Origin: Patescibacteria group bacterium
GTDB taxonomy: Bacteria; Patescibacteriota; Minisyncoccia; Moranbacterales; DUUL01
Assembly: GCA_015493225.1 (NCBI GenBank)
Contig: WGDO01000087.1
Location: 514-64,513 of the forward strand
Direction of reading: 5' to 3'
Length of the DNA: 64,000 nucleotides
A program made the translations under genes and the position numbers. Within the stretch, counting starts at the first letter, position 1, and the number at the start of each line of letters is the position of its first letter. This document shows positions 1 to 64,000 of the stretch, one piece after another. Below the pieces are notes generated by a model. That model saw only the letters and a program-made list of their open reading frames with translations, searched no databases and was not told where the DNA came from.

Positions 1-639
1 ATTGATGCTTTTAGATTAGCAGAGATTGGTAAATTAGAACCTAATCTACCTAAATTCTTTGATTCTCGTGAAACCCTTAAAAACAAACGTTTTCAGTCTC
101 TTTTAAAAAATTTAGAAAAGACTAAACAAAGATTTTCAAGAAGTTTAAATGATGCTATCAAGAGTTTTGAAACCTTAGGAGTAACCATGGACTTAACTGC
201 TCTAGAGGAAGCTTTAAAATCAATAGAAACAGCTATTACAGCTTGTAGGAAGATTATAGAAGAAACAGCTGATGACTTCGCTTGTAAAATAGCGGAAACT
301 CCTGGGATCTCTCTTTTTCAAGCTTCTGTTCTTTCTACGGCTATAGCTGGCAGAGAGTTTGATAGTCGTGAAAAACTAGTTGCTTTCTTTGGTTTAGATG
401 TTAGAGCTAGACAATCTGGTAATTGGTCAGGGGCTTCTCATTTGTCTAAGAGAGGTAATGCTTACTATCGTAAAATACTCTTTCAAATTGGTTGGAGTTT
501 AAAACAACATAATGACATTTTTAAAGAGTATTATCAGAGACTGATTAATGATGGAAAGCATTATTTTACAGCTGTTATTGCTACTGCTCGTAAATTTCTT
601 TATTATTTTTTTAAGGTACGGGTTGACTTTTCCTTATAA
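1..639 (+). mobile_element. IS110-family transposase, C-terminal part (5' end truncated by the window edge)
   Basis: Frame 1 is open from nt 1 to the TAA at 637-639. The translation (...FFGLDVRARQSGNWSGASHLSKRGNAYYRKILFQIGWSLKQHNDIFKEYYQRL...) matches the Transposase_20 / IS110-IS116-IS902 C-terminal domain, including the SGKxxxxxxISKRGN signature. The N-terminal DEDD domain lies upstream of the window. Confidence 0.6.
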
Positions 640-715
640 CTTGTCTTTAAAAAGGGGGCAACTTAAAATCAAAAATTTTTTGTATAACCTGAAAACTTCC
701 CAGGGATTAAACTTC

Positions 716-2185
716 CTAAAAGTTCTCAACATCAACAAAAGTCGCCACTGAAACTGTTTTATCTTTTTGAAAAGTCTTTTGTTCTTGCTTTTGGTCCTTT
801 TTGGAGCCAATAATTATTTTCACATCTCGATCAGAATCAACTGTGTATTGTTTCATATCCCCCATTTTATCAATTACCTTTACTTTACCCTGCAATTTAT
901 CAACACCAGGTTGCTTTTGAATAAATAACTGATAATTATCAAAAGTAATTGTTTCTGGCAAATAGTAATCAAATTCAACTATTTTTGTTTTCCCCAACTG
1001 AATTTGATGCAATACCCCAAAACTTTTTTTACCCATCGCTTTATCAAAATCAACAAATTCTAATCCCTCTAAACCATCCGTATCATAAAGCCAACTTTTG
1101 TCTGGAACAAAAATTCTTAAATAAGTACGATAATCTTCAGTCAACAAATCCCTGACTGTTCCCTGATGAGTATAAGTTATTTTTAATCTCACTGCTGGTC
1201 TTTTTCGACGAAAATCAACTATATATTCAAAGCGACGTTTCATCACCGCATCAGACTTACGTGATCCTAAATTAGCATCGACCATCATTAAATAATCCCC
1301 CGAAACATTTTGTCTCACTTCTCCAGACCAGCCTAATTTTTCAACCTTAGATTGCAAATCTTTATTTGCAAAATACAACATCACGTCTTTTCTATTTAGA
1401 TGTTGCTCTATTTTACTCAACAACTGCTTTTTCTGACTCCAATCCAATTCCTGAGCCTTTTGCACAATAGCTTTAAACATTTTTTTCATAATATATTTTC
1501 GCTTACCCTTTTCAATACCCTGATCATAATACCCTTTCTCTACTTGATATTCCAATTGTTCAATAACGTTGTCACTATTGTAAATTCCTGGATAACCATC
1601 CACCTTAATAGGACCAATCACTTCTAAAAATGACGGCAACAATTCTGTTGACAGGGCAATTACTCCATCTATTTTTTCTTGCCCTCCTTCTAAATGATAA
1701 AAATACTCCGCCCGTTGAGCATTAATTGGAAAATCAGGTGACCAATTACTGTCCCGTAATTCCCAATCTTTAATTCCCAGCATATCTTGCATTGGTTTTG
1801 GTGGTGCAATTTGACTAGAACTACCAGAATCAAAAACATTAGTATTATGAGAATCTGCAAAAACAATTTTCCCATCTTTAATCTTCATAATTCCAAAAGA
1901 CCCAATATATCCACCTCCCGGTCTTAATTCATTGTTATTTTGAAAAAGTAACAAAAAAGTACTTTCCTTTTTTTGAGATAAAGATTCCACTATATTCATC
2001 ACTCCAGTCAATTCTGTTTTGTGAACATTACTAAGAGGTAATACATTCACTACAGGTTTTATAAAAGAGATTAACCCCAAATAATTATTATTTCTATATT
2101 CCAAAAAAATATACCACCCAAACAATAATAATGCAGAAATAACCCAAAAACCAAACCAAAATTTTAATGAATGTTTTTTTCTCAT
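716..2185 (-). CDS. DUF4012-like secreted/membrane-anchored protein (N-terminal TM, LRPGGGYIGSFG motif)
   Basis: 489-aa ORF with a single N-terminal TM helix and a Gly-rich RPGGG motif of the kind I recall for DUF4012 cell-envelope proteins. The assignment is from memory, not a search. Confidence 0.4.
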   Translation of the reverse strand: MRKKHSLKFWFGFWVISALLLFGWYIFLEYRNNNYLGLISFIKPVVNVLPLSNVHKTELTGVMNIVESLSQKKESTFLLLFQNNNELRPGGGYIGSFGIMKIKDGKIVFADSHNTNVFDSGSSSQIAPPKPMQDMLGIKDWELRDSNWSPDFPINAQRAEYFYHLEGGQEKIDGVIALSTELLPSFLEVIGPIKVDGYPGIYNSDNVIEQLEYQVEKGYYDQGIEKGKRKYIMKKMFKAIVQKAQELDWSQKKQLLSKIEQHLNRKDVMLYFANKDLQSKVEKLGWSGEVRQNVSGDYLMMVDANLGSRKSDAVMKRRFEYIVDFRRKRPAVRLKITYTHQGTVRDLLTEDYRTYLRIFVPDKSWLYDTDGLEGLEFVDFDKAMGKKSFGVLHQIQLGKTKIVEFDYYLPETITFDNYQLFIQKQPGVDKLQGKVKVIDKMGDMKQYTVDSDRDVKIIIGSKKDQKQEQKTFQKDKTVSVATFVDVENF

Positions 2186-2194
2186 AGTAAATTA

Positions 2195-3718
2195 TTACAA
2201 ATTATTATCAAGTTTAGTTTCAGTCAAGCCAAACTCAATTTGATTATACTTCAAGTTTTGCAACACTCCATATAATAACCAAAACAAAAGTGCCACTGGT
2301 CCAACAAATAGGATATTATTAAATAATCCCAACAAAACAAACTCCACAAATATTGTTAAAATAACCACCAACCAAATTCTCTCAAATCCATCTGACTTTA
2401 AATAGGCCGATCTAATTTCCCTAAAATATTGTCCCAACCCCAACAAAAATAATCCCAAGCCAATAATACCAAATTTAGAGAATACCACTAAATACGAATT
2501 ATATATTTGCTGTCGCCAAGACTCATCAAACCCACGCCAAAACCAATCAACCCCCTGTGTATTTTTAATATTATGCCAAAGAGTTAACAAATAAGTTTTT
2601 TGTCTTACCATTAAAGCTGGCTCGAATCCCGGCAAAATTAAAACAAAGACCAGCAATAAAATTAAAGTTATCCAAATAATTTTCTGCTCTCTTAATAAAA
2701 TACCCATAATTAGCAAAGCCACTCCCAAAATAATTAAAGCCATATAGGAAAAAGTTAAAATTAAGGCAGAAATTTGAATAATAAATAAAATCAAAAACAA
2801 TCTTTGTCTACTAATTTTCAATTTTAACGGAGTTTTTAAATCAACAACCTTGTTTGCACTTCTAATCTGACCATTAAATGCCGAGTCAAGGACATTCTTC
2901 AAATATGAACTACCCCTTTCCGTCCAGCTAAGGCTAGCAATGGTTGATAAATCATATTTTTGTATTAACAACATCCCCAGGGTAATTGGTATGGTAATTA
3001 GTAATAACATTGCTAAAATATTATCTCCCAATTGTAAAAATAATTTATCTCCAAAAAAACCAGTTAGTTGTCGTATTCCATCCTGGGCAGAAATATTAGC
3101 AAAAACTTCACTGGTAATACCAATACCATTATTTAATTCCAAATTAAAAATTCTAGCCAATAGACCAAATAGAGCTTGCCCAGTTCCAATCATAATAATA
3201 ATCAAAAAGAATTTTTCCAAACGTTTTCCCGTTTGAAAAAAATATTGAAAAGAAATAATAATCATTGGATAAACAACAAATACCATAACCAATTGATACA
3301 GTGTTACTTGATTAATCTCCTTACTAATATCAAATGAATTTCCAAACAAGATTAACACTCCTCCTAAAATTATTAGTCCTAACCAGTAGTAAAATAAAGG
3401 AAATAATTTAATTTTATTTTTATCCAGTAATAAATTTCCTAAACCAATAATTGCCAAAACCAAAGTAAAAATTTCTTCCAAAGACACTAAGTTATCAGCA
3501 ATATAAATAGTTGGAAAAATTGTAATAATTAAGATTGAAAAAATCCAACCGAAATGAAAACTTTTTTGAAAAATTGCTAAATTAACAAAAATAACAAACG
3601 TCAAAAAAGCCAATGTTAAATTCAAAGTAGCTACTAAAATAAAAGAAAAAGCCAATGACCCAAAAACAATAGTCATTAATTCTTTTTGCTTTTTCAGTTG
3701 TTGCCAATATCTCTGCAC
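2195..3718 (-). CDS. Polytopic membrane protein, O-antigen ligase / Wzy-type polymerase-like
   Basis: 507-aa ORF with at least 10 predicted hydrophobic helices and a large periplasmic loop. It sits in a polysaccharide/cell-wall context. The family assignment is tentative. Confidence 0.35.
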   Translation of the reverse strand: MQRYWQQLKKQKELMTIVFGSLAFSFILVATLNLTLAFLTFVIFVNLAIFQKSFHFGWIFSILIITIFPTIYIADNLVSLEEIFTLVLAIIGLGNLLLDKNKIKLFPLFYYWLGLIILGGVLILFGNSFDISKEINQVTLYQLVMVFVVYPMIIISFQYFFQTGKRLEKFFLIIIMIGTGQALFGLLARIFNLELNNGIGITSEVFANISAQDGIRQLTGFFGDKLFLQLGDNILAMLLLITIPITLGMLLIQKYDLSTIASLSWTERGSSYLKNVLDSAFNGQIRSANKVVDLKTPLKLKISRQRLFLILFIIQISALILTFSYMALIILGVALLIMGILLREQKIIWITLILLLVFVLILPGFEPALMVRQKTYLLTLWHNIKNTQGVDWFWRGFDESWRQQIYNSYLVVFSKFGIIGLGLFLLGLGQYFREIRSAYLKSDGFERIWLVVILTIFVEFVLLGLFNNILFVGPVALLFWLLYGVLQNLKYNQIEFGLTETKLDNNL

Positions 3719-3849
3719 TTGTTTGATATAAAAAATTATACTAACTCATCATTATACTATAGTTTGTCATTTTTGTCAACACCATTGACATTCCTTTGTT
3801 TACGCCATAAACTAAGGATAGAGAAACAAAATAAATTAAAGATACGTCT

Positions 3850-4644
3850 ATGCTTAACTTTGCTGCAATTTGCCCCCATCCTTTAATATTGGCACCAGGA
3901 ATTAAAAGTTCCGAGAAAAATCTTCTACAAAAAACAACCAAATTTATTGATATTTTAGCTAGTGACCTACGAAAAACAAATCCTGACAATATCATCATCA
4001 TATCACCTCGCGGACCAATGCGCTATGATAAGTTTACCATTAATTTTGAAACTTCTTTCAAGGGGAATTTTGTTGAATTTGGTGGAGATGATTATGATTA
4101 TGTTTTCAAGAATAATTTAGAATTATCCCGTCAAATATTACGCTACCTACGTAAAAAACACGCACCCGTAGATATTATCAGAGAATCAAATTTAGATTAT
4201 GGTAGCTTAACTCCTTTAATTCATCTTACTAAAAATTTAGATAAAAAGCCAAAAATAATTCCTCTAACCTTTACCGCCACCGACTGGGATGCTCAATATA
4301 AATTTGGAAAACAGCTCAGCACAATTTTAGAAGAATCAAATGAAAGTAGCGCCATTATTGCCAGTGCCCATTTATCTAATCGACTCACCGAAGAAGCCCC
4401 TGCTGGCTTTTCTCCCTATGGTATTAAATATGACTCTACTATTACTAAACTCCTCCAAGAAAATGAAATTGACAAAATCAAAGCTCTTAATCCGGAATTT
4501 TGTGAAGAAGCCGGTGAAGGTGGTCTGCAGGCAATTTTGATAACCCTCGGCGCCATTGCCCACACTCGTCACTCCTTTCATCAACTCTCCTATGAAAACC
4601 CTCTGGGAACTGGATATTTAGTTGGAAAATGGGATATAAAATAA
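3850..4644 (+). CDS. Class III extradiol dioxygenase (LigB / MEMO-like) family protein
   Basis: 264 aa. The N-terminal AAICPHPLILAPG and the later IIASAHLSNRL resemble the two His-containing motifs of the LigB-type extradiol dioxygenase fold. The function in this organism is unknown. Confidence 0.45.
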   Translation: MLNFAAICPHPLILAPGIKSSEKNLLQKTTKFIDILASDLRKTNPDNIIIISPRGPMRYDKFTINFETSFKGNFVEFGGDDYDYVFKNNLELSRQILRYLRKKHAPVDIIRESNLDYGSLTPLIHLTKNLDKKPKIIPLTFTATDWDAQYKFGKQLSTILEESNESSAIIASAHLSNRLTEEAPAGFSPYGIKYDSTITKLLQENEIDKIKALNPEFCEEAGEGGLQAILITLGAIAHTRHSFHQLSYENPLGTGYLVGKWDIK

Positions 4645-4694
4645 TTAAGAATTTAGAGATTAAGAGTTTAGGAATTTGAAGTTATTTTTTTAGT

Positions 4695-4786
4695 CACCCC
4701 CTGTGTAAAGGGGGTCAAATTTTCTTGTCATTTTTATTTGTCAACTAGTTGACAAATAAAAATGCCAAGAAAATTTGGGGGTTTTT
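4695..4786. repeat. Long GC-clamped hairpin repeat element, family C (cacccccTGTGTAAAgggggtcaaaTT...AAtttgggggttttt)
   Basis: Perfect palindrome tcaaattttcttgtcatttttatttgtcaac-tag-ttgacaaataaaaatgccaagaaaatttg flanked by a ccccc/ggggg mini-hairpin and a GGGGG-TTTTT tail. Other copies are at 11795, 13383 and 33593. Confidence 0.8.
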
Positions 4787-4871
4787 GAGAATTTTAAGTT
4801 TTAAGCTTTAAATCTGTTCATAGAGGTCATAATTCAATAAAGACCACAAAAAATAAATTTCAAACTAAAAA

Positions 4872-7049
4872 ATGAAAAACTACTACCAAATCATCCCCCT
4901 AGTACGACTCCCCTTAACAAAGTCTAATGATTTTACATATCATTCAGATAAAATTATTAAATTTGGTTCGATTGTTAAAATAAATTTAAATAATAAAACC
5001 GTCAGGGGAGTTATTATTAAAAATAAAATTACCAAGCCGACATTTAAAACTTCTCCCATTCTACAAACAATTATTCCCGCTCAAATTACCAAACAACAAC
5101 TTAGATTAGCAAAACTGATATCAAACTATTATCTCACCCCCCTGAGTACCACTTTAAAATTTTTTGCCTTTAAATTAACAAAGAAAGATAACACTAAATA
5201 TTTTGAAAACCTAGTCAAACAAATAGAAAAAATAAACGAATCTAAATGGCAAAAAAAAATTACCTTAACCAAAGAACAAAAAAAAGCCATTAAAAAAATA
5301 ACTTCCCAAAGACCAAATACTGAATCCGCATTTAAAAATAATAACCTCGACAAAAAAAATAAAATACTTTCAACTTTTGACCCCAAGTCATCCAACGGGG
5401 TAAACTTTCAATCTTCAACTCTATTATTTGGCCCTCCCGCTTCCGGCAAAACCGAAGTCATTATTGGGGTTATTAAAAATGTTCTTAGAAAGAAACAACA
5501 AACTTTAATCCTCATTCCGGAAATTTTTCTCTCCTATCAAGAAATTGTACGTTATAGTGGAAAATTTTTAAAAGAAGCAACCAAAGAAGTGGCCATTTTA
5601 CATTCTCAACTCAAGCAATCGGAAATCACAACTATCTGGAATGGTGTTCAAAGTGGTCAAATCAAAATTGTCATCAGTACTCGTATGGGAATTTTTCTTC
5701 CCTTTCAAAACCTTGGTCTAATTATAGTTGACGAAGAACAAGATATTTCCCATAAACAATGGGATACCCCACCATTTTATCACATCCGACAAGTTGCCGA
5801 ATTAATGCAAAAAATTTATACTGAGGTCCAAACAATCTTAGTGTCCTCAACTCCTTCCCTGGAAAGTTGGCATAGATATTCAAATAACCCAAACCACCAG
5901 ATTATTAAACTCCCAGCTCTAAAAACAAACTCCATTACTATAAAACCACCGGAGATAAAATTGGTAGATCTAAAAAAATACTACAAAAAAAATCAACAGA
6001 TTTTCATTTCCAACGAGTTACGATTCGGATTAAAAAATTGTTTAGACCAAAATACCATAGCTATGTTATTGGTTCCTCGTCGGGGAAAAAGCCGTACTAT
6101 AATTTGTCAAGATTGCCACGAAGTACCCACCTGCCCAAATTGCCAAGTACCCTTAGTTCATAGTGAAAATAATTATCGTTGCCTACACTGCGATTTTAAA
6201 ATCTCCAATATTTCCAAATGTCCCCACTGTGGAAGCTTTCGATTACAGGATGTCGGTTTTGGAACAGAAAGCGTTGCTGATAATCTGCAAAATATATTCC
6301 CCTCCGCCAAGGTAGCCATTGCCGATAACACAACTTTCGCCAATAATAATTTTCGACGAAAAATTTTAAAACAATTATATAATAATGAGCTTGACTTTTT
6401 AATTGGCACCTACGGCATCGCCAAGGGATTAGACATTAAGGCTGTAAATTTAGTAGCCATTCTCAATGCCGATAATTGGCCAGGACAAACAGACTTTCGT
6501 TTTGATGAAAATTATCTAAGCACTATTTTTCAATTAGCCGGACGGGTTAACCGTCCCGGTAGTAAACAAACTGGACAATGTCTTATCCAAACCTTTGACC
6601 CTACCAATAGAATTTTCACCTATTTAAAAGACTGGGATTGGCCAGCTTTTGTAAAATACGAACTAAAAAATAGAAAATCATTAAGCTATCCACCATTTAT
6701 ACATCTTCTAAAAATAACCCACAGAAATTACAACCGAGAAACTGTTGAAAAAGAATTAGACAAACTTCACAAAAAATTAGAGAAATACACCCACAACAAG
6801 CAAAGCAATACAACAAGCGAAGCAATCCAACGAGGTGCCAACCGATCCAACAAACAAAACGATAAAACAAACGAAGTGATCCAACTTCTCCCCCCTTATT
6901 TTGGCTACCAAGAAAAATTACGAGGCTATTGGCAAAAAAATCTTCTTCTAAAAATAAAAACTCTACCGATTACCGACAAAAAACTTCTTAAAATTCTAGA
7001 CCTCCCTACAAATTGGAAAATAGACGTCGACACAGAGAATATTTTTTGA
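4872..7049 (+). CDS. priA: Primosomal protein N' (PriA helicase)
   Basis: 725 aa. Walker A GPPASGKTEV, DEEQD Walker B-like motif, and the characteristic Cys4-Cys4 zinc-binding insertion (CQDCHEVPTCPNCQ...CLHCDF...CPHCGS) inside the helicase C-terminal domain. Confidence 0.85.
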   Translation: MKNYYQIIPLVRLPLTKSNDFTYHSDKIIKFGSIVKINLNNKTVRGVIIKNKITKPTFKTSPILQTIIPAQITKQQLRLAKLISNYYLTPLSTTLKFFAFKLTKKDNTKYFENLVKQIEKINESKWQKKITLTKEQKKAIKKITSQRPNTESAFKNNNLDKKNKILSTFDPKSSNGVNFQSSTLLFGPPASGKTEVIIGVIKNVLRKKQQTLILIPEIFLSYQEIVRYSGKFLKEATKEVAILHSQLKQSEITTIWNGVQSGQIKIVISTRMGIFLPFQNLGLIIVDEEQDISHKQWDTPPFYHIRQVAELMQKIYTEVQTILVSSTPSLESWHRYSNNPNHQIIKLPALKTNSITIKPPEIKLVDLKKYYKKNQQIFISNELRFGLKNCLDQNTIAMLLVPRRGKSRTIICQDCHEVPTCPNCQVPLVHSENNYRCLHCDFKISNISKCPHCGSFRLQDVGFGTESVADNLQNIFPSAKVAIADNTTFANNNFRRKILKQLYNNELDFLIGTYGIAKGLDIKAVNLVAILNADNWPGQTDFRFDENYLSTIFQLAGRVNRPGSKQTGQCLIQTFDPTNRIFTYLKDWDWPAFVKYELKNRKSLSYPPFIHLLKITHRNYNRETVEKELDKLHKKLEKYTHNKQSNTTSEAIQRGANRSNKQNDKTNEVIQLLPPYFGYQEKLRGYWQKNLLLKIKTLPITDKKLLKILDLPTNWKIDVDTENIF

Positions 7050-7130
7050 TATAATAAACTTATCTCTTAAAGTATCAACCCCTTAAATTATCAAATTCCT
7101 AATTTCTTAAATTCTTAATCTTCTAATCAT

Positions 7131-7571
7131 ATGCTAGAAATTATTACCTATCCAAATCCAATTTTAACCAAGCCCTGTCAACCAATTGCCAACCCCACAG
7201 ACTTAGAAATAAAACAATTAATTACTGACATGACAAAAGCCATGCGAGCTCACGACGGACTGGGTTTGGCCGCTCCTCAAATTGGAAAAAATATCCGCTT
7301 ATTTTTAACAGAAATAGACCACGAATTAATGGTATTTATTAATCCAGAGATACAAAAATTGTCCGGGAAAGATACTCGGGCAGAAGAAGGATGTCTATCT
7401 TTCCCCGGCCAATATTTACCCGTTGTGCGACCTGATAAAGTTAAAATTAAATTTACTGATACTAGTGGACAAAAACAAATTATAAAAGCCAACGGTCTTT
7501 TGGCTCGAGCTATTCAACATGAATTTGATCACCTGGAAGGAATTTTATTTATAGAGAGAACTGATTCTTAG
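7131..7571 (+). CDS. def: Peptide deformylase
   Basis: All three PDF motifs are present: GLGLAAPQIG, EGCLSFPG and QHEFDHLEG. Confidence 0.92.
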   Translation: MLEIITYPNPILTKPCQPIANPTDLEIKQLITDMTKAMRAHDGLGLAAPQIGKNIRLFLTEIDHELMVFINPEIQKLSGKDTRAEEGCLSFPGQYLPVVRPDKVKIKFTDTSGQKQIIKANGLLARAIQHEFDHLEGILFIERTDS

Positions 7572-7582
7572 CACACAAAATG

Positions 7583-7701
7583 CAAGATACAAATAACAAG
7601 ATACAAACAAATCACAATAACCAATTCTCAAAAAATATTTAAATTTTGGTTATTGAAATTTGAAATTTGTTTGTTTCTTGTTATTTGTAACTTGTATCTT
7701 G
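7583..7701. repeat. Long imperfect palindrome caagatacaa...aataaccaa / ttggttattg...ttgtatcttg (family F)
   Basis: About 120-bp inverted repeat in the def-fmt spacer. Related copies are at 22150-22250, 37283-37362 and 43621-43745. Confidence 0.7.
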
Positions 7702-7739
7702 TATTCTATATTCCATTAATTATCCCACTTAATACATCT

Positions 7740-8723
7740 ATGATGTCTAACAAAAAAAATAACCAACCATTAAAAATAACATTTTTCGGTGCTCCCCATT
7801 TTTCCGGGGAGATTTTAAAATTTTTGATTAAAAATAATTTTACACCCCAATTAATAATTACCCATCCAGACCAATCAATAGGACGCAAAAAAATATTAAC
7901 CCCCACTAAAACTAAAACTATCGCCAAGAAAAATAATATTTCTATTAAAGAATTTAACTCACTTGATCATAAAGCTATTAAATATTTTCAAACAAACCCT
8001 CCAGACCTAATTATCACCGCTTCCTATGGATTAATTATTCCTCCGGAAATTATCAACTCAGCAAAGTTTGGTGCTTTAAATGTTCACCCTTCATTACTAC
8101 CCAGACTACGAGGAGCTACTCCGATTCAAACAACCCTCCTACAAGGATCACAAACAACTAGCTCCACCATCATGCTGATGGATGCCGGCATGGACACCGG
8201 AGACATTATTGCCCAAAAGCAATCACCAATCAGCCCCACCGACACTTATCCTAAATTAGAACAGAAACTAATTAAACTATCCACTGAGTTACTTTTACCA
8301 ATTCTGGAAAATATTCAAAAAACCAGACAAAAACCAGTCGGAAAACAACAGAATAATTCTCAAGCAACCTTCACTAAACTTATTAAAAAACAAGACGGCT
8401 TAATTGATTGGAATAAATCAGCTCAAGAAATTTATAATCAATGGCGAGCTTTTTATGACTGGCCAAAAATTAACACTTTCTATAAACAACAAAAATTAAC
8501 CTTAACTGAGATTGAAATATTTTCCAAAGATGCTATAATTAATGACGTAAACATTGTCGCTTCCGGCACTGTTTTTAAAAACGAAAACAAAGAAATTTTA
8601 GTTCAAACTGGCGAAGGTCAAATAAAAATAAACAAATTACAACTAGCTGGAAAAGAAGCATTAAACATATCTGATTTTCTGAATGGACAACCCCAATTCA
8701 TTGGCACTAATCTTGCGAAATAA
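7740..8723 (+). CDS. fmt: Methionyl-tRNA formyltransferase
   Basis: The N-terminal formyltransferase domain has ITFFGAPHFS and LNVHPSLLPRLRGATPIQ (the SLLP motif), followed by the C-terminal Fmt domain. I place the start at the internal ATG at 7740 (MMSNKK...) because the ORF-track start at 7653 runs through the palindromic repeat. Confidence 0.88.
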   Translation: MMSNKKNNQPLKITFFGAPHFSGEILKFLIKNNFTPQLIITHPDQSIGRKKILTPTKTKTIAKKNNISIKEFNSLDHKAIKYFQTNPPDLIITASYGLIIPPEIINSAKFGALNVHPSLLPRLRGATPIQTTLLQGSQTTSSTIMLMDAGMDTGDIIAQKQSPISPTDTYPKLEQKLIKLSTELLLPILENIQKTRQKPVGKQQNNSQATFTKLIKKQDGLIDWNKSAQEIYNQWRAFYDWPKINTFYKQQKLTLTEIEIFSKDAIINDVNIVASGTVFKNENKEILVQTGEGQIKINKLQLAGKEALNISDFLNGQPQFIGTNLAK

Positions 8724-8726
8724 AAA

Positions 8727-9554
8727 ATGAAAAATAAAAATATTACTCAAAATTTTCAACATTTCAAGCCATTGTTAATTGGTTTTATTTTAATTATTTT
8801 AATCACTGGATATTTTCTAACGAAAACTTGGCAAACAAAAAATCATTTAAATGAATTAGAACAAAGACTGAAAAACAAAAATCAGGAAAGCCAAAACATA
8901 AACATTGAAACAGTCACTCCAGAAAATGTCTACCAATGGATTAATAAATCGGATGTTCAGCTTATAGATATTAGAAATAACAATGAATACAACATCAAAC
9001 ACATTGAATCCTCCATTAATATTCCTTTAGATTCCATCAAAAAAAATATTAGTAAATTTAATAAAAATAAACAACTTATCATCATTGACCGCGAAAATAA
9101 TCTAGAAGGAAAAATATTAGTTGATCATTTTAAAAAAGAAGGATTAAATATTAAATATTTAGAAGGTGGGATTTTAAAATATGCTCAAGAAAATTATCCA
9201 CTAATTACCAATGGTGACCCAACTGTTAAAACAAATTTATTAAAGATTAAACCAATTGCCGCCGAAGAAGTAAAAAAAGATTTATTAAGTGGAAAAATTT
9301 TCTCTTTTATAGACACTCGACCTTCTTTATCTTATAATCTAGACAAAATAGGTGGGAGTACAAATATTCCCTTAGAAAAGATTGAGGAATCAAAAGACTC
9401 TTTACCAACTCATATCTTATTATTATACGATACTAATCCAGAAAGAAGTTTCAAGGCCGGTGTTAAACTCTACGACATGGGTATTTCCAATTTTTATGTT
9501 TGCACCGACACCTACGAACAATTAAAACAAACTTTATTTAATAAACAAAAATAG
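8727..9554 (+). CDS. Membrane-anchored tandem rhodanese-domain protein
   Basis: N-terminal TM helix followed by two rhodanese-like modules (DIRNNNEYNIKHIESSINIP ... FIDTRPSLSY...GGSTNIP). Confidence 0.6.
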   Translation: MKNKNITQNFQHFKPLLIGFILIILITGYFLTKTWQTKNHLNELEQRLKNKNQESQNINIETVTPENVYQWINKSDVQLIDIRNNNEYNIKHIESSINIPLDSIKKNISKFNKNKQLIIIDRENNLEGKILVDHFKKEGLNIKYLEGGILKYAQENYPLITNGDPTVKTNLLKIKPIAAEEVKKDLLSGKIFSFIDTRPSLSYNLDKIGGSTNIPLEKIEESKDSLPTHILLLYDTNPERSFKAGVKLYDMGISNFYVCTDTYEQLKQTLFNKQK

Positions 9555-9560
9555 ACTATC

Positions 9561-11789
9561 ATGACAAAAAAACATACTCAAAAGAAAAAAAACAAAAAGA
9601 AAAAATCATCCACAAAAAAACAGATTTCCTCCAACAAAAAATTCTTAAAAGAAAAGCATAATAAAAAAAGTAAAAAAATAGCCGGAAAAGAAATTGAAAA
9701 AATAGCTAGAGTTCAAATAAAAAAATCATTTAAAGACCGTCGAAAAAAAGTTATTAAAACTTCCTATTTAACTTTTATTTTAGTTTTTGCTATTCTAACA
9801 GTCATTGTAATTAACCTACGCCACCTCTTTCCACCAATTAAAACTTCCATTAAAAAACCAGAACCTCTCAATCTTAAACAAATAGACAATGAGGGAGATT
9901 TTATAAAAATACAAAATAGCTTAATAAAAAAATCATCAGAAATTTCCATAAACAATGAAGAAAAATGTCAAAATAACATCTTATTCAATACCAAAAAACA
10001 ACGATTCGTTACTGTTAATAAAAAATATTTGGTAATTTTAAAAAGAGGAAAATTATTTGTAACAAATCTCACCACAAACAAATACATTAGTAAAACAGAA
10101 ATTTCTCCAATCCCCCTAAAGGAAAAAGAAGCAATTCAATATAATAATATTTATGCAACCGACAATATAATAACCGTCACCGGCTACCGTCAGGCTAAAA
10201 AAGCTTTAGAAATATCTCTATTTGAATTATCTCCCAATGGTATTCTAACAAGAAAAGAAACTTATGATTTACCAAGTAATAAATGTTCCCAAGATGCCAA
10301 AATAATTAACGACAAATTTATTAGTTACACGGCTCGTAATCTAAGAACAACTAATTATCCAACAATTTCAGAAATAAATATCTGGAATGAAAAACAAAAT
10401 ATATTTGATAATAAACACGTAAATAATAGTCAACTTTTTTATAATAACTCAAAATTAGACACTCCCTACCTACACACTATTACTACTTGCCAAATTAAAG
10501 ATTCTGTTCTAAAAGCTTGCCGTCAACAAAATTTCATTGATAATAAAATTGACACATTAACTATTGATTCCAATAATCTATATGCCTGGGTCTCTCATCA
10601 AAAGACAGATAACCAAATAAAAAGAACCCTGCCAACTTCTTTTATTTATCAAATTAATTTACAAGAACAAAGCAACCCCAAAATCATTCAAGTAGATGGA
10701 ACACCTATCAAAAACAATAAGCTCAAAGTGAGCGATGACTACCTTAAAGCAACTATTTATCAAAACAACACTACCGCTCCCACCTGGTTAACAAATTTTT
10801 CCAACAACAGCCTAGCCTTATTATCAATAAATTTAGAAGATTTTCAAAACAAAGGCCTAATTATAGATAATCCTGATAATTATCAAATGCTACCTTCTGA
10901 TATTTCCTATTCTCCGGAAAATAAATTCATCGCTCAAAATGATACTCTATTGGAAATAAATTCTGATAACTCAAAAATAAAAATTACCAAAGACAATACG
11001 TTATCCACAATTGACATTCCTGGAAAGATGCTTACCAGTTACAATATTCCAGAGCAAAATAAACTGCTTTTAATATATGTCAAAGAAAATAACTTGTATG
11101 CTAATTATTTGAATTATTCTAATAATTTTAATTTTGGTCAAGAAATTGTTCTAGCCAACAAAATAGATGAGGAAAATACAACCGTTCTTAAGGATGAAAT
11201 AAATAATTTTAATTTAACTAATAATCAATTTATTAGCCTACCAATTATCAATCAACTCAAAAATAATGGGCAACTCTATCTGCTAACAATAAATTCTGAT
11301 ACACTTGCAAAAGCTTATATTCTCAATATCAACAAAAACTTCCAGAGACTAAATGATGGTTGTCAAAATTCTTGCCAAGAAGATTGGACTAAGTTGCTTA
11401 CATTTTTTCCCAAAGAAAATTTAAATAAAATTTACAGTTTAACGGGCAGTTATTTAAAATCATTTCGCCTTCTTAATCAAAACAAACTACAACTATTACG
11501 CTCCATTAACTACACCCTAAGGCCAGCTCCACCAAAACCTCGTCGACCAAAAGCCAAAATCCCCGGTGGAGCCAAGGTAGTTAATGGAAGATATGTTTGT
11601 GCTAAAAAACATGACTATGTCGGCAAGAGTAAAAAAAATAACAAAGGTTACTTACATATGGATATGGAATGTTGCTTAGACCCAGATGAATATCCAAATC
11701 CTTGGTGTACCTATCAACCAGGAGAACTAAAAGTAACAAAGCTTCGTGCAGCAGACTACCATGGACGAGTTAAGAAAAAACATCACTAA
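9561..11789 (+). CDS. Large membrane-anchored extracytoplasmic protein with Lys-rich cytoplasmic tail and Cys-rich C-terminus (hypothetical)
   Basis: 742 aa. The N-terminal 70 aa are very basic (KKKNKKKK), followed by one TM helix and a long Asn/Ile-rich domain. The last 90 aa carry C..CC..C and a Pro/Lys-rich segment. No family recognised. Confidence 0.5.
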   Translation: MTKKHTQKKKNKKKKSSTKKQISSNKKFLKEKHNKKSKKIAGKEIEKIARVQIKKSFKDRRKKVIKTSYLTFILVFAILTVIVINLRHLFPPIKTSIKKPEPLNLKQIDNEGDFIKIQNSLIKKSSEISINNEEKCQNNILFNTKKQRFVTVNKKYLVILKRGKLFVTNLTTNKYISKTEISPIPLKEKEAIQYNNIYATDNIITVTGYRQAKKALEISLFELSPNGILTRKETYDLPSNKCSQDAKIINDKFISYTARNLRTTNYPTISEINIWNEKQNIFDNKHVNNSQLFYNNSKLDTPYLHTITTCQIKDSVLKACRQQNFIDNKIDTLTIDSNNLYAWVSHQKTDNQIKRTLPTSFIYQINLQEQSNPKIIQVDGTPIKNNKLKVSDDYLKATIYQNNTTAPTWLTNFSNNSLALLSINLEDFQNKGLIIDNPDNYQMLPSDISYSPENKFIAQNDTLLEINSDNSKIKITKDNTLSTIDIPGKMLTSYNIPEQNKLLLIYVKENNLYANYLNYSNNFNFGQEIVLANKIDEENTTVLKDEINNFNLTNNQFISLPIINQLKNNGQLYLLTINSDTLAKAYILNINKNFQRLNDGCQNSCQEDWTKLLTFFPKENLNKIYSLTGSYLKSFRLLNQNKLQLLRSINYTLRPAPPKPRRPKAKIPGGAKVVNGRYVCAKKHDYVGKSKKNNKGYLHMDMECCLDPDEYPNPWCTYQPGELKVTKLRAADYHGRVKKKHH

Positions 11790-11794
11790 TCAAA

Positions 11795-11998
11795 CACCCC
11801 CTGTGTAAAGGGGGTCAAATTCTCTCATTACTTTTATTTGTTAACATAGTTAACAAATAAAAGTAATGAGAGAATTTGGGGGGTTTTTCGATTAATTACC
11901 TAAAAACCCCCGAAGCCTGGACAAGTTCTTTTTTAACTTTCTATCGAAAGTTAAAAAAGAACTTGTCCAACCTTCCGCCCCCCCCCCTAAAAAGGGGA
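11795..11998. repeat. Composite repeat: family C hairpin element (11795-11888) followed by family D hairpin element (11903-11998)
   Basis: Family C: caccccctgtgtaaagggggtcaaattctctcattacttttatttgttaacatagttaacaaataaaagtaatgagagaatttggggggttttt. Family D: cccccgaagcctggacaagtt...aacttgtccaaccttccgccccc. Family D recurs inverted at 39645-39730. Confidence 0.8.
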
Positions 11999-12059
11999 CA
12001 ACTTAAAGTCAATGACTTTGCATATGACCCCTATAAACTGTGAGCTATGAACCAAATAC

Positions 12060-12356
12060 TTAAAAACCAATTTTCCCACTCTTACCATTTAAATCCTCGG
12101 CTATATCGATCTTTCCAAACTGATCTTCGTAAGCTTTTAAAGTATTCTGCATCACTTCTATCATTTTTTTAAAATGCCCAGGAGAAGTGGTAATCTTTCC
12201 AACCATTTTTCCTGTTGGTGGCAAAATGTGCGCAAAAAGCAAATTAAATTCTTCTTTGTTATGTAAAATCTGCATTAGATTAGCATACTCCGCCCCCGCA
12301 ATATTATCGGAAATTTTAATCTCTTGTTGTTTAACCTGTTTATTATTTTTTGTCAT
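12060..12356 (-). CDS. DUF3467-family small protein
   Basis: 98 aa. The pattern AEYANLMQILHNKEEFNLLF...GKITTSPGHFKKMIEVMQNTLKAYEDQFGKI matches what I recall of DUF3467 (YSNxxxIxHSxxEFxxDF...LxxxLxxxIxxYExxFG). Confidence 0.5.
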   Translation of the reverse strand: MTKNNKQVKQQEIKISDNIAGAEYANLMQILHNKEEFNLLFAHILPPTGKMVGKITTSPGHFKKMIEVMQNTLKAYEDQFGKIDIAEDLNGKSGKIGF

Positions 12357-12452
12357 CTTTGTGCATTATTAATTTTTATAATTCTAGGTTAAAATCTGAA
12401 ATTTAATTCCTACATCTCTAAATGGTAGTTTAAAATTCCTAATTCTTAATTT

Positions 12453-13397
12453 CTAATTCTTAATTATTTTTGCCCATTCTTGCAATGCCTCCTCATAATT
12501 CCGCAAAGGTTTTCTTTTTCTATTTTGCAAAACAGAAACTTCTGCTCTTTTAGCCGGACGAGGAAATTCTTCTGGACCAACCGGAATTATCTTAGTATCC
12601 AATCCGAGTATTTTATACAGAGTTTTCAATCCCTCATACCAAGTAACTGCCCCTTCATTTACAATATGATAAATTCCAAAAGGTTCATTTTCTTCTACAA
12701 TATTTTTACTTTCCAAAGCTAAATCGGGAGCATAGGTAAATTTACTTAACTCATTATCTACCGCCTTTACTTCTTTGTTTTTTTTACCCAGATCCCCCAT
12801 TACCTCAAAAAAACTCTTTTTTCCCAAAGCATTTTTACTCAATCCTCCAAATAATTTTGACAGTCTAATAATGTAATATTTTTCACCTTGCTCCTCCACT
12901 GCTTGTTCTCCTTTGTATTTTGTCCAACCATAGCGACTTAAAGGATTGGGCTGGTCTTCTTCGGAATATTGCCAATAAGGAATAGTTTCTTCTTTACCCA
13001 TATATTGGCAACCATCACAACCACTGCCACAACAATGGGGAGCTCGTTGTCCACTCCGATAAGTCGGTCTTTTACCATCAAAAACATAATCTGTTGAATA
13101 GTGCGCCAAAACAGCTTCTAGATTTTTAGCAATTTTAGCCAGTTCTCCTGGCAGTTCTGTGTTTAAAATTTTTGCCTTGGCATATTCTTCATCATCTTCT
13201 TCACAAGAATCAACCGCATTATAAGCCACCGCATTATAAATTACATCCGGCCAAACTTCTTGAATCTTTTTTCGTAAATTTTCAAAGTCTCGTACATCCA
13301 CATCATCAATGTCCCAAGCAACCACCTCATATTCCGATTTCACCCCAGGCGCCTGCCCCTCGAAGCCATTTTGGCGAAGTGGGGTAAAGGGGGTCAA
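12453..13397 (-). CDS. dTDP-4-dehydrorhamnose reductase-like protein (RmlD family). The ORF lacks the Rossmann GxxGxxG, which lies upstream in another frame across a repeat insertion
   Basis: STDYVFDG and YGWTKYKGE match the RmlD catalytic Y/K region, and NAVAYNAVD matches the RmlD NAAAYTAVD motif. The ORF starts on TTG inside family C repeat copy 13383-13435. The canonical N-terminus MQKILILGSKGMLGSELVRLYGDGF is encoded at 13403-13519 in a different frame and terminates at a TGA inside the repeat. A Cys-rich insertion (HCCGSGCDGCQY) is also present. Confidence 0.55.
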   Translation of the reverse strand: MTPFTPLRQNGFEGQAPGVKSEYEVVAWDIDDVDVRDFENLRKKIQEVWPDVIYNAVAYNAVDSCEEDDEEYAKAKILNTELPGELAKIAKNLEAVLAHYSTDYVFDGKRPTYRSGQRAPHCCGSGCDGCQYMGKEETIPYWQYSEEDQPNPLSRYGWTKYKGEQAVEEQGEKYYIIRLSKLFGGLSKNALGKKSFFEVMGDLGKKNKEVKAVDNELSKFTYAPDLALESKNIVEENEPFGIYHIVNEGAVTWYEGLKTLYKILGLDTKIIPVGPEEFPRPAKRAEVSVLQNRKRKPLRNYEEALQEWAKIIKN

Positions 13398-13435
13398 AGA
13401 TTCGAGGTCACGAGAATCTTTGGGGGTTTTTCAGT
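13383..13435. repeat. Short family C repeat copy (ggtaaagggggtcaaagattcgaggtcacgagaatctttgggggttttt) inside the rmlD-like gene
   Basis: Same conserved ends as 4695-4786 and 11795-11888 with a short palindromic core gattc-gaggtcac-gagaatc. Confidence 0.75.
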
Positions 13436-13524
13436 ATTAAAACCATCACCATACAACCGCACTAACTCCGACCCTAACATCCCCTTCGATCCTAAAATCA
13501 ATATTTTTTGCATAAATAATTATT

Positions 13525-14778
13525 TTAATTGTTTGATTTTTTCACTATCCTATCAATAGCTAATTTATAACTGGCGCGCCGATAAGTTAAATTTTCTTTT
13601 CTGGCCATTGTTTTCACTTCCTCATAGGCACCGACAATTTTCTCTTTTAATTTATCATTGACCTCTTCCAAACTCCAGTGCTCATTGTCCAAATTTTGGC
13701 GCCATTCAAAATAAGATACAATCACTCCTCCGGAATTAGCTAAAATACCGGGAATAATTTTTATCTCATTATTAACCAATGTTCTCTCCGCTATTGGTAA
13801 AATCGGTCCATTGGCCAACTCCAGAATCATTTTAGCTTTGATTTTTTCGGCATTTTTGGCGGTAATTACTCCGCCCAGAGCCGCCGGAATTAACAAATCC
13901 ACTTCTGCCGTTAACAATTCTTCATTGCTAATTTTTTGTTCTTCTTGATAAGTAATTAATTTTTTGATTTTATTTTCTTCACCATAAATATAATCGATTA
14001 ATTTGGGGATATCCAAACCATCTTTATTATACAACCCACCGGAAGAATCGGAAACGGCCACCACTTTATAGCCGGCTTTAAACAATAAATCGGCCATCAC
14101 CGAACCGGCATTTCCAAAGCCTTGAATGGCCACGGTTATTTCACTTTTATCTATTACCGATTCATACTCTTTTTCCAAAATATAAAATCCTCCCCGAGCA
14201 GTGGAACGGTCTCGCCCTTCCGAACCTCCTTTTTCTATCGGTTTCCCGGTGATGAATGCCGGACTGGGTTTACCGGCAATTTTCTCGTATTCATCTAACA
14301 TCCAAGCCATAATTTGCGGATTGGTATTTACATCCGGAGCGGGGATATCCTTATGGGGGCCAAGAACCTCAAAAAGAGCCCGCACATAACCGCGAGCAAT
14401 TTGCTCCAATTCTTTGTCGGAATAATTTTCCGGATTAATTCTTACCCCTCCTTTGGCTCCACCATAGGGTAAATCAACTAAAGAAGTTTTTAGGGTCATT
14501 CCGAAAGCCAATTCAGTTACTTCATCCAGGTCAACTGCCGGATGAAACCTAATTCCTCCTTTGCCCGGACCTAAAATGGTATTATACTGAACCCGCCAAG
14601 CAGTGATTATTTTCACAGAATTGTCATTTTTGGTAATCGGATAATTCACTTGCACAATTCGTTCCGGTTGTTTTAGTAAAATCAACCGGTCCTTACTTAA
14701 TAATTTTTCTTGTCGAATGTTTTCCAATTCGGTTTTACAATTTTGGCAAACTATCAGCTCCCCTTCTCCATAAATCAT
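13525..14778 (-). CDS. Glutamate dehydrogenase (Glu/Leu/Phe/Val dehydrogenase family)
   Basis: GPGKGGIRFHP substrate motif, catalytic-Lys region GGAKGG, C-terminal NAD(P) Rossmann IQGFGNAGS. A short N-terminal Cys-containing extension is present. Confidence 0.88.
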   Translation of the reverse strand: MIYGEGELIVCQNCKTELENIRQEKLLSKDRLILLKQPERIVQVNYPITKNDNSVKIITAWRVQYNTILGPGKGGIRFHPAVDLDEVTELAFGMTLKTSLVDLPYGGAKGGVRINPENYSDKELEQIARGYVRALFEVLGPHKDIPAPDVNTNPQIMAWMLDEYEKIAGKPSPAFITGKPIEKGGSEGRDRSTARGGFYILEKEYESVIDKSEITVAIQGFGNAGSVMADLLFKAGYKVVAVSDSSGGLYNKDGLDIPKLIDYIYGEENKIKKLITYQEEQKISNEELLTAEVDLLIPAALGGVITAKNAEKIKAKMILELANGPILPIAERTLVNNEIKIIPGILANSGGVIVSYFEWRQNLDNEHWSLEEVNDKLKEKIVGAYEEVKTMARKENLTYRRASYKLAIDRIVKKSNN

Positions 14779-14840
14779 ATTTTTAAAAAATTAATTATTA
14801 TCAAATATTTTAACTTATTAACTTATTAGTTGTAACTTCT

Positions 14841-15989
14841 TTACTTTTTATATCCTCTATTTAATCTTACTTTTGACAACACTAACAAACTTGATCCACC
14901 CACAATCAAGGAAAGCAATAACATCAAAACAAAAAACGACCACCTATTCAAAACAAATCCCGTCACAAAAACAATCGCTGAAGCCGTTAACTTAAGCAAC
15001 AAACTTTTTAAAGAAAGAATACTGGCTCGATTTTCATCTCGGATAATCTTATTGATTTCAACGGTCAATTTTGTACTTAATATTCCTCTAATAAAATTAA
15101 TTAACAACACTCCCAATAGGGAAAGCAAAAAATATTTTGTTGCTCCCATTAACAACATCGCTATCACCAACCACATTAACAGTAAATTCAGAGTAAAATA
15201 TTTGCTTTTCTTTTTCTGATAAAAAATAATCCCCAAGGAAACAAATAATAAAGCCACTCCGGCGACCATTCCGCCATATTTAATATCAAGACCCAATTCC
15301 AAAAACAAGGCATTGTATAACCATTTTAGATTATAAAAGAAGGCGCCAGTCAAAGCGGAAACTGTAACCAATTTAAAAACGATTTTCTTTTGTAAAAAAT
15401 ATTTCAAACCTTCCCTACTCGCCAAAAACAAATTTTCTTGTTTATTCTTTCTTTGTTTCATTTGAATAGACAATAAAATTATCGCCGACAAAACAAACAA
15501 AATTCCGGTTAAATAAAAAGGATAATTTAAATCAAAAGACGCCAACCAGGCCCCAAAACTGAAACCAAAAGCGGACATTAACACCGAATAAAATTTAACT
15601 TGTGCTAAATCTTTTTTAAAATCCTGACTAACTGTATGTAATAAAGCCGTATTGCTACCGGAAACCAAAGACCCGCCCAAAGCATAAATCAAATAAAACA
15701 ATGCTACTCCAAAAACAGATTGACTGAAAACAGTCAAATAGAACATTCCGGATGCTAACAACAAATAACCACTGATTACGGATAATTTATGTGAAAAATA
15801 ATCTCCAATCACTCCGGTCGGATATTCCAATAAAACCGTCAAAATATAATAACCGCCGATAAACTGAAAAACCTCTCCTTTGCTGAAACCCTTACTCATT
15901 AAAAACGAAACAATTACAATCGCCCAAAAAACTCCCGAAGAAATCACCAGGGCTACTTTTATTTTTTGAATATCATTATTTTTGTTCAC
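14841..15989 (-). CDS. MFS-like multipass transporter (paralog of 27692-28840)
   Basis: 382 aa with about 12 hydrophobic helices. It shares a YPTGxxxDxFSHK motif with the ORF at 27692-28840. Confidence 0.55.
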   Translation of the reverse strand: MNKNNDIQKIKVALVISSGVFWAIVIVSFLMSKGFSKGEVFQFIGGYYILTVLLEYPTGVIGDYFSHKLSVISGYLLLASGMFYLTVFSQSVFGVALFYLIYALGGSLVSGSNTALLHTVSQDFKKDLAQVKFYSVLMSAFGFSFGAWLASFDLNYPFYLTGILFVLSAIILLSIQMKQRKNKQENLFLASREGLKYFLQKKIVFKLVTVSALTGAFFYNLKWLYNALFLELGLDIKYGGMVAGVALLFVSLGIIFYQKKKSKYFTLNLLLMWLVIAMLLMGATKYFLLSLLGVLLINFIRGILSTKLTVEINKIIRDENRASILSLKSLLLKLTASAIVFVTGFVLNRWSFFVLMLLLSLIVGGSSLLVLSKVRLNRGYKK

Positions 15990-16069
15990 TGTTTTTCAAT
16001 CTGAATTAAAACTATTATCACCGCCCCTTCACTTCCTTGTATAACATAAGGAAGTGCCCGTTATTTATT

Positions 16070-16612
16070 TTAGTTTATTTCGTAACCGGCTTTTATCCAG
16101 GCATTAATTCCTCCGTCCAATTCATAGACTTCGGGAAAATCAAAAGCTTTTGCCAGTACTTCCGCCTGTCCACTGCGATGACCGGACCGACAATAATAGA
16201 GATATTTTTTATTTTTATCTAATTTGGAAACTTGCTCTTTGAAGTCCGGAGCATAAAAATCGATATTGATTGCTCCTTTTATGTGTCCCGCTTGATATTC
16301 TTCCGGAGTCCTGATGTCCACTAATACATATTCGCCACTTTCCATTTTTTCTTTAAACTCCGCCGGAGAAATTAAGTATACGCCGTTTTTTGTTTTGTCG
16401 GTTGTTTTAAGTGTGGAAGTGATTGCTTTGGAATTACTAGATTGACTTTGGGTGGCAACATTATTATTGCCAAAATTTTCCGCTTTATTATTTCCACATC
16501 CCGCCAATAAAACAACACTTAATGCTATTCCTCCTAAAACTATTATTTTTTGTTTTTGCATAATTTTTAAATTAATTATTAGGAACTTAATATTATTATA
16601 ACACATTTTCAA
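16070..16612 (-). CDS. Rhodanese-domain lipoprotein
   Basis: Signal peptide with lipobox LLAGC, a Ser/Asn-rich linker, then a single rhodanese domain with active-site CRSGHRSG. Confidence 0.7.
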   Translation of the reverse strand: MKMCYNNIKFLIINLKIMQKQKIIVLGGIALSVVLLAGCGNNKAENFGNNNVATQSQSSNSKAITSTLKTTDKTKNGVYLISPAEFKEKMESGEYVLVDIRTPEEYQAGHIKGAINIDFYAPDFKEQVSKLDKNKKYLYYCRSGHRSGQAEVLAKAFDFPEVYELDGGINAWIKAGYEIN

Positions 16613-16630
16613 ATTTGAAAAATAAAAAAA

Positions 16631-17098
16631 TTAATACCCTTTTGGTGGTTGTTTTTTCTTGCCTAGTAATTTAAATTTCTTTTCTTTAATTTCCTGCAAT
16701 ACTTGTTCCACAGATTGATCAAACTTTTTCAAATTAACACCCCTCTTTTTCATAATTTCTCGCACTTCTAATAAAGTCTTTTCAAAATTATTTTTATTTT
16801 TAGTATTTATATCTTTCCAGGCAATATCTTTTAAACTCTCTGCGTATTTTTGATTAAAAGATAGTTCGCCAATACTCATTAAGCAAGCAATAGCCGGATA
16901 ACCAAGATAACCAACCCAGTAAGAGCCATTATCGTTGGCCATAATTGCATTTTTCTTTTTATCAAAAATAATTGTATAAAACTTTTGCCCACTAGACGAA
17001 TAAACTCGCAACTCACCATCAACTTCTTTGATCCTCCCATCGGCCAAACACCCCAAAGCCTCATAAATTTTAATTTCCGGTGGTATTTTCCACTGCAT
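16631..17098 (-). CDS. Hypothetical protein
   Basis: 155-aa ORF with clear coding periodicity and a Lys-rich C-terminus. No family recognised. Confidence 0.4.
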   Translation of the reverse strand: MQWKIPPEIKIYEALGCLADGRIKEVDGELRVYSSSGQKFYTIIFDKKKNAIMANDNGSYWVGYLGYPAIACLMSIGELSFNQKYAESLKDIAWKDINTKNKNNFEKTLLEVREIMKKRGVNLKKFDQSVEQVLQEIKEKKFKLLGKKKQPPKGY

Positions 17099-17253
17099 TG
17101 GATTGTAAAAATTAAAAACAATATTTTAAATCCTTTAACATCTTTATTATACCACATCAAAATACAAAACCAAATACAAAATTAATCTGGACTTACTCAA
17201 TTTTATATGTTATACTAACAATGTTTTGAAAAATGACGAATGAAAAAATAACT

Positions 17254-17324
17254 GCGGGTGTCGGTTAATGGTAAACCACAGGTCTCCAAAACCTGGACTG
17301 TAGGTTCGATTCCTACCACCCGTG
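17254..17324 (+). tRNA. tRNA-Trp (anticodon CCA)
   Basis: Cloverleaf read by hand: acceptor GCGGGTG/CACCCGT (G1-U72), D arm GGTT-AATGGTA-AACC, anticodon stem CAGGT/ACCTG with loop CTCCAAA, T arm GTAGG-TTCGATT-CCTAC, discriminator G. Confidence 0.8.
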
Positions 17325-17335
17325 CAAAGCATAAA

Positions 17336-17364
17336 AAAACAGCTTGCATGAGCTGTTTTTTTAT
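17336..17364 (+). terminator. Rho-independent terminator after tRNA-Trp
   Basis: acagct-tgcatg-agctgt followed by ttttttt. Confidence 0.6.
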
Positions 17365-17374
17365 ATTCAACTTT

Positions 17375-18955
17375 TTAGTTTGCATCCGCGCCGATAAATC
17401 TTTCATTGGCGATATATTTTTTAAAAGTAGCTAAAGCACGGGGAGAGGAATCCAGACGAATAGTCGCCCAAAGATCATCATCTTCTTCCCAATTTTCGTG
17501 CCATGGTGAGATGGCTTTAAATTGCAGAGAACTAGCTGGATTTAAAATATATTCAAAAGCTCCTGCCAGCCACTTGTCCTTTCGTCCTAAAGGATGATGG
17601 TCTGTCACTCCGAATTCTAACAAAGCCAAAGGTTTAGTTTTAATCCCCGGGATTTCTAAAATATTTTTTTGCGTGTCACGCATAATCTCCGGAAAAGTGT
17701 CCCAATAATCTTCATCTGGATTTTGCGGACCATAAGCACTAATACCAATCCAATCAACATAATCATCTCCCGGATAATAATTTTTTTGTCGATTCCAAGC
17801 CACATCAGGATCAGAATAAACATCTGGATGCCAAAACCAAGTTACATTATTAACTTTCTCTTCCCGAAAAATATCTTCTATATGCCTATAGGCATCCACA
17901 AATCTTTCTGGCCCATCCGCCTTTTGAGGATCACCATATTTAGTTTTTACTCCACCTCCATTAAGAGCACCGCTCCAGGGGAACCAATTACCATTCATTT
18001 CCAAACCAAAATCAATTAAAATCATATTTCCATAATTTTTCACATCCTTAGCATATTGATGCAAATCTTCATCAAATTTTCCATCAATAATTTTTTGCAA
18101 GGAAAAATTTTTATCATAGGCTGTATCTAAAATCTTACGAGGCATCATTCGCACAAATGGAATTGTCCCCGTGGAAGCAATATCCTCCACCTTCTTTAGG
18201 GGAAATTTCAAACCATCCCGCCCCCAATTATTTGAAAAATAGGCCCATTTGATATTTTTACCAACCAAATTATTAAAATCTACAATCTTCTTAGCTGTCA
18301 CATAATCTTCCGGACCACCAAAATCCGGAAAAGCCCCAAAATAAATTTTATCTCCCTCCGGTGGCAACAGGGTTAAATCCTCATCGTCTCTTTCGGACAA
18401 GTAATGACTGATTGGTTCTCCATTAAAAAACATTTCCGTATTCTCAAATCCGAAAAACTGCTTCATTGTTTTCTCCAGTTGAGCAATAATTCTCGGGCTA
18501 TCACAGGCACCACCACCCAATCCTTCACCATTTAACTCAATCCGTTTTACCTTATTATCTCCTTCTACAATTTTACCCCGCAAAGGTGTTTCCATATTAG
18601 CAAAAACATTATATAAATTATTATTATCATCAACATAACTTAATAATTTATTCAAAGTTTCTTGTGGTGATAAATTTTCCCCAACCACCACCGGTAATAA
18701 CTTATCATCACAACCGAATGTTTCACCTTTCGTTGTTTTTATCAATTCGCTACCATCCAAAACCGTCAAAAATATATTCGTTTTTTTATTTTCAACTGAC
18801 TTACTTATATTTTTATCATGTCCCCCTTTGTTTATCCCAAAAACATTTTCTCCTGGGCTGGAATTACTAAATACCGAACCGAAAAGATAAACCCCAATCA
18901 ACCCCAAAAAAACCACTCCCCCGGCAATTAAACTATAGATTACTCCTTTTTTCAT
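17375..18955 (-). CDS. Secreted glycoside hydrolase family 26-like (beta-mannanase-type) protein with N-terminal GerMN-like domain
   Basis: N-terminal TM/signal. The domain GCDDKLLPVVVGE...GGGACDSPRIIAQLEKT resembles GerMN. The catalytic domain carries the GH26 acid/base motif (LEMNGNWFPW, cf. HEMNGxW) and the nucleophile motif (LLEFGV, cf. TELG). Confidence 0.55.
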   Translation of the reverse strand: MKKGVIYSLIAGGVVFLGLIGVYLFGSVFSNSSPGENVFGINKGGHDKNISKSVENKKTNIFLTVLDGSELIKTTKGETFGCDDKLLPVVVGENLSPQETLNKLLSYVDDNNNLYNVFANMETPLRGKIVEGDNKVKRIELNGEGLGGGACDSPRIIAQLEKTMKQFFGFENTEMFFNGEPISHYLSERDDEDLTLLPPEGDKIYFGAFPDFGGPEDYVTAKKIVDFNNLVGKNIKWAYFSNNWGRDGLKFPLKKVEDIASTGTIPFVRMMPRKILDTAYDKNFSLQKIIDGKFDEDLHQYAKDVKNYGNMILIDFGLEMNGNWFPWSGALNGGGVKTKYGDPQKADGPERFVDAYRHIEDIFREEKVNNVTWFWHPDVYSDPDVAWNRQKNYYPGDDYVDWIGISAYGPQNPDEDYWDTFPEIMRDTQKNILEIPGIKTKPLALLEFGVTDHHPLGRKDKWLAGAFEYILNPASSLQFKAISPWHENWEEDDDLWATIRLDSSPRALATFKKYIANERFIGADAN

Positions 18956-19087
18956 TTTTTTGTTTTTAATTTATTATTAAATATATTAATATTATACCAC
19001 CAATCCACCAAAAAACAAAAACTGATTTACTTTCACCCTAATGAGTTGTATACTAAAGACAGAATTAAATTTATCTAAAATCATAAT

Positions 19088-19753
19088 ATGCAAACAAAAA
19101 TCCACCCTTCCTGGGAAAAAGTTTTGGAACCGTATTTTCAAACCGACGAATGGAAAAAGTTGGCTGATTTTGTGCGAGGAGAATATTTAAGCCAAACAAT
19201 CTATCCTCGTCCCAAAAATGTTTTTAACGCTTTTAACTCCACTCCCTTTGATAAAGTTAAAATAGTGATTATTGGACAGGACCCCTATCACAATCCCGGC
19301 GAGGCTCATGGGCTTTGTTTTTCCGTCCAGCCTGGAATTAAAGTTCCCCCTTCTTTACAAAATATTTACAAGGAATTAGAAAGTGATTTAAATATCAAAA
19401 AAGATTTTACCAAAGGTGATTTAACCAACTGGGCTAAACAAGGAGTATTTTTAATAAACGCCGTTCTGACGGTTCGTCACAACCAACCCGGCTCCCACGC
19501 CAACAAGGGCTGGGAAAAATTTACCGATGAAGTTATCAAACAATTATCCGAACAAAAAGAAAATTTGGTTTTTTTGCTTTGGGGAAATTATGCCAGACAA
19601 AAAGGCACTTTGATTGACCGCACTAAACATCTTATTTTAGAAACCACTCATCCATCTCCCCTTTCCGCCTACCAAGGCTTCCTCGGTTGCAAACATTTTT
19701 CCAAAACCAATACTTATCTAGAAAAAAATAACCTTTCAAAAATCAACTGGTAA
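19088..19753 (+). CDS. ung: Uracil-DNA glycosylase (family 1)
   Basis: GQDPYH water-activating loop, GLCFSV, and HPSPLSA leucine-loop motif. Confidence 0.9.
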   Translation: MQTKIHPSWEKVLEPYFQTDEWKKLADFVRGEYLSQTIYPRPKNVFNAFNSTPFDKVKIVIIGQDPYHNPGEAHGLCFSVQPGIKVPPSLQNIYKELESDLNIKKDFTKGDLTNWAKQGVFLINAVLTVRHNQPGSHANKGWEKFTDEVIKQLSEQKENLVFLLWGNYARQKGTLIDRTKHLILETTHPSPLSAYQGFLGCKHFSKTNTYLEKNNLSKINW

Positions 19754-19800
19754 AAAATTTCAAAATCTATCTATCTACTATTCATCTACTTACTACCAGT

Positions 19801-21114
19801 CTACTTACTACCTACTAATTTTATCCATTTTTTATTTTTTAACTCCGCTGGCAAAAATTCCTGCTGAGCATTTTCTCTCTTGCTGGCCTTTGGGGTATAT
19901 TTATAATCTTTTCCATAGCCAAGGTCTCCCATTAATTTTGTGGGGGCGTTACGGATGTGTAATGGCACCGGAAGGTTTCCTGTTCGTTTAATATCTTCCA
20001 TAACATTTTCGTATGCTTCGTATAACGCAATTGATTTTTTACTCTTAGCCATATAAACCGCCGCCTGAGCCAAATTTACACCGCACTCCGGCATCCCAAT
20101 AAATCGACAAGCATCGTAGGCAGCGGTTGCCTGAGGCAAAGCTAAACTATTCGCTAACCCAATATCTTCACTGGCAAAACGAATTATTCGTCGAGCAATA
20201 TAAAGTGGATCTTCTCCCCCCGCCAACATTCTATTCATCCAATACAAAGTAGCGTTCTCATCTCCACCACGCATTGATTTATGAAAAGCACTAATAATAT
20301 TATAATGCTCATCACCAGCACGGTCGTAAAGTAAATTTGATTTTTGAAGAGCTTGTTCAATGTTCTTTTTGGTGATACATTTATCTTCCCTCTTTCTTAA
20401 AGAGGGACTGGAGGGAGATTTCTTTTTTCTAAAATCCCCCTTTAATCTCCTTTTTTTTAAAGGAGGAAGATTATTTGTCAAATCAACTGCCAGTTCCAGG
20501 GCATTTAACATTGTCCGCGCATCACCATTACTCAATTTTACTAAATATTCTTTATTCTTTTTAGTAATTTTTAACTGTCTATTTCCAATCCCTTTATCTT
20601 TATCCTTCAGGGCCTGATTTAAAATAGCTAATAATTCTTCTTCCGTTAAGCTCTCCAAAACAAACGTCCGACAACGAGAGAGTAACGCGTTGTTAACTTT
20701 AAAACTAGGATTTTCCGTAGTTGCTCCGATTAAAATCATCGTACCATTTTCTACGCTTGGTAAAAAAGCATCCTGTTGGGCTTTATTAAAACGATGGATT
20801 TCATCTATAAACAAAATGGTTTTCTCTCCTAGTCGTTTGTCTTTCTCCGCTCGCTCCACAACGTCTCTAATATCTTTAACTCCAGCATTAATAGCACTAA
20901 TTTGATTAAAATTTGCTTTTGTTTCGTTGGCTATAATCCTAGCCAAGGTTGTCTTGCCCGTTCCCGGCGGGCCCCAAAACAAAAGAGAGGGAATTTTATC
21001 CCCTTGGATTAACTCTCTTAAAATTTTTCCCTCACCAACCAAATGTCTTTGCCCCTGAAATTCTTTCAAACTCCTCGGCCTCATTCGATTAGCAAGCGGT
21101 GACTGAGTTGTCAT
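19801..21114 (-). CDS. rarA: Replication-associated recombination protein A (RarA/MgsA AAA+ ATPase) carrying a repeat-derived in-frame insertion
   Basis: Walker [12 protein letters not shown], Walker [13 protein letters not shown], sensor GATTENP, C-terminal MgsA helical domain. A 27-aa basic insertion [27 protein letters not shown] is encoded by a palindromic repeat copy at about 20386-20470. Confidence 0.88.
20386..20470. repeat. Family A/B-type palindromic repeat copy embedded in-frame in rarA
   Basis: ccctctttcttaaagaggg hairpin, then ggagggagatttc, then aaaatccccctttaatctcctttttttttaaaggagg. These are the same building blocks as the intergenic arrays at 36540-36790 and 55531-55630. Confidence 0.65.
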
Positions 21115-21118
21115 AAAA

Positions 21119-22093
21119 TTATTTTTCCTTTAACGGCCTCCACCAATCCTCATTATCTTTATACCATTGGATAGTTTGGGCAGTACCCTCCTCAAAGGAA
21201 ATACTTGGCTCCCAATCCAACTCATCTTTAATCTTAGAAAAATCAATAGCATAACGCAGATCATGACCCTTTCGATCATCTACATATTCAATCATCTCTT
21301 CTCCTCTATTCATCTCCTTCAAAATTATTTTTGTAATATCCATATTTGTTTTTTCAGCATTTCCCCCAACACAATAAGTCTCACCAATCTTCCCCTCCTG
21401 AATAATTTTATTAATGGCAATGCAATGGTCTTTAACATGCAACCAATCCCGAATAGCTCCACCATTTCCATAAATGGGAATTTTTTTATCATCAATTAAA
21501 TTAGTAACAAATAGGGGGATTAATTTTTCCGGAAATTGATAGGGCCCGTAATTATTGGAACAGTTGGAAATGGTGATTGGCAAATCATGAGTGTGATAAT
21601 AAGCTCGAACCAGATGATCAGCTGAAGCCTTAGAAGCGCTATAGGGACTACGGGGATCATAACAACTCTGCTCATTAAAAGCCAGGTCATCGGGAGCCAG
21701 AGAGCCAAACACCTCATCGGTGGAAATATGATGAAATCTCACCCCACCATTATCCCGGGCCGCCTCCAGCAAATTCAAAGTTCCGTTAATGTTTGTCTTA
21801 ACAAAAATATCGCTATCTTCAATGGAGCGATCCACATGACTTTCCGCCGCAAAATGCACCACTAAGTCAATCTCTTTCATTAAATCATTCACCAACTTTT
21901 TATCCGTGATATCTCCATGCACAAATTTATAATTTGGATTATTTTCTACACTTTTTAAATTTTCCAAATTACCGGCATAAGTCAAAGCATCCAAATTAAT
22001 AATCTTGGAATCCGGATATTTTTCCAACATATAGTGAATAAAATTCGACCCAATAAATCCCGCTCCCCCCGTTACTAAAATATTTTTTTGCAT
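21119..22093 (-). CDS. rfbB: dTDP-glucose 4,6-dehydratase
   Basis: ILVTGGAGFIGSN Rossmann motif and YSASKASADH catalytic YxxxK. Confidence 0.88.
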   Translation of the reverse strand: MQKNILVTGGAGFIGSNFIHYMLEKYPDSKIINLDALTYAGNLENLKSVENNPNYKFVHGDITDKKLVNDLMKEIDLVVHFAAESHVDRSIEDSDIFVKTNINGTLNLLEAARDNGGVRFHHISTDEVFGSLAPDDLAFNEQSCYDPRSPYSASKASADHLVRAYYHTHDLPITISNCSNNYGPYQFPEKLIPLFVTNLIDDKKIPIYGNGGAIRDWLHVKDHCIAINKIIQEGKIGETYCVGGNAEKTNMDITKIILKEMNRGEEMIEYVDDRKGHDLRYAIDFSKIKDELDWEPSISFEEGTAQTIQWYKDNEDWWRPLKEK

Positions 22094-22149
22094 TTTTTAA
22101 TAATTTATTTATTAAGATATTCTATTATTGTATAACAAACAATAATTTC

Positions 22150-22250
22150 CAAGATACAAGATACAAACAAATTCCAAACACCAAATGCCAAATTTCAAAC
22201 ATTGGTTATTGAAATTTGAGATTTGTTTGTATCTTGTAATTTGTATCTTG
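22150..22250. repeat. Family F long palindrome (caagatacaagatacaaacaa...ttgtttgtatcttgtaatttgtatcttg)
   Basis: The inverted arms are separated by ccaaacaccaaatgccaaatttcaaacattggttattg. Located between rfbB and the DUF456 gene. Confidence 0.7.
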
Positions 22251-22328
22251 TTTCTTTTTCTAATACCACATCCTTATAATTAACAAACATTCAATCCCAA
22301 CCAATAAACAATTAAGTCGTAATTTCGT

Positions 22329-22811
22329 TTATACAATCTTCCACACAAAAATCCCAATAATAACCAAAGCAAAAATTATTTTCAAGACCATCCCAAAAAC
22401 AATTCCCATAATTGTACCAAAACCGGCTTTGGTTGCCGAAGAAGTTCGTTCATATTTTAAATATTCTCCCAACCAGGCACCCACAAAAGAGCCAATGAAC
22501 AAACCAAAGACACTAACCGCTATAAATCCAAAAATTCCGCCCAACAACGCCCCCAGAACTCCATACCAACTAGCCCCAAAAGTTTTTGCCCCCAGAACTC
22601 CGGCCAAAAAATCCAAAGTCATACCAATTAAGGCGATAATCCCCGTTAGAACCACCACTCCCACCGTCACCTCTTGAAAACCAGTCGCCCAACCATAAAC
22701 CAAAACACCTAACCATAAAATTGGCAACCCTGGAATAGCCGGCAAAACGACTCCCAGTAAACCTAGTGCAAATAAAAACACCACTGCAATTATTAATATT
22801 GTTGTTCCCAT
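22329..22811 (-). CDS. DUF456-family small membrane protein
   Basis: 160 aa with four TM helices rich in GxxxG and a typical DUF456-like N-terminus (PGLPILWLGVLVYGW). Confidence 0.5.
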   Translation of the reverse strand: MGTTILIIAVVFLFALGLLGVVLPAIPGLPILWLGVLVYGWATGFQEVTVGVVVLTGIIALIGMTLDFLAGVLGAKTFGASWYGVLGALLGGIFGFIAVSVFGLFIGSFVGAWLGEYLKYERTSSATKAGFGTIMGIVFGMVLKIIFALVIIGIFVWKIV

Positions 22812-22856
22812 ATAATTTTGATAATTATTTATAACAAATTTAACTTGTTATAAAAA

Positions 22857-23408
22857 TTATGTTATTAAACTTTTAAAACTAACTCCTTTTTTATCTTTCT
22901 CAGAAATTATTGGCTTGTCAATCTCATATTTATCCAACTGCCAATCTACATTTAAATCCTTATCATTCCAAGCTATCCCAACCTCTGATTCCGGATTATA
23001 CAAATTGGTACATTTATAATTAAAAATTGTATCATCCTTCAATGTGATAAACCCATGTAAAAATCCCGCCGGTATCCAAAACTGCTTTTTGTTCTCCTCG
23101 GTCAATTCTACACTTTCCCACTGACCATAGGTTGGTGAATTCGGTCGGGCATCCACTGCCACATCTAAAACCGCTCCGGTAATAACTTGCACCAACTTCC
23201 CCTGAGCATAGGGCTCTTTTTGCATATGCAACCCCCGCAAAACTCCTTTGGTTGACTTAGATAAATTATCCTGAACAAACTCTGGTTCAATACCGTCCTT
23301 TTGATAACGCTCTTTATTGTAGGTTTCCACAAAAAACCCTCTCTCATCACCAAATACATCCGGCTCAATAATCAACAATCCCTCAATTTTTGTTTTTGTA
23401 ATTTTCAT
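22857..23408 (-). CDS. rfbC: dTDP-4-dehydrorhamnose 3,5-epimerase
   Basis: IEGLLIIEPDVFGDERGFF and RGLHMQ cupin motifs. Length 183 aa. Confidence 0.88.
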   Translation of the reverse strand: MKITKTKIEGLLIIEPDVFGDERGFFVETYNKERYQKDGIEPEFVQDNLSKSTKGVLRGLHMQKEPYAQGKLVQVITGAVLDVAVDARPNSPTYGQWESVELTEENKKQFWIPAGFLHGFITLKDDTIFNYKCTNLYNPESEVGIAWNDKDLNVDWQLDKYEIDKPIISEKDKKGVSFKSLIT

Positions 23409-23607
23409 AATATTGCAAAATTAACAATAAATATTTAATAACCTCAGACCATAATTATCTTCACATTCATAATACCATTTTCACCATTCTAAATCAAATA
23501 CAAAAGACCAAATAAACTTATTATAAAAATTATATTTGCACCATTGATTTTTTATTTAAATATGCTATTATGTACTTTGTGAAGAAAGTTTAATAATTTA
23601 TACATAT

Positions 23608-23692
23608 GGAGAGTTGCCAGAGCGGTCGAATGGGACACCCTGCTAAGGTGTTGTGCCTCCGGGTACCTAGGGTTCGAATCCCTAACTCTCCG
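23608..23692 (+). tRNA. tRNA-Ser (anticodon GCT)
   Basis: Acceptor GGAGAGT/ACTCTCC, anticodon stem ACACC/GGTGT with loop CTGCTAA, long variable arm, T arm GGTTCGAATCC. Confidence 0.8.
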
Positions 23693-23965
23693 CACTAAAG
23701 TTCGAATCATACAATCAATACTCATTATTCACTCGTATCATATTCTCCACATTAAAAAAATAAAAAGGGCTTGCTAAATGCAACCCTTTTTATTTTATTG
23801 TGATAATAAATCATAGATTATACCCCTATCTACCCCCTCCCCTACTCTCTATTCTCTACTCTCTACTATCTAGTGTCTAGTGTCTAATATCTAGTACCTA
23901 TCTCACCAACGCTTTTTGCTTAAGAGTAGAAAAATAGCTTGTAAAAGTATTTGAACCATAAAATC

Positions 23966-25345
23966 TTACTCTCTAATTATTGCCAACAATTCATCTCTTT
24001 TTTCTTCCATCATTTCTTTAGTTTTCGCTTCCACATTTAGACGCAAAACCGGTTCCGTATTACTTTGTCGAACATTAAACCACCAATCGGGGTAATCAAT
24101 TTTAATTCCGTCCAACTCCGATAATTCGCCATCGGAATATTTTTCTTTTAATTTTTCTATCACCGCTTCTTTATCTCCTACTTCTGAATTAATTTCCCCA
24201 CTATGATAATATCGTCGTAAATCTTGGACCAATTCAGAAATAGGTTGTCCAGTCTTCGCCATTAAATTTAACAAAGTCAAGGCAGCCAAAGTACTAACTT
24301 CACCATTTTTATTCGCCTGAAAATAATAATGCCCGGAAAGTTCTCCGGCAAATAAAGCATTTTCTTCTAACATTTGCGCTTTAATCAAGGTGTGCCCTAC
24401 TCGACACTCGTGAGCGATGCCACCATTCTCCTCAATAACTTCTTTGACCGCTCGCGAAGAACGCAAATCATATAAAATCACCCTACCCTTATTTTCCTCT
24501 TTTTCCAACAAAACCTTAGCAATCAAGCCTGTTACTAAATCCATTGGAATTATCACTCCTTTTTCATCCACAAAACCAACTCGATCGGCATCTCCGTCAT
24601 AGGCAATTCCTAAATCAGCATTCTCTGAAACAACTTTCTTTTGTAAATTGACTAGCGTTTCTGTTTTTAGAGGATTAGCCTCATGAGAATTTTGATAAGC
24701 GCTGTTTTCCAAATCACAATCCAATTTAACCACCTCAAAATTATTGGCCAAATATTTTTCATAAAACGGCAACTCCAGGACACCCATCGCATTGGCACAA
24801 TCAACAACAATCTTAAATTTCTTATCACCCAATTTGGCAAATTTCACAAAATAATTATAATAATCTTCTTTGATGTCATATTCCGACAACATACCTTTTG
24901 AAGAATGGGCTTTTTTAGGAATATTAATTTCCTCATTTTCTCGTGCTAAGACTCCAACCTTAGTAACGTCAATTCCAACTTCTCCCCCAACCGGCACAGC
25001 GTTGCGCAAACAAGTTTTTACCCCATTCCATTCACCAGGATTATGAGAAGCGGTTACCGACATCGCTCCATCCACATCCTTTAAAAAGTGAGAAGAAAAA
25101 TATAGCATCGGCGTTGTAATCACTCCCAAAGCAACCACATCCACTCCCATATCCAAAATACCTTGCATCAAAGCATTATATAAAACTGGACTAGATTCCC
25201 GCGCATCACGCCCGACAGCCATTTTTTTTACCCCCAAAGCTTTAACCATTTCCTGCCCAATGAGATAAAAAGTTTTCTCATCACAATCTTTACCATAAAT
25301 TCCCCTAATATCATAGGCCTTAAAAATTTCCGGATTTGTTTTCAT
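23966..25345 (-). CDS. Phosphoglucomutase/phosphomannomutase family protein
   Basis: Active-site phosphoserine loop TASHNPGEWNGVK and the four alpha-D-phosphohexomutase domains. Confidence 0.85.
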   Translation of the reverse strand: MKTNPEIFKAYDIRGIYGKDCDEKTFYLIGQEMVKALGVKKMAVGRDARESSPVLYNALMQGILDMGVDVVALGVITTPMLYFSSHFLKDVDGAMSVTASHNPGEWNGVKTCLRNAVPVGGEVGIDVTKVGVLARENEEINIPKKAHSSKGMLSEYDIKEDYYNYFVKFAKLGDKKFKIVVDCANAMGVLELPFYEKYLANNFEVVKLDCDLENSAYQNSHEANPLKTETLVNLQKKVVSENADLGIAYDGDADRVGFVDEKGVIIPMDLVTGLIAKVLLEKEENKGRVILYDLRSSRAVKEVIEENGGIAHECRVGHTLIKAQMLEENALFAGELSGHYYFQANKNGEVSTLAALTLLNLMAKTGQPISELVQDLRRYYHSGEINSEVGDKEAVIEKLKEKYSDGELSELDGIKIDYPDWWFNVRQSNTEPVLRLNVEAKTKEMMEEKRDELLAIIRE

Positions 25346-25461
25346 ATATTTATACTACTTTCTCCATAAGCTATGCTCACAAAGAAAATATTATTTAAAA
25401 ATTATTTTCACACCTATTGTGTCATCACTACTAAGATTTGTCAATAAATACACTCTACCAC

Positions 25462-26220
25462 TTATTTTTCCGCTTTTCTTATTTCAGCTACCCACTCACT
25501 GTTTCTATTACGAAAATCGTCTTCGATTGACAATATATCATATCTATTGGCTGTAAAATTAACTGTTCTAATTTCATCACCAACAACCTCTTTAACCTCA
25601 CGAACTGTTCCTGAATGAGAAATAATCTTATCCCCAGATGATAATCCCTCTACAGCCTCTTGAAACTTATATTCTTTCCCCTGATCTTTTTTCTCTTCTT
25701 TAGCATTCTCTTCCAATGTCAATCTATACCAAGAATTATTAGACTCAATAAGATATGTACCATCCGCACACAATTTAATCCCTCTAACCATTGGAATTTT
25801 AAATATCCTCCCATCAGGAACTTGTGCAGCAAAAATACCATTGATTTCACATTTACCTATAATGATTTCTCCATTAAATTTCTGTCCCAAATCAAACACT
25901 GCCACTTTTCCATTTTTACTACCCACTTTTTGAATTATTACCTGTTTGTTAGTTATATCATCAATAGAATTAATATCTTCAGCACTTAATAAATCTTTCT
26001 CAAAATCCACCTTTAATTTTTCTCTCTTTAAACCGTCTATTTGCGATTGAATTTTTTGAGCAAGTTTTGGCTTTTTTTGTGCTACTGCATCTAATCTGCC
26101 TTGAGCTGCCACAATCTCATTGTCAATTTCTTTCAATCTTTTTTCCAACTGTAAAGATTGTTCTGTCTTATCTTCTTGTATATTACCAACACCATCCCCT
26201 GGCATTTTTTCTCCACTCAT
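25462..26220 (-). CDS. Hypothetical protein, member 1 of a tandem paralog triplet (coiled-coil N-terminus)
   Basis: Starts MSGEKMPG. Shares the motif SGDKIISHSGTVRE / EGDMIILNDGRQL / EGDVIILNSGERY with the two upstream paralogs. Conserved 16-nt junction tttattttaattatta. Confidence 0.5.
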   Translation of the reverse strand: MSGEKMPGDGVGNIQEDKTEQSLQLEKRLKEIDNEIVAAQGRLDAVAQKKPKLAQKIQSQIDGLKREKLKVDFEKDLLSAEDINSIDDITNKQVIIQKVGSKNGKVAVFDLGQKFNGEIIIGKCEINGIFAAQVPDGRIFKIPMVRGIKLCADGTYLIESNNSWYRLTLEENAKEEKKDQGKEYKFQEAVEGLSSGDKIISHSGTVREVKEVVGDEIRTVNFTANRYDILSIEDDFRNRNSEWVAEIRKAEK

Positions 26221-26236
26221 ACTTTTATTTTAATTA

Positions 26237-26698
26237 TTAATTTATCTGTTTATCCGCCTCTTTTAATTCAATTATTTTATTATTAAGGTTATCAATTTCC
26301 ACCTGTAATTCAGCTACCCGCTGCTCCAGTCTTAATATTTGTTCTTGATTATTACCCTTATCATATTCACTGTCATTTTCCATTATTTCCCCTCTGCTAA
26401 TTAAAACTATTCTATCCACAGAACCTCCATTAACAAGGTCTTCTATCCCATGCTTAGATATTGGTTGTCCCTCCCCCTGTTCATTATTAATAACCATTCT
26501 CCACTCACTCTTATCACCTAATTTCTTTGGAATAATTTTTAATTGCCTACCATCATTTAGTATTATCATATCACCCTCTTGTATCTTCTCCACTTTTTCC
26601 AGCAGCCCTTTTTTAACTTCCTCTGAATCTTTACCGTACTGTCTGTCTTTATTCTGATTACTTAATCCATTATCTGGAATATTAGAATGCATACTCAT
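26237..26698 (-). CDS. Hypothetical protein, member 2 of tandem paralog triplet (coiled-coil C-terminus)
   Basis: See 25462-26220. N-terminus MSMHSNIPDNG. Confidence 0.5.
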   Translation of the reverse strand: MSMHSNIPDNGLSNQNKDRQYGKDSEEVKKGLLEKVEKIQEGDMIILNDGRQLKIIPKKLGDKSEWRMVINNEQGEGQPISKHGIEDLVNGGSVDRIVLISRGEIMENDSEYDKGNNQEQILRLEQRVAELQVEIDNLNNKIIELKEADKQIN

Positions 26699-26798
26699 AT
26701 TTTTATTTTAATTATTAGATTTGTTATTTACCACCCCATTTTTCTTAATCCAACCATTTCTCTCCTAATTAAGCTTTGTTCTAATAATATATCCTTTA

Positions 26799-27146
26799 TT
26801 ACAAAGCCTCGGCTTCATAAATTCCTTCATTATCTTTTATTGCACCTTCATCATCAGCAAGCACAAACTCTTTAACTCGTCCAAATTCAACAAAATCCTT
26901 AAGTCCTTTAACAGAAACCAAAGACTCCTCGGGAATTACCCCACTCTTCTTACTACGTTCAATGATACACCTCCACACCTCTTTACCCTCTATTAAGATT
27001 GGCTCGGTAAGCGTGTAACGTTCGCCGCTATTTAAAATAATTACATCCCCTTCTTTCAAATTATCCACTTTTGCTAATAACTCCACAGATCTTTCTTTGC
27101 CCTTATTATCATTAGTGTTTGCCCCTGGTATTTTTTCTACACTCAT
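26799..27146 (-). CDS. Hypothetical protein, member 3 of tandem paralog triplet
   Basis: See 25462-26220. N-terminus MSVEKIPGANT. Confidence 0.5.
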   Translation of the reverse strand: MSVEKIPGANTNDNKGKERSVELLAKVDNLKEGDVIILNSGERYTLTEPILIEGKEVWRCIIERSKKSGVIPEESLVSVKGLKDFVEFGRVKEFVLADDEGAIKDNEGIYEAEAL

Positions 27147-27196
27147 ACTTTTATTTTTAATTTTTGATTATTACCCATTTAATTTATCATCCTTAA

Positions 27197-27664
27197 TTAT
27201 ACCATATCTACCCCAACAATTCTACTATTTTTCACACCCTTACCATATTTAAATTTCAACAACCAATACTTTTTCGGCCAGATTTTCTTAATTCGTTCCG
27301 GCCACTCCACTAAAATTAAATTATTTTTGTCAGCAATAATTTCTTCCCAACCCAAATCCAAGACACTCTCCTCATCAACCCGATAACAATCCAAATGATA
27401 AACATTTTTGAGTTGAGAGGCCCGGCCTCTCAACTCATACTTTTTCATAATCACAAAAGTAGGCGAAGTAAAAGGCCCTTCCGCCCCAATCGCTTCCAAT
27501 AAAAATTGACTAAAAGTAGTTTTACCTGTCCCCAACTCTCCCTGTAACAAAATTACATTTCTATCCGCCTTGCCATCTAGGTAAGACGCCGGGCTTCTTA
27601 CCTCTACTAAAAATTCTTTAGCAAATTGTTTGGTATCTTGTAAATTTTTTAATACTTTTTCCAT
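27197..27664 (-). CDS. tsaE: tRNA threonylcarbamoyladenosine biosynthesis protein TsaE
   Basis: P-loop LQGELGTGKTTFSQ and TsaE-typical SPTFVIM...YHLDCYRV motifs. 155 aa. Confidence 0.85.
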   Translation of the reverse strand: MEKVLKNLQDTKQFAKEFLVEVRSPASYLDGKADRNVILLQGELGTGKTTFSQFLLEAIGAEGPFTSPTFVIMKKYELRGRASQLKNVYHLDCYRVDEESVLDLGWEEIIADKNNLILVEWPERIKKIWPKKYWLLKFKYGKGVKNSRIVGVDMV

Positions 27665-27691
27665 CTTGAAATTTTATAAACTTTATGGACT

Positions 27692-28840
27692 TTATGACTT
27701 TATAGACTTTCGACTTGTGCTTGTCACACTCCACACAAAATATACCACAAAAACACCCAAAATACCAAAGGTAACCACCGACAAAACTTCAAATGACCAA
27801 ATTCCTAAAATTTTTCCAATCATCAACATATAGATTGACATAAAAACCCTAGTAGTTAAACTTTTTAATGACATAACACTAGCGCGAATAGAATTTTTAG
27901 CATATTTGTTAACTAATACTGTCGTTCTAACAGCAAACATTCCTCTTAAAAAATGTATACTCCAAATTACTAAGGCCAAGGTAAATATCTGATTTACAAA
28001 GCCCAATAATAATGTCCCTAATAGTAATAAAGGAATTGTATATTTTAGCCTAATATAATATTTTGTTGAAGTTATAGCCGTCCCCATTGCCATAAACAAT
28101 ATGCTCATAGACATCACTGTACTTAAATAAATAATTGGTATATTTTTTACATTAAATAATACTGGTAAAAAATATTTATAACTAAAAAATGTTGCCAAAA
28201 ACGCACTAGTCATCAACACCAGTCCTCTAAGCTTTCTATGATTTTTAAGATGCTTTAAACTACCAAAAGCAATTTTATAAATATTTCCAAATTCAGATTT
28301 TTTACCTTGGAAATTATTTTTAACTTTAATTTGATTAAATATTATAGCAGCTAAAAGCATACTTAAACCATTTAATAAATATGGAAAAATAATATTAATG
28401 GTAAACAACCAACCACCAATAAAAGTTGTTAAAGCTATCCAAACAAAGCCAATCGTTTTTATTCTTGCTAAATCTCTCTGAAAATTATCAGATATTTTAT
28501 GCAACACCGCCACATTACTTCCTGAACGCATTGAAGAAGATAATCCCACCAGAATAAAAATTGTAAGATAAAAATAAAATCCAGCTGGGATAATGAGCAA
28601 AAATTGCAAAACTGAACCAAACATACCACTCCAAACAACTGACCCTTTGTGAGAAAACCTATCCGCTAATATTCCAGTAGGAAATTCAAATATAACCACA
28701 GCCACAGAAAAAGCGGCTACTATATAATAAACCTGCTCAATAGTTAGTCCCCGTTCCATAAAATAAAGTGGGCCAACGGCTAACCACCACATTGACCCTC
28801 GTAAAGTACTAGCAATTGTATACTTTTGTAAATTTGTCAT
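27692..28840 (-). CDS. MFS-like multipass transporter (paralog of 14841-15989)
   Basis: About 12 TM helices. Shares EFPTGILADRFSHKGS with the 14841 paralog. Confidence 0.55.
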   Translation of the reverse strand: MTNLQKYTIASTLRGSMWWLAVGPLYFMERGLTIEQVYYIVAAFSVAVVIFEFPTGILADRFSHKGSVVWSGMFGSVLQFLLIIPAGFYFYLTIFILVGLSSSMRSGSNVAVLHKISDNFQRDLARIKTIGFVWIALTTFIGGWLFTINIIFPYLLNGLSMLLAAIIFNQIKVKNNFQGKKSEFGNIYKIAFGSLKHLKNHRKLRGLVLMTSAFLATFFSYKYFLPVLFNVKNIPIIYLSTVMSMSILFMAMGTAITSTKYYIRLKYTIPLLLLGTLLLGFVNQIFTLALVIWSIHFLRGMFAVRTTVLVNKYAKNSIRASVMSLKSLTTRVFMSIYMLMIGKILGIWSFEVLSVVTFGILGVFVVYFVWSVTSTSRKSIKS

Positions 28841-29074
28841 ATTCCTGTGAAATTCTAATTGATAATTTTATGTTTTTTTAATATAGCTTTAGAATATCAA
28901 AATAACAAAAAATAAGCAATAAAAAATTTGCTTATTAAAAAAAACAATCTTTTATTTTTGTATTTAAAAATTATTGTATTATAAAAAAATTTTAACAAAT
29001 CTTATTTATAATTATATAAATAAGATTATCTTTTAATAGTTTATCTCCACTTTTTCGTTTAAAAATAAAAAAAT

Positions 29075-29110
29075 TCCGAGGATTGGTTTATCCCCGGAAA
29101 AATAGTACAA
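29075..29110 (-). terminator. Rho-independent terminator downstream of 29121-29441
   Basis: On the minus strand: ccggggataaaccaatcctcgg hairpin followed by aatttttttatttt. Confidence 0.45.
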
Positions 29111-29120
29111 TAACAATTAC

Positions 29121-29441
29121 CTACCGGAGGAATGTAAATATTCCTGGTAGTCCAGCAAGCAGGGTAAAATCTTCGGGATTAACTACGACCCCATCGATAT
29201 TACTTTTCTCGATAAACTGCTTAAATTCTCCTTGAGAACAAACGCAAGAAGAATTTCCAAAAACATCTCCACCCCGATGAGAACCCTGAGAATGGTCCTG
29301 AAGATTCACCACTAAATAATCTGGAAGTGACATCTTCTCTATTCGTTTCATCACCTTCTGAATGGCTTTAGGACAAAGCCACCAAACCAATACCATTCCT
29401 TCTGTCTGGTTCATTTTCCTCTCCTCGCAGATTATTGACAT
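29121..29441 (-). CDS. Small Cys-containing hypothetical protein
   Basis: 106-aa ORF (possibly starting at an internal Met). No confident family call. Confidence 0.35.
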   Translation of the reverse strand: MSIICEERKMNQTEGMVLVWWLCPKAIQKVMKRIEKMSLPDYLVVNLQDHSQGSHRGGDVFGNSSCVCSQGEFKQFIEKSNIDGVVVNPEDFTLLAGLPGIFTFLR

Positions 29442-29583
29442 ATTAGTCTCACTGCAATTTTTGAATTTTTAATTGTTGCCTATTTGTACTAAACATATAT
29501 TGTTATAGCATTAAAGCTACAAAATGTCAAGTAAATTTTACTTAATATTTTTTTATTTTTAAGTAGCATTAAAACTTAAAATC

Positions 29584-29800
29584 CAAATCCACCCCTAACC
29601 ATTTTTTGTTCACGGTTCACAGTTCACAGTTCACGGTTTATTTTTTAAAAAGTTTCACAAGACAGGTGTTGGAGGGAAACTAGATAAATCCACCCCTAAC
29701 CCCTCCTTTATCCCATTACGCCAAGGCTACGCGGGACAAGCGCTGGAGGGGAACTACTATCTACCATCTACTATCTACTATCTACTATCTATCCCCCAAC
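29584..29800. repeat. Composite repeat block: aaatccacccctaacc unit, (gttcac[ag])x4, long family A unit and (ctactatc)n
   Basis: gttcacggttcacagttcacagttcacgg at 29613-29640. The unit aaatccacccctaacccctcctttatcccattacgccaaggctacgcgggacaagcgctggaggggaac is at 29686-29760. ctaccatctactatctactatctactatct is at 29761-29792 and overlaps the last codons and stop of capA-like 29785-30951. Confidence 0.8.
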
Positions 29801-30951
29801 CCAAACTCCCCTTCCTCAATCTGTTTTTTCACATCATCCCCCACCACCGACCTAGTGGATAGATTTTGTAAAAACTTTCCTCGTTGTTCCCCGGCCATCA
29901 ATTCCAATTCTCCACTTCTTTGCTTAAATAATGGTATCAAAGTAAATTTAACTTGTCCATCTCCCAGTAAAACTCCCACTCCTAAAATAGACCGAACATC
30001 TTCAGAAAAATATTGGTCAAAAACAAAATTTCCCAAAGAATAAAAAATCACTTTATTTTTATAAATTTCAATGGGCTGAACCACATGAGGATGAGCGCCG
30101 ATAATCAGATCCGCTCCGGCGTCAATAAACAGATGAGCCAATTTTTGCTGTCGCTCATTATTAACTAATTTATATTCTTGCCCCCAGTGAGGATAAACAA
30201 TCACAAAATCGCTCTGCGTCTTCAGGGTTTTAATAATCTCAACAATTTGCTCCGGAAAAAAACCAGCAAACTGATTATAATTCACAAAACCAATTTTCCG
30301 TCCTCCCACATTCTTTATAATACTCATCTTAGCTAAATCCAAGGGATCTCCAAAATAACCAATACTATTCTTAGTTAAAATCTCCTCTGTCTGTTCTAAA
30401 CCTTCATTATGAAAATTTAAAATATGATTATTACCAATGTTTACCAAATTTATCCGATTAGCCTCCAAAAAATTAATGGCTTGTTCGGAATCAAAAGTAA
30501 AACGAAAGTGATTGGGATTTTCAACCGGCTGACCAACCGACACCGATGGCTTATCGGTAATCGGACCTTCTAAGTTAACCACATTTAAATCCTGTCCCCA
30601 AAATAACCGCTCCAATTTTTCCGTAAAAAATCCCACACCCTTTCTGTCCATCAAAATCCTATTCTGCCGATCCAACATCACATCCCCAAAAAATAACATT
30701 TTTATTTGTTTTATTTTTTTGTTTTGTTTTATTTTTAAATCATCATCCGTCTCAACCCTACCGGTTAAACTACCTAAAATTGTTTTAACATCATTCTTGT
30801 CTTGATTGTTATTTTCAACCTTCCCAATAATATTACCACCACGCACTATCACATTATTATTTGATAAAATATATTTTCCAAACAAAAAAAGAATAACTAT
30901 TAAAATAGCTAAAATTATTACTATAAAAACATTTCTTTTCTTGATGCTCAT
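29785..30951 (-). CDS. CapA-family (poly-gamma-glutamate synthesis-type) metallophosphatase with N-terminal TM anchor
   Basis: MLFFGDVMLDR and HPHWGQEY...GAHPHVVQPIE calcineurin-like phosphoesterase motifs typical of CapA/PgsA. Confidence 0.7.
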   Translation of the reverse strand: MSIKKRNVFIVIILAILIVILFLFGKYILSNNNVIVRGGNIIGKVENNNQDKNDVKTILGSLTGRVETDDDLKIKQNKKIKQIKMLFFGDVMLDRQNRILMDRKGVGFFTEKLERLFWGQDLNVVNLEGPITDKPSVSVGQPVENPNHFRFTFDSEQAINFLEANRINLVNIGNNHILNFHNEGLEQTEEILTKNSIGYFGDPLDLAKMSIIKNVGGRKIGFVNYNQFAGFFPEQIVEIIKTLKTQSDFVIVYPHWGQEYKLVNNERQQKLAHLFIDAGADLIIGAHPHVVQPIEIYKNKVIFYSLGNFVFDQYFSEDVRSILGVGVLLGDGQVKFTLIPLFKQRSGELELMAGEQRGKFLQNLSTRSVVGDDVKKQIEEGEFGLGDR

Positions 30952-30998
30952 TAAAAATATCTTTAATTACTCCTATCTTAATTATTAATTTCTCACTC

Positions 30999-32456
30999 TT
31001 AATTCTTAATTAATCTCTCTCCCACCAGATAAACATCGCCGGCACCCATGGTTATTAAAAGGTCGTTTGATCGAAGAGTTTTTTGAAAATATTTTATGGA
31101 TTCGGGAATAGTGTGAAGGTTTTTGACTGTTTTGTCGGGATTTTGTTTCTTTATTAAATCAATTAAATCGTCACTGGAAACTCTTCCTTGCTTCTCACGA
31201 GCAGAACCAAAAATATCTAACAGATAAATTTCATCGGCATCCGCAAAACTCTGAGAGAATTCTTCCAACAATGCTTCCGTCCGAGTAAAAGTATGAGGAT
31301 GAAAAATACATTTTATATTTTTATCAGGATATCTATTTTTAGTCGCTTGCAAAGTCGCTTGCACCTCCACTGGATGATGAGCATAGTCGTCTATAATCAA
31401 AACTCCCTTGTATTCTCCTTTTGTTTCAAATCGTCGAGCCGTTCCCTGAAAATTTTGCAAAGCTTGACGAACCTTTTGCTCGTCTAATCCTAATTTTTGA
31501 CAAACCTTAAAAGCACCCATGGCATTCAATAAATTATGCTTGCCAAATAATTGCATTTTTTCTTTGGCTTGACGAATAGCCGGACAACAACCAAATGTTT
31601 TGCCGTGGCAATTATCGTCAGCGCAAAAGCTGTCATCCAACAATACTTCCCTGGCCCCAACTTCATCATAAAAAATTACCTCACATTTTGCTGACTGAGT
31701 TATTTCCACCACATTTTTATCTCCGGCATAGGCCACCAAAAAACCATCTTCCGGAATTCGGGCTACAAAATTTCTAAACACCTGCTTATATTCTTCTTCG
31801 CTCTTAAAAAAATCCGGATGATCATAATCGGCCGAAGTTAAAATCACCGCCCGAGGATTATAATATTGTAATTTATTTTGATATTCATCCGCCTCAATTA
31901 CAAAATACTTTGCAAAGGTCGGGCCTTTGCAACTATCGGTAATTAAAGTATTGCTCTGCCACTCCAAAACCTTTGAGCCAACCAAAGCAGTTAAATTTTC
32001 CACACCTGCTCTTTCCATAGCCGTCGCCAACATCGCCGTAGTAGTTGTTTTACCATGAGTTCCGCACACAGCAATTCCAAATTCTGCTTGATTAAAAACC
32101 ATTCCCAGAGCCTGGGGATAACTCATTATTTTAAAATGCTGTTCAGTAGTCTCCATGGCATATTTTAATTCAGGATTTGTTTCCGGTTGAACTGAAGTGG
32201 AATAAATTATTAAATCTATCTTCCCTACTCCGCCTAAATCATCTTTTATATCCTGAAAACTACTCTCTAAATTTTTCTCATCAAACTTATGAAAAACCTG
32301 AATTCCCTTCTTTTTCAAAACATCATAATAAAAATGATCTCCCTCATCTGAGCCAGTAATATTTTTCCCCTGAGCTTGCAAAATAGACGCCAACGCCGAC
32401 GTTCCCGCCCCTTCGATTCCAATTATATAAATATTTTTAATTGTATCTAGATTCAT
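30999..32456 (-). CDS. murC: UDP-N-acetylmuramate--L-alanine ligase
   Basis: N-terminal IYIIGIEGAGTSALA (Mur ligase Rossmann), central GTHGKTTTTAML P-loop, and the C-terminal Mur ligase domain. It has an unusual Cys-rich insertion (FCADDNCHGKTFGCC). The last codons, IKN-stop, lie in an aattcttaatt repeat. Confidence 0.85.
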   Translation of the reverse strand: MNLDTIKNIYIIGIEGAGTSALASILQAQGKNITGSDEGDHFYYDVLKKKGIQVFHKFDEKNLESSFQDIKDDLGGVGKIDLIIYSTSVQPETNPELKYAMETTEQHFKIMSYPQALGMVFNQAEFGIAVCGTHGKTTTTAMLATAMERAGVENLTALVGSKVLEWQSNTLITDSCKGPTFAKYFVIEADEYQNKLQYYNPRAVILTSADYDHPDFFKSEEEYKQVFRNFVARIPEDGFLVAYAGDKNVVEITQSAKCEVIFYDEVGAREVLLDDSFCADDNCHGKTFGCCPAIRQAKEKMQLFGKHNLLNAMGAFKVCQKLGLDEQKVRQALQNFQGTARRFETKGEYKGVLIIDDYAHHPVEVQATLQATKNRYPDKNIKCIFHPHTFTRTEALLEEFSQSFADADEIYLLDIFGSAREKQGRVSSDDLIDLIKKQNPDKTVKNLHTIPESIKYFQKTLRSNDLLITMGAGDVYLVGERLIKN

Positions 32457-32539
32457 ATTGCTTGGTTGTCAGTTAATAGTTTATATTCTTTTAATTAATA
32501 TTTACCAACAATCCTTATATTATTTCAAAATTATTTATC

Positions 32540-33388
32540 CTATTTATTTTCTAAAGACTCAACAATGCTTCTTAGATATTTTAATGCCTCAATATCCGCA
32601 CTTATAAATTTATCGCTATTACTATATTCATTTTTCTCATTTTCTTTTAGCGTTATCACAATTGTTCCAAAATCAATGAATTTCAATTCTTTTTCCCCTT
32701 CATTACTTACAACACATAAATTATTTTTACCATGCAAATCAATAAACACTCCCTTTTCATTCAATTCCTCTGTCAATTTAACAAATTCAACAAAATCATT
32801 TTTTAATTTTTTATTACCCCTCAACAATTTAATTAGTTCTTCTAAAGGATATTGTAGTACGCCCCTTAAATCATTTCCCAAAAATTCTTGAATAGATATT
32901 ATTGCCAATCTGTTGTTATTAGTACTTTTACCAACTACTATATTTGTGTCAACAATTAAACCTTTAATATTTTTATAGTATTTTCTTAAGATTGTATTCC
33001 ATTTTTTTTCATTAGAAGCCTTGTTAACAACATTATCTAAAACAACTTTATATGGGGCCAACTCTACTTTAACAACAAATGTACCACCTTTTGTTTCCAG
33101 CTTATAGACATAACTACGCATTCCTTTATCAATAAAGACAAAATCATTTTCTTGAGTATTTATCGGAAGCTGTTCTATATTAATATTCAATAATCTATCT
33201 TCTAATTTTGCCGATATCAAATCAGGTAACATAGCACTAATAATACTTGCCAACGCAGAGGCTTTTATATCTAAACCTGTGTCTGACAACAAAATATCCA
33301 GAGCCCTACCAACCTCTTTCCTACCAATTATATTTCTAGCCCTTACTCCTTCTTCTATAGCGTATCCCCAATCTTTTTTATCCGACAT
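32540..33388 (-). CDS. Hypothetical protein with protein-kinase-like fold signatures
   Basis: FIDLHGKNNLCV resembles the HxDxxxxN catalytic loop and KFIDFGTIV a DFG motif. No glycine-rich loop was identified, so this is weak evidence. Confidence 0.35.
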   Translation of the reverse strand: MSDKKDWGYAIEEGVRARNIIGRKEVGRALDILLSDTGLDIKASALASIISAMLPDLISAKLEDRLLNINIEQLPINTQENDFVFIDKGMRSYVYKLETKGGTFVVKVELAPYKVVLDNVVNKASNEKKWNTILRKYYKNIKGLIVDTNIVVGKSTNNNRLAIISIQEFLGNDLRGVLQYPLEELIKLLRGNKKLKNDFVEFVKLTEELNEKGVFIDLHGKNNLCVVSNEGEKELKFIDFGTIVITLKENEKNEYSNSDKFISADIEALKYLRSIVESLENK

Positions 33389-33405
33389 ATAATTTAAATT
33401 TTAAC

Positions 33406-34251
33406 TTAAAACTCCAAAAACTTCCCTTCCAAATAATTCTTAATTGGCTCGGCGGTGGTTTGGGTAATTTTCTCCGGCAAATTATCCATCGCAAACCAGC
33501 CAATCTTATCACACTTATGAGGCTCCATATTCTTTGGCTGACCACTTTTTATCTTGGCAATAAAATTTAAAGCTACCCAGTGTTCAATTTTTTCACCCCC
33601 TGTGCTGAGCCCAGCGGATGCAGGGTAAAGGGGGTCATCCCCCCTTTCGCGAAAAGGGGGATGGGGAGTTTTTATAATATGATCAGTATGAAGCAAGTAA
33701 CCAACAATCTCCACCTTAATACCCAATTCTTCTTTCATTTCCCTAATCATTGCCTTTTCTGCCGTCTCTCCGAACTTCACCCCTCCACCAGGCTTGCTCC
33801 ACCAACCAGCCTCATTACGAACTTCACCCGCCCGCCGAATTAACAAAACTTCCTTTTTATCATTAAAAATCAAACACCCTCCCCCAACACCAATGTAATC
33901 TTTACCTTTTATTAATTTAGATTGCTCTGCATTGCTAGCTTCTCCGTTAATTATGGCTACTTTATTTTTTCTATAAATAAAAACTTGCCATAAAATTATA
34001 CCCGTAGTTAAAACTCCAAGGCCTTGCCCTATAATTATTACTTTATCATTTTTTAACACTCCATAATATGCCCAAAGCAAATATGCTAGCCAGGCTATAA
34101 CCCAAAATGAAATAGACTGTCCCTCAGTCGACTTCCGTCTATAATTTTTTCTAATTTGATCTGGTAATCCAATAACTTTTACCAATATTCCGATGGCCAG
34201 TGTCAGAAATGATACAACCCCAATAAGTGTAATTGATTGTAATAATTCCAT
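33406..34251 (-). CDS. Membrane-anchored NUDIX hydrolase (3 N-terminal TM helices) carrying an in-frame family C repeat insertion
   Basis: Nudix box GGGVKFGETAEKAMIREMKEELGI. Three N-terminal hydrophobic helices. The 27-aa segment KTPHPPFRERGDDPLYPASAGLSTGGE is encoded by repeat copy 33593-33673. Confidence 0.8.
   Translation of the reverse strand: MELLQSITLIGVVSFLTLAIGILVKVIGLPDQIRKNYRRKSTEGQSISFWVIAWLAYLLWAYYGVLKNDKVIIIGQGLGVLTTGIILWQVFIYRKNKVAIINGEASNAEQSKLIKGKDYIGVGGGCLIFNDKKEVLLIRRAGEVRNEAGWWSKPGGGVKFGETAEKAMIREMKEELGIKVEIVGYLLHTDHIIKTPHPPFRERGDDPLYPASAGLSTGGEKIEHWVALNFIAKIKSGQPKNMEPHKCDKIGWFAMDNLPEKITQTTAEPIKNYLEGKFLEF
33593..33673. repeat. Family C repeat copy (81 nt, 3n) inside the NUDIX CDS
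   Basis: caccccctgtg...cagggtaaagggggtcatcccccctttcgcgaaaagggggatggggagttttt. It has the same termini as 4695-4786 and 11795-11888 and an internal ccccccttt-cgcg-aaaggggg hairpin. Confidence 0.75.
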
Positions 34252-34273
34252 ATAAAATTTATTTTAATATTTT

Positions 34274-35695
34274 TTAATTCCTCCTCCCCCCTAATAACGC
34301 TGGGAGGGTTTTTAGAATGATTTTAATATCTCCCCAGAGAGACCAATTTTCGATGTAAAAAATATCCAAACGAACTTCATCTTCAAAGCTCAAATCACTT
34401 CGTCCAGAAACCTGAGCCATCCCGGTAATTCCTGGTTTAATAGTTAAGACTCGTTTAGCATAATCCTGATATTTTTCCACTTCCAAAGGTTGATGCGGAC
34501 GAGGACCAACTAAACTCATTTTCCCCATTAAAACATTAAAAAATTGCGGTAACTCATCAATAGAATATTTTTCCAAAAATGTTCCCACCTTCGTCTTACG
34601 AGGATCATCTTTGATTTTATACAAAGGCCCACTTTTAATAGATTGTTTTTGAATTAATTTTTTCAAATAAGACAAAGCCCGTTGATTATGCTCATCAGAA
34701 TATTGTTTACCATGACAATATTTATTTTTCATATAACGAAATTTATACAAATCAAAATTACCCTTATGCCCCACTCTTTCATTTTTAAAAATAATTGGCC
34801 AACCATCACTCAACCAAATAACCAAAGCAGACAACAACATTGGAATACCAAAAATAATAATTCCTACGCTTGCCCCCACAACGTCAAAAACTCTTTTTAA
34901 AATTTTTCCCCAACCATCCAAAGAAGTATTTTTAATTTCAATCAACGGTTCTCCTAAAAAAATTTCCACATCAAAATTAGAGGATTGCAACATTGTTGGT
35001 AAGTACTTGAAAACAATCCGATGCCTAATGCAATAATCTTTTAGCTTCAACAGCTTACCCTTATCAACCCCTGGTGTACATTCAATAATTTCATCAATCC
35101 CTTTTAATTTTTTAATTCTCTTAATTCGTTCAATATCCATATGGTCCAAATGCCCCACCACTTCATAACCCAACGAAGTATTTATATCTGTTTGTCTTTT
35201 AATATTAGCACAAAAATTATTCACCCCTATCAATAACAACCTATGTTTTCCGACACCTTTCACAGCCATTAAATACTTTTGTATTCTTCTTAGGATAATT
35301 CTACCAAAAGTCACAAAAACAAAAACTAAAATTCCTCCAACTAAAATAATAAATCGAGAAGAAAATACATCTCGATTCAAAAAGAATAAAACTATCATAA
35401 AAGTAACACCAATGGCTGTCGCCCTAAACACCTGATAAATTTGCTTCAAAATTTTGGCAGTTGTTTTTGTACGATAAAGGCCATCCAAAGCATATATAAA
35501 AACAAATAACATCCCCACAAGCAATAAACCCCTGGCATATTCTCCTTTTGGTATAATTTCTGATTGAGGCAGTGGATATTTTTCAATCATAGAAGAATAA
35601 AAACGCCAATAATAAACCGTTACCCCAGCCAATAAAACCATCATATAATCAATGGGTATTTGAAGTGCGCTAAAAAATAATTCTGATTTTTTCAT
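34274..35695 (-). CDS. Polyprenyl-phosphate hexose-1-phosphate transferase (WbaP/WcaJ-type bacterial sugar transferase)
   Basis: 5 N-terminal TM helices, a cytoplasmic linker, and the C-terminal bacterial sugar transferase domain with DELPQFFNVLMGKMSLVGPRP. Confidence 0.85.
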   Translation of the reverse strand: MKKSELFFSALQIPIDYMMVLLAGVTVYYWRFYSSMIEKYPLPQSEIIPKGEYARGLLLVGMLFVFIYALDGLYRTKTTAKILKQIYQVFRATAIGVTFMIVLFFLNRDVFSSRFIILVGGILVFVFVTFGRIILRRIQKYLMAVKGVGKHRLLLIGVNNFCANIKRQTDINTSLGYEVVGHLDHMDIERIKRIKKLKGIDEIIECTPGVDKGKLLKLKDYCIRHRIVFKYLPTMLQSSNFDVEIFLGEPLIEIKNTSLDGWGKILKRVFDVVGASVGIIIFGIPMLLSALVIWLSDGWPIIFKNERVGHKGNFDLYKFRYMKNKYCHGKQYSDEHNQRALSYLKKLIQKQSIKSGPLYKIKDDPRKTKVGTFLEKYSIDELPQFFNVLMGKMSLVGPRPHQPLEVEKYQDYAKRVLTIKPGITGMAQVSGRSDLSFEDEVRLDIFYIENWSLWGDIKIILKTLPALLGGRRN

Positions 35696-35919
35696 GACCC
35701 TACGAAACTACGAATTAACTACAAATATACGAATATACAAAATCACTCTTTTAAATCCCCTATCCACCAAGTTTTCTAGATGTTATTTTCAGACTTTGAC
35801 ACCTTCTTTAATCAACAAAGTATCAAACATCAAGTAGAAAATAACATCAAGAAAACTTGGTAAAACATTAAGAAAAAAAACCATAGATAAGTTCCACATT
35901 ACTATTAGTATACAGCATT

Positions 35920-35956
35920 CTCTCTAAAAAATAAAGACACTTGAAGTGTCTTTATT
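35920..35956 (-). terminator. Rho-independent terminator of rnpB
   Basis: Minus strand: AAAGACACUUCAAGUGUCUUU followed by AUUUUUU. Confidence 0.65.
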
Positions 35957-35958
35957 TT

Positions 35959-36382
35959 GATGACCAATCTTTAAGCCGGGTTCTGTTTAGATAATCATTT
36001 ATCTACGTTAATTATTACTAATTAACTTTAGCGGTTCAAATTCTAAATTAATAGAAAATACGACTTTACATCAGATAGGGTTTACCACTCAATCCAACCC
36101 ATACTAATGAACTGGATTTCAAACTCGCCATCACTGACAAGCGCGCCGGGTAATTCCGAAAAATACCCCGACACTTTTCACCTTTCTCCAGCTCCTGCAA
36201 GCAGGGGCTGGGTAGTATAGTCTCTGCGGCACTGTCCCTGAATAATTATTACTAATTATCCGATTGGCGTTACCAATTATCATTAAGAATTTAATCTCAC
36301 GATGCCCAGACTTTCCTCCCAGTCCTGAATTTAAAATTTTTTAATAAAAAATTTTAAATTCAGAGCTGGGTAATTATCAAAT
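35959..36382 (-). ncRNA. rnpB: RNase P RNA (bacterial type A-like)
   Basis: Minus-strand transcript contains the P4 5' strand GGAGGAAAGUCUGGGC (rc of 36306-36321), the P4 3' strand ACAGAACCCGGCUUA (rc of 35972-35986), and an AGAAAGGUGAAAAGUG...CGGGGUA...UACCCGG P10-P12-like region. A P3 hairpin and a P1 pairing UUGAU...AUCAA are present. No ORF covers this 1.1-kb gap. Confidence 0.8.
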
Positions 36383-36539
36383 CAGTCCTACCTAATATAC
36401 CAGAAAAACCCTCCTTTGTCAAGATAATTTGTACATTTCACAGAAGTTAAAGTAATCAATAGCTTATCCCAAAGTTAGTGCGGTCGTCGCAACTTTGGGA
36501 AAAATTATTGCCAATAATGTAGATTGCTGTTAAACTAAA

Positions 36540-36790
36540 ATTGGTTAATAAATCCACCCCCAACCCCTCCTTTACCAAAGGAGGGGAACCAAAGAAAATC
36601 CACCCCCAACCCCTCCTTTTTTAGCAAAGGGGAAATTTTCCACAGCTTCCACCCTTTGTAAAGGGGAGATTGAGGGGGGATTTTAAAACTAAATCCACCC
36701 CTAACCCCTCCTTTACAAAGGAGGGGAAATAAGGAAATCCGCCCCTAATCCCTCCTTTATTAAAGGAGGAGAACAAAAAGGAGAAACTAA
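36540..36790. repeat. Tandem array of 5-6 palindromic units (aaatccacccctaacccctcctttNNNaaaggaggggaa, plus the cccccctttgtaaagggggg attgagggggg variant)
   Basis: Units abut directly, each about 40-45 nt. Each is a stem-loop with a 10-bp GC-rich stem and contains an AAGGAGG Shine-Dalgarno-like core. Confidence 0.85.
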
Positions 36791-36802
36791 AAAAAATACT
36801 CT

Positions 36803-37111
36803 ATGAAATTTACTCTTCAAAACAAACTAAGTCACAACACCGAATATGTTATGCGCAAAGCCGGCTATACATATATTTTTGATAAAATTTCCCAACATGG
36901 CAGTTTTGTCCATAGACTTACCGCTGAACGCTATCCCCGTTTTCATTTATACATCACCGAAAATGAACAAGGAACTACCTTTGATCTTCATCTTGACCAA
37001 GCCAGGTCTCGCTACCAAGGACAAAAAGCTCATCGAGCTGATTATGAAAGTGAAGAAGTTAAGGCAGAGTTGGCGAGGATTTATTATGTTATTAAAGAGT
37101 TTTTAATTTAA
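36803..37111 (+). CDS. Hypothetical small protein
   Basis: 102-aa ORF immediately downstream of the repeat array. No confident family. Confidence 0.4.
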   Translation: MKFTLQNKLSHNTEYVMRKAGYTYIFDKISQHGSFVHRLTAERYPRFHLYITENEQGTTFDLHLDQARSRYQGQKAHRADYESEEVKAELARIYYVIKEFLI

Positions 37112-37374
37112 CCGGCCCCTACGAAAATATGAATTAATTTTAAATTTTAAGTTTTAAATTTTAAATGAGTTTTAAATTATCTAATTTTTAATATTAAATA
37201 TACAACCATCACAAAACAACAAGGCTCTGAATGATGCGTAAAATTAATAGAAATTAAAAACTTAAAATTCAAAATTAAATATTTAATCAAAATTCCAAAT
37301 TTTTCAAACATTGATTATTGGGATTTGTGATTTATTTGTTTCTTGAAATTTGTATCTTGGAAATTTATAAAATT

Positions 37375-37906
<532 letters not shown>

Positions 37907-37929
37907 TTTTTTATCTCACCCTATTATAT

Positions 37930-38712
37930 TTATCTATTCATACAACATCTAAATTTGTTATCACTACTACTGAGTTCACTCCCGATGTCACCATTATTAT
38001 CAATATAAAAATTGTTACTCGTATCAACCACATCAGCTGTCCATTCATTTTCTCCATTACCAATATCATCAGTTAAAGTTAGCCCATTCACACCCTTAGC
38101 CGCCAATAACTCTGCCGTCGTGCAAAGTCTTTTCCCAGCATCAGCACACAAATTAATGGCATTATTCCAATTAGAATCAGAATGCAAATTACCTTCTACA
38201 CAAAAATCTGCTACTCGCCTATAATCAGTAGGACAATTCGGCATTGCATAGGCCTCCAAAGACCGACCCACTTTTTCTTCTGCTAACTGACCATAAATTC
38301 CCGTCGCCCGCACGGCAATTATTTTATCAAGGGTTGTGTCGGGATTTATAATAATTTTACGATCTTGATTTGTATTTCCCAGCAAATAGATTTCACACCC
38401 TGATTTACCATCGTCAAAAAAACCACTCGGGCAAGAAATTTTTCCATCACCATCCATCGTTTGAGGAGCAAAAGCTTGAGCAATCGTTTGCACATTACCA
38501 CTGCTCACTGTGGCATCATTAATTTTCTTCAAAGCCCACTCAATGCCACTATTAGCACCTTGAAAAGCCGTTACTGATTTTTTACTCTTGGTAGTCATTT
38601 TTCTCTCCACCACCGAGATAGAAACCATTGCCACCGAAATAGACAACGCTCCCACCAAGGCCAGCAATGTCAAAATTAAAATCGAACCTTCTTGTTTTTT
38701 TTGTTTTTTCAT
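37930..38712 (-). CDS. PilX-like type IV pilus minor component (PilX_N-type N-terminus)
   Basis: N-terminus KQEGSILILTLLALVGALSISVAMVSI resembles the PilX N-terminal domain. Cys-rich extracellular domain. Confidence 0.45.
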   Translation of the reverse strand: MKKQKKQEGSILILTLLALVGALSISVAMVSISVVERKMTTKSKKSVTAFQGANSGIEWALKKINDATVSSGNVQTIAQAFAPQTMDGDGKISCPSGFFDDGKSGCEIYLLGNTNQDRKIIINPDTTLDKIIAVRATGIYGQLAEEKVGRSLEAYAMPNCPTDYRRVADFCVEGNLHSDSNWNNAINLCADAGKRLCTTAELLAAKGVNGLTLTDDIGNGENEWTADVVDTSNNFYIDNNGDIGSELSSSDNKFRCCMNR

Positions 38713-38764
38713 TTGTTTGTATTAATTGTTATCATTTTTTAAAAAAACTAAACCAATTCCAAAG

Positions 38765-38910
38765 GCTATTTCCTAGCTTCCCCCCTTTGTAAAGGGGGGA
38801 TTGAGGGGGGATTTTAAAGATTTTAAAACTAAAAAACTAAATCCACCCCTAACCCCTCCTTTATCCCACTACGCCTAAACGGCTACGCAGGACAAGCGCT
38901 AGAGGGGGAA
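38765..38910. repeat. Family B plus family A palindromic units
   Basis: cctagcttcccccctttgtaaaggggggattgaggggggatttt followed by aaatccacccctaacccctcctttatcccactacgcctaaacggctacgcaggacaagcgctagaggggg. Confidence 0.8.
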
Positions 38911-38912
38911 AA

Positions 38913-39578
38913 TTAGAACTCTACTCCACTTTCTCTAGTATAATCCAAAATAGAAACTCCTGTCTGAATATGAGCCTCGGCACTATCCGTTGGGTCTCCA
39001 GATTGTAATCCTTTCTTATAATAAATATCCACATTTATTCTCACAAAACCACGGTGAGGATCATCACTGGAAACATCAGTATTTAAAACATTAAAAGTAC
39101 CAGAAACATCAACCTTACTACTTCCTAATATATCAGTTGCCAAAGAAGAATTAATACCATCACAATCAACTATAGCATTATAAGGACCCGCATTTTGAAT
39201 AATATTACCCGCTCCAATCTGTAGAGCATAAGATTTCACTGTCATTTTTTTATTGCTTCCATTATCAACAAACTGATAACAATATTTAGTAACTGTCAAA
39301 TTATCTATAAAAAACAAAGATTGACCATCAGGAGACACAATAACATTAGAACTAGTCCTCACCTTTTTAGCCAAGTCATCAATGGCATAACGAGCATTAT
39401 CCATTGTTTCTTGCATCGCTTGAGACTTTGTACTAGCTTTAATGGCATTCACAGAAAACATCACCACTCCACCGATAATCAAAGTAAAAATAGCCATGGC
39501 CACTACTACTTCTATTAAGGTAAATCCACCCCTACCAAAATCTTTATCTTCTTTTTTAAAAATTGAAACCTTAGTCAT
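38913..39578 (-). CDS. Prepilin-type (class III signal) pilin/pseudopilin
   Basis: GFTLIEVVVAMAIFTLIIGG cleavage/methylation motif after a short basic leader. Confidence 0.75.
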   Translation of the reverse strand: MTKVSIFKKEDKDFGRGGFTLIEVVVAMAIFTLIIGGVVMFSVNAIKASTKSQAMQETMDNARYAIDDLAKKVRTSSNVIVSPDGQSLFFIDNLTVTKYCYQFVDNGSNKKMTVKSYALQIGAGNIIQNAGPYNAIVDCDGINSSLATDILGSSKVDVSGTFNVLNTDVSSDDPHRGFVRINVDIYYKKGLQSGDPTDSAEAHIQTGVSILDYTRESGVEF

Positions 39579-39644
39579 TTAAATTATTTATATTTTAAAA
39601 TTACGGATTATACGAAAAACCATTAATTCTAGATTGCCCCCTTT

Positions 39645-39730
39645 TTAAAGGGGGCGGAAGGCTGGACAAGTTATTTTTTTTACTTTCAGTAGAAAGTTAA
39701 AAAATAGCTTGTTCAGGCTTCGGGGGTTTT
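39645..39730. repeat. Family D long hairpin element (inverted relative to 11903-11998)
   Basis: gccccctttttaaagggggcggaaggctggacaagtt...actttcagtagaaagt...agcttgttcaggcttcgggggttttt. Confidence 0.8.
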
Positions 39731-39761
39731 AAAAATCAATAGTTTTGTGTATGCCCCAAAA

Positions 39762-40358
39762 CTACCTTTCCCAATCCGTCAAAACCAAGCCCGCTTTAAC
39801 ATTTCTTTCGCCTCCATTTAAAACATCACTTTTCCAACCTACTTCACAATCCACTTTTAAACTGTCCTTGTCAGAGTTATTATCGGTATCAATCATGATA
39901 GTATTACACCTCCTTGTATATTCCGGCCCGACACAATCACTCCCAGTACAATTTGTTTCATACCTATTCGCGGTTTTGTTATATCTAATTGTTGTATTAG
40001 AAGCATTACAAGAAAAGCTATATCCTGAATCCCAACTCAACATTGGATTGCAATCAATTAAGCTATCAATGTCATTAAATGTAGTTAAATTATCCACCTC
40101 AGAATAATCCGGATTATTCGAATCACTTGGTTTCCACACCGCCCAATCCATCTCATTTTTTTCTTTTTTATTCTTAATCATCTCAATTCCCTCCTGAACC
40201 AATTCCGAAGCAATAATTTCATGTCTTCCTTCCGCATCATATTTCATCGCCTTAGCAAACAAAGCATAAACACCCACAAAAACCGTCGCCGTAATAAACA
40301 TTGTAATTACCACCTCAATTAAAGTATAACCGTTTGCGCCTGTATTTTTATTGGACAT
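39762..40358 (-). CDS. Prepilin-type pilin/pseudopilin
   Basis: NGYTLIEVVITMFI class III signal. Overlaps the next pilin gene by 11 nt. Confidence 0.7.
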   Translation of the reverse strand: MSNKNTGANGYTLIEVVITMFITATVFVGVYALFAKAMKYDAEGRHEIIASELVQEGIEMIKNKKEKNEMDWAVWKPSDSNNPDYSEVDNLTTFNDIDSLIDCNPMLSWDSGYSFSCNASNTTIRYNKTANRYETNCTGSDCVGPEYTRRCNTIMIDTDNNSDKDSLKVDCEVGWKSDVLNGGERNVKAGLVLTDWER

Positions 40359-40935
40359 TAATTTTACCCTGCTTATTAAGTATTAGACTTTTAGAATAAC
40401 CGTCTCTTGGATTTCCATTTTCATCAGTCTGATTAATAGTAATTACCACTCCACCTCCAATCACTTCCCCATAAGGAGCTCTAAAAAATATCTTTACATC
40501 ATCAGTTCCCTCTTTTTTTACGCTAAATCCATCAAAATGTCTTGTTTCATACTCCTCACATGTCGTAGTACTGCCACAAACATCAGTCAACACTTTTAAG
40601 TTTCTGCAAGTTTCAACTTTTCCATCTGTTGGAGTAACCGTGTCAATTTCCAAATTATCATAACCAATACTATTGTCATTTCTCACCACAAATCCACAAA
40701 TATGAAGAATATCTCCCGCTCCATTGGTTTTAATCGGTGGAGCTAAAGCCAAAGTCTGGGCAGTTCTAATAGTTCCTTTCACTTCCGCCGTCGCCAAAGT
40801 CAAATTTTTATTAATATCTGAAAAACGCACCAATTTTAAAGTAGCCATACTCACTATCCCAATCATTCCCATCACCACCACCATCTCAATTAGAGTAAAA
40901 CCGGCTTTTTTTAATTTTTGCTTTTCTATAATCAT
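40348..40935 (-). CDS. Prepilin-type pilin/pseudopilin
   Basis: AGFTLIEMVVVMGMIGI class III signal. Confidence 0.7.
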   Translation of the reverse strand: MIIEKQKLKKAGFTLIEMVVVMGMIGIVSMATLKLVRFSDINKNLTLATAEVKGTIRTAQTLALAPPIKTNGAGDILHICGFVVRNDNSIGYDNLEIDTVTPTDGKVETCRNLKVLTDVCGSTTTCEEYETRHFDGFSVKKEGTDDVKIFFRAPYGEVIGGGVVITINQTDENGNPRDGYSKSLILNKQGKINVQ

Positions 40936-41086
40936 CCTTTGTGTAAATTTTAAATTTTAAGTTTTAAGTTTTAAATGAGTTTTAAATGACTAATTTTTAA
41001 TACCAAATACACAACCATAAATCTTACTAAAAATTCAAAATTAATCATTCATTTAGAATTTAAAATTTAAAACTTAAAACTTTCTA

Positions 41087-41908
41087 CTATCTCATCAACC
41101 ACACCCACCCGCTCCAAACTACCTCTCCCCACAACATCAAAATAAAACCAGCCAAAATTAAAAACGGACCAAAAGGAATTTTTGTTTTAGCAGTTACCTT
41201 CTTAGTAAGCAATAAATAAACTGCCGGAACTGCTCCTAAAATATACGCTAACATCAAAAATAAATAACTCATCTTCCAGCCCACTAAAAATCCCAATAAA
41301 AATCCCAGCTTTACATCTCCGCCACCAATCCACCGTCCCCGCGATACCATAAATAAAACATAAAAAAATCCTCCCACAGCTAAACCTCCCAAAAAATTCC
41401 TAGTCAAATCCGTATTTACCGACATTAAAAAATCCGGAGAAATCAAATACCGGTATCCAAAATAAATGACCGCCAAGACTAGCCCTCCTACCACCAGCCC
41501 ATCGGGAATAATCATATAACGCAAATCCCAAATTAAAATTACCAATAACACAAAACTAATTGCCAGGTAAAAAATCGTATCAATCAACTCCCTTTGATCC
41601 AACCAGCCAAAAATAAATCCCTTTTGCCAAGCCACTAAAACAAATACTATTCCAAACAGCAATTCCGTCGCCGGATATCGCCAGGAAATCTTCTTTCCAC
41701 AATTCCGACACTCTCCTCTTAAAAAAACATAACTCAACAAAGGAATATTATCATACCAAGCAATTTTTTTTCCGCAACTATCACATTTAGACCTCCCGTT
41801 CAAACTTTTCTTATTTTGTCCCCTCTCCATCACCACCTGCCCAAAACTACCAAAAATTAAACCTAAAATAAATACTGCTATAATTTTAAATAAAATTAAT
41901 CCTATCAT
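41087..41908 (-). CDS. pilD: Prepilin peptidase (A24 family)
   Basis: N-terminal Cys4 zinc motif (CDSCGKKI...CRNCGKKI), the DiS_P_DiS region, and multi-TM A24 peptidase core with the conserved GGGDVKL. Confidence 0.85.
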   Translation of the reverse strand: MIGLILFKIIAVFILGLIFGSFGQVVMERGQNKKSLNGRSKCDSCGKKIAWYDNIPLLSYVFLRGECRNCGKKISWRYPATELLFGIVFVLVAWQKGFIFGWLDQRELIDTIFYLAISFVLLVILIWDLRYMIIPDGLVVGGLVLAVIYFGYRYLISPDFLMSVNTDLTRNFLGGLAVGGFFYVLFMVSRGRWIGGGDVKLGFLLGFLVGWKMSYLFLMLAYILGAVPAVYLLLTKKVTAKTKIPFGPFLILAGFILMLWGEVVWSGWVWLMR

Positions 41909-41919
41909 AACAACAATTT

Positions 41920-42372
41920 TTATTTAATGATAGTATTAACACCACAGCCACCACTTACCTTACCACATTTTCCACTTGTAGAATTGCAACAAACAGTTTC
42001 CATGGTATGATCTGATGGTATTGCCGAATAATACCAAGTGGAAGTAGAGAAATTTATTCCGGTAGGATAACTAAAACCATCACCATCAATTTTTGGCCAC
42101 TTTCCGTAATTCCCATTAATGCTACAAATATCATTCCCTCCAGTAGCGCCAGGTGCATTTACCGTCCCATCATCCGATTTACACAAATAAATATTCTCCA
42201 TTATTCCAGACATTTCCGTCAAAACCTTATTCACAGTCGCCCTCTTTTTTTGCACACTCAAGGAAATCATAATTGCACTAGCTAAAATACCGATAATAGC
42301 CATTACTGTCATCAACTCAATTAAAGTAAATCCCTGATTTGTCTTAAATATACTTTTATTATTTTTTTTCAT
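41920..42372 (-). CDS. Type IV pilin (prepilin-type)
   Basis: QGFTLIELMTVMAIIGILAS class III signal. Cys-containing C-terminal globular part. Confidence 0.75.
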   Translation of the reverse strand: MKKNNKSIFKTNQGFTLIELMTVMAIIGILASAIMISLSVQKKRATVNKVLTEMSGIMENIYLCKSDDGTVNAPGATGGNDICSINGNYGKWPKIDGDGFSYPTGINFSTSTWYYSAIPSDHTMETVCCNSTSGKCGKVSGGCGVNTIIK

Positions 42373-42404
42373 TTTTATATTTTTTTTAAAAATAAATACT
42401 ATGT

Positions 42405-42806
42405 CTATGGGTTACTTTTGACACACCTACTATCTGAAATATTACAGGTGACAGTATCACTCCCACAAACAATAGTAAAAGGTCCTCCATTCTTTAATGT
42501 ATTTGAATTAAAAGATCCATAAGAACATTGTTTCGGTGGAGCTGGCCAAGTACCACTACCAGTACCACAAATTAAACCTCCTCCAGTAGTAGGAGTGGGG
42601 ACACCAAATGTTCCATTTTTCAAATAACAATCCGCCGCCTCTGCTAAAATATTATTACCTAATTTCAAAGCCGCCGTAACCCTAGCCCGTTGTCGACTAG
42701 CTTTCATTCCAATAGTTATCGTTCCTGCCAAAATACCAATAATCGCCATAACTAAAAGAAGCTCAATAAGCGTAAACCCACTTGTATTATTTTTTATAAA
42801 TTTCAT
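42405..42806 (-). CDS. Type IV pilin (prepilin-type)
   Basis: SGFTLIELLLVMAIIGILAG class III signal. Confidence 0.75.
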   Translation of the reverse strand: MKFIKNNTSGFTLIELLLVMAIIGILAGTITIGMKASRQRARVTAALKLGNNILAEAADCYLKNGTFGVPTPTTGGGLICGTGSGTWPAPPKQCSYGSFNSNTLKNGGPFTIVCGSDTVTCNISDSRCVKSNP

Positions 42807-42909
42807 TTTATTATAATAATATTTATATTAATTAAAAAGTATTATTTGAGTTTTTAGAATCTAACCATTATATTATTTCGAATTCTAAAAACCCATAAAT
42901 ACCTTGTAA

Positions 42910-43458
42910 TTATCCACCAGAACCTGAACCTGAACCAGAACCTGAACCTGAACCAGAACCTGAACCTGAACCTGAACTACTAGCTTTAACCTGTGGACAA
43001 CCATCATTACTAGTACCATTAGTTTGGTTGTTATCAAATTTACAACCATTGATATCACAATAAGCATGACATATAACAGCAGTTCCACTAACTGGACAAT
43101 CATATTTTATAACAAAATCATCCGCCGTAGACTCATCAACATCAAGTGCTTCTGACAAAACCCCACCACCACCACAACTTTTAATAGGTGGTACATTGCC
43201 TATACCATAATCACCACCGCCACTAGCCTGGCAAAGCGGACCCCCCGGAGCACTCTCCAAAATAGTACCACCATTATCAACACAATCTGTTGCTGCCGCT
43301 GTTATGTCTGACATCGTTTTTTTAAAAGCAGTTACTCTAGCCTTTTTACGAGCTGGACCAATCATAATAAAAACTATCCCAGCTAAAATTCCAATAATTG
43401 CCATAACCAAAAGGAGCTCAACTAATGTAAACCCCCTTTTATTTTTTATCAATTTCAT
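42910..43458 (-). CDS. Type IV pilin with C-terminal (Ser-Gly)n tail
   Basis: RGFTLVELLLVMAIIGILAG class III signal. The C-terminus SSSGSGSGSGSGSGSGSGSGSGG is encoded by a tandem hexanucleotide repeat. Confidence 0.75.
   Translation of the reverse strand: MKLIKNKRGFTLVELLLVMAIIGILAGIVFIMIGPARKKARVTAFKKTMSDITAAATDCVDNGGTILESAPGGPLCQASGGGDYGIGNVPPIKSCGGGGVLSEALDVDESTADDFVIKYDCPVSGTAVICHAYCDINGCKFDNNQTNGTSNDGCPQVKASSSGSGSGSGSGSGSGSGSGSGG
42918..42977. repeat. Tandem hexanucleotide repeat (gaacc[ta])x10 encoding (GS)n at the pilin C-terminus
   Basis: agaacctgaacctgaaccagaacctgaacctgaaccagaacctgaacctgaacctgaact. Confidence 0.85.
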
Positions 43459-43620
43459 ATTTTTTCCACCTCCATTCTATTTTTGTTTTTAATTTTTATA
43501 TTCTTCTTTAATCTAATTATACCACACTTCCTATTTAAAACCAGCTCAATCCCCTACTAACCTATTTATCTCCCGATTAGGGATAACAAATGTACAAAGG
43601 CAAAAATTAATGAGTAATTT

Positions 43621-43882
43621 GCAAATCTCAAGATACAAGTTACAAGATACAAACAATTTTCAATAACCAAATCCCAAACTTTTCAAACATTGGTTATTGG
43701 GATTTGTGATTTGTTTGTTTCTTGGTGTTTGTATCTTGGAAATTTATAAATTTGAATCCACCTCTAACCCCTCCTTTATCCCACTACGCCATCCCACTTC
43801 GCTAAAGCTACGAGGGACAAGAGGCTATGCGGGACAAGCGCCGGAGGGGAACTACTACCTACTACCTACTACCTACTACTTA
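43621..43882. repeat. Composite: family F long palindrome plus family A unit plus (ctactacc)n
   Basis: caagatacaagttacaagatacaaacaa...ttggttattgggatttgtgatttgtttgtttcttgg... then gaatccacctctaacccctcctttatcccactacgcc...ggacaagcgccggaggggaac, then ctactacctactacctactacctactact. The last supplies the stop of pilC. Confidence 0.8.
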
Positions 43883-45084
43883 ATACTCATCGCCACCTGA
43901 TAAATCGGCAACAAAATTGCTGAAACCAATATACCAACACCTATTGCCAAAACAACCATCAAAACTGGTTCAATAAGAGTAGAAAAATTCTTTACCATTC
44001 GATCCGATTCTTTCATATAAAATTCTGTCACCTTCCCCAAGGAAAAAGACATCCGTCCTGTGTGTTCACCCACTTCCACCATTTGAGTCATCACCGGCGG
44101 AATTTCCTCATAGCGATTTAAAACTTCTGATAAATTACCACCCTTTTTAATTTCCTCTGCAGCCGTCTTCACTATATATTTATAAACATTATTACCAATA
44201 ACATCCGCCGTAATAGATAAAGCCACTGTAATTGGTAAACCACTCTGCAATAAAGTACCTAAATTTTCTGAAAATCTAGCAATATAAACATTATGTAAAA
44301 TTTTACCAACAACTGGCAGTTTTAAAACCAACTGATCAAATTGATTTTTCCCATCTTCCGTTTTTAAATAATAAACAATACCAAAAATGCCCGCTCCTAC
44401 TCCAACAATAACCGCCCACCAATAATTTACCATAAAATTACTAGTCCAAATTAAAATTTTAGTTTGCAAGGGCAAATCCTCTCCAGCCTCTGTTAAGATG
44501 TCTAAAAGCTTAGGAATAACCGTTACCATCATTAAAGAACCAACTGCTATCATTGCCGTAATAATAAAAGCAGGATAATACATTGCTCCCTTTAAACTGG
44601 AAGATAATTCATAATTTCTCTCCATACTATCAGCCAATTTATTCAAAGATTCCTGCAAAGTTCCAGACGCTTCACCAGCTTTAACCATGCTAACATAAAA
44701 ATGGGAAAAAGTATCAGGATGTTTTGACATCGCTTCTGATAATGATGAACCACCATCAATATCAAACATTATAGATTTTAATTTCAAAGCAAAAAATTTA
44801 TTATCGATCTGATTAGAGATTGATTCCAAGGCAGCCAATAAAGGAACTTTTGAGTCTATTAGAGTAGCCAATTGTCGAGAAAAAATTACAAATTCTCTAG
44901 CACCAACACCTTCCCAAAGTTTAGAAACCATCATCGTCAAACTATTGGGTCTTAACTCTTTTAATTGAATATCAGAAATTCCTGAACCCAACAACAATCT
45001 TTCCGCTGCTCGCTGAGAAATAGTTTCCACTATCCCCTTTTGAACTTTACCTTCTCGATTAACGCCTTGATATTTAAAACGCAT
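43876..45084 (-). CDS. pilC: Type IV pilus inner-membrane platform protein (GspF/PilC family)
   Basis: Two GspF repeats and three TM helices. Length 402 aa. Confidence 0.85.
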   Translation of the reverse strand: MRFKYQGVNREGKVQKGIVETISQRAAERLLLGSGISDIQLKELRPNSLTMMVSKLWEGVGAREFVIFSRQLATLIDSKVPLLAALESISNQIDNKFFALKLKSIMFDIDGGSSLSEAMSKHPDTFSHFYVSMVKAGEASGTLQESLNKLADSMERNYELSSSLKGAMYYPAFIITAMIAVGSLMMVTVIPKLLDILTEAGEDLPLQTKILIWTSNFMVNYWWAVIVGVGAGIFGIVYYLKTEDGKNQFDQLVLKLPVVGKILHNVYIARFSENLGTLLQSGLPITVALSITADVIGNNVYKYIVKTAAEEIKKGGNLSEVLNRYEEIPPVMTQMVEVGEHTGRMSFSLGKVTEFYMKESDRMVKNFSTLIEPVLMVVLAIGVGILVSAILLPIYQVAMSIK

Positions 45085-45119
45085 TTTTTTATATTATTTT
45101 TTTATATTAGTTAAGTGTT

Positions 45120-45340
45120 TTAAATCCCCCTTCAATCCCCCCTTTACAAAATGGGGAAACTGTAAACACACCCCTTCTCAAAAAGAAGAAACTAAAAATG
45201 GATTTCCTTAGTTCCCCTCCGGCACTTGTCCCGCGTAGCCTTGGCGCAGTGGGATAAAGGAGGGGTTAGGGGTGGATTTCCTTAGTTCCCCTCCTTTGTA
45301 AAGAAGGGGTTAGGGGTGGATTTTAAAAAATAAATAATCC
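45120..45340. repeat. Family B and A palindromic units in reverse orientation
   Basis: aaatcccccttcaatcccccctttacaaaatggggaaa is the rc of the family B unit. ggatttccttagttcccctccggcacttgtcccgcgtagccttggcgcagtgggataaaggaggggttaggggtggattt is the rc of the long family A unit. Confidence 0.8.
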
Positions 45341-45341
45341 C

Positions 45342-46427
45342 CTACAACTGCTCAGACTCCAAAGACATTCTAAATGCATTAACATCCGTCGCATAGGTCT
45401 CTGCATCTTTTACATCAACTAGCCCCTGCTTAACCAATCTAGCCAATGACCTATTTATACTAATCATTCCCTCGTCCAAGGAAGTATCAATAACATTCCC
45501 AATTTGATGAGCCTGATTTTGTCTAATTAAATTTTCCACAGCAATATTCTTAATTAAAATCTCCACCGCCGGCACCCTACCGCCACCAATTTTTTTCAAC
45601 AATCTTTGAGAAACAATCCCCAACAAAACACTAGCAAGTTGAGCTCTAATTTGATTCTGTTGATGAGCCGGAAAAATATCCACAATTCTATCAATAGTTT
45701 GAATGGAATCATTAGTATGTAAAGTTGCTAAAATTAAATGCCCAGTTTCTGCCGCTGTAACTGCTGTTGAAATAGTATCCAAATCACGCATCTCCCCCAA
45801 CAAAATCACATCCACATCTTCTCTAAAGGCAGATTTCAATGCTCCGTGAAAACTAACCGCATCATCAAATATTTCCCTCTGATTCACTAAAGATTGTTTA
45901 GATTTATGTAAATATTCAATAGGATCTTCAATCGTTACAATATGATATCTTTTATTAGTATTCAAATAATCAACCAACGCCGCCAAAGTAGTACTCTTTC
46001 CATGCCCAGTCGGACCAGTAACCAATAATAATCCTTGAGTTTTTTCCATGAACTGGTAAAGATAATCTGGCATACCCAATTCCTGTAAAGGTCTAATTTT
46101 TTTAGGAATATATCGTAATGCCAAACTAATATTTTCCTTTTGATAATACATATTGGCTCGAAACCTATCTCCAGACTCAACAGTCAAAGAAAAGTCAACT
46201 GACCTTTCCTCTTTAAATTTTTTAATTTGCATCTCATTTAAAATCACCCCAGATAATGTTTCCATATCATCCTTTGTAACCATCATTTCTTTATCCAAAC
46301 GATATAAATCACCGTCTAATCTAATAATTGGATAATCTCCAACCGATAGATGTAAATCAGACGCTCCCTGTTGAATAACATAAGTTAAATATTTCTTTAA
46401 TTTTTCCTCTAATTGGCTTTCTCTCAT
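45342..46427 (-). CDS. pilT: Twitching-motility ATPase PilT
   Basis: Walker A GPTGHGKSTTLAA, Asp box, His box THTNDSIQTIDR. 361 aa without an N-terminal GSPII_E_N domain. Confidence 0.85.
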   Translation of the reverse strand: MRESQLEEKLKKYLTYVIQQGASDLHLSVGDYPIIRLDGDLYRLDKEMMVTKDDMETLSGVILNEMQIKKFKEERSVDFSLTVESGDRFRANMYYQKENISLALRYIPKKIRPLQELGMPDYLYQFMEKTQGLLLVTGPTGHGKSTTLAALVDYLNTNKRYHIVTIEDPIEYLHKSKQSLVNQREIFDDAVSFHGALKSAFREDVDVILLGEMRDLDTISTAVTAAETGHLILATLHTNDSIQTIDRIVDIFPAHQQNQIRAQLASVLLGIVSQRLLKKIGGGRVPAVEILIKNIAVENLIRQNQAHQIGNVIDTSLDEGMISINRSLARLVKQGLVDVKDAETYATDVNAFRMSLESEQL

Positions 46428-46446
46428 TTTTAAATAAAAAAATTAA

Positions 46447-48393
46447 TTAATTTGGATTATAATCTCTCTTGATAGGTTCATTACTATCTCCAGAACTATT
46501 ATCAGCACCATTTTTATCAATTTCACCATTAATATTTTGACCACCACCAATGCTATTTACAGAAGTATTTTCAGTTTGTTTTATTTTTTTAACAGGTTTA
46601 GTAGCCACTATTTCTTCCTCATCTCCATCCTCAGAAGTAACTCTTTGGATCTCTTCCAAAGTTGTTAATCCTTGTAAAGCTTTCATTAATCCATCTTCCT
46701 TCATAGTAATAAAACCATCTTTCCGAGCCTCATCTTCAAGCGCTTTACCTAAAACTTCTTTATCTATTAATTTACTAAAGGTATTAGTGACTTCTATTGT
46801 TTCAAAAATTCCGATTCTACCTTTCATACCAGTCCCTTGACATCTAGAACAACCTCTACCGTGATAAAAAGTCAAGTTACTATTTGGATCATTTAAATCT
46901 ATTTCAATTCCTCTTTCAGCCAATCTTTCTTTACTTACCTCCCTTAAATCTCTTTTAACGGTATCTTGAATTTCTTTTGGAATATCCGTCAAAGGCTCTT
47001 TACATTCCTGACAAATTCTTCTAACCAATCTCTGGGCCATTGCCAATTTCAAAGACGAAGCCAATAAAAACGGTTGTACCTCCATATCAATCAATCGAGG
47101 AATTGCTCCCGCTGCCGAATTAGTATGTAAAGTAGATAATACTAAATGTCCAGTCAAAGAAGCATGAATTGCTAATTCCGCCGTTTCTTCGTCACGAATT
47201 TCTCCAACCATTATAATATCTGGATCCTGTCGCAAGACACTTCGTAAACCATTAGCAAAAGTATACCCGATCTCCGGACGAACTTGACTTTGATTAACTC
47301 CATCCAAAACATATTCAATCGGATCTTCCAAGGTAATAATATTTACTTCTTCCCGATTAACCATCCTTAACATAGAATACAAAGTTGTAGATTTACCACT
47401 TCCCGTTGGCCCAGTTATTAAAATAATTCCATAGGGCTCTTTTATCATCCGTTCAATTACTTCTTTATCACGACCCTGAACTCCCAGTTTATCTAGAGTC
47501 AATAAACCAGACTGTGTATCCAAAATACGCATCACTATTTTTTCTCCATAGGCAGTTGGGAATGAAGAAACTCGAAAATCAATGGTTTTACCTAAATCAT
47601 TTATTCTAAAGCGACCATCCTGTGGCTTTCTTTTTTCGTCTATTTTTAAATTTGATAAAATTTTAATACGCGATACTAAAGCCGGTCCAACTTTTTTAGG
47701 CAAGGTTATTACTGTTTTTAAATCACCATCAATCCGATAACGAACCCTGATATTGTCTGCCATTGCTTCAATATGAATATCACTGGCCCCAGCATCAATA
47801 GCATTCTCCACAATCGACTCCGCCATTTTAGCAATGGGAGCATCTTTTAAAATATGTGCACTTTCTTTTCTTTCTCTTAACTTAAGTCCACTTGTATTTT
47901 CGTCTTCTTCCTCTTCTTTCTTTTTATAAACATCCAACGCATTACCGATCTCTAAAGATAATTTTTTTGTTTTTTTAATCAACAACTCAAAATCATCAAG
48001 ACCAATTGGATAAATTTCTAATCTTTTTTTGTTTTTACGAGCAAAAAATCGTAAAGCATTTTGAGTATTCAAATCAGTTTCATCAACGACAGCTACTTTA
48101 ATCACTTTATCATCCATTTCAAAAGGAATAAATCTAAATTTATTCAATGAATCCACTGAAACAATATCTAAAATATCTTTATTGATTTCTATCGCTTGCC
48201 AGTCTATAGTTTGACTTGAACTAGAAACCGCCTGTCGTTGACTATTCTCATCAGATTGAACAGACGCAGACTGCGTCGTATTACTAGTTTTTTCTTGATT
48301 ATCTCCAACCCCATTAATAAAACCATTAGCTACAATTTCATTCGAATCATTGGATTGATTAATGTTTGTATTGTTCTGTTGTCCATCCTCCAT
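46447..48393 (-). CDS. pilB: Type IV pilus assembly ATPase PilB/GspE
   Basis: GSPII_E_N-like N-domain, Walker A GPTGSGKSTTLYS, C-terminal tetracysteine (CQEC...CSRCQGTG). It also has low-complexity N- and C-terminal extensions. Confidence 0.85.
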   Translation of the reverse strand: MEDGQQNNTNINQSNDSNEIVANGFINGVGDNQEKTSNTTQSASVQSDENSQRQAVSSSSQTIDWQAIEINKDILDIVSVDSLNKFRFIPFEMDDKVIKVAVVDETDLNTQNALRFFARKNKKRLEIYPIGLDDFELLIKKTKKLSLEIGNALDVYKKKEEEEDENTSGLKLRERKESAHILKDAPIAKMAESIVENAIDAGASDIHIEAMADNIRVRYRIDGDLKTVITLPKKVGPALVSRIKILSNLKIDEKRKPQDGRFRINDLGKTIDFRVSSFPTAYGEKIVMRILDTQSGLLTLDKLGVQGRDKEVIERMIKEPYGIILITGPTGSGKSTTLYSMLRMVNREEVNIITLEDPIEYVLDGVNQSQVRPEIGYTFANGLRSVLRQDPDIIMVGEIRDEETAELAIHASLTGHLVLSTLHTNSAAGAIPRLIDMEVQPFLLASSLKLAMAQRLVRRICQECKEPLTDIPKEIQDTVKRDLREVSKERLAERGIEIDLNDPNSNLTFYHGRGCSRCQGTGMKGRIGIFETIEVTNTFSKLIDKEVLGKALEDEARKDGFITMKEDGLMKALQGLTTLEEIQRVTSEDGDEEEIVATKPVKKIKQTENTSVNSIGGGQNINGEIDKNGADNSSGDSNEPIKRDYNPN

Positions 48394-48423
48394 TAGAGTA
48401 AATTTTAATAATAAATACCAAAT

Positions 48424-49257
48424 TTATTGAACGGTCTCTGCAGTTTCAGTAGCTTGTTCAAATAAATTTTCTTTTCCAACACCATCAGCTGTAACTGGAT
48501 AAAATATTTCACTGGTAACCATGTTTTGCAACGCCTGTAAACCTTTTTGATTCAATCCTCCAGTCAATAGACTCTTTAAAATATTATCATTATCAATAGC
48601 TTTTGATAAAACAATTTTATTGTTTTGCTGTTTCTGAAAAACATCAAAACTAATTTTTGCATTCACTAAATCTATTACATCAGCAGTCTGTTTATCTTTG
48701 TCGTTCTGTTTATTATTAACACTAGCTAAAGAAAAACTCTGCGGAACAATAACTCTATTTTGAATATCTAATTTATTCAAGAAATCCTTAACCATTGGGT
48801 ATGTTCCAACCACAGACATATTTACATTAATAGGTACAGCTGTTAATGCACAATTAGTCACATTAGTTTTAATAGATTTATTATTTTTAGCGCTAGAAGC
48901 AACTTTTTTGCATTTACTAGCATTTCTATTTGTAGATTTTTTTGTTCCAATTTTAACTACCATCACACCACTTTGACTAGCATTTTTGTTAATTTCTGCA
49001 ACTAAATTATCATTATTCACAACCTGAGGCATAGCATTGTAAACCATCTTTTTATCATCATCACTAAGTTGCTTAAATTCAACTAAAGCTTTTTTGATAT
49101 TTGCAACTCCCTTTACTAGTGTTTGTTTTTCTGTAATTAGTTTCTGTAATTTTCCTTTATCAGCCTGATATTCAGTCCAAGCTGGTTTTGTTAAACTCAC
49201 AAAAGACCAAACAAAGACAATTAAAGCAAAAGGAAAAAATAAAAGTTTAGGACGCAT
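48424..49257 (-). CDS. pilO: PilO-like pilus assembly protein
   Basis: Single N-terminal TM, coiled-coil, periplasmic domain. Position between pilN-like and pilB. Confidence 0.5.
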   Translation of the reverse strand: MRPKLLFFPFALIVFVWSFVSLTKPAWTEYQADKGKLQKLITEKQTLVKGVANIKKALVEFKQLSDDDKKMVYNAMPQVVNNDNLVAEINKNASQSGVMVVKIGTKKSTNRNASKCKKVASSAKNNKSIKTNVTNCALTAVPINVNMSVVGTYPMVKDFLNKLDIQNRVIVPQSFSLASVNNKQNDKDKQTADVIDLVNAKISFDVFQKQQNNKIVLSKAIDNDNILKSLLTGGLNQKGLQALQNMVTSEIFYPVTADGVGKENLFEQATETAETVQ

Positions 49258-49300
49258 TATTCTAAATATTAAGTATTATAAAAAAATAAACAATTTATTA

Positions 49301-49870
49301 CTATTTATTTTTATTTGTCTTCTTAATTCCCATTCTTGGCAATGTAAAACTGACATTCATTTCCATAGCATCTTCTTTAATACCACTACTCTTCAGGGAA
49401 ACTTGACCCCGAGAACTAATTGCCTTATAAGCATTAATCTGCTTAGCCACTGTCATTAAATCTGGAGTTAACAAGTTAGTATCAATAGTACTAATTCCAT
49501 TATTAACTGCTACTTTTAAATTTTTCATCGTATCAACCGCTAAAGTAGATTGAGAAAGTTGATTTAAAATATTAACTTGTTTAATTTTATTTTTATCAAC
49601 CCCATCCAACTGTATTAATCTATCCTGAAAATCATAAACATTCTTGAAATCCTTATTGGTATCTAAGCTTTTCTTCAAAGTTTTTATTTCAGATTTAACA
49701 ACTACTATTTTTTTCACCTGAACATTTTTAAAATAAGTAGCCCCCCCATACAAACCACCTGCTAAAATCAATATTAAAATACCAATAATTAAAGAAATTT
49801 GTCCAGAAGCTCCTCCGGATGACGAAGTATCACTGGCAATATTTTTTGCTTTTAAATTAATTTTTCTCAC
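49301..49870 (-). CDS. pilN: PilN-like pilus assembly protein
   Basis: Short cytoplasmic N-terminus, one TM helix, periplasmic domain. Immediately downstream of pilM. Confidence 0.5.
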   Translation of the reverse strand: MRKINLKAKNIASDTSSSGGASGQISLIIGILILILAGGLYGGATYFKNVQVKKIVVVKSEIKTLKKSLDTNKDFKNVYDFQDRLIQLDGVDKNKIKQVNILNQLSQSTLAVDTMKNLKVAVNNGISTIDTNLLTPDLMTVAKQINAYKAISSRGQVSLKSSGIKEDAMEMNVSFTLPRMGIKKTNKNK

Positions 49871-49948
49871 TGTTTTTTTATTTTATTTTTTATTTATTTG
49901 TTTTTTGTATTTTTGATAGCTAAATATTTCGTTTACAACTTTCAAAAA

Positions 49949-51094
49949 CTATTCTTCAAAATTAGCCAAAGCTAAACCAATAGCAATACTTAAAGATGGC
50001 GCATTCTGCAATAAAGAACTTTTAATTTCTGGCACAAAAGCAACTCCCTCTAATGCATTTCCTATTGCAACTTCCCTCCCCGCCTGTTGTTGCACAAACT
50101 CCCTGAGTCCAATCATCATAGCCGCTCCTCCACTTAAAATTATTTTATTAATTTTTATACCTTCAAAATCAGCCTCAAATAATTCCACTGTTTTTTTAAT
50201 TTCTCCAATAATTATAGATAAAACGGTAGTTAAAATTCCTCCCGTCTGCCCATTGCCAGCCACATTCACCCCCTGTTCTTTTTTAATCTGCTCTGCTCGC
50301 TCAAAACTAACCTTCATTGAATCTGCAATAACCTGTGTCATCTTATCTCCTCCAACATCAATTGTTCTATTCATCAAAACACCCTGGGGTGAAGCCACTA
50401 AAATGTTACAAGTCTCATGACCAATATCTAAAATCAAATAAACGCCCTGTTTCCCATGAGTCAATGCCCTTGTCAAGGAAATAGAATCAATTTCCAAAAG
50501 ATTAATACTCAACTTACTCTGTGAAAATACTTTTTCATATTTATTACTAATCTCCTTCATTATAGCAATTACCAAAATTTTAACCATCTTACTATCCTTG
50601 GTGTCACCCATACCAATACCATTATTATTTTGGGGTATTTGTTGATCTATGTTATTTTGCAATTTATCCTCGTCTATAACCTGCCAATCATATACAACAT
50701 CTTCTATCTTTACAGGAATATATTTCGACACTTCTCTTCTAATAGCCTCTTCAGAAACTTTTCCAGAAACGCTAGCTACCTCAATAGTAATAATCAAAGA
50801 AGTAAAACTAGGAATAGCCACATTTACTGTTTTATTTTTAATATTTGCCTCATTCAGTGTTTCTTTAATTACATCTCCCGTAAACTCATTAATTACTCCC
50901 GTTTGACCAATTTTAATTAAAGGATCCTTAGTCCGAGCAATAGCATAATTTTTCAAAATAATTTTATCTTTTTCTTTCTTCAAGGCAACTACCTTTATAC
51001 TTTTTGTTCCAACATCAACACCAACCGCCAACTTATTGCCGGTAAATTTCTTAACTAAATTATTTGCCAAATCATCCAATGACTGCATACCCAT
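49949..51094 (-). CDS. pilM: Type IV pilus assembly ATPase-like protein PilM (actin/HSP70 fold)
   Basis: LAVGVDVGTKSIKVVAL phosphate-1 motif and FtsA/PilM-like architecture. Confidence 0.75.
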   Translation of the reverse strand: MGMQSLDDLANNLVKKFTGNKLAVGVDVGTKSIKVVALKKEKDKIILKNYAIARTKDPLIKIGQTGVINEFTGDVIKETLNEANIKNKTVNVAIPSFTSLIITIEVASVSGKVSEEAIRREVSKYIPVKIEDVVYDWQVIDEDKLQNNIDQQIPQNNNGIGMGDTKDSKMVKILVIAIMKEISNKYEKVFSQSKLSINLLEIDSISLTRALTHGKQGVYLILDIGHETCNILVASPQGVLMNRTIDVGGDKMTQVIADSMKVSFERAEQIKKEQGVNVAGNGQTGGILTTVLSIIIGEIKKTVELFEADFEGIKINKIILSGGAAMMIGLREFVQQQAGREVAIGNALEGVAFVPEIKSSLLQNAPSLSIAIGLALANFEE

Positions 51095-51254
51095 AATATT
51101 TTTATTTTTTATTTTTAACTAATTCAAGACTATTGTTCCAAAGCTTACTAAATACTAAAAATAAAAAACTTTAGATTAACTCTTTATTTTTATATTATAA
51201 CAAAATAATTACATCCACACAACTACCTAGAATATTATACACTAAATATTTAAC

Positions 51255-51908
51255 CTAATGTGCAGTTGGGGGAACATCACTATTAAAATTATCATCCCTA
51301 GTATCACCATCACTATATCCAAAAGATTCAACCGAATTCAAATTTTTTGAACATTTTTCATCAAGCATTGCTTTTCTTTTTCTTAAACCCTCCAAATTAT
51401 AAACACCCTCAAGATTTTGTAAAAATTTTTCTGCCCTTTCATCTCTCTTATCATAAACAAATTCTCTTTTACTCTCCAAACGTTGATTAATTGATTCTCC
51501 TCCTAAAACTCTGACCATTATATGTCTAGAAATCTCTTCTCCATCATCAATATCTCCAAAACATATTTTGTAAATTTTTCGAAAAATATCTTCGCAAAAA
51601 AGATGTTCATCAACTTGACTCATTGCTTCAATTTTTTGAACACTTGATAACTCTTCCTCATTATCAACAAAAAATCCTACTCCTGAAAATTCACCGCTCT
51701 CTTCAAAAAGTTGTTTTACATTATTAAAAACCGCTTGTCTGAGTTTGTTTTTCTTTTTCAATAATTTCTCTGCCTGTTCTGCTCCCAATATAACATCTTT
51801 ATTCCTATCAATTTTATCCACACTAAGATCCCCCCCTAAATCAATTGGTATTTTATTTGGCGTATTATATGTAGAAAAACCTTCAATTATTGATTCCTCT
51901 TCTAACAT
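51255..51908 (-). CDS. Acidic hypothetical protein at the head of the pilus gene string
   Basis: 217-aa ORF, strongly acidic. No family recognised. Confidence 0.4.
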   Translation of the reverse strand: MLEEESIIEGFSTYNTPNKIPIDLGGDLSVDKIDRNKDVILGAEQAEKLLKKKNKLRQAVFNNVKQLFEESGEFSGVGFFVDNEEELSSVQKIEAMSQVDEHLFCEDIFRKIYKICFGDIDDGEEISRHIMVRVLGGESINQRLESKREFVYDKRDERAEKFLQNLEGVYNLEGLRKRKAMLDEKCSKNLNSVESFGYSDGDTRDDNFNSDVPPTAH

Positions 51909-52032
51909 AAATTTCTTTTTATTTTTTTTAAATCCCTTGAAAAATAATCCATCCTGTGTTAAGGTAACTAATAATACTCAATGATACAAGGAATTTAATT
52001 AACCTACAATTACTATAACATAAAATAAACAA

Positions 52033-54423
52033 ATGTACAAACATTTTACAAATAATGCCAAAAAAATAATTTTCAGCATAAAGAAAAATCCCAAAATAAA
52101 CTTGAATAATATCCCGGCCAGTGATTTAATTGGAGCAATTCTTCAACACAAAGGAACCTACGGCAAAAACATTATAAATTCTTTACCCCCAGAATTAAAA
52201 GAAAAAATAATTCAAAAACTTAAAAAAGGTTCTGATCTGACAGCCTCTAAATTAATTACTGAAGCTAGTAAATTAGCCTATGCAACCAAAAGTCGTTTAA
52301 TTGGCACCGAACATCTTGTACAAGCTTTTATTGAAAATGAGCTACCTTCATCCACAATTGATAAAACGCTTAGCAACAATACTCCTCCGGAAGGAATTCC
52401 ACCAATACCCAAAGAAATGCAAAAGGAAATAGATAATCTCCTGAATGATTTATTTCCTCAAAGTACCGAACAAAAACAACAAAATATTTTAAAAGCATAT
52501 TGTTCTGATTTACACAGCCCCACCGAGAAACGACCACCCTTAATAGGTAAAACCAAGGAGTTAGCCAGACTAACTCATATTTTGGCTCGGAAAAATAAAA
52601 ACAACCCCATTTTACTAGGAGACCCCGGTGTTGGTAAAACAGCCATCGTAGAAGGATTAGCTAAAAATATCAACGACCTAAATGTCCCAGAACATCTTAT
52701 CAATAAAAAGATTTTATCTCTGGATTTAAGCCAATTAGTTGCCGGAACATCCTTTCGAGGAGAATTTGAATCAAGACTTAAAGAAATAATGCAAGTCGTG
52801 GAAGAAGATGAAAATATTATTTTATTCATTGACGAAATTCACATGCTCATGGGAGCTGGAAATTCCGTTGGCGGTATGGACGCTGCCAATATTCTAAAAC
52901 CAGCCCTTTCTCGAGGAACAATTAGAATTATTGGCGCCACCACCGTTGAAGAATATAAAAAAAGCATAGCCAAAGACTCTGCCTTGGAAAGAAGATTTCA
53001 ACCACTTATGATTTCAGAAGCTAGCCAACCAGAAACTATCCAGATTTTAAAAGGTATCAAACGATATTATGAAGAATATCACCAAGTAATTTTTTCCGAA
53101 GAAGCTATTACCAATTCCGCTAAGCTGGCCAAAAAATATATTAACAACAGATTTTTGCCAGACAGCGCCATTGATTTACTGGACGAAACCGCTGCTCGCA
53201 AACGTTCTCACTTAATAGACAATCCAGAATTCAAAAAATATATCATTAACAAGCAAAAACTAGCAACCCTAACTAAATTGAAAGAAGCTCTATTAATGGA
53301 TAACAAATTTAAAGAAGCTCTTCAACTTAAAGATGATGAATTTATTCTAAATAAAGATTTAATCAAACAGGAAAAACTTTTTGGACCAAAGAAAACATCC
53401 CAAGAAATTTCCATAGAACTTCAAGATATTCTAGACACTCTATCAGTTGTAACTAACATTTCACCCAATCTTCTAAAAACCAACAACTCAAACCTAATTA
53501 CTCAAATCAATAAATCTCTTCAAAATAATTTAATCGGACAAGGTCACATCAAAAAGAATATCAATGAGGTTGTAATGCGACGTCTCAGCGGGCTAAGCCG
53601 CCAACAAGGACCTCTGGGTTCCTTCGTTTTTATTGGTCCCAGTGGTGTTGGTAAAACCATGACTGCCAAACTTTTAGCCAAAGCTATTTCCCCAACCGAG
53701 GAACCATCTTTAGTTCAAATAAATATGAGTGAATTCACTGAAAAACACACCATTTCTCGCCTTCTAGGCGCTCCAGCCGGTTATGTCGGTCATGAGAACG
53801 AAGGCGAACTTAGTGCTAAAATATATCGCAATCCCTTTAGTGTTATTCTTTTTGATGAGATTGAAAAAGCCGACCCCACTATTTTAAACATCCTTTTACA
53901 AATTCTGGAAGAAGGTGAATTAGTAGACGCTAAAAACAAAAAAATTGACTTCAAAAATACTTTAATAATTTTAACCTCTAATATTGGCACTGAAACCTTA
54001 GATGGTTTAGATAGTTTGGGATTTACCTCTTCGAATAAAAAAAATACTCCCAGCAAAAAACAAATTAAAAAATCAATTCTGGAAGAATTACAAATGGAGC
54101 TACCAACTGAATTATTGGCCAGAATAGATAATACTTTAATTTTCAATAACTTAGAGAAAAAAGATATTCAAAAAATAGTTCAAACGTCCTTGACTGAGTT
54201 AAAAAAGAAGCTAAAGAAAAAACAAATCAGTTTAACATTCAATAAGAAAGTTGTTGACTTTTTAGTCAATAAAAGTTTAATTCTAAATCAGGGAGCTCGA
54301 TTAGTCAGACGAAATATTCAAAATCTTGTTGAACCTATTTTAGCCAAAGAATTATTAAAAAAGAATCCACCAAAAAATATTAAACTTTCTCTTAATAAAC
54401 AAGGTAATAAGATTGTTATTTGA
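52033..54423 (+). CDS. Class I Clp/Hsp100 AAA+ chaperone (ClpC-like, two nucleotide-binding domains, short middle region)
   Basis: Clp_N-like repeats. NBD1 Walker [16 protein letters not shown] and Walker [12 protein letters not shown]2 [15 protein letters not shown], Walker [10 protein letters not shown], and sensor-2 GAR. Confidence 0.85.
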
Positions 54424-54467
54424 AAGTGAATCATTAAGATTATTAATTTTGATAAACAACAGCAATA

Positions 54468-54675
54468 AATAAGTCTGCTTTGCTTTTAATTTTAATTTGT
54501 AATTTGTAAATTTTAATTCAATTTTAAATAATTCAATTTTAAATACTTAAAACAACAGAAGATGAAAATTGCTCGATAATTTATATTTTATTTGAAAATT
54601 TAAACAATTAGGCTTGAATTAAAATTTACAAATTACAAATTAAAATTTATCCTACCGGCAGACAAGTCTGCTTTA
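54468..54675. repeat. Large AT-rich inverted repeat (arms about 45 bp: ttttaattttaatttgtaatttgtaaatttt / aaaatttacaaattacaaattaaaattta) with flanking direct repeat aagtctgcttt
   Basis: Seen directly in the sequence. The arms are separated by about 105 bp. Lies between the clpC-like gene and comFC. Confidence 0.7.
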
Positions 54676-54737
54676 GTTATTTTAATAGTTAATAGCTACT
54701 CAAACAATTCAGAAAAATCTTCTAACACTCTTAATGT

Positions 54738-55496
54738 ATGCCTATACCATTTTTTAAGCTTAAAAAATATCTTGCCAATCTAATTTTCCCCACTTTTTGT
54801 ATCCGCTGTCATCATCCCGGAAGAATCATCTGTGATAATTGTCTAAAAACAATCAAACCCTTAAGTATTCAATTATGTCCTCTTTGTGAAAAAACCGTTA
54901 CTATAAATGGAGAAGTTTGCCGTCCTTGCCGAAAGCGCTTTCATCCGGCCATTGATAATTTACTGGTAGCCTCAGATTACAAGAATAATTTATTAGCCAA
55001 AAGTGTTCATCTTTTAAAATATAAATTTATTCGAGACCTAGCACCGTCCTTGGCGCAAATTTTAACCATCAGCCTCAATAAGTTTAAACTGCCCACACCT
55101 GATTTTATCCTGCCAATCCCTCTGCACCCTCGTCGTCTTCGCTGGCGCGGTTTTAATCAAGCAGAACTATTATCCCAAGGAGTATCCATTAATCTATTAC
55201 CTGGCCTAACAATTCCAATCTTAAATGATTTAATCATTCGTCAAAAATATACTCCCTCTCAAAAAAATATTAAAAACTATAAAGCTCGTCAAGAAAATCT
55301 TAAAAATGCCTTTCAGATCAATTCTGGATTTGACTGGCCATTAAATAACTTACCAAAACAAAACCTAACCGGAAAAAATATTTTAATCATTGATGATATT
55401 ACCACCACCGGTGCCACTATTTTAAATTTCGCCAAAGAACTAAAAAAGCTTCACCCCAAAAGTATTTCGGCAATTGTTTTGGGAAGACAATCGTAA
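54738..55496 (+). CDS. comFC: Competence protein ComF (ComFC-type phosphoribosyltransferase)
   Basis: N-terminal double zinc-ribbon (CIRCHHP...CDNC ... CPLCEK...CRPCRK) and C-terminal PRTase motif ILIIDDITTTGATI. Confidence 0.85.
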   Translation: MPIPFFKLKKYLANLIFPTFCIRCHHPGRIICDNCLKTIKPLSIQLCPLCEKTVTINGEVCRPCRKRFHPAIDNLLVASDYKNNLLAKSVHLLKYKFIRDLAPSLAQILTISLNKFKLPTPDFILPIPLHPRRLRWRGFNQAELLSQGVSINLLPGLTIPILNDLIIRQKYTPSQKNIKNYKARQENLKNAFQINSGFDWPLNNLPKQNLTGKNILIIDDITTTGATILNFAKELKKLHPKSISAIVLGRQS

Positions 55497-55500
55497 TTGT

Positions 55501-55770
55501 TAGTTCACAGTTCACAGTTCACGGTTCACAGTTTCTTTCCTAGCTTCCCCTCTTTGCAAAGGGGGGATTGAGGGGAATTTCCATGGCTTCCTCCCCCCTT
55601 TGTAAAGGGGGGATTGAGGGGGGATTTTAAGAATTTTAAGTTTTAAATTTTTCTGCCCCAGACGGACCAGCCTGGAGCTAGAAATTTCACGAATTAGTTG
55701 AAATCCACCCCTAACCCCTCCTTTGAGAAAGGAGGGGAACTACTTATCTACTATCTACTATCTACCCCTC
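55501..55770. repeat. Composite: (gttcac[ag])x4, two family B units, one family A unit and (ctactatc)n
   Basis: gttcacagttcacagttcacggttcacag. cctagcttcccctctttgcaaaggggggattgagggg and cccccctttgtaaaggggggattgaggggggatttt. aaatccacccctaacccctcctttgagaaaggaggggaactacttatctactatctactatctac. The last overlaps the ppaC stop. Confidence 0.85.
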
Positions 55771-56673
55771 AAACACTGGCACAATCTGTTTCTTCCTAGA
55801 AACCAATTTATCCACAAATAAAATCCCGTTCTGATCTTCAGCGGAAAATAATTCGGTGAATAATTTTTTGGCTTCTTCATCGGAGTAAAGCGTATAGGAT
55901 TTTTCATTAAGAATATCAACGATTGTAAAATAAACTGCCTTCAAGTTATCTTTTTCTTTTATCTCAGCCAGTTTTTCAAAAATTTCTTCCCTTCTTTTCA
56001 AACCAAAATCAACATCCGTTGTTTCCATCACCCCAATTCCATATTTTCCATCCTTAAAATTAAACTCCTTATAATCCAACCTAATTAAATTCTCCGTAGA
56101 AATATCCCCTAAATCACTTTTAGCTTTAAACATTTCCAAACTAAATTGTTCCAAATCTTCCAATCCCACTATTTCGTTCAATCCTTCCACTAATTTCTTA
56201 TCAGTATCGGTAGTAGTTGGTGAACGAAAAAACAAAGTATCAGAAATAATACCCGCCAATAACAAACTAGCGATTTTTTTGTCCAAATCAATACCCTCAG
56301 AAAAATATTTTTCTGCAACAATTGAACAAGACGACCCAAGTGGTTTAACGCAAATTGAAATTGGTTTATCCGTCTTCAGGTCAACCTTATGATGATCAAT
56401 AACTTCCACCAAACTCAATTCGGCTAAATTATCTATGGCCTGCCCAACTTCATTATGATCCAATAAGACAACTTCTGAACCAGCTTCTAACTCAGAAATT
56501 ATTTCTGGTCTTTTCATATCAAATTTATCAAACACAAATTGTGTTTCTTTATTCAACTCCCCTAGGGCAAAAGCTTGTGCTTCTTCGCCTTGCTGTTTCA
56601 AATATTCAGCATAGGCTACCGCACTACACACCGAATCAGTATCCGGATTTTTATGACCAATTACATTTTTCAT
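55762..56673 (-). CDS. ppaC: Manganese-dependent inorganic pyrophosphatase (family II, DHH/DHHA2)
   Basis: N-terminal GHKNPDTDSVCSAVAYA, DHH motif LLDHNE, C-terminal DHHA2 domain. About 300 aa, as for PpaC. Confidence 0.8.
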   Translation of the reverse strand: MKNVIGHKNPDTDSVCSAVAYAEYLKQQGEEAQAFALGELNKETQFVFDKFDMKRPEIISELEAGSEVVLLDHNEVGQAIDNLAELSLVEVIDHHKVDLKTDKPISICVKPLGSSCSIVAEKYFSEGIDLDKKIASLLLAGIISDTLFFRSPTTTDTDKKLVEGLNEIVGLEDLEQFSLEMFKAKSDLGDISTENLIRLDYKEFNFKDGKYGIGVMETTDVDFGLKRREEIFEKLAEIKEKDNLKAVYFTIVDILNEKSYTLYSDEEAKKLFTELFSAEDQNGILFVDKLVSRKKQIVPVFEG

Positions 56674-56740
56674 ATATTTTAAATTTAAAAAATTAATATT
56701 AACTTATAGAATAATTTAATGAAGTTACCAAAAAACAACC

Positions 56741-57130
56741 TTATTTAAATTTAGCATATTCCAAAAAATCTTTTTGGTATTCTGGTTGAATATATTTTGA
56801 CCCTGGTTCTACTTGATGTTTAATGCCGCACCAATACTTTTCTGTTTCGGCGGAAATTGCCGTTGCATATGGCAAAAGACCATTAGCATAACCACAATAA
56901 ACACAATTAATCTTTTGCAAAAGAGTCAACTTAGATAATTTATATCTATCTATTTTAATATATTTTTTTACATCTACTAACTCTAAACCATACAGCCTAA
57001 AGGCAATATGATGATATATTTCCAATGAAATATGTAACAAAATTAAAGAAGCCCCCATACCATAAATAAAAGGGATGGATAATGTATGTTTTAAAGTTCT
57101 TTTAATACTCCTATTTTTTCGATGTTGCAT
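56741..57130 (-). CDS. Small membrane protein with CxxC...C motif (hypothetical)
   Basis: 129-aa ORF with one TM helix and CVYCGY...YWCG. Confidence 0.35.
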   Translation of the reverse strand: MQHRKNRSIKRTLKHTLSIPFIYGMGASLILLHISLEIYHHIAFRLYGLELVDVKKYIKIDRYKLSKLTLLQKINCVYCGYANGLLPYATAISAETEKYWCGIKHQVEPGSKYIQPEYQKDFLEYAKFK

Positions 57131-57153
57131 ATATTTAAATATTGGTTATTTAG

Positions 57154-57240
57154 CGGAGATGGAAGGATTCGAACCCTCGGTACCAATAAAGGTACAACGC
57201 TTTTCGAGAGCGTCCCGTTCGACCACTCCGGCACATCTCC
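57154..57240 (-). tRNA. tRNA-Ser (anticodon CGA)
   Basis: Reverse complement: GGAGATG...acceptor, anticodon stem ACGCT/AGCGT with loop CTCGAAA, long variable arm, T arm GGTTCGAATCC, discriminator G. Confidence 0.8.
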
Positions 57241-57336
57241 AGTTTTAATATACATATTTCTATTTCGCTCAAAGCGGAGAGAGCGGGATTTTCACCTCCC
57301 GTTTAGGGAGGCCGAACCCTTGTCTAACAAATGCTG

Positions 57337-57421
57337 CGGAGAGAGCGGGATTCGAACCCACGGTACCTTACGGCACACATCGTTTCCAACGATGCGCATT
57401 CGACCACTCTGCCATCTCTCC
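57337..57421 (-). tRNA. tRNA-Ser (anticodon GGA)
   Basis: Reverse complement: GGAGAGA acceptor, anticodon stem CATCG/CGATG with loop TTGGAAA, long variable arm, T arm GGTTCGAATCC. Confidence 0.8.
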
Positions 57422-57457
57422 GTACTTAAATCATTATGCCTCAAAACTCATCAAAAA

Positions 57458-58648
57458 TCAAGCCTTTCCTTTTTTTCTACCAATCAAAAAATTCACCACA
57501 TTTATTACCAAACCAATCAATAGCACAACTCCCAATATTGCAATAACTTTTTGCACGGAATATAAATCAGCTAACCAGCCAAACATACTAGCCATAAAAA
57601 CATATGGTAAATTAATTAATAGATTGAAAGTAGATAAAGAGGTGGCTCGATGCTTTGAGGAAATGTATTTATTTAAAATATCTGACTGAATAACCAATGA
57701 TAGAGAATAGATAATTGCCCAAAAAATCATCAATATCACCGCCATCAAAAAATTAACTTTCAAAACAAGTAACATTAACAAGGCATACAAAAATGCCATA
57801 AAAACAAAAACCCTCAAATTGCCAATTTTGCTTTTTAACCAAGGACTTAATCTAACAATAAAAACATTAGCTAATATTGCCAAAACTAAAGCCATGCTAA
57901 TTTGCATAGCCGTTCCTCCCGTAGCCACCAATAACAAATCCACCAGCATCTCATACATAAACAAATAAATAATACCGACTATCAACAAAATATAAATTAT
58001 TTTTCTGATTCTTTTTTGAAAAAATAAAGCTCTAAACCCCTCCATGATTTGTCGACGATAATTATTCCAAGAAAATTTTTCACTATCAGTTTTTGGCTCT
58101 TGTAATTTCCAAGCTATAAATATGGCCACGACAGCCATCAAAGCAACAGCTAAATAAGGAGCTCGTGGATTAACAAATGTATATAATAATCCACCAATAA
58201 TTGTAGCCACAGCCTGAGCAAGATAAGAATAGCTTCTTTGTTTTGACAATACTTTATTATATTGTTTCTCTTTTCCAATATCTTTTAAGGTGTCATAGGT
58301 AATCGCCTCAAAAGTTCCCGAAAGAAAAGTAGAACCAAAAGCACTAAAAAAAGCCGAAAGAAAAAGAACTACAAAATTAGGAGCCAAACCCATTGCTAAA
58401 TCTCCCAAAAATATTACCCCCAAACCCAAAATCAATGTTTTCTTTTTTCCCAATAAATCCGCCAAAGCCCCCGAAGGAATCTCAAAGACAACAATTGAAA
58501 TAATCATCGCTGTTTCGATTATGCCGATGCCCGTATAATCAGTAAACAGCAAATAATACAAAACCCAAATTCCCAACCAAAACAAAAGGTTGTTAAAAAA
58601 CGAAATCCAATAAAGAAGTTTGATGTTGTTTTTGATACTGCTTGTCAT
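57458..58648 (-). CDS. MFS transporter
   Basis: 396 aa with 12 predicted TM helices and an MFS-like D-R/K-x-G-R-K loop (LADLLGKKKT). Confidence 0.6.
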   Translation of the reverse strand: MTSSIKNNIKLLYWISFFNNLLFWLGIWVLYYLLFTDYTGIGIIETAMIISIVVFEIPSGALADLLGKKKTLILGLGVIFLGDLAMGLAPNFVVLFLSAFFSAFGSTFLSGTFEAITYDTLKDIGKEKQYNKVLSKQRSYSYLAQAVATIIGGLLYTFVNPRAPYLAVALMAVVAIFIAWKLQEPKTDSEKFSWNNYRRQIMEGFRALFFQKRIRKIIYILLIVGIIYLFMYEMLVDLLLVATGGTAMQISMALVLAILANVFIVRLSPWLKSKIGNLRVFVFMAFLYALLMLLVLKVNFLMAVILMIFWAIIYSLSLVIQSDILNKYISSKHRATSLSTFNLLINLPYVFMASMFGWLADLYSVQKVIAILGVVLLIGLVINVVNFLIGRKKGKA

Positions 58649-58818
58649 ATTTTATAAAATTACATTTTGTAAAAATTTTTCTATTACCAGTTCACTTTCA
58701 AATTTACTAATCAGTTCAATATATCATGCTGCCACTAAACCTTCAACATACATTACTCTAACCTGCCCATACCTATCGTATAACGTAAGTCATACATAGC
58801 GCGTGAAATGTTGATTCC

Positions 58819-59727
58819 TTAATAATTCCTTTTTAAAATAATCTCATCGTCTACTTTACTTGCAGTCCAATTTTTAAACAGTTTTATGAATGACTTGTTT
58901 ATTGGATTCTTAGCAAAAGGATTATTAACAAACAAACAATCTTCCCCTATATTTTCAGGATGATTCAAAACTGATTTATCTGAAAACAAAATTCCGCTCA
59001 CAAAATTAAAATCTTCATTAATAAAATAATTAACAGGTACAGATTTATTATTTGATTTATCAATCTTATTTCTATGCAAAAAATTTGTTGCACCTGTTTT
59101 GATATTAATTTGCCTAAACTGTAAACCAAATAACGCTTTCAATACATTTGGTATGTCTGAATCGTCACCATATTTTAAATCGTTTGTATTTATAGCAATA
59201 ATAAATGGCATTTTAAAATCAAACCATTTTTTACTTTTCCAATTTTTATATTGATTCAATGCCTTATCTTTCACAGCTTGTGTGATTCGCAAAATCATTT
59301 TATCAACGGGTACATTTTGAACGCGAATTTCTTCAGGCATTGTTGCGATAAACATTTCGGGAACTGAATCAGGCTTAGCAGGATCACCTTTTGTTGGCGC
59401 AACACATTCGATATAAGCGATTTTATTGATTATAAAATCTGGTCCTTCGTTTTGTGATTGTATTGTTAATCCATTTTTTAAAAATACATTTCCAACATAC
59501 ATTTCCCATGATCTCTGATGAAAATTTGTTCGAATTTGATTCAAGAAATGTCTATCTGCATAAGGTTTGTATTTTACCCACAATTTATCAAATCTCTCTC
59601 GTCTTTCTTTAAAACATCCACTTGCAATAAAATATGGATCATATTGTTGATATAATTCTTTTACCTTTTTTAACTCCTTGTTTGTTTTTATGGAAGGAAG
59701 CCTAATTGTAAAAATAGTATCTTGCAT
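58819..59727 (-). CDS. Hypothetical protein, possibly nuclease-like, immediately downstream of the helicase-nuclease gene
   Basis: 302-aa ORF. It has a weak E...GPDF...IEC pattern reminiscent of PD-(D/E)XK. No confident family call. Confidence 0.4.
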   Translation of the reverse strand: MQDTIFTIRLPSIKTNKELKKVKELYQQYDPYFIASGCFKERRERFDKLWVKYKPYADRHFLNQIRTNFHQRSWEMYVGNVFLKNGLTIQSQNEGPDFIINKIAYIECVAPTKGDPAKPDSVPEMFIATMPEEIRVQNVPVDKMILRITQAVKDKALNQYKNWKSKKWFDFKMPFIIAINTNDLKYGDDSDIPNVLKALFGLQFRQINIKTGATNFLHRNKIDKSNNKSVPVNYFINEDFNFVSGILFSDKSVLNHPENIGEDCLFVNNPFAKNPINKSFIKLFKNWTASKVDDEIILKRNY

Positions 59728-59811
59728 AATTATAAAAATTAAATTTCCTTACTCGCTTTCTCAATCTTTATCTACACTTTCAATTAAACATTTATTGCTA
59801 TCAATCAAATT

Positions 59812-62800
59812 CTATTTCCTCAACTCCCACAAATCAAAGAAATCTTTGGTGATGTCATTGCGTTCGTATTTTTCTTTGAGGAAATTACCGCTTAAAATAT
59901 CCTCAGCAAAATCCTGAATTTGCTCTTCCAGTTCTTTAACTTCCGCTGGAGAAACACTTAACAGTTTTCGCTCAAATTCCCCGGTCTTTCTACTCTTCTC
60001 CATAAAATCCAACATTCCCTCCTCTACTTTAATTTCCGGATGACCAGTTTTTTCATGATATTTATCCAAAAGCAATTTATAAAAAACCAACTGTCGATGT
60101 AAATCTTCTCGTTCATCTTTAAATTTATCCTTATAAGTTCGCCCCGTTTTATAATCCACCACCCGAATTTTATTCCCCGGCAATAATTCTACCTTATCAA
60201 TAATTCCATACAATTTTAATGTCTCACCATTTCTTAATTTCATTGAAGCAAAAACCTTTTTCTCCGTTTCAATATCTAAAATAAATTCATCCTTATAATT
60301 TTGATAATACTCTTTTAATAATTTCTCTCCCCTGGTTTTAATTTCTTTATAATATTTTTCCAACATTGTCGTTGAATTCACCACCTTTTCAAAATATGCC
60401 AATAATTTTTCTTCTGGCAAAACCTTTTTTTCTTGTTTACTAGCCTTAAAAAAATCTTCCAAAGTTTGATGAATAATATTTCCAAAGATTAAAGTTTTAG
60501 TTTGAGTACTAGGCAATCGCAATAAATTACGGAAAAAATATTTCAACGGCGATTGCATATAATTATTCAAAGCAGACACTGACAAAGTATTTTTTAAAAA
60601 TTGTTCTCGCACATACTCCAGGCTAAATACTGACAACGCCTGCTCCTCTTTCGGCTGGAAAAATTTTTGAACTTTTTTCACCACATTTAACTGCTTAACA
60701 TCAACCGGTTCAATAAAATTATCATCAATTTCTGCCAAGAAACGAGAAGCTTTTTTCTCCCGCCCTTCCAAATCCAATTTAGAATAAGTAATAACCACCT
60801 CTTGCTTACCCCGAGTTAGGGCCACATAAAATAATCTTCTTTCATCATCAACCCCACCCTCTATTTTAGAAGTTGGCAATTTGAAAGTTGCTCCATAACG
60901 TCGCCCTGGCCAGATAGAATCAACAAAATTAGTAATATAAACAGTATCAAATTCTAATCCTTTGGAACCATGGGCGGTCATCAAATTCACCCCCTGCCCT
61001 AAATTATCCTGCCCTAAATCAATGGTCACATTATATTTTTCCAGAATATCTATATACTCCAAAAAATCTTTTAACTTATACTCCTTCTTACTAAAAAACT
61101 GTTTCCGTGCTTCATCAAAAATTTTCTCCAACCTTTTGAGGGCCAACGCTGAATCAGCCAACTTTAAAATATATTTCAAAAATCCCGATTCTTTTATAAA
61201 CCACTCAAAGAACTCCAAAAAATCACTGTCTTCTGATTTTTTCCTAACCTCTTTCAATTTATTAGATAAGGCCAAAAATTCAATTGGATGTTCTACCTCT
61301 ATTTCTTCTAAAATCTGTGGGGAAGAAATTATTTTTAGAATGGATTTGTTTTTTAAAATGCCACTTTTAATCGATTCTTTCTCATAGGTCGTAGAAAATT
61401 TTGATTTAGACGACTCTGAGGAAAGCGAGGCGATGCTGGAGTATCGTCGAGTTTTACGAAGTGAGTCTAAATCAGAATTTTCAAGAGCTGGTGGGGAAGA
61501 ATCGGTTGAATGTGGCATTACCCCACGACCTCGATAGTCCATTTTTCGCAACACTTTCAAAATATCAAAAGTGTCCAAGTTTAAAAAATCAACAAACAAC
61601 AACTTTGCCAAAGTTTCATCATCATAGGGATTGGCGACAGCCCGCAAGTACATAATAAGTTTTTTAATTTCCTTATTGTCTAAAATATTTTCCCGAGAAA
61701 AAACTTTATAGGGAATTTCAAACTTATCAAAAATATCCTTAATTTCAAATAGGTTTTTGTTCTGGCGATAGAAAACAGCAATAGAATCCGGGTCTTCACC
61801 ATCTTGAATTCTTTTCTTAATATCCTCCGCCAAAAAAATTAATTCTTCTTTATAATTATTTAATTCCGCCACTTTTATCTTATGCCCAAGATTGGCCACT
61901 TTCTCATTTTTAGCTTGTAACTCAGTATCCCCTGCCAAAACAGAATGAGCCGAATCTAGAATCTGTTGACTGGAACGATAATTATTTTTTAGATTTATAA
62001 CGGTAACATCATCGTACTGTTTTTCAAATTTCAAAAAATTTTCCAAGCTGGCTCCCTGAAAAGCATAGATAGCTTGCTTCTCATCACCAACCGTAAAAAT
62101 ATTGGGACGATTTTCATTGACTTCCGCCCCACCGATTAACTCAATAATTCTATTTTGAGCTCCATTGGTATCTTGATGCTCATCAACTAAAATATATTGA
62201 TACTGTTCCCGCAATAAAGCTAAATACTCCTGATTATTTTCTGCTTCCTGGACCACTGTTAAAATCATATCAGAGAAATCATATAATTTTTGTTTTTCCA
62301 ATTCCTCTTGATATTTTTCATAAATTTCCGCCAACTCTTCTTGCTTACCTCTCTGTTTGATAATTTTATCTTCAATCGCCTTTTTTAAATCACCTTTTTG
62401 CCGGTCGCCAGATTTTCTTTTTAGATAAGCATTTTCTCCCTCTTCCGCCAAAATTCTCTCCTCAATTTTTTCAATACTTTTATGAAAATCTTTCGGTGAA
62501 ATCGCTTCCATTTTTAAATCATTAATAGCACTAATAATATCTCGGGTATAATGATAATCAGAAGCAAAAGTTTTTAAATATTCCAATTCTGTTTCTTGAA
62601 CTAATTTTTCAACTATCTGAATTTGTTGAATGTCTGTTGCCGGTTGAGAAAAAGCAAAGCGACTAAAATATTCTGGATTTTTTTTAATTTGTTCTTCGGC
62701 AAAAGAATGAAAAGTAAAAATATTAACCTGATAAGCCATTTCTACACCAATAAACTCAGTTAATCTTTCTCGCATTGCAAAAACACCAGCATTGGTAAAA

Positions 62801-63012
62801 GTTAACGCTAAAATATTTTCCGCCACATCCGCACCTAGCTTATCGATAATATTAGCAATTCGCAAAGTCAAAATCTGCGTCTTTCCCGTCCCCGGTCCAG
62901 CCACAACCACCACCGGACCATCGATAGTATCCACTGCTTTCTTTTGTTGAGAATTTAACCTTTTATACTCCTCCTCAAACTTCTCCCGATATTCATTTTT
63001 TTCTTTTGGCAT
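59812..63012 (-). CDS. UvrD/PcrA-family SF1 helicase fused to a C-terminal RecB/Cas4-like PD-(D/E)XK nuclease domain
   Basis: Walker A AGPGTGKTQILTLRIA, UvrD motifs (DEHQDTN, QNYRSS), a Ser-rich disordered insertion in the 2B region, and C-terminal GIIDKVEL...VVDYKTG...QLVFYKLL nuclease motifs. Confidence 0.8.
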   Translation of the reverse strand: MPKEKNEYREKFEEEYKRLNSQQKKAVDTIDGPVVVVAGPGTGKTQILTLRIANIIDKLGADVAENILALTFTNAGVFAMRERLTEFIGVEMAYQVNIFTFHSFAEEQIKKNPEYFSRFAFSQPATDIQQIQIVEKLVQETELEYLKTFASDYHYTRDIISAINDLKMEAISPKDFHKSIEKIEERILAEEGENAYLKRKSGDRQKGDLKKAIEDKIIKQRGKQEELAEIYEKYQEELEKQKLYDFSDMILTVVQEAENNQEYLALLREQYQYILVDEHQDTNGAQNRIIELIGGAEVNENRPNIFTVGDEKQAIYAFQGASLENFLKFEKQYDDVTVINLKNNYRSSQQILDSAHSVLAGDTELQAKNEKVANLGHKIKVAELNNYKEELIFLAEDIKKRIQDGEDPDSIAVFYRQNKNLFEIKDIFDKFEIPYKVFSRENILDNKEIKKLIMYLRAVANPYDDETLAKLLFVDFLNLDTFDILKVLRKMDYRGRGVMPHSTDSSPPALENSDLDSLRKTRRYSSIASLSSESSKSKFSTTYEKESIKSGILKNKSILKIISSPQILEEIEVEHPIEFLALSNKLKEVRKKSEDSDFLEFFEWFIKESGFLKYILKLADSALALKRLEKIFDEARKQFFSKKEYKLKDFLEYIDILEKYNVTIDLGQDNLGQGVNLMTAHGSKGLEFDTVYITNFVDSIWPGRRYGATFKLPTSKIEGGVDDERRLFYVALTRGKQEVVITYSKLDLEGREKKASRFLAEIDDNFIEPVDVKQLNVVKKVQKFFQPKEEQALSVFSLEYVREQFLKNTLSVSALNNYMQSPLKYFFRNLLRLPSTQTKTLIFGNIIHQTLEDFFKASKQEKKVLPEEKLLAYFEKVVNSTTMLEKYYKEIKTRGEKLLKEYYQNYKDEFILDIETEKKVFASMKLRNGETLKLYGIIDKVELLPGNKIRVVDYKTGRTYKDKFKDEREDLHRQLVFYKLLLDKYHEKTGHPEIKVEEGMLDFMEKSRKTGEFERKLLSVSPAEVKELEEQIQDFAEDILSGNFLKEKYERNDITKDFFDLWELRK

Positions 63013-63114
63013 AATTTTATTTTTTAAATTAAATTTACTTAGACGTCCGACACCTAAGTAAAAACACCTTGCAACAAAAAATACAAGGTGTTATCAGGCA
63101 CCATTAAAATACAA

Positions 63115-63354
63115 TTATTTTTGTTGACCCCCTTTAAAATTTATTGACTGAGTAACTTCAACCTCACCATCAGGATGCTGTTCATCACAGGTAGCCTTTA
63201 TTTTTATCTCTCCTTCAGACACAAGCTTCTTATCTGGGCCAATAAAATCTACCTTTCTTACAGTTGTAACAACCTTAGCACCATCTGGAATTTTTTCTCC
63301 GCTCTCACTGTTGTCTCCATCTTTTGGTGATTGTTTCTCAAATTTTTCACGCAT
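63115..63354 (-). CDS. Small acidic hypothetical protein
   Basis: 79-aa ORF upstream of the helicase. No family recognised. Confidence 0.3.
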   Translation of the reverse strand: MREKFEKQSPKDGDNSESGEKIPDGAKVVTTVRKVDFIGPDKKLVSEGEIKIKATCDEQHPDGEVEVTQSINFKGGQQK

Positions 63355-63369
63355 ATCTTTATTTTATTT

Positions 63370-63936
63370 TTATTTCAAAATCTTTTTAATAATAATTTTA
63401 ACAACTTTATAAAGGATAAATATCACCAAGGCAATGATAATCAGAACTGGTAAAGTAGCAATGATAAAATAAATTACTCCGTTAATTGTTTTCTGAGAGT
63501 TTAAAACCAAATTATGCAAAGCCTTTTGAGCAACTCGAGCTGGTTTCCACTTAATTGGTGTATTAGCAACTTGCTCATACTCAACTAAACTCACATCAAT
63601 TCTAGACATATCAGTTTGCGATTCCATAAATTTAATTCTTCCCTCTAAACGGTCGATTTCTCCTCGCACTCGCGCCACTTCCCTGGTCACACTCAAAACA
63701 TCATCCAATTTTCCAGAACGTTCCAATAAATTTCGAAAAGTCTCTTCTTCTGCTTTTTTATTTCTAATTTGAGCCTGTAAATCAACATATTCTTCCGTAA
63801 CATCGCTACCACTAATTGATTCAGATAAAACCTGGTCACCAACTGCTTTTATCGCTTTCATCGCTGATTCAAATTGATCCACTGGAACTTTAACTGTTAA
63901 ATTACCACCTAAACCATTTTTGCCCTGTCGATACAA
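63370..63936 (-). CDS. DUF4349-like protein with coiled-coil and C-terminal TM anchor
   Basis: Architecture (amphipathic coiled-coil, then C-terminal hydrophobic helix) and sequence flavour as I recall for DUF4349. The true N-terminus may lie beyond the window edge. Confidence 0.4.
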   Translation of the reverse strand: MYRQGKNGLGGNLTVKVPVDQFESAMKAIKAVGDQVLSESISGSDVTEEYVDLQAQIRNKKAEEETFRNLLERSGKLDDVLSVTREVARVRGEIDRLEGRIKFMESQTDMSRIDVSLVEYEQVANTPIKWKPARVAQKALHNLVLNSQKTINGVIYFIIATLPVLIIIALVIFILYKVVKIIIKKILK

Positions 63937-64000
63937 ATTTACATTGGCAACCTCTCCCTTATATTGTTTGGCAATATTTTTAATCTTCTCAGCACTATCC

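What the first reader, a model, noticed from the sequence alone, without database searches (positions are those of the whole stretch)
42910..43458. Pilin gene ending in a perfect (gaacc[ta])10 hexanucleotide tract encoding (Gly-Ser)n: a candidate contingency locus for pilin tail length
The 60-nt tract at 42918-42977 is a near-perfect tandem hexamer immediately before the stop codon of a class III-signal pilin. Hexanucleotide slippage keeps the frame but changes the length of a flexible GS tail on the pilus surface. It resembles length-variable linkers in surface proteins of host-associated bacteria. The opposite strand spuriously yields the ORF at 42885-43103.
Basis: partly seen in the sequence, partly recalled or inferred. 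Interest (0 to 1): 0.5.

Follow-up and report, generated by a model that had tools for sequence, protein, structure and literature searches.

The report
Pilin gene with young Ser-Gly repeat tail
A pilus-subunit gene of an uncultured ultra-small (Patescibacteria) bacterium ends in a recently expanded DNA repeat that adds a floppy 24-residue serine-glycine tail found in none of its relatives; the repeat is real and should be length-mutable, but nothing yet shows that its length varies or that the cell uses such variation.

Summary

The "contingency locus" reading is only partly supported. Every unit change stays in frame, so no on/off switch is possible. No strain-level relative closer than 66-71% identity could be retrieved, so repeat-number polymorphism is untested.

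Best reading: a VNTR-like in-frame coding repeat, analogous to the staphylococcal 18-bp Ser-Asp repeats, that gives a surface-exposed hydrophilic tail, possibly an O-glycan acceptor. One reader error: the spurious ORF 42885-43103 lies on the same strand in another frame, not on the opposite strand. Interest is modest.

The parts
42910..43458 (-). Type IV pilin gene (182 aa), the first of three tandem pilin genes after pilC; putative major pilin
43432..43458 (-). Prepilin leader MKLIKNKRG (9 aa), before the G|FTLVE cleavage/methylation site
   Evidence: Read from the translation. Gly-1, Phe+1 and Glu+5 are invariant in the family alignment. The prepilin peptidase gene lies in the same cluster at 41087-41908.
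42913..42984 (-). Lineage-specific C-terminal tail ASSS(GS)9GG, residues 159-182
   Evidence: Absent from all 32 aligned homologs, which end GCPxVK or GCPxT. The tail after the last Cys is 28 aa here, against a family median of 1 and a maximum of 14. Predicted disordered.
42919..42972 (-). Three perfect tandem copies of the 18-nt unit GGTTCAGGTTCAGGTTCT (core of the tract that TRF places at 42916-42977)
42910..42912 (-). TAA stop codon, preceded by GGT GGA (Gly-Gly)
42847..42895 (-). 15-bp stem-loop in the 3' UTR directly after the stop, followed by a U-rich stretch; terminator or mRNA-stabiliser-like
   Evidence: RNA fold -23.8 kcal/mol, z = -4.3 against shuffles. The homolog locus L005 has GGGTTTTTGG...CCAAAAACTC at the same place, so the stem is kept through changes on both sides. 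The simple terminator scan did not call it because the loop is longer than 8 nt.
43466..43473 (-). Shine-Dalgarno-like GGAGGTGG, 7 nt before the ATG
   Evidence: Read from the sequence.
43516..43524 (-). Extended -10-like TGgTATAAT, about 60 nt upstream of the ATG (candidate own promoter)
   Evidence: Read from the sequence. Not called by the consensus scan, which requires a -35 element. Inference only.
42885..43103 (-). Spurious 72-aa ORF in another frame of the same strand, reading the tract as (VQ)n
   Evidence: It lies almost entirely within the pilin ORF (42910-43103 of its 42885-43103), and the pilin ORF has conserved homologs.
41087..42806 (-). Downstream partners: pilin-like genes 42405-42806 (133 aa) and 41920-42372 (150 aa), and prepilin peptidase 41087-41908; none has a repeat tail
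43876..51094 (-). Upstream pilus machinery: pilC 43876-45084, pilT-like 45342-46427, pilB-like 46447-48393, a 277-aa protein with a faint PilO hit 48424-49257, pilM 49949-51094
   Evidence: Pfam and precomputed Pfam hits on the source contig.

Best explanation
The gene encodes a type IV pilin of a Patescibacteria (Moraniibacteriota-like) bacterium. It is probably the major subunit of the pilus built by the surrounding pil cluster.

Its last 24 codons are a recent, lineage-specific add-on, made by replication slippage or unequal recombination at the 3' end of the gene. A short Ser-rich end (like the KASSS seen in one relative) was extended by Ser-Gly codons. The block GGTTCAGGTTCAGGTTCT was then duplicated to three perfect copies.

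The add-on lies after the last conserved Cys of the globular domain, so it does not disturb the fold. It yields a disordered, uncharged, hydroxyl-rich tail that should project from every subunit on the filament surface. All units are multiples of three. Further gain or loss, most easily in 18-nt (6-residue) steps, changes only the tail length.

It is therefore a VNTR-type coding repeat in a surface protein, not an on/off switch. Its most probable effect is a hydrophilic fringe that masks the pilin surface, possibly carrying O-glycans on its serines.

Shown: gene identity, tract anatomy, uniqueness in the family, predicted disorder. Inferred: slippage origin, present-day mutability, surface exposure, any function.
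For: Pilin identity and context.

Young DNA-level repeat: three perfect 18-mers, all tract Gly codons GGT (35% genome usage), and Ser codons in a strict TCA/TCA/TCT period.

Lineage-specific: 32 aligned homologs (39-71% identity) stop at GCPxVK or GCPxT. Among 130 fetched proteins the tail after the last Cys has a median of 1 and a family maximum of 14 residues, against 28 here. Of 186 pilin-like ORFs in 84 loci, only this one has a GS-repeat tail. The 12-mer GGTTCWGGTTCW occurs in no locus other than copies of this contig.

The 3' hairpin conserved with L005 follows the stop directly, so the tail was inserted into an otherwise conserved gene end.

Disorder: pLDDT below 50 for residues 158-177.

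Slippage is active in this genome: paralogous intergenic heptamer arrays differ in copy number, from 3.6 to 5.4.

Precedent: 18-bp repeats encoding X-Ser dipeptides in staphylococcal Fbl/ClfA vary from 9 to 52 copies among strains, which the authors attribute to slipped-strand mispairing (PMC6533592). Repeat number and purity are major determinants of repeat instability (PMC3899988).

Short Ser/Thr/Pro-rich C-terminal extensions recur in the family (P0007 KASSS, P0008 SEPSTPASPTP, P0009 KKESTGG, P0022 SATT, P0193 ...PAPTPTTTPTPTPPAE). An unrelated first-after-pilC pilin, P0041, ends AASSSGSGSGGGE and is encoded by mixed codons. Hydroxyl-rich tails are therefore tolerated, and perhaps favoured, at this position.
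Against: - No repeat-number variant was seen, because no same-species sequence could be retrieved. Present-day mutability is inferred only from sequence properties.
- There are only 3.4 copies of the 18-mer, and the hexamer array is interrupted at every third unit (TCT against TCA). Both lower the expected slippage rate.
- Three contigs on record encode the identical 182-aa protein. If these are independent assemblies, they point to a stable count.
- Major-pilin status, surface exposure and masking are not demonstrated.
- The data come from a single metagenome-assembled contig.
Confidence: 0.6

Rival explanations
1. True contingency (hypermutable) locus. The population holds a mixture of tail lengths generated at high frequency by slippage. 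Selection (phage, host or partner-cell recognition, predators) acts on that standing variation, so the repeat is maintained for its mutability.
For: - A perfect repeat in the gene for the most exposed surface polymer.
- Absent from relatives, so it changed recently.
- Tandem arrays elsewhere in this genome differ in copy number.
- Pili are common phage receptors, and pilin surface modification protects against pilus-specific phages in P. aeruginosa (abstract of bioRxiv 10.1101/150227).
Against: - No heterogeneity has been observed. All look-ups return one allele.
- In-frame units cannot switch expression.
- The copy number of the 18-mer is low.
- No other such tract exists in the window's five other pilin-like genes or in any other ORF, unlike genomes that use contingency loci, where many genes carry them.
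Confidence: 0.15
2. The tail is primarily a multi-site O-glycosylation acceptor. Its serines are glycosylated, either en bloc by a Wzy_C-type O-oligosaccharyltransferase from a lipid-linked glycan or by a soluble glycosyltransferase, coating the pilus with sugar. The repeat is simply how the acceptor was lengthened.
For: - Known O-OTases act on pilins. TfpO/TfpM act on a C-terminal Ser/Thr, and PglL acts on Ser in disordered regions (PMC9829042; PMC12645811).
- Staphylococcal X-Ser repeats are glycosylated by SdgA/SdgB (PMC3794999).
- Ser/Thr/Pro-rich C-terminal extensions recur in this pilin family.
- The same contig carries a polytopic membrane protein with a sub-threshold Wzy_C hit at 2195-3718 (24.8 bits against a cutoff of 31.7).
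- It also carries a polyprenyl glycosylphosphotransferase at 34274-35695, about 2 kb beyond the 3' end of the pilus gene cluster (TIGR03025, 335.7 bits), and dTDP-rhamnose pathway genes.
Against: - The protein ends Gly-Gly, not Ser/Thr, so the TfpO/TfpM rule is not met.
- No OTase or glycosyltransferase gene is adjacent to the pilin; the next genes are pilins.
- The Wzy_C hit is below Pfam's threshold, has no NCBIfam or PDB-sequence match, and lies 39 kb away. Such genes also serve cell-wall polysaccharide synthesis.
- Pilin glycosylation in Patescibacteria is so far only predicted (PMC11623550).
Confidence: 0.25
3. Functionless by-product. The tail is a neutral or slightly deleterious slippage accident, tolerated because the pilin C-terminus is free. 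It is likely to be lost again.
For: - Unique among about 130 family members and 186 pilin-like ORFs.
- Perfect repeats, so very young.
- No linked modifying enzyme.
Against: - A 24-residue addition to a subunit that, if it is the major pilin, is polymerised in very large numbers is unlikely to be invisible to selection, yet it is the consensus allele of the assembled population.
- Independent S/T/G/P-rich tails occur in other pilins, one encoded by mixed codons. This suggests peptide-level selection for such tails.
Confidence: 0.3
4. Remnant linker of a modular pilin. The Ser-Gly stretch once joined the pilin domain to a C-terminal module that has been lost.
For: More distant family members of 235-320 aa carry about 90-170 extra C-terminal residues after the pilin domain (P0152, P0154, P0198, P0234 and others). 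One (P0239) has a PT-rich linker.
Against: - None of those has a Gly-Ser linker.
- The closest relatives have no module.
- The DNA after the stop is the conserved 3' hairpin followed by the next pilin gene, with no trace of a decayed domain.
- Perfect repeats indicate a recent gain, not an old relic.
Confidence: 0.04
5. Assembly or sequencing artefact. The repeat, or its copy number, is an error of short-read metagenome assembly.
For: - Tandem repeats can be mis-assembled.
- A Logan (k-mer) assembly of SRR10312499 holds the identical pilC gene on a 1428-bp contig that ends just after pilC, so this neighbourhood is fragile for assemblers.
Against: - The tract is only 62 nt, shorter than typical reads and than the large k-mers of metagenome assemblers.
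- It keeps the reading frame and ends in a proper stop followed by the conserved hairpin.
- The same 182-aa product is on record on three contigs.
- The Logan contig ends in the multi-copy intergenic repeat module, not at the tract.
Confidence: 0.03

Closest known systems
Staphylococcal Ser-Asp (SD) repeat R-domains of ClfA/Sdr/Fbl adhesins
   Same: A dipeptide X-Ser repeat in a surface protein, encoded by an 18-nt higher-order DNA unit. In-frame copy-number change, attributed to slipped-strand mispairing, gives 9-52 copies among S. lugdunensis strains (PMC6533592). The region is disordered and hydrophilic, and its serines are O-GlcNAc-modified (PMC3794999).
   Different: There the repeat is a long internal stalk between a ligand-binding domain and a wall anchor. 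Here it is a short (3.4 units) terminal tail on a polymerising pilin, Gly replaces Asp so there is no charge, no SdgA/B-like gene is linked, and no copy-number variation has been shown.
C-terminally O-glycosylated type IV pilins (P. aeruginosa group I PilA/TfpO; Acinetobacter and Moraxella TfpO/TfpM)
   Different: Those pilins end in a single Ser/Thr and have the OTase gene next to pilA. Here the end is Gly-Gly after 12 serines, no OTase is adjacent, and glycosylation is untested.
Simple-sequence contingency loci of Neisseria and Haemophilus (e.g. the CTCTT repeats in opa genes)
   Same: A short-unit, high-purity tandem repeat inside a surface-protein gene, mutable by slippage (PMC3899988).
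   Different: Those repeats shift the reading frame and switch expression on and off, and many genes per genome carry them. Here the unit is a multiple of three, lies at the 3' end, is the only such tract in 64 kb, and can only change tail length.
Low-complexity C-terminal tails in other Patescibacteria-type pilins (P0008 ...SEPSTPASPTP, P0193 ...PAPTPTTTPTPTPPAE, P0041 ...AASSSGSGSGGGE)
   Same: Hydroxyl-rich, probably disordered extensions after the last structural element of a pilin. P0041 is also the first pilin gene after pilC.
   Different: They are shorter, at 11-17 residues. P0041's tail is encoded by mixed codons, so it is not a DNA-level tandem repeat. They are rare: 3 of 271 fetched proteins.
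Modular type IV pilins with grafted C-terminal domains (e.g. Saccharibacteria PilX1/PilX2)
   Same: The pilin C-terminus tolerates additions that are displayed on the filament (PMC11623550). Distant members of this family carry about 90-170 extra residues.
   Different: Here there is no folded module, only a low-complexity tail.

Membership tests
Type IV pilin (class III signal peptide protein) | N-terminal prepilin cleavage/methylation motif G|F-x-x-x-E, followed by a hydrophobic helix | tested here: met
   PF07963 37.9 bits (cutoff 21.2). TIGR02532 34.3 bits (cutoff 16.3). G9, F10 and E14 are invariant in 33 sequences.
Type IV pilin (class III signal peptide protein) | Lollipop fold: a long N-terminal alpha-helix packed on a beta-sheet globular domain | tested here: met
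Type IV pilin (class III signal peptide protein) | Encoded with a prepilin peptidase, an assembly ATPase and a platform protein | tested here: met
   PilD 41087-41908 and PilC 43876-45084. Two T2SSE ATPases, PilM and a faint PilO hit upstream.
Type IV pilin (class III signal peptide protein) | Processed and polymerised into a filament (and being the major subunit) | not testable with these tools
   Only inferred: it is the first pilin gene after pilC, with a strong SD, a TGnTATAAT element and a 3' hairpin.
Simple-sequence contingency locus (phase variation) | High-purity short-unit tandem repeat within or next to a gene | tested here: met
Simple-sequence contingency locus (phase variation) | A repeat-number change switches or modulates expression (frameshift or promoter spacing) | tested here: not met
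   Units of 6 and 18 nt lie at the 3' end of the ORF, so any whole-unit change stays in frame and alters only tail length.
Simple-sequence contingency locus (phase variation) | Repeat-number heterogeneity within populations or between close strains | not testable with these tools
   No sequence closer than 66-71% identity was found in 5.8 billion protein clusters, JGI metagenomes or GTDB species genomes. Exact-match look-ups return only the source contig and a 1.4-kb pilC fragment.
VNTR-type in-frame coding repeat of a surface protein (SD-repeat-like) | A dipeptide or oligopeptide repeat encoded by perfect or near-perfect tandem DNA units that are a multiple of three | tested here: met
   Three perfect 18-nt units encoding GSGSGS.
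VNTR-type in-frame coding repeat of a surface protein (SD-repeat-like) | Copy number differs between strains | not testable with these tools
   Same as above. Indirectly, relatives lack the tract altogether.
TfpO/TfpM-type pilin C-terminal O-glycosylation | The pilin ends in Ser or Thr, which is the acceptor | tested here: not met
   The protein ends ...GSGG. Rule taken from PMC9829042.
TfpO/TfpM-type pilin C-terminal O-glycosylation | A Wzy_C-domain OTase gene linked to the pilin gene | tested here: not met
   The neighbouring genes are pilins, pilD and pilC. The only Wzy_C-like ORF (2195-3718) is sub-threshold, at 24.8 bits against 31.7, and lies 39 kb away.
PglL-type general O-glycosylation | Acceptor Ser in a disordered, low-complexity region, plus a Wzy_C OTase in the genome | tested here: inconclusive
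   A disordered Ser-rich tail is present. The known preference is for Ala/Pro-rich context (PMC12645811), whereas here the context is Gly. The OTase candidate is weak. The rest of the genome was not available.

The most novel reading that the evidence does not exclude
An episymbiotic or ultra-small Patescibacteria cell tunes the surface of its type IV pilus through a hypervariable, possibly glycosylated, Ser-Gly fringe. The fringe length would drift by 6-residue steps within the population, giving a graded length-variation mechanism for escaping pilus-specific phages or changing partner-cell recognition. That would be the first pilin whose variation is generated by a coding VNTR rather than by gene conversion, allele exchange or on/off switching.
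Probability: 0.1. Interest if true: 0.6.

Novelty: new variant of a known kind. Interest (0 to 1): 0.3.

Why it matters
Type IV pili are thought to be the main tool with which Patescibacteria touch hosts and take up DNA, and pili are prime phage receptors. A pilin that has just acquired a repeat-encoded, disordered Ser-Gly tail shows one route by which the pilus surface can change quickly without touching the conserved, Cys-rich fold. If the tail length proved polymorphic or glycosylated, it would give a simple, PCR-typable marker of strain variation and a handle on pilus masking in an uncultured lineage. As it stands, it is a single-genome curiosity of a well-known general kind: an in-frame tandem repeat in a surface protein.

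Tried and rejected
1. Repeat-number variants. I tried an exact cluster look-up (sequence not in that table), an exact-protein contig look-up (three contigs, one place shown, same assembly record) and look-ups of both neighbouring genes. The neighbour look-ups gave only the source contig plus a 1428-bp Logan contig from SRR10312499 that ends before the pilin. I also ran a JGI metagenome scan (best hit 69% identity, no tail), a GTDB genome scan (distant relatives only) and a search with the tail-less domain (nothing closer than 66%). None allows a polymorphism test.

4. The Pfam 'Serglycin' hit (22.3 bits, below the cutoff of 30) is a compositional match to SG repeats and was rejected.

5. TfpO-type glycosylation as a family assignment was rejected. 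The terminal residue is Gly and no OTase is adjacent.

6. A GlyGly-CTERM, sortase or other sorting signal was rejected. No hydrophobic segment or basic cluster follows the tail (sequence).

7. The lost-module/linker idea was rejected.

8. A literature search for the assembly or run accessions found nothing relevant, so the habitat is unknown.

9. The consensus promoter/terminator scan found nothing more than chance in 42300-44000.

Full report
**What is there**

On the minus strand, ORF 42910-43458 encodes a 182-residue protein. It begins MKLIKNKRG|FTLVELLLVMAIIGILAG and ends ...NDGCPQVKASSSGSGSGSGSGSGSGSGSGSGG.

Tandem Repeats Finder reports 42916-42977 twice. One row has period 6 with 10.3 copies, 91% matches and score 103. 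The other has period 18 with 3.4 copies, 97% matches and score 117. These are the two best scores of 123 rows in the window, and the next best is 72.

Codon by codon the end of the gene reads GCT AGT AGT TCA, then three perfect copies of GGT TCA GGT TCA GGT TCT, then GGT GGA TAA. The perfect 18-mers lie at 42955-42972, 42937-42954 and 42919-42936.

The degenerate 18-mer with up to 3 mismatches hits nine times, all overlapping here, against 0.13 expected from shuffles. No other ORF of 60 aa or more in the window has a Gly/Ser-rich stretch.

- The last expansion steps used an 18-nt unit.
- Two Gly codons separate the last Ser codon from the stop.
- The spurious ORF 42885-43103 is on the same strand in another frame, not on the opposite strand.

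**The gene is a type IV pilin**

- It passes Pfam N_methyl (37.9 bits, cutoff 21.2) and TIGR02532.
- An AlphaFold2 model built on 33 homologs has mean pLDDT 79.5, with a helix at 12-61 followed by a beta sheet.

The gene is the first of three tandem pilin genes. Upstream lie pilM, a weak pilO, two T2SSE ATPases and pilC. Downstream lie the prepilin peptidase and more pilin-like genes.

It has a strong Shine-Dalgarno sequence and a TGgTATAAT element upstream. A stable 15-bp stem-loop follows the stop directly (z = -4.3). A 54%-identical homolog locus keeps that stem through changes on both sides. Together with its position, this suggests, but does not prove, that it is the major pilin.

The window is contig JALUMK010000042.1 of assembly GCA_027039935.1. 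Its relatives are named Candidatus Moraniibacteriota, Moranbacteria or Patescibacteria where a name is given.

**The tail is a lineage-specific, young addition**

All 32 aligned homologs (39-71% identity) end at GCPxVK or GCPxT, or a few residues later. In 130 fetched proteins the stretch after the last Cys has a median of 1 residue and a family maximum of 14, against 28 here.

Of 186 pilin-like ORFs in 84 fetched loci, only this one has a Gly-Ser repeat tail. The 12-mer GGTTCWGGTTCW occurs in no fetched locus other than copies of this contig.

All 10 GGT Gly codons of the tail lie in or at the edge of the tract, although GGT is only 35% of Gly codons in this window. The Ser codons follow a strict TCA/TCA/TCT period. 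Independent codon choice would give such Gly uniformity with a probability of about 3e-5 (my arithmetic). The peptide repeat therefore exists because the DNA was duplicated recently, not because an old Ser-Gly peptide has been conserved.

An unrelated pilin, P0041, is also the first pilin after pilC in its contig. It ends AASSSGSGSGGGE, but that end is encoded by mixed codons. This is what an older, peptide-level tail looks like.

Residues 158-177 of the model have pLDDT below 50, so the tail is predicted to be disordered.

**How it most likely works**

Perfect tandem units are substrates for replication slippage and unequal recombination. Repeat number and purity are major determinants of repeat instability (PMC3899988).

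The closest worked example is the 18-bp unit that encodes X-Ser dipeptides in staphylococcal ClfA/Fbl. Its copy number ranges from 9 to 52 among strains, and the authors attribute this to slipped-strand mispairing (PMC6533592).

In this genome, short tandem arrays inside paralogous intergenic modules differ in copy number, from 3.6 to 5.4 heptamers. That fits slippage being active in this lineage.

I therefore read the tract as a VNTR-type coding repeat. It sits after the last conserved Cys of a Cys-rich globular domain (8 Cys, 7 of them invariant). A free C-terminus there can be lengthened without harming the fold, and the addition should project from each subunit on the filament surface. Surface exposure is inferred from the general architecture of type IV pili and from the C-terminal glycan of P. 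aeruginosa and Acinetobacter pilins (PMC9829042).

Any whole-unit change is in frame, so the only phenotype is tail length. It cannot act as an on/off switch.

**What the tail does is not shown**

The most plausible effect is a hydrophilic, flexible fringe that masks the pilin surface.

A glycosylation role is attractive:
- O-OTases modify pilin C-termini or serines in disordered regions.
- Staphylococcal X-Ser repeats are glycosylated.
- Short Ser/Thr/Pro-rich C-terminal extensions recur in this pilin family.
- The contig carries a polytopic membrane protein with a sub-threshold Wzy_C hit, a polyprenyl glycosylphosphotransferase about 2 kb beyond the 3' end of the pilus gene cluster, and dTDP-rhamnose pathway genes.

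Against it:
- The protein ends Gly-Gly rather than Ser/Thr.
- No transferase is adjacent to the pilin.
- The Wzy_C hit is weak and 39 kb away.
- Such genes also serve wall-polysaccharide synthesis.

A purely neutral, transient slippage product cannot be excluded either.

**The contingency-locus claim**

The tract meets the 'pure repeat in a surface gene' criterion. It fails the expression-switch criterion.

The decisive criterion, heterogeneity within or between close populations, could not be tested. The nearest sequences in 5.8 billion protein clusters, the JGI metagenomes and the GTDB species genomes are only 66-71% identical. Exact-match look-ups return only the source contig plus a 1.4-kb pilC fragment from run SRR10312499.

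Three contigs on record encode the identical protein. If they are independent assemblies, this is weak evidence for a stable count.

**Other readings considered**

- Remnant linker of a lost C-terminal module. Distant family members do carry about 90-170 extra residues. But none has a Gly-Ser linker, the closest relatives have no module, and the DNA after the stop is the conserved hairpin and then the next gene.
- Assembly artefact. This is unlikely for a 62-nt in-frame tract that ends in a proper stop. The Logan contig breaks in the multi-copy intergenic repeat, not at the tract.
- The Pfam Serglycin hit is compositional.

**Verdict**

This is a real feature with a modestly unusual form. It is a type IV pilin with a repeat-encoded Ser-Gly tail, the longest and only DNA-repeat tail among about 270 related proteins examined. 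It belongs to a well-known general kind, the in-frame tandem repeat in a surface protein.

Its 'contingency' interpretation is plausible in the weak sense (length-mutable) and unsupported in the strong sense.

Interest is about 0.3. It would rise to about 0.6 if read-level or strain-level data showed length heterogeneity or glycosylation.

Noticed in passing
window 7569-7708, 22131-22262, 29571-29796, 36536-36777, 37290-37501, 38775-38881, 43622-43894, 45100-45335, 55496-55765: A modular family of intergenic repeats recurs at nine or more sites, mostly just 3' of genes. One copy lies between pilC and the pilin promoter. The modules are: AAATCCACCCCTAACCCCTCCTTT (12 copies), often as the palindrome CCCCTCCTTTnCAAAGGAGGGG; heptamer arrays CTACTAT/CTACTAC (x3.6-5.4); CAAGATA/TTGTATC arrays that form 60-nt inverted repeats; GTTCACA x4; and TCCCCCCTTTGTAAAGGGGGGATTGAGGGGGGATTTT. 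One 109-nt copy pair is 91% identical. They look REP- or MITE-like, or like terminator modules.
   Followed up: partly
window 42847-42895 (-); L005 about 3490-3530: A conserved stem-loop lies directly after the pilin stop codon: GGGTTTTTAGAAT...ATTCTAAAAACTC here, and GGGTTTTTGG...CCAAAAACTC in a 54%-identical homolog locus. The pairing is kept through changes on both sides. It is probably a terminator or mRNA stabiliser of the pilin transcript.
   Followed up: partly
window 2195-3718 (-) and 716-2185 (-): A 507-aa polytopic membrane protein (10 or more hydrophobic segments) has a sub-threshold Wzy_C/O-antigen-ligase hit (24.8 bits against 31.7). It sits next to a DUF4012 protein. It has no NCBIfam or PDB-sequence match. 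In a presumably monoderm Patescibacteria cell it cannot be a classical LPS ligase, so it is a candidate polymerase or O-oligosaccharyltransferase.
   Followed up: partly
L088 2787-3209 (Logan SRR27257866), protein P0041: An unrelated, Cys-free pilin, also the first pilin gene after pilT-pilC, ends ...PEAASSSGSGSGGGE. The end is encoded by mixed codons (tct agt tcg gga tca ggc tct ggc ggc ggc), so it is a peptide-level Ser/Gly tail without a DNA repeat.
   Followed up: yes
proteins P0152, P0154, P0157, P0193, P0198, P0207, P0212, P0232, P0234, P0247, P0252, P0256, P0267, P0187: More distant members of the same pilin family are 235-320 aa long and carry about 90-170 extra C-terminal residues after the pilin domain, so they are probable modular pilins. 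P0193 additionally ends in a Pro/Thr-rich tail, PAPTPTTTPTPTPPAE, and P0239 has a PTPTPTPT linker.
   Followed up: no
window 42910-43458 (-) and alignment A1: The pilin family is unusually Cys-rich. There are eight Cys in the globular part (C59, C76, C95, C121, C130, C134, C139, C154), seven of them invariant in 33 sequences, which implies up to four disulfides in a 100-residue domain.
   Followed up: no
window 33406-34251 (-): A 281-aa ORF combines an N-terminal SWEET/PQ-loop-type membrane domain (MtN3_slv, PQ-loop) with a C-terminal NUDIX hydrolase domain. This is an unusual fusion. It lies next to the polyprenyl glycosylphosphotransferase gene at 34274-35695.
   Followed up: no
window 35956-36389 (-); 17254-17325 (+); 23608-23693 (+); 57153-57240 (-); 57336-57421 (-): RNase P RNA, class A (121 bits), lies between the glycosyltransferase gene and the minor-pilin genes. 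There is one tRNA-Trp and three tRNA-Ser genes, with anticodons GCT, CGA and GGA.
   Followed up: no
window 187-639 (+): A 150-aa ORF has only the C-terminal Transposase_20 domain of IS110-family transposases, near the contig end. It is probably a truncated insertion sequence.
   Followed up: no
L087 (Logan SRR10312499, 1428 bp): A second public sequencing run contains a pilC identical at the protein level to the window's. The contig ends 26 nt after the pilC stop, inside the multi-copy heptamer module. This run is the obvious place to look for reads across the Ser-Gly tract.
   Followed up: partly
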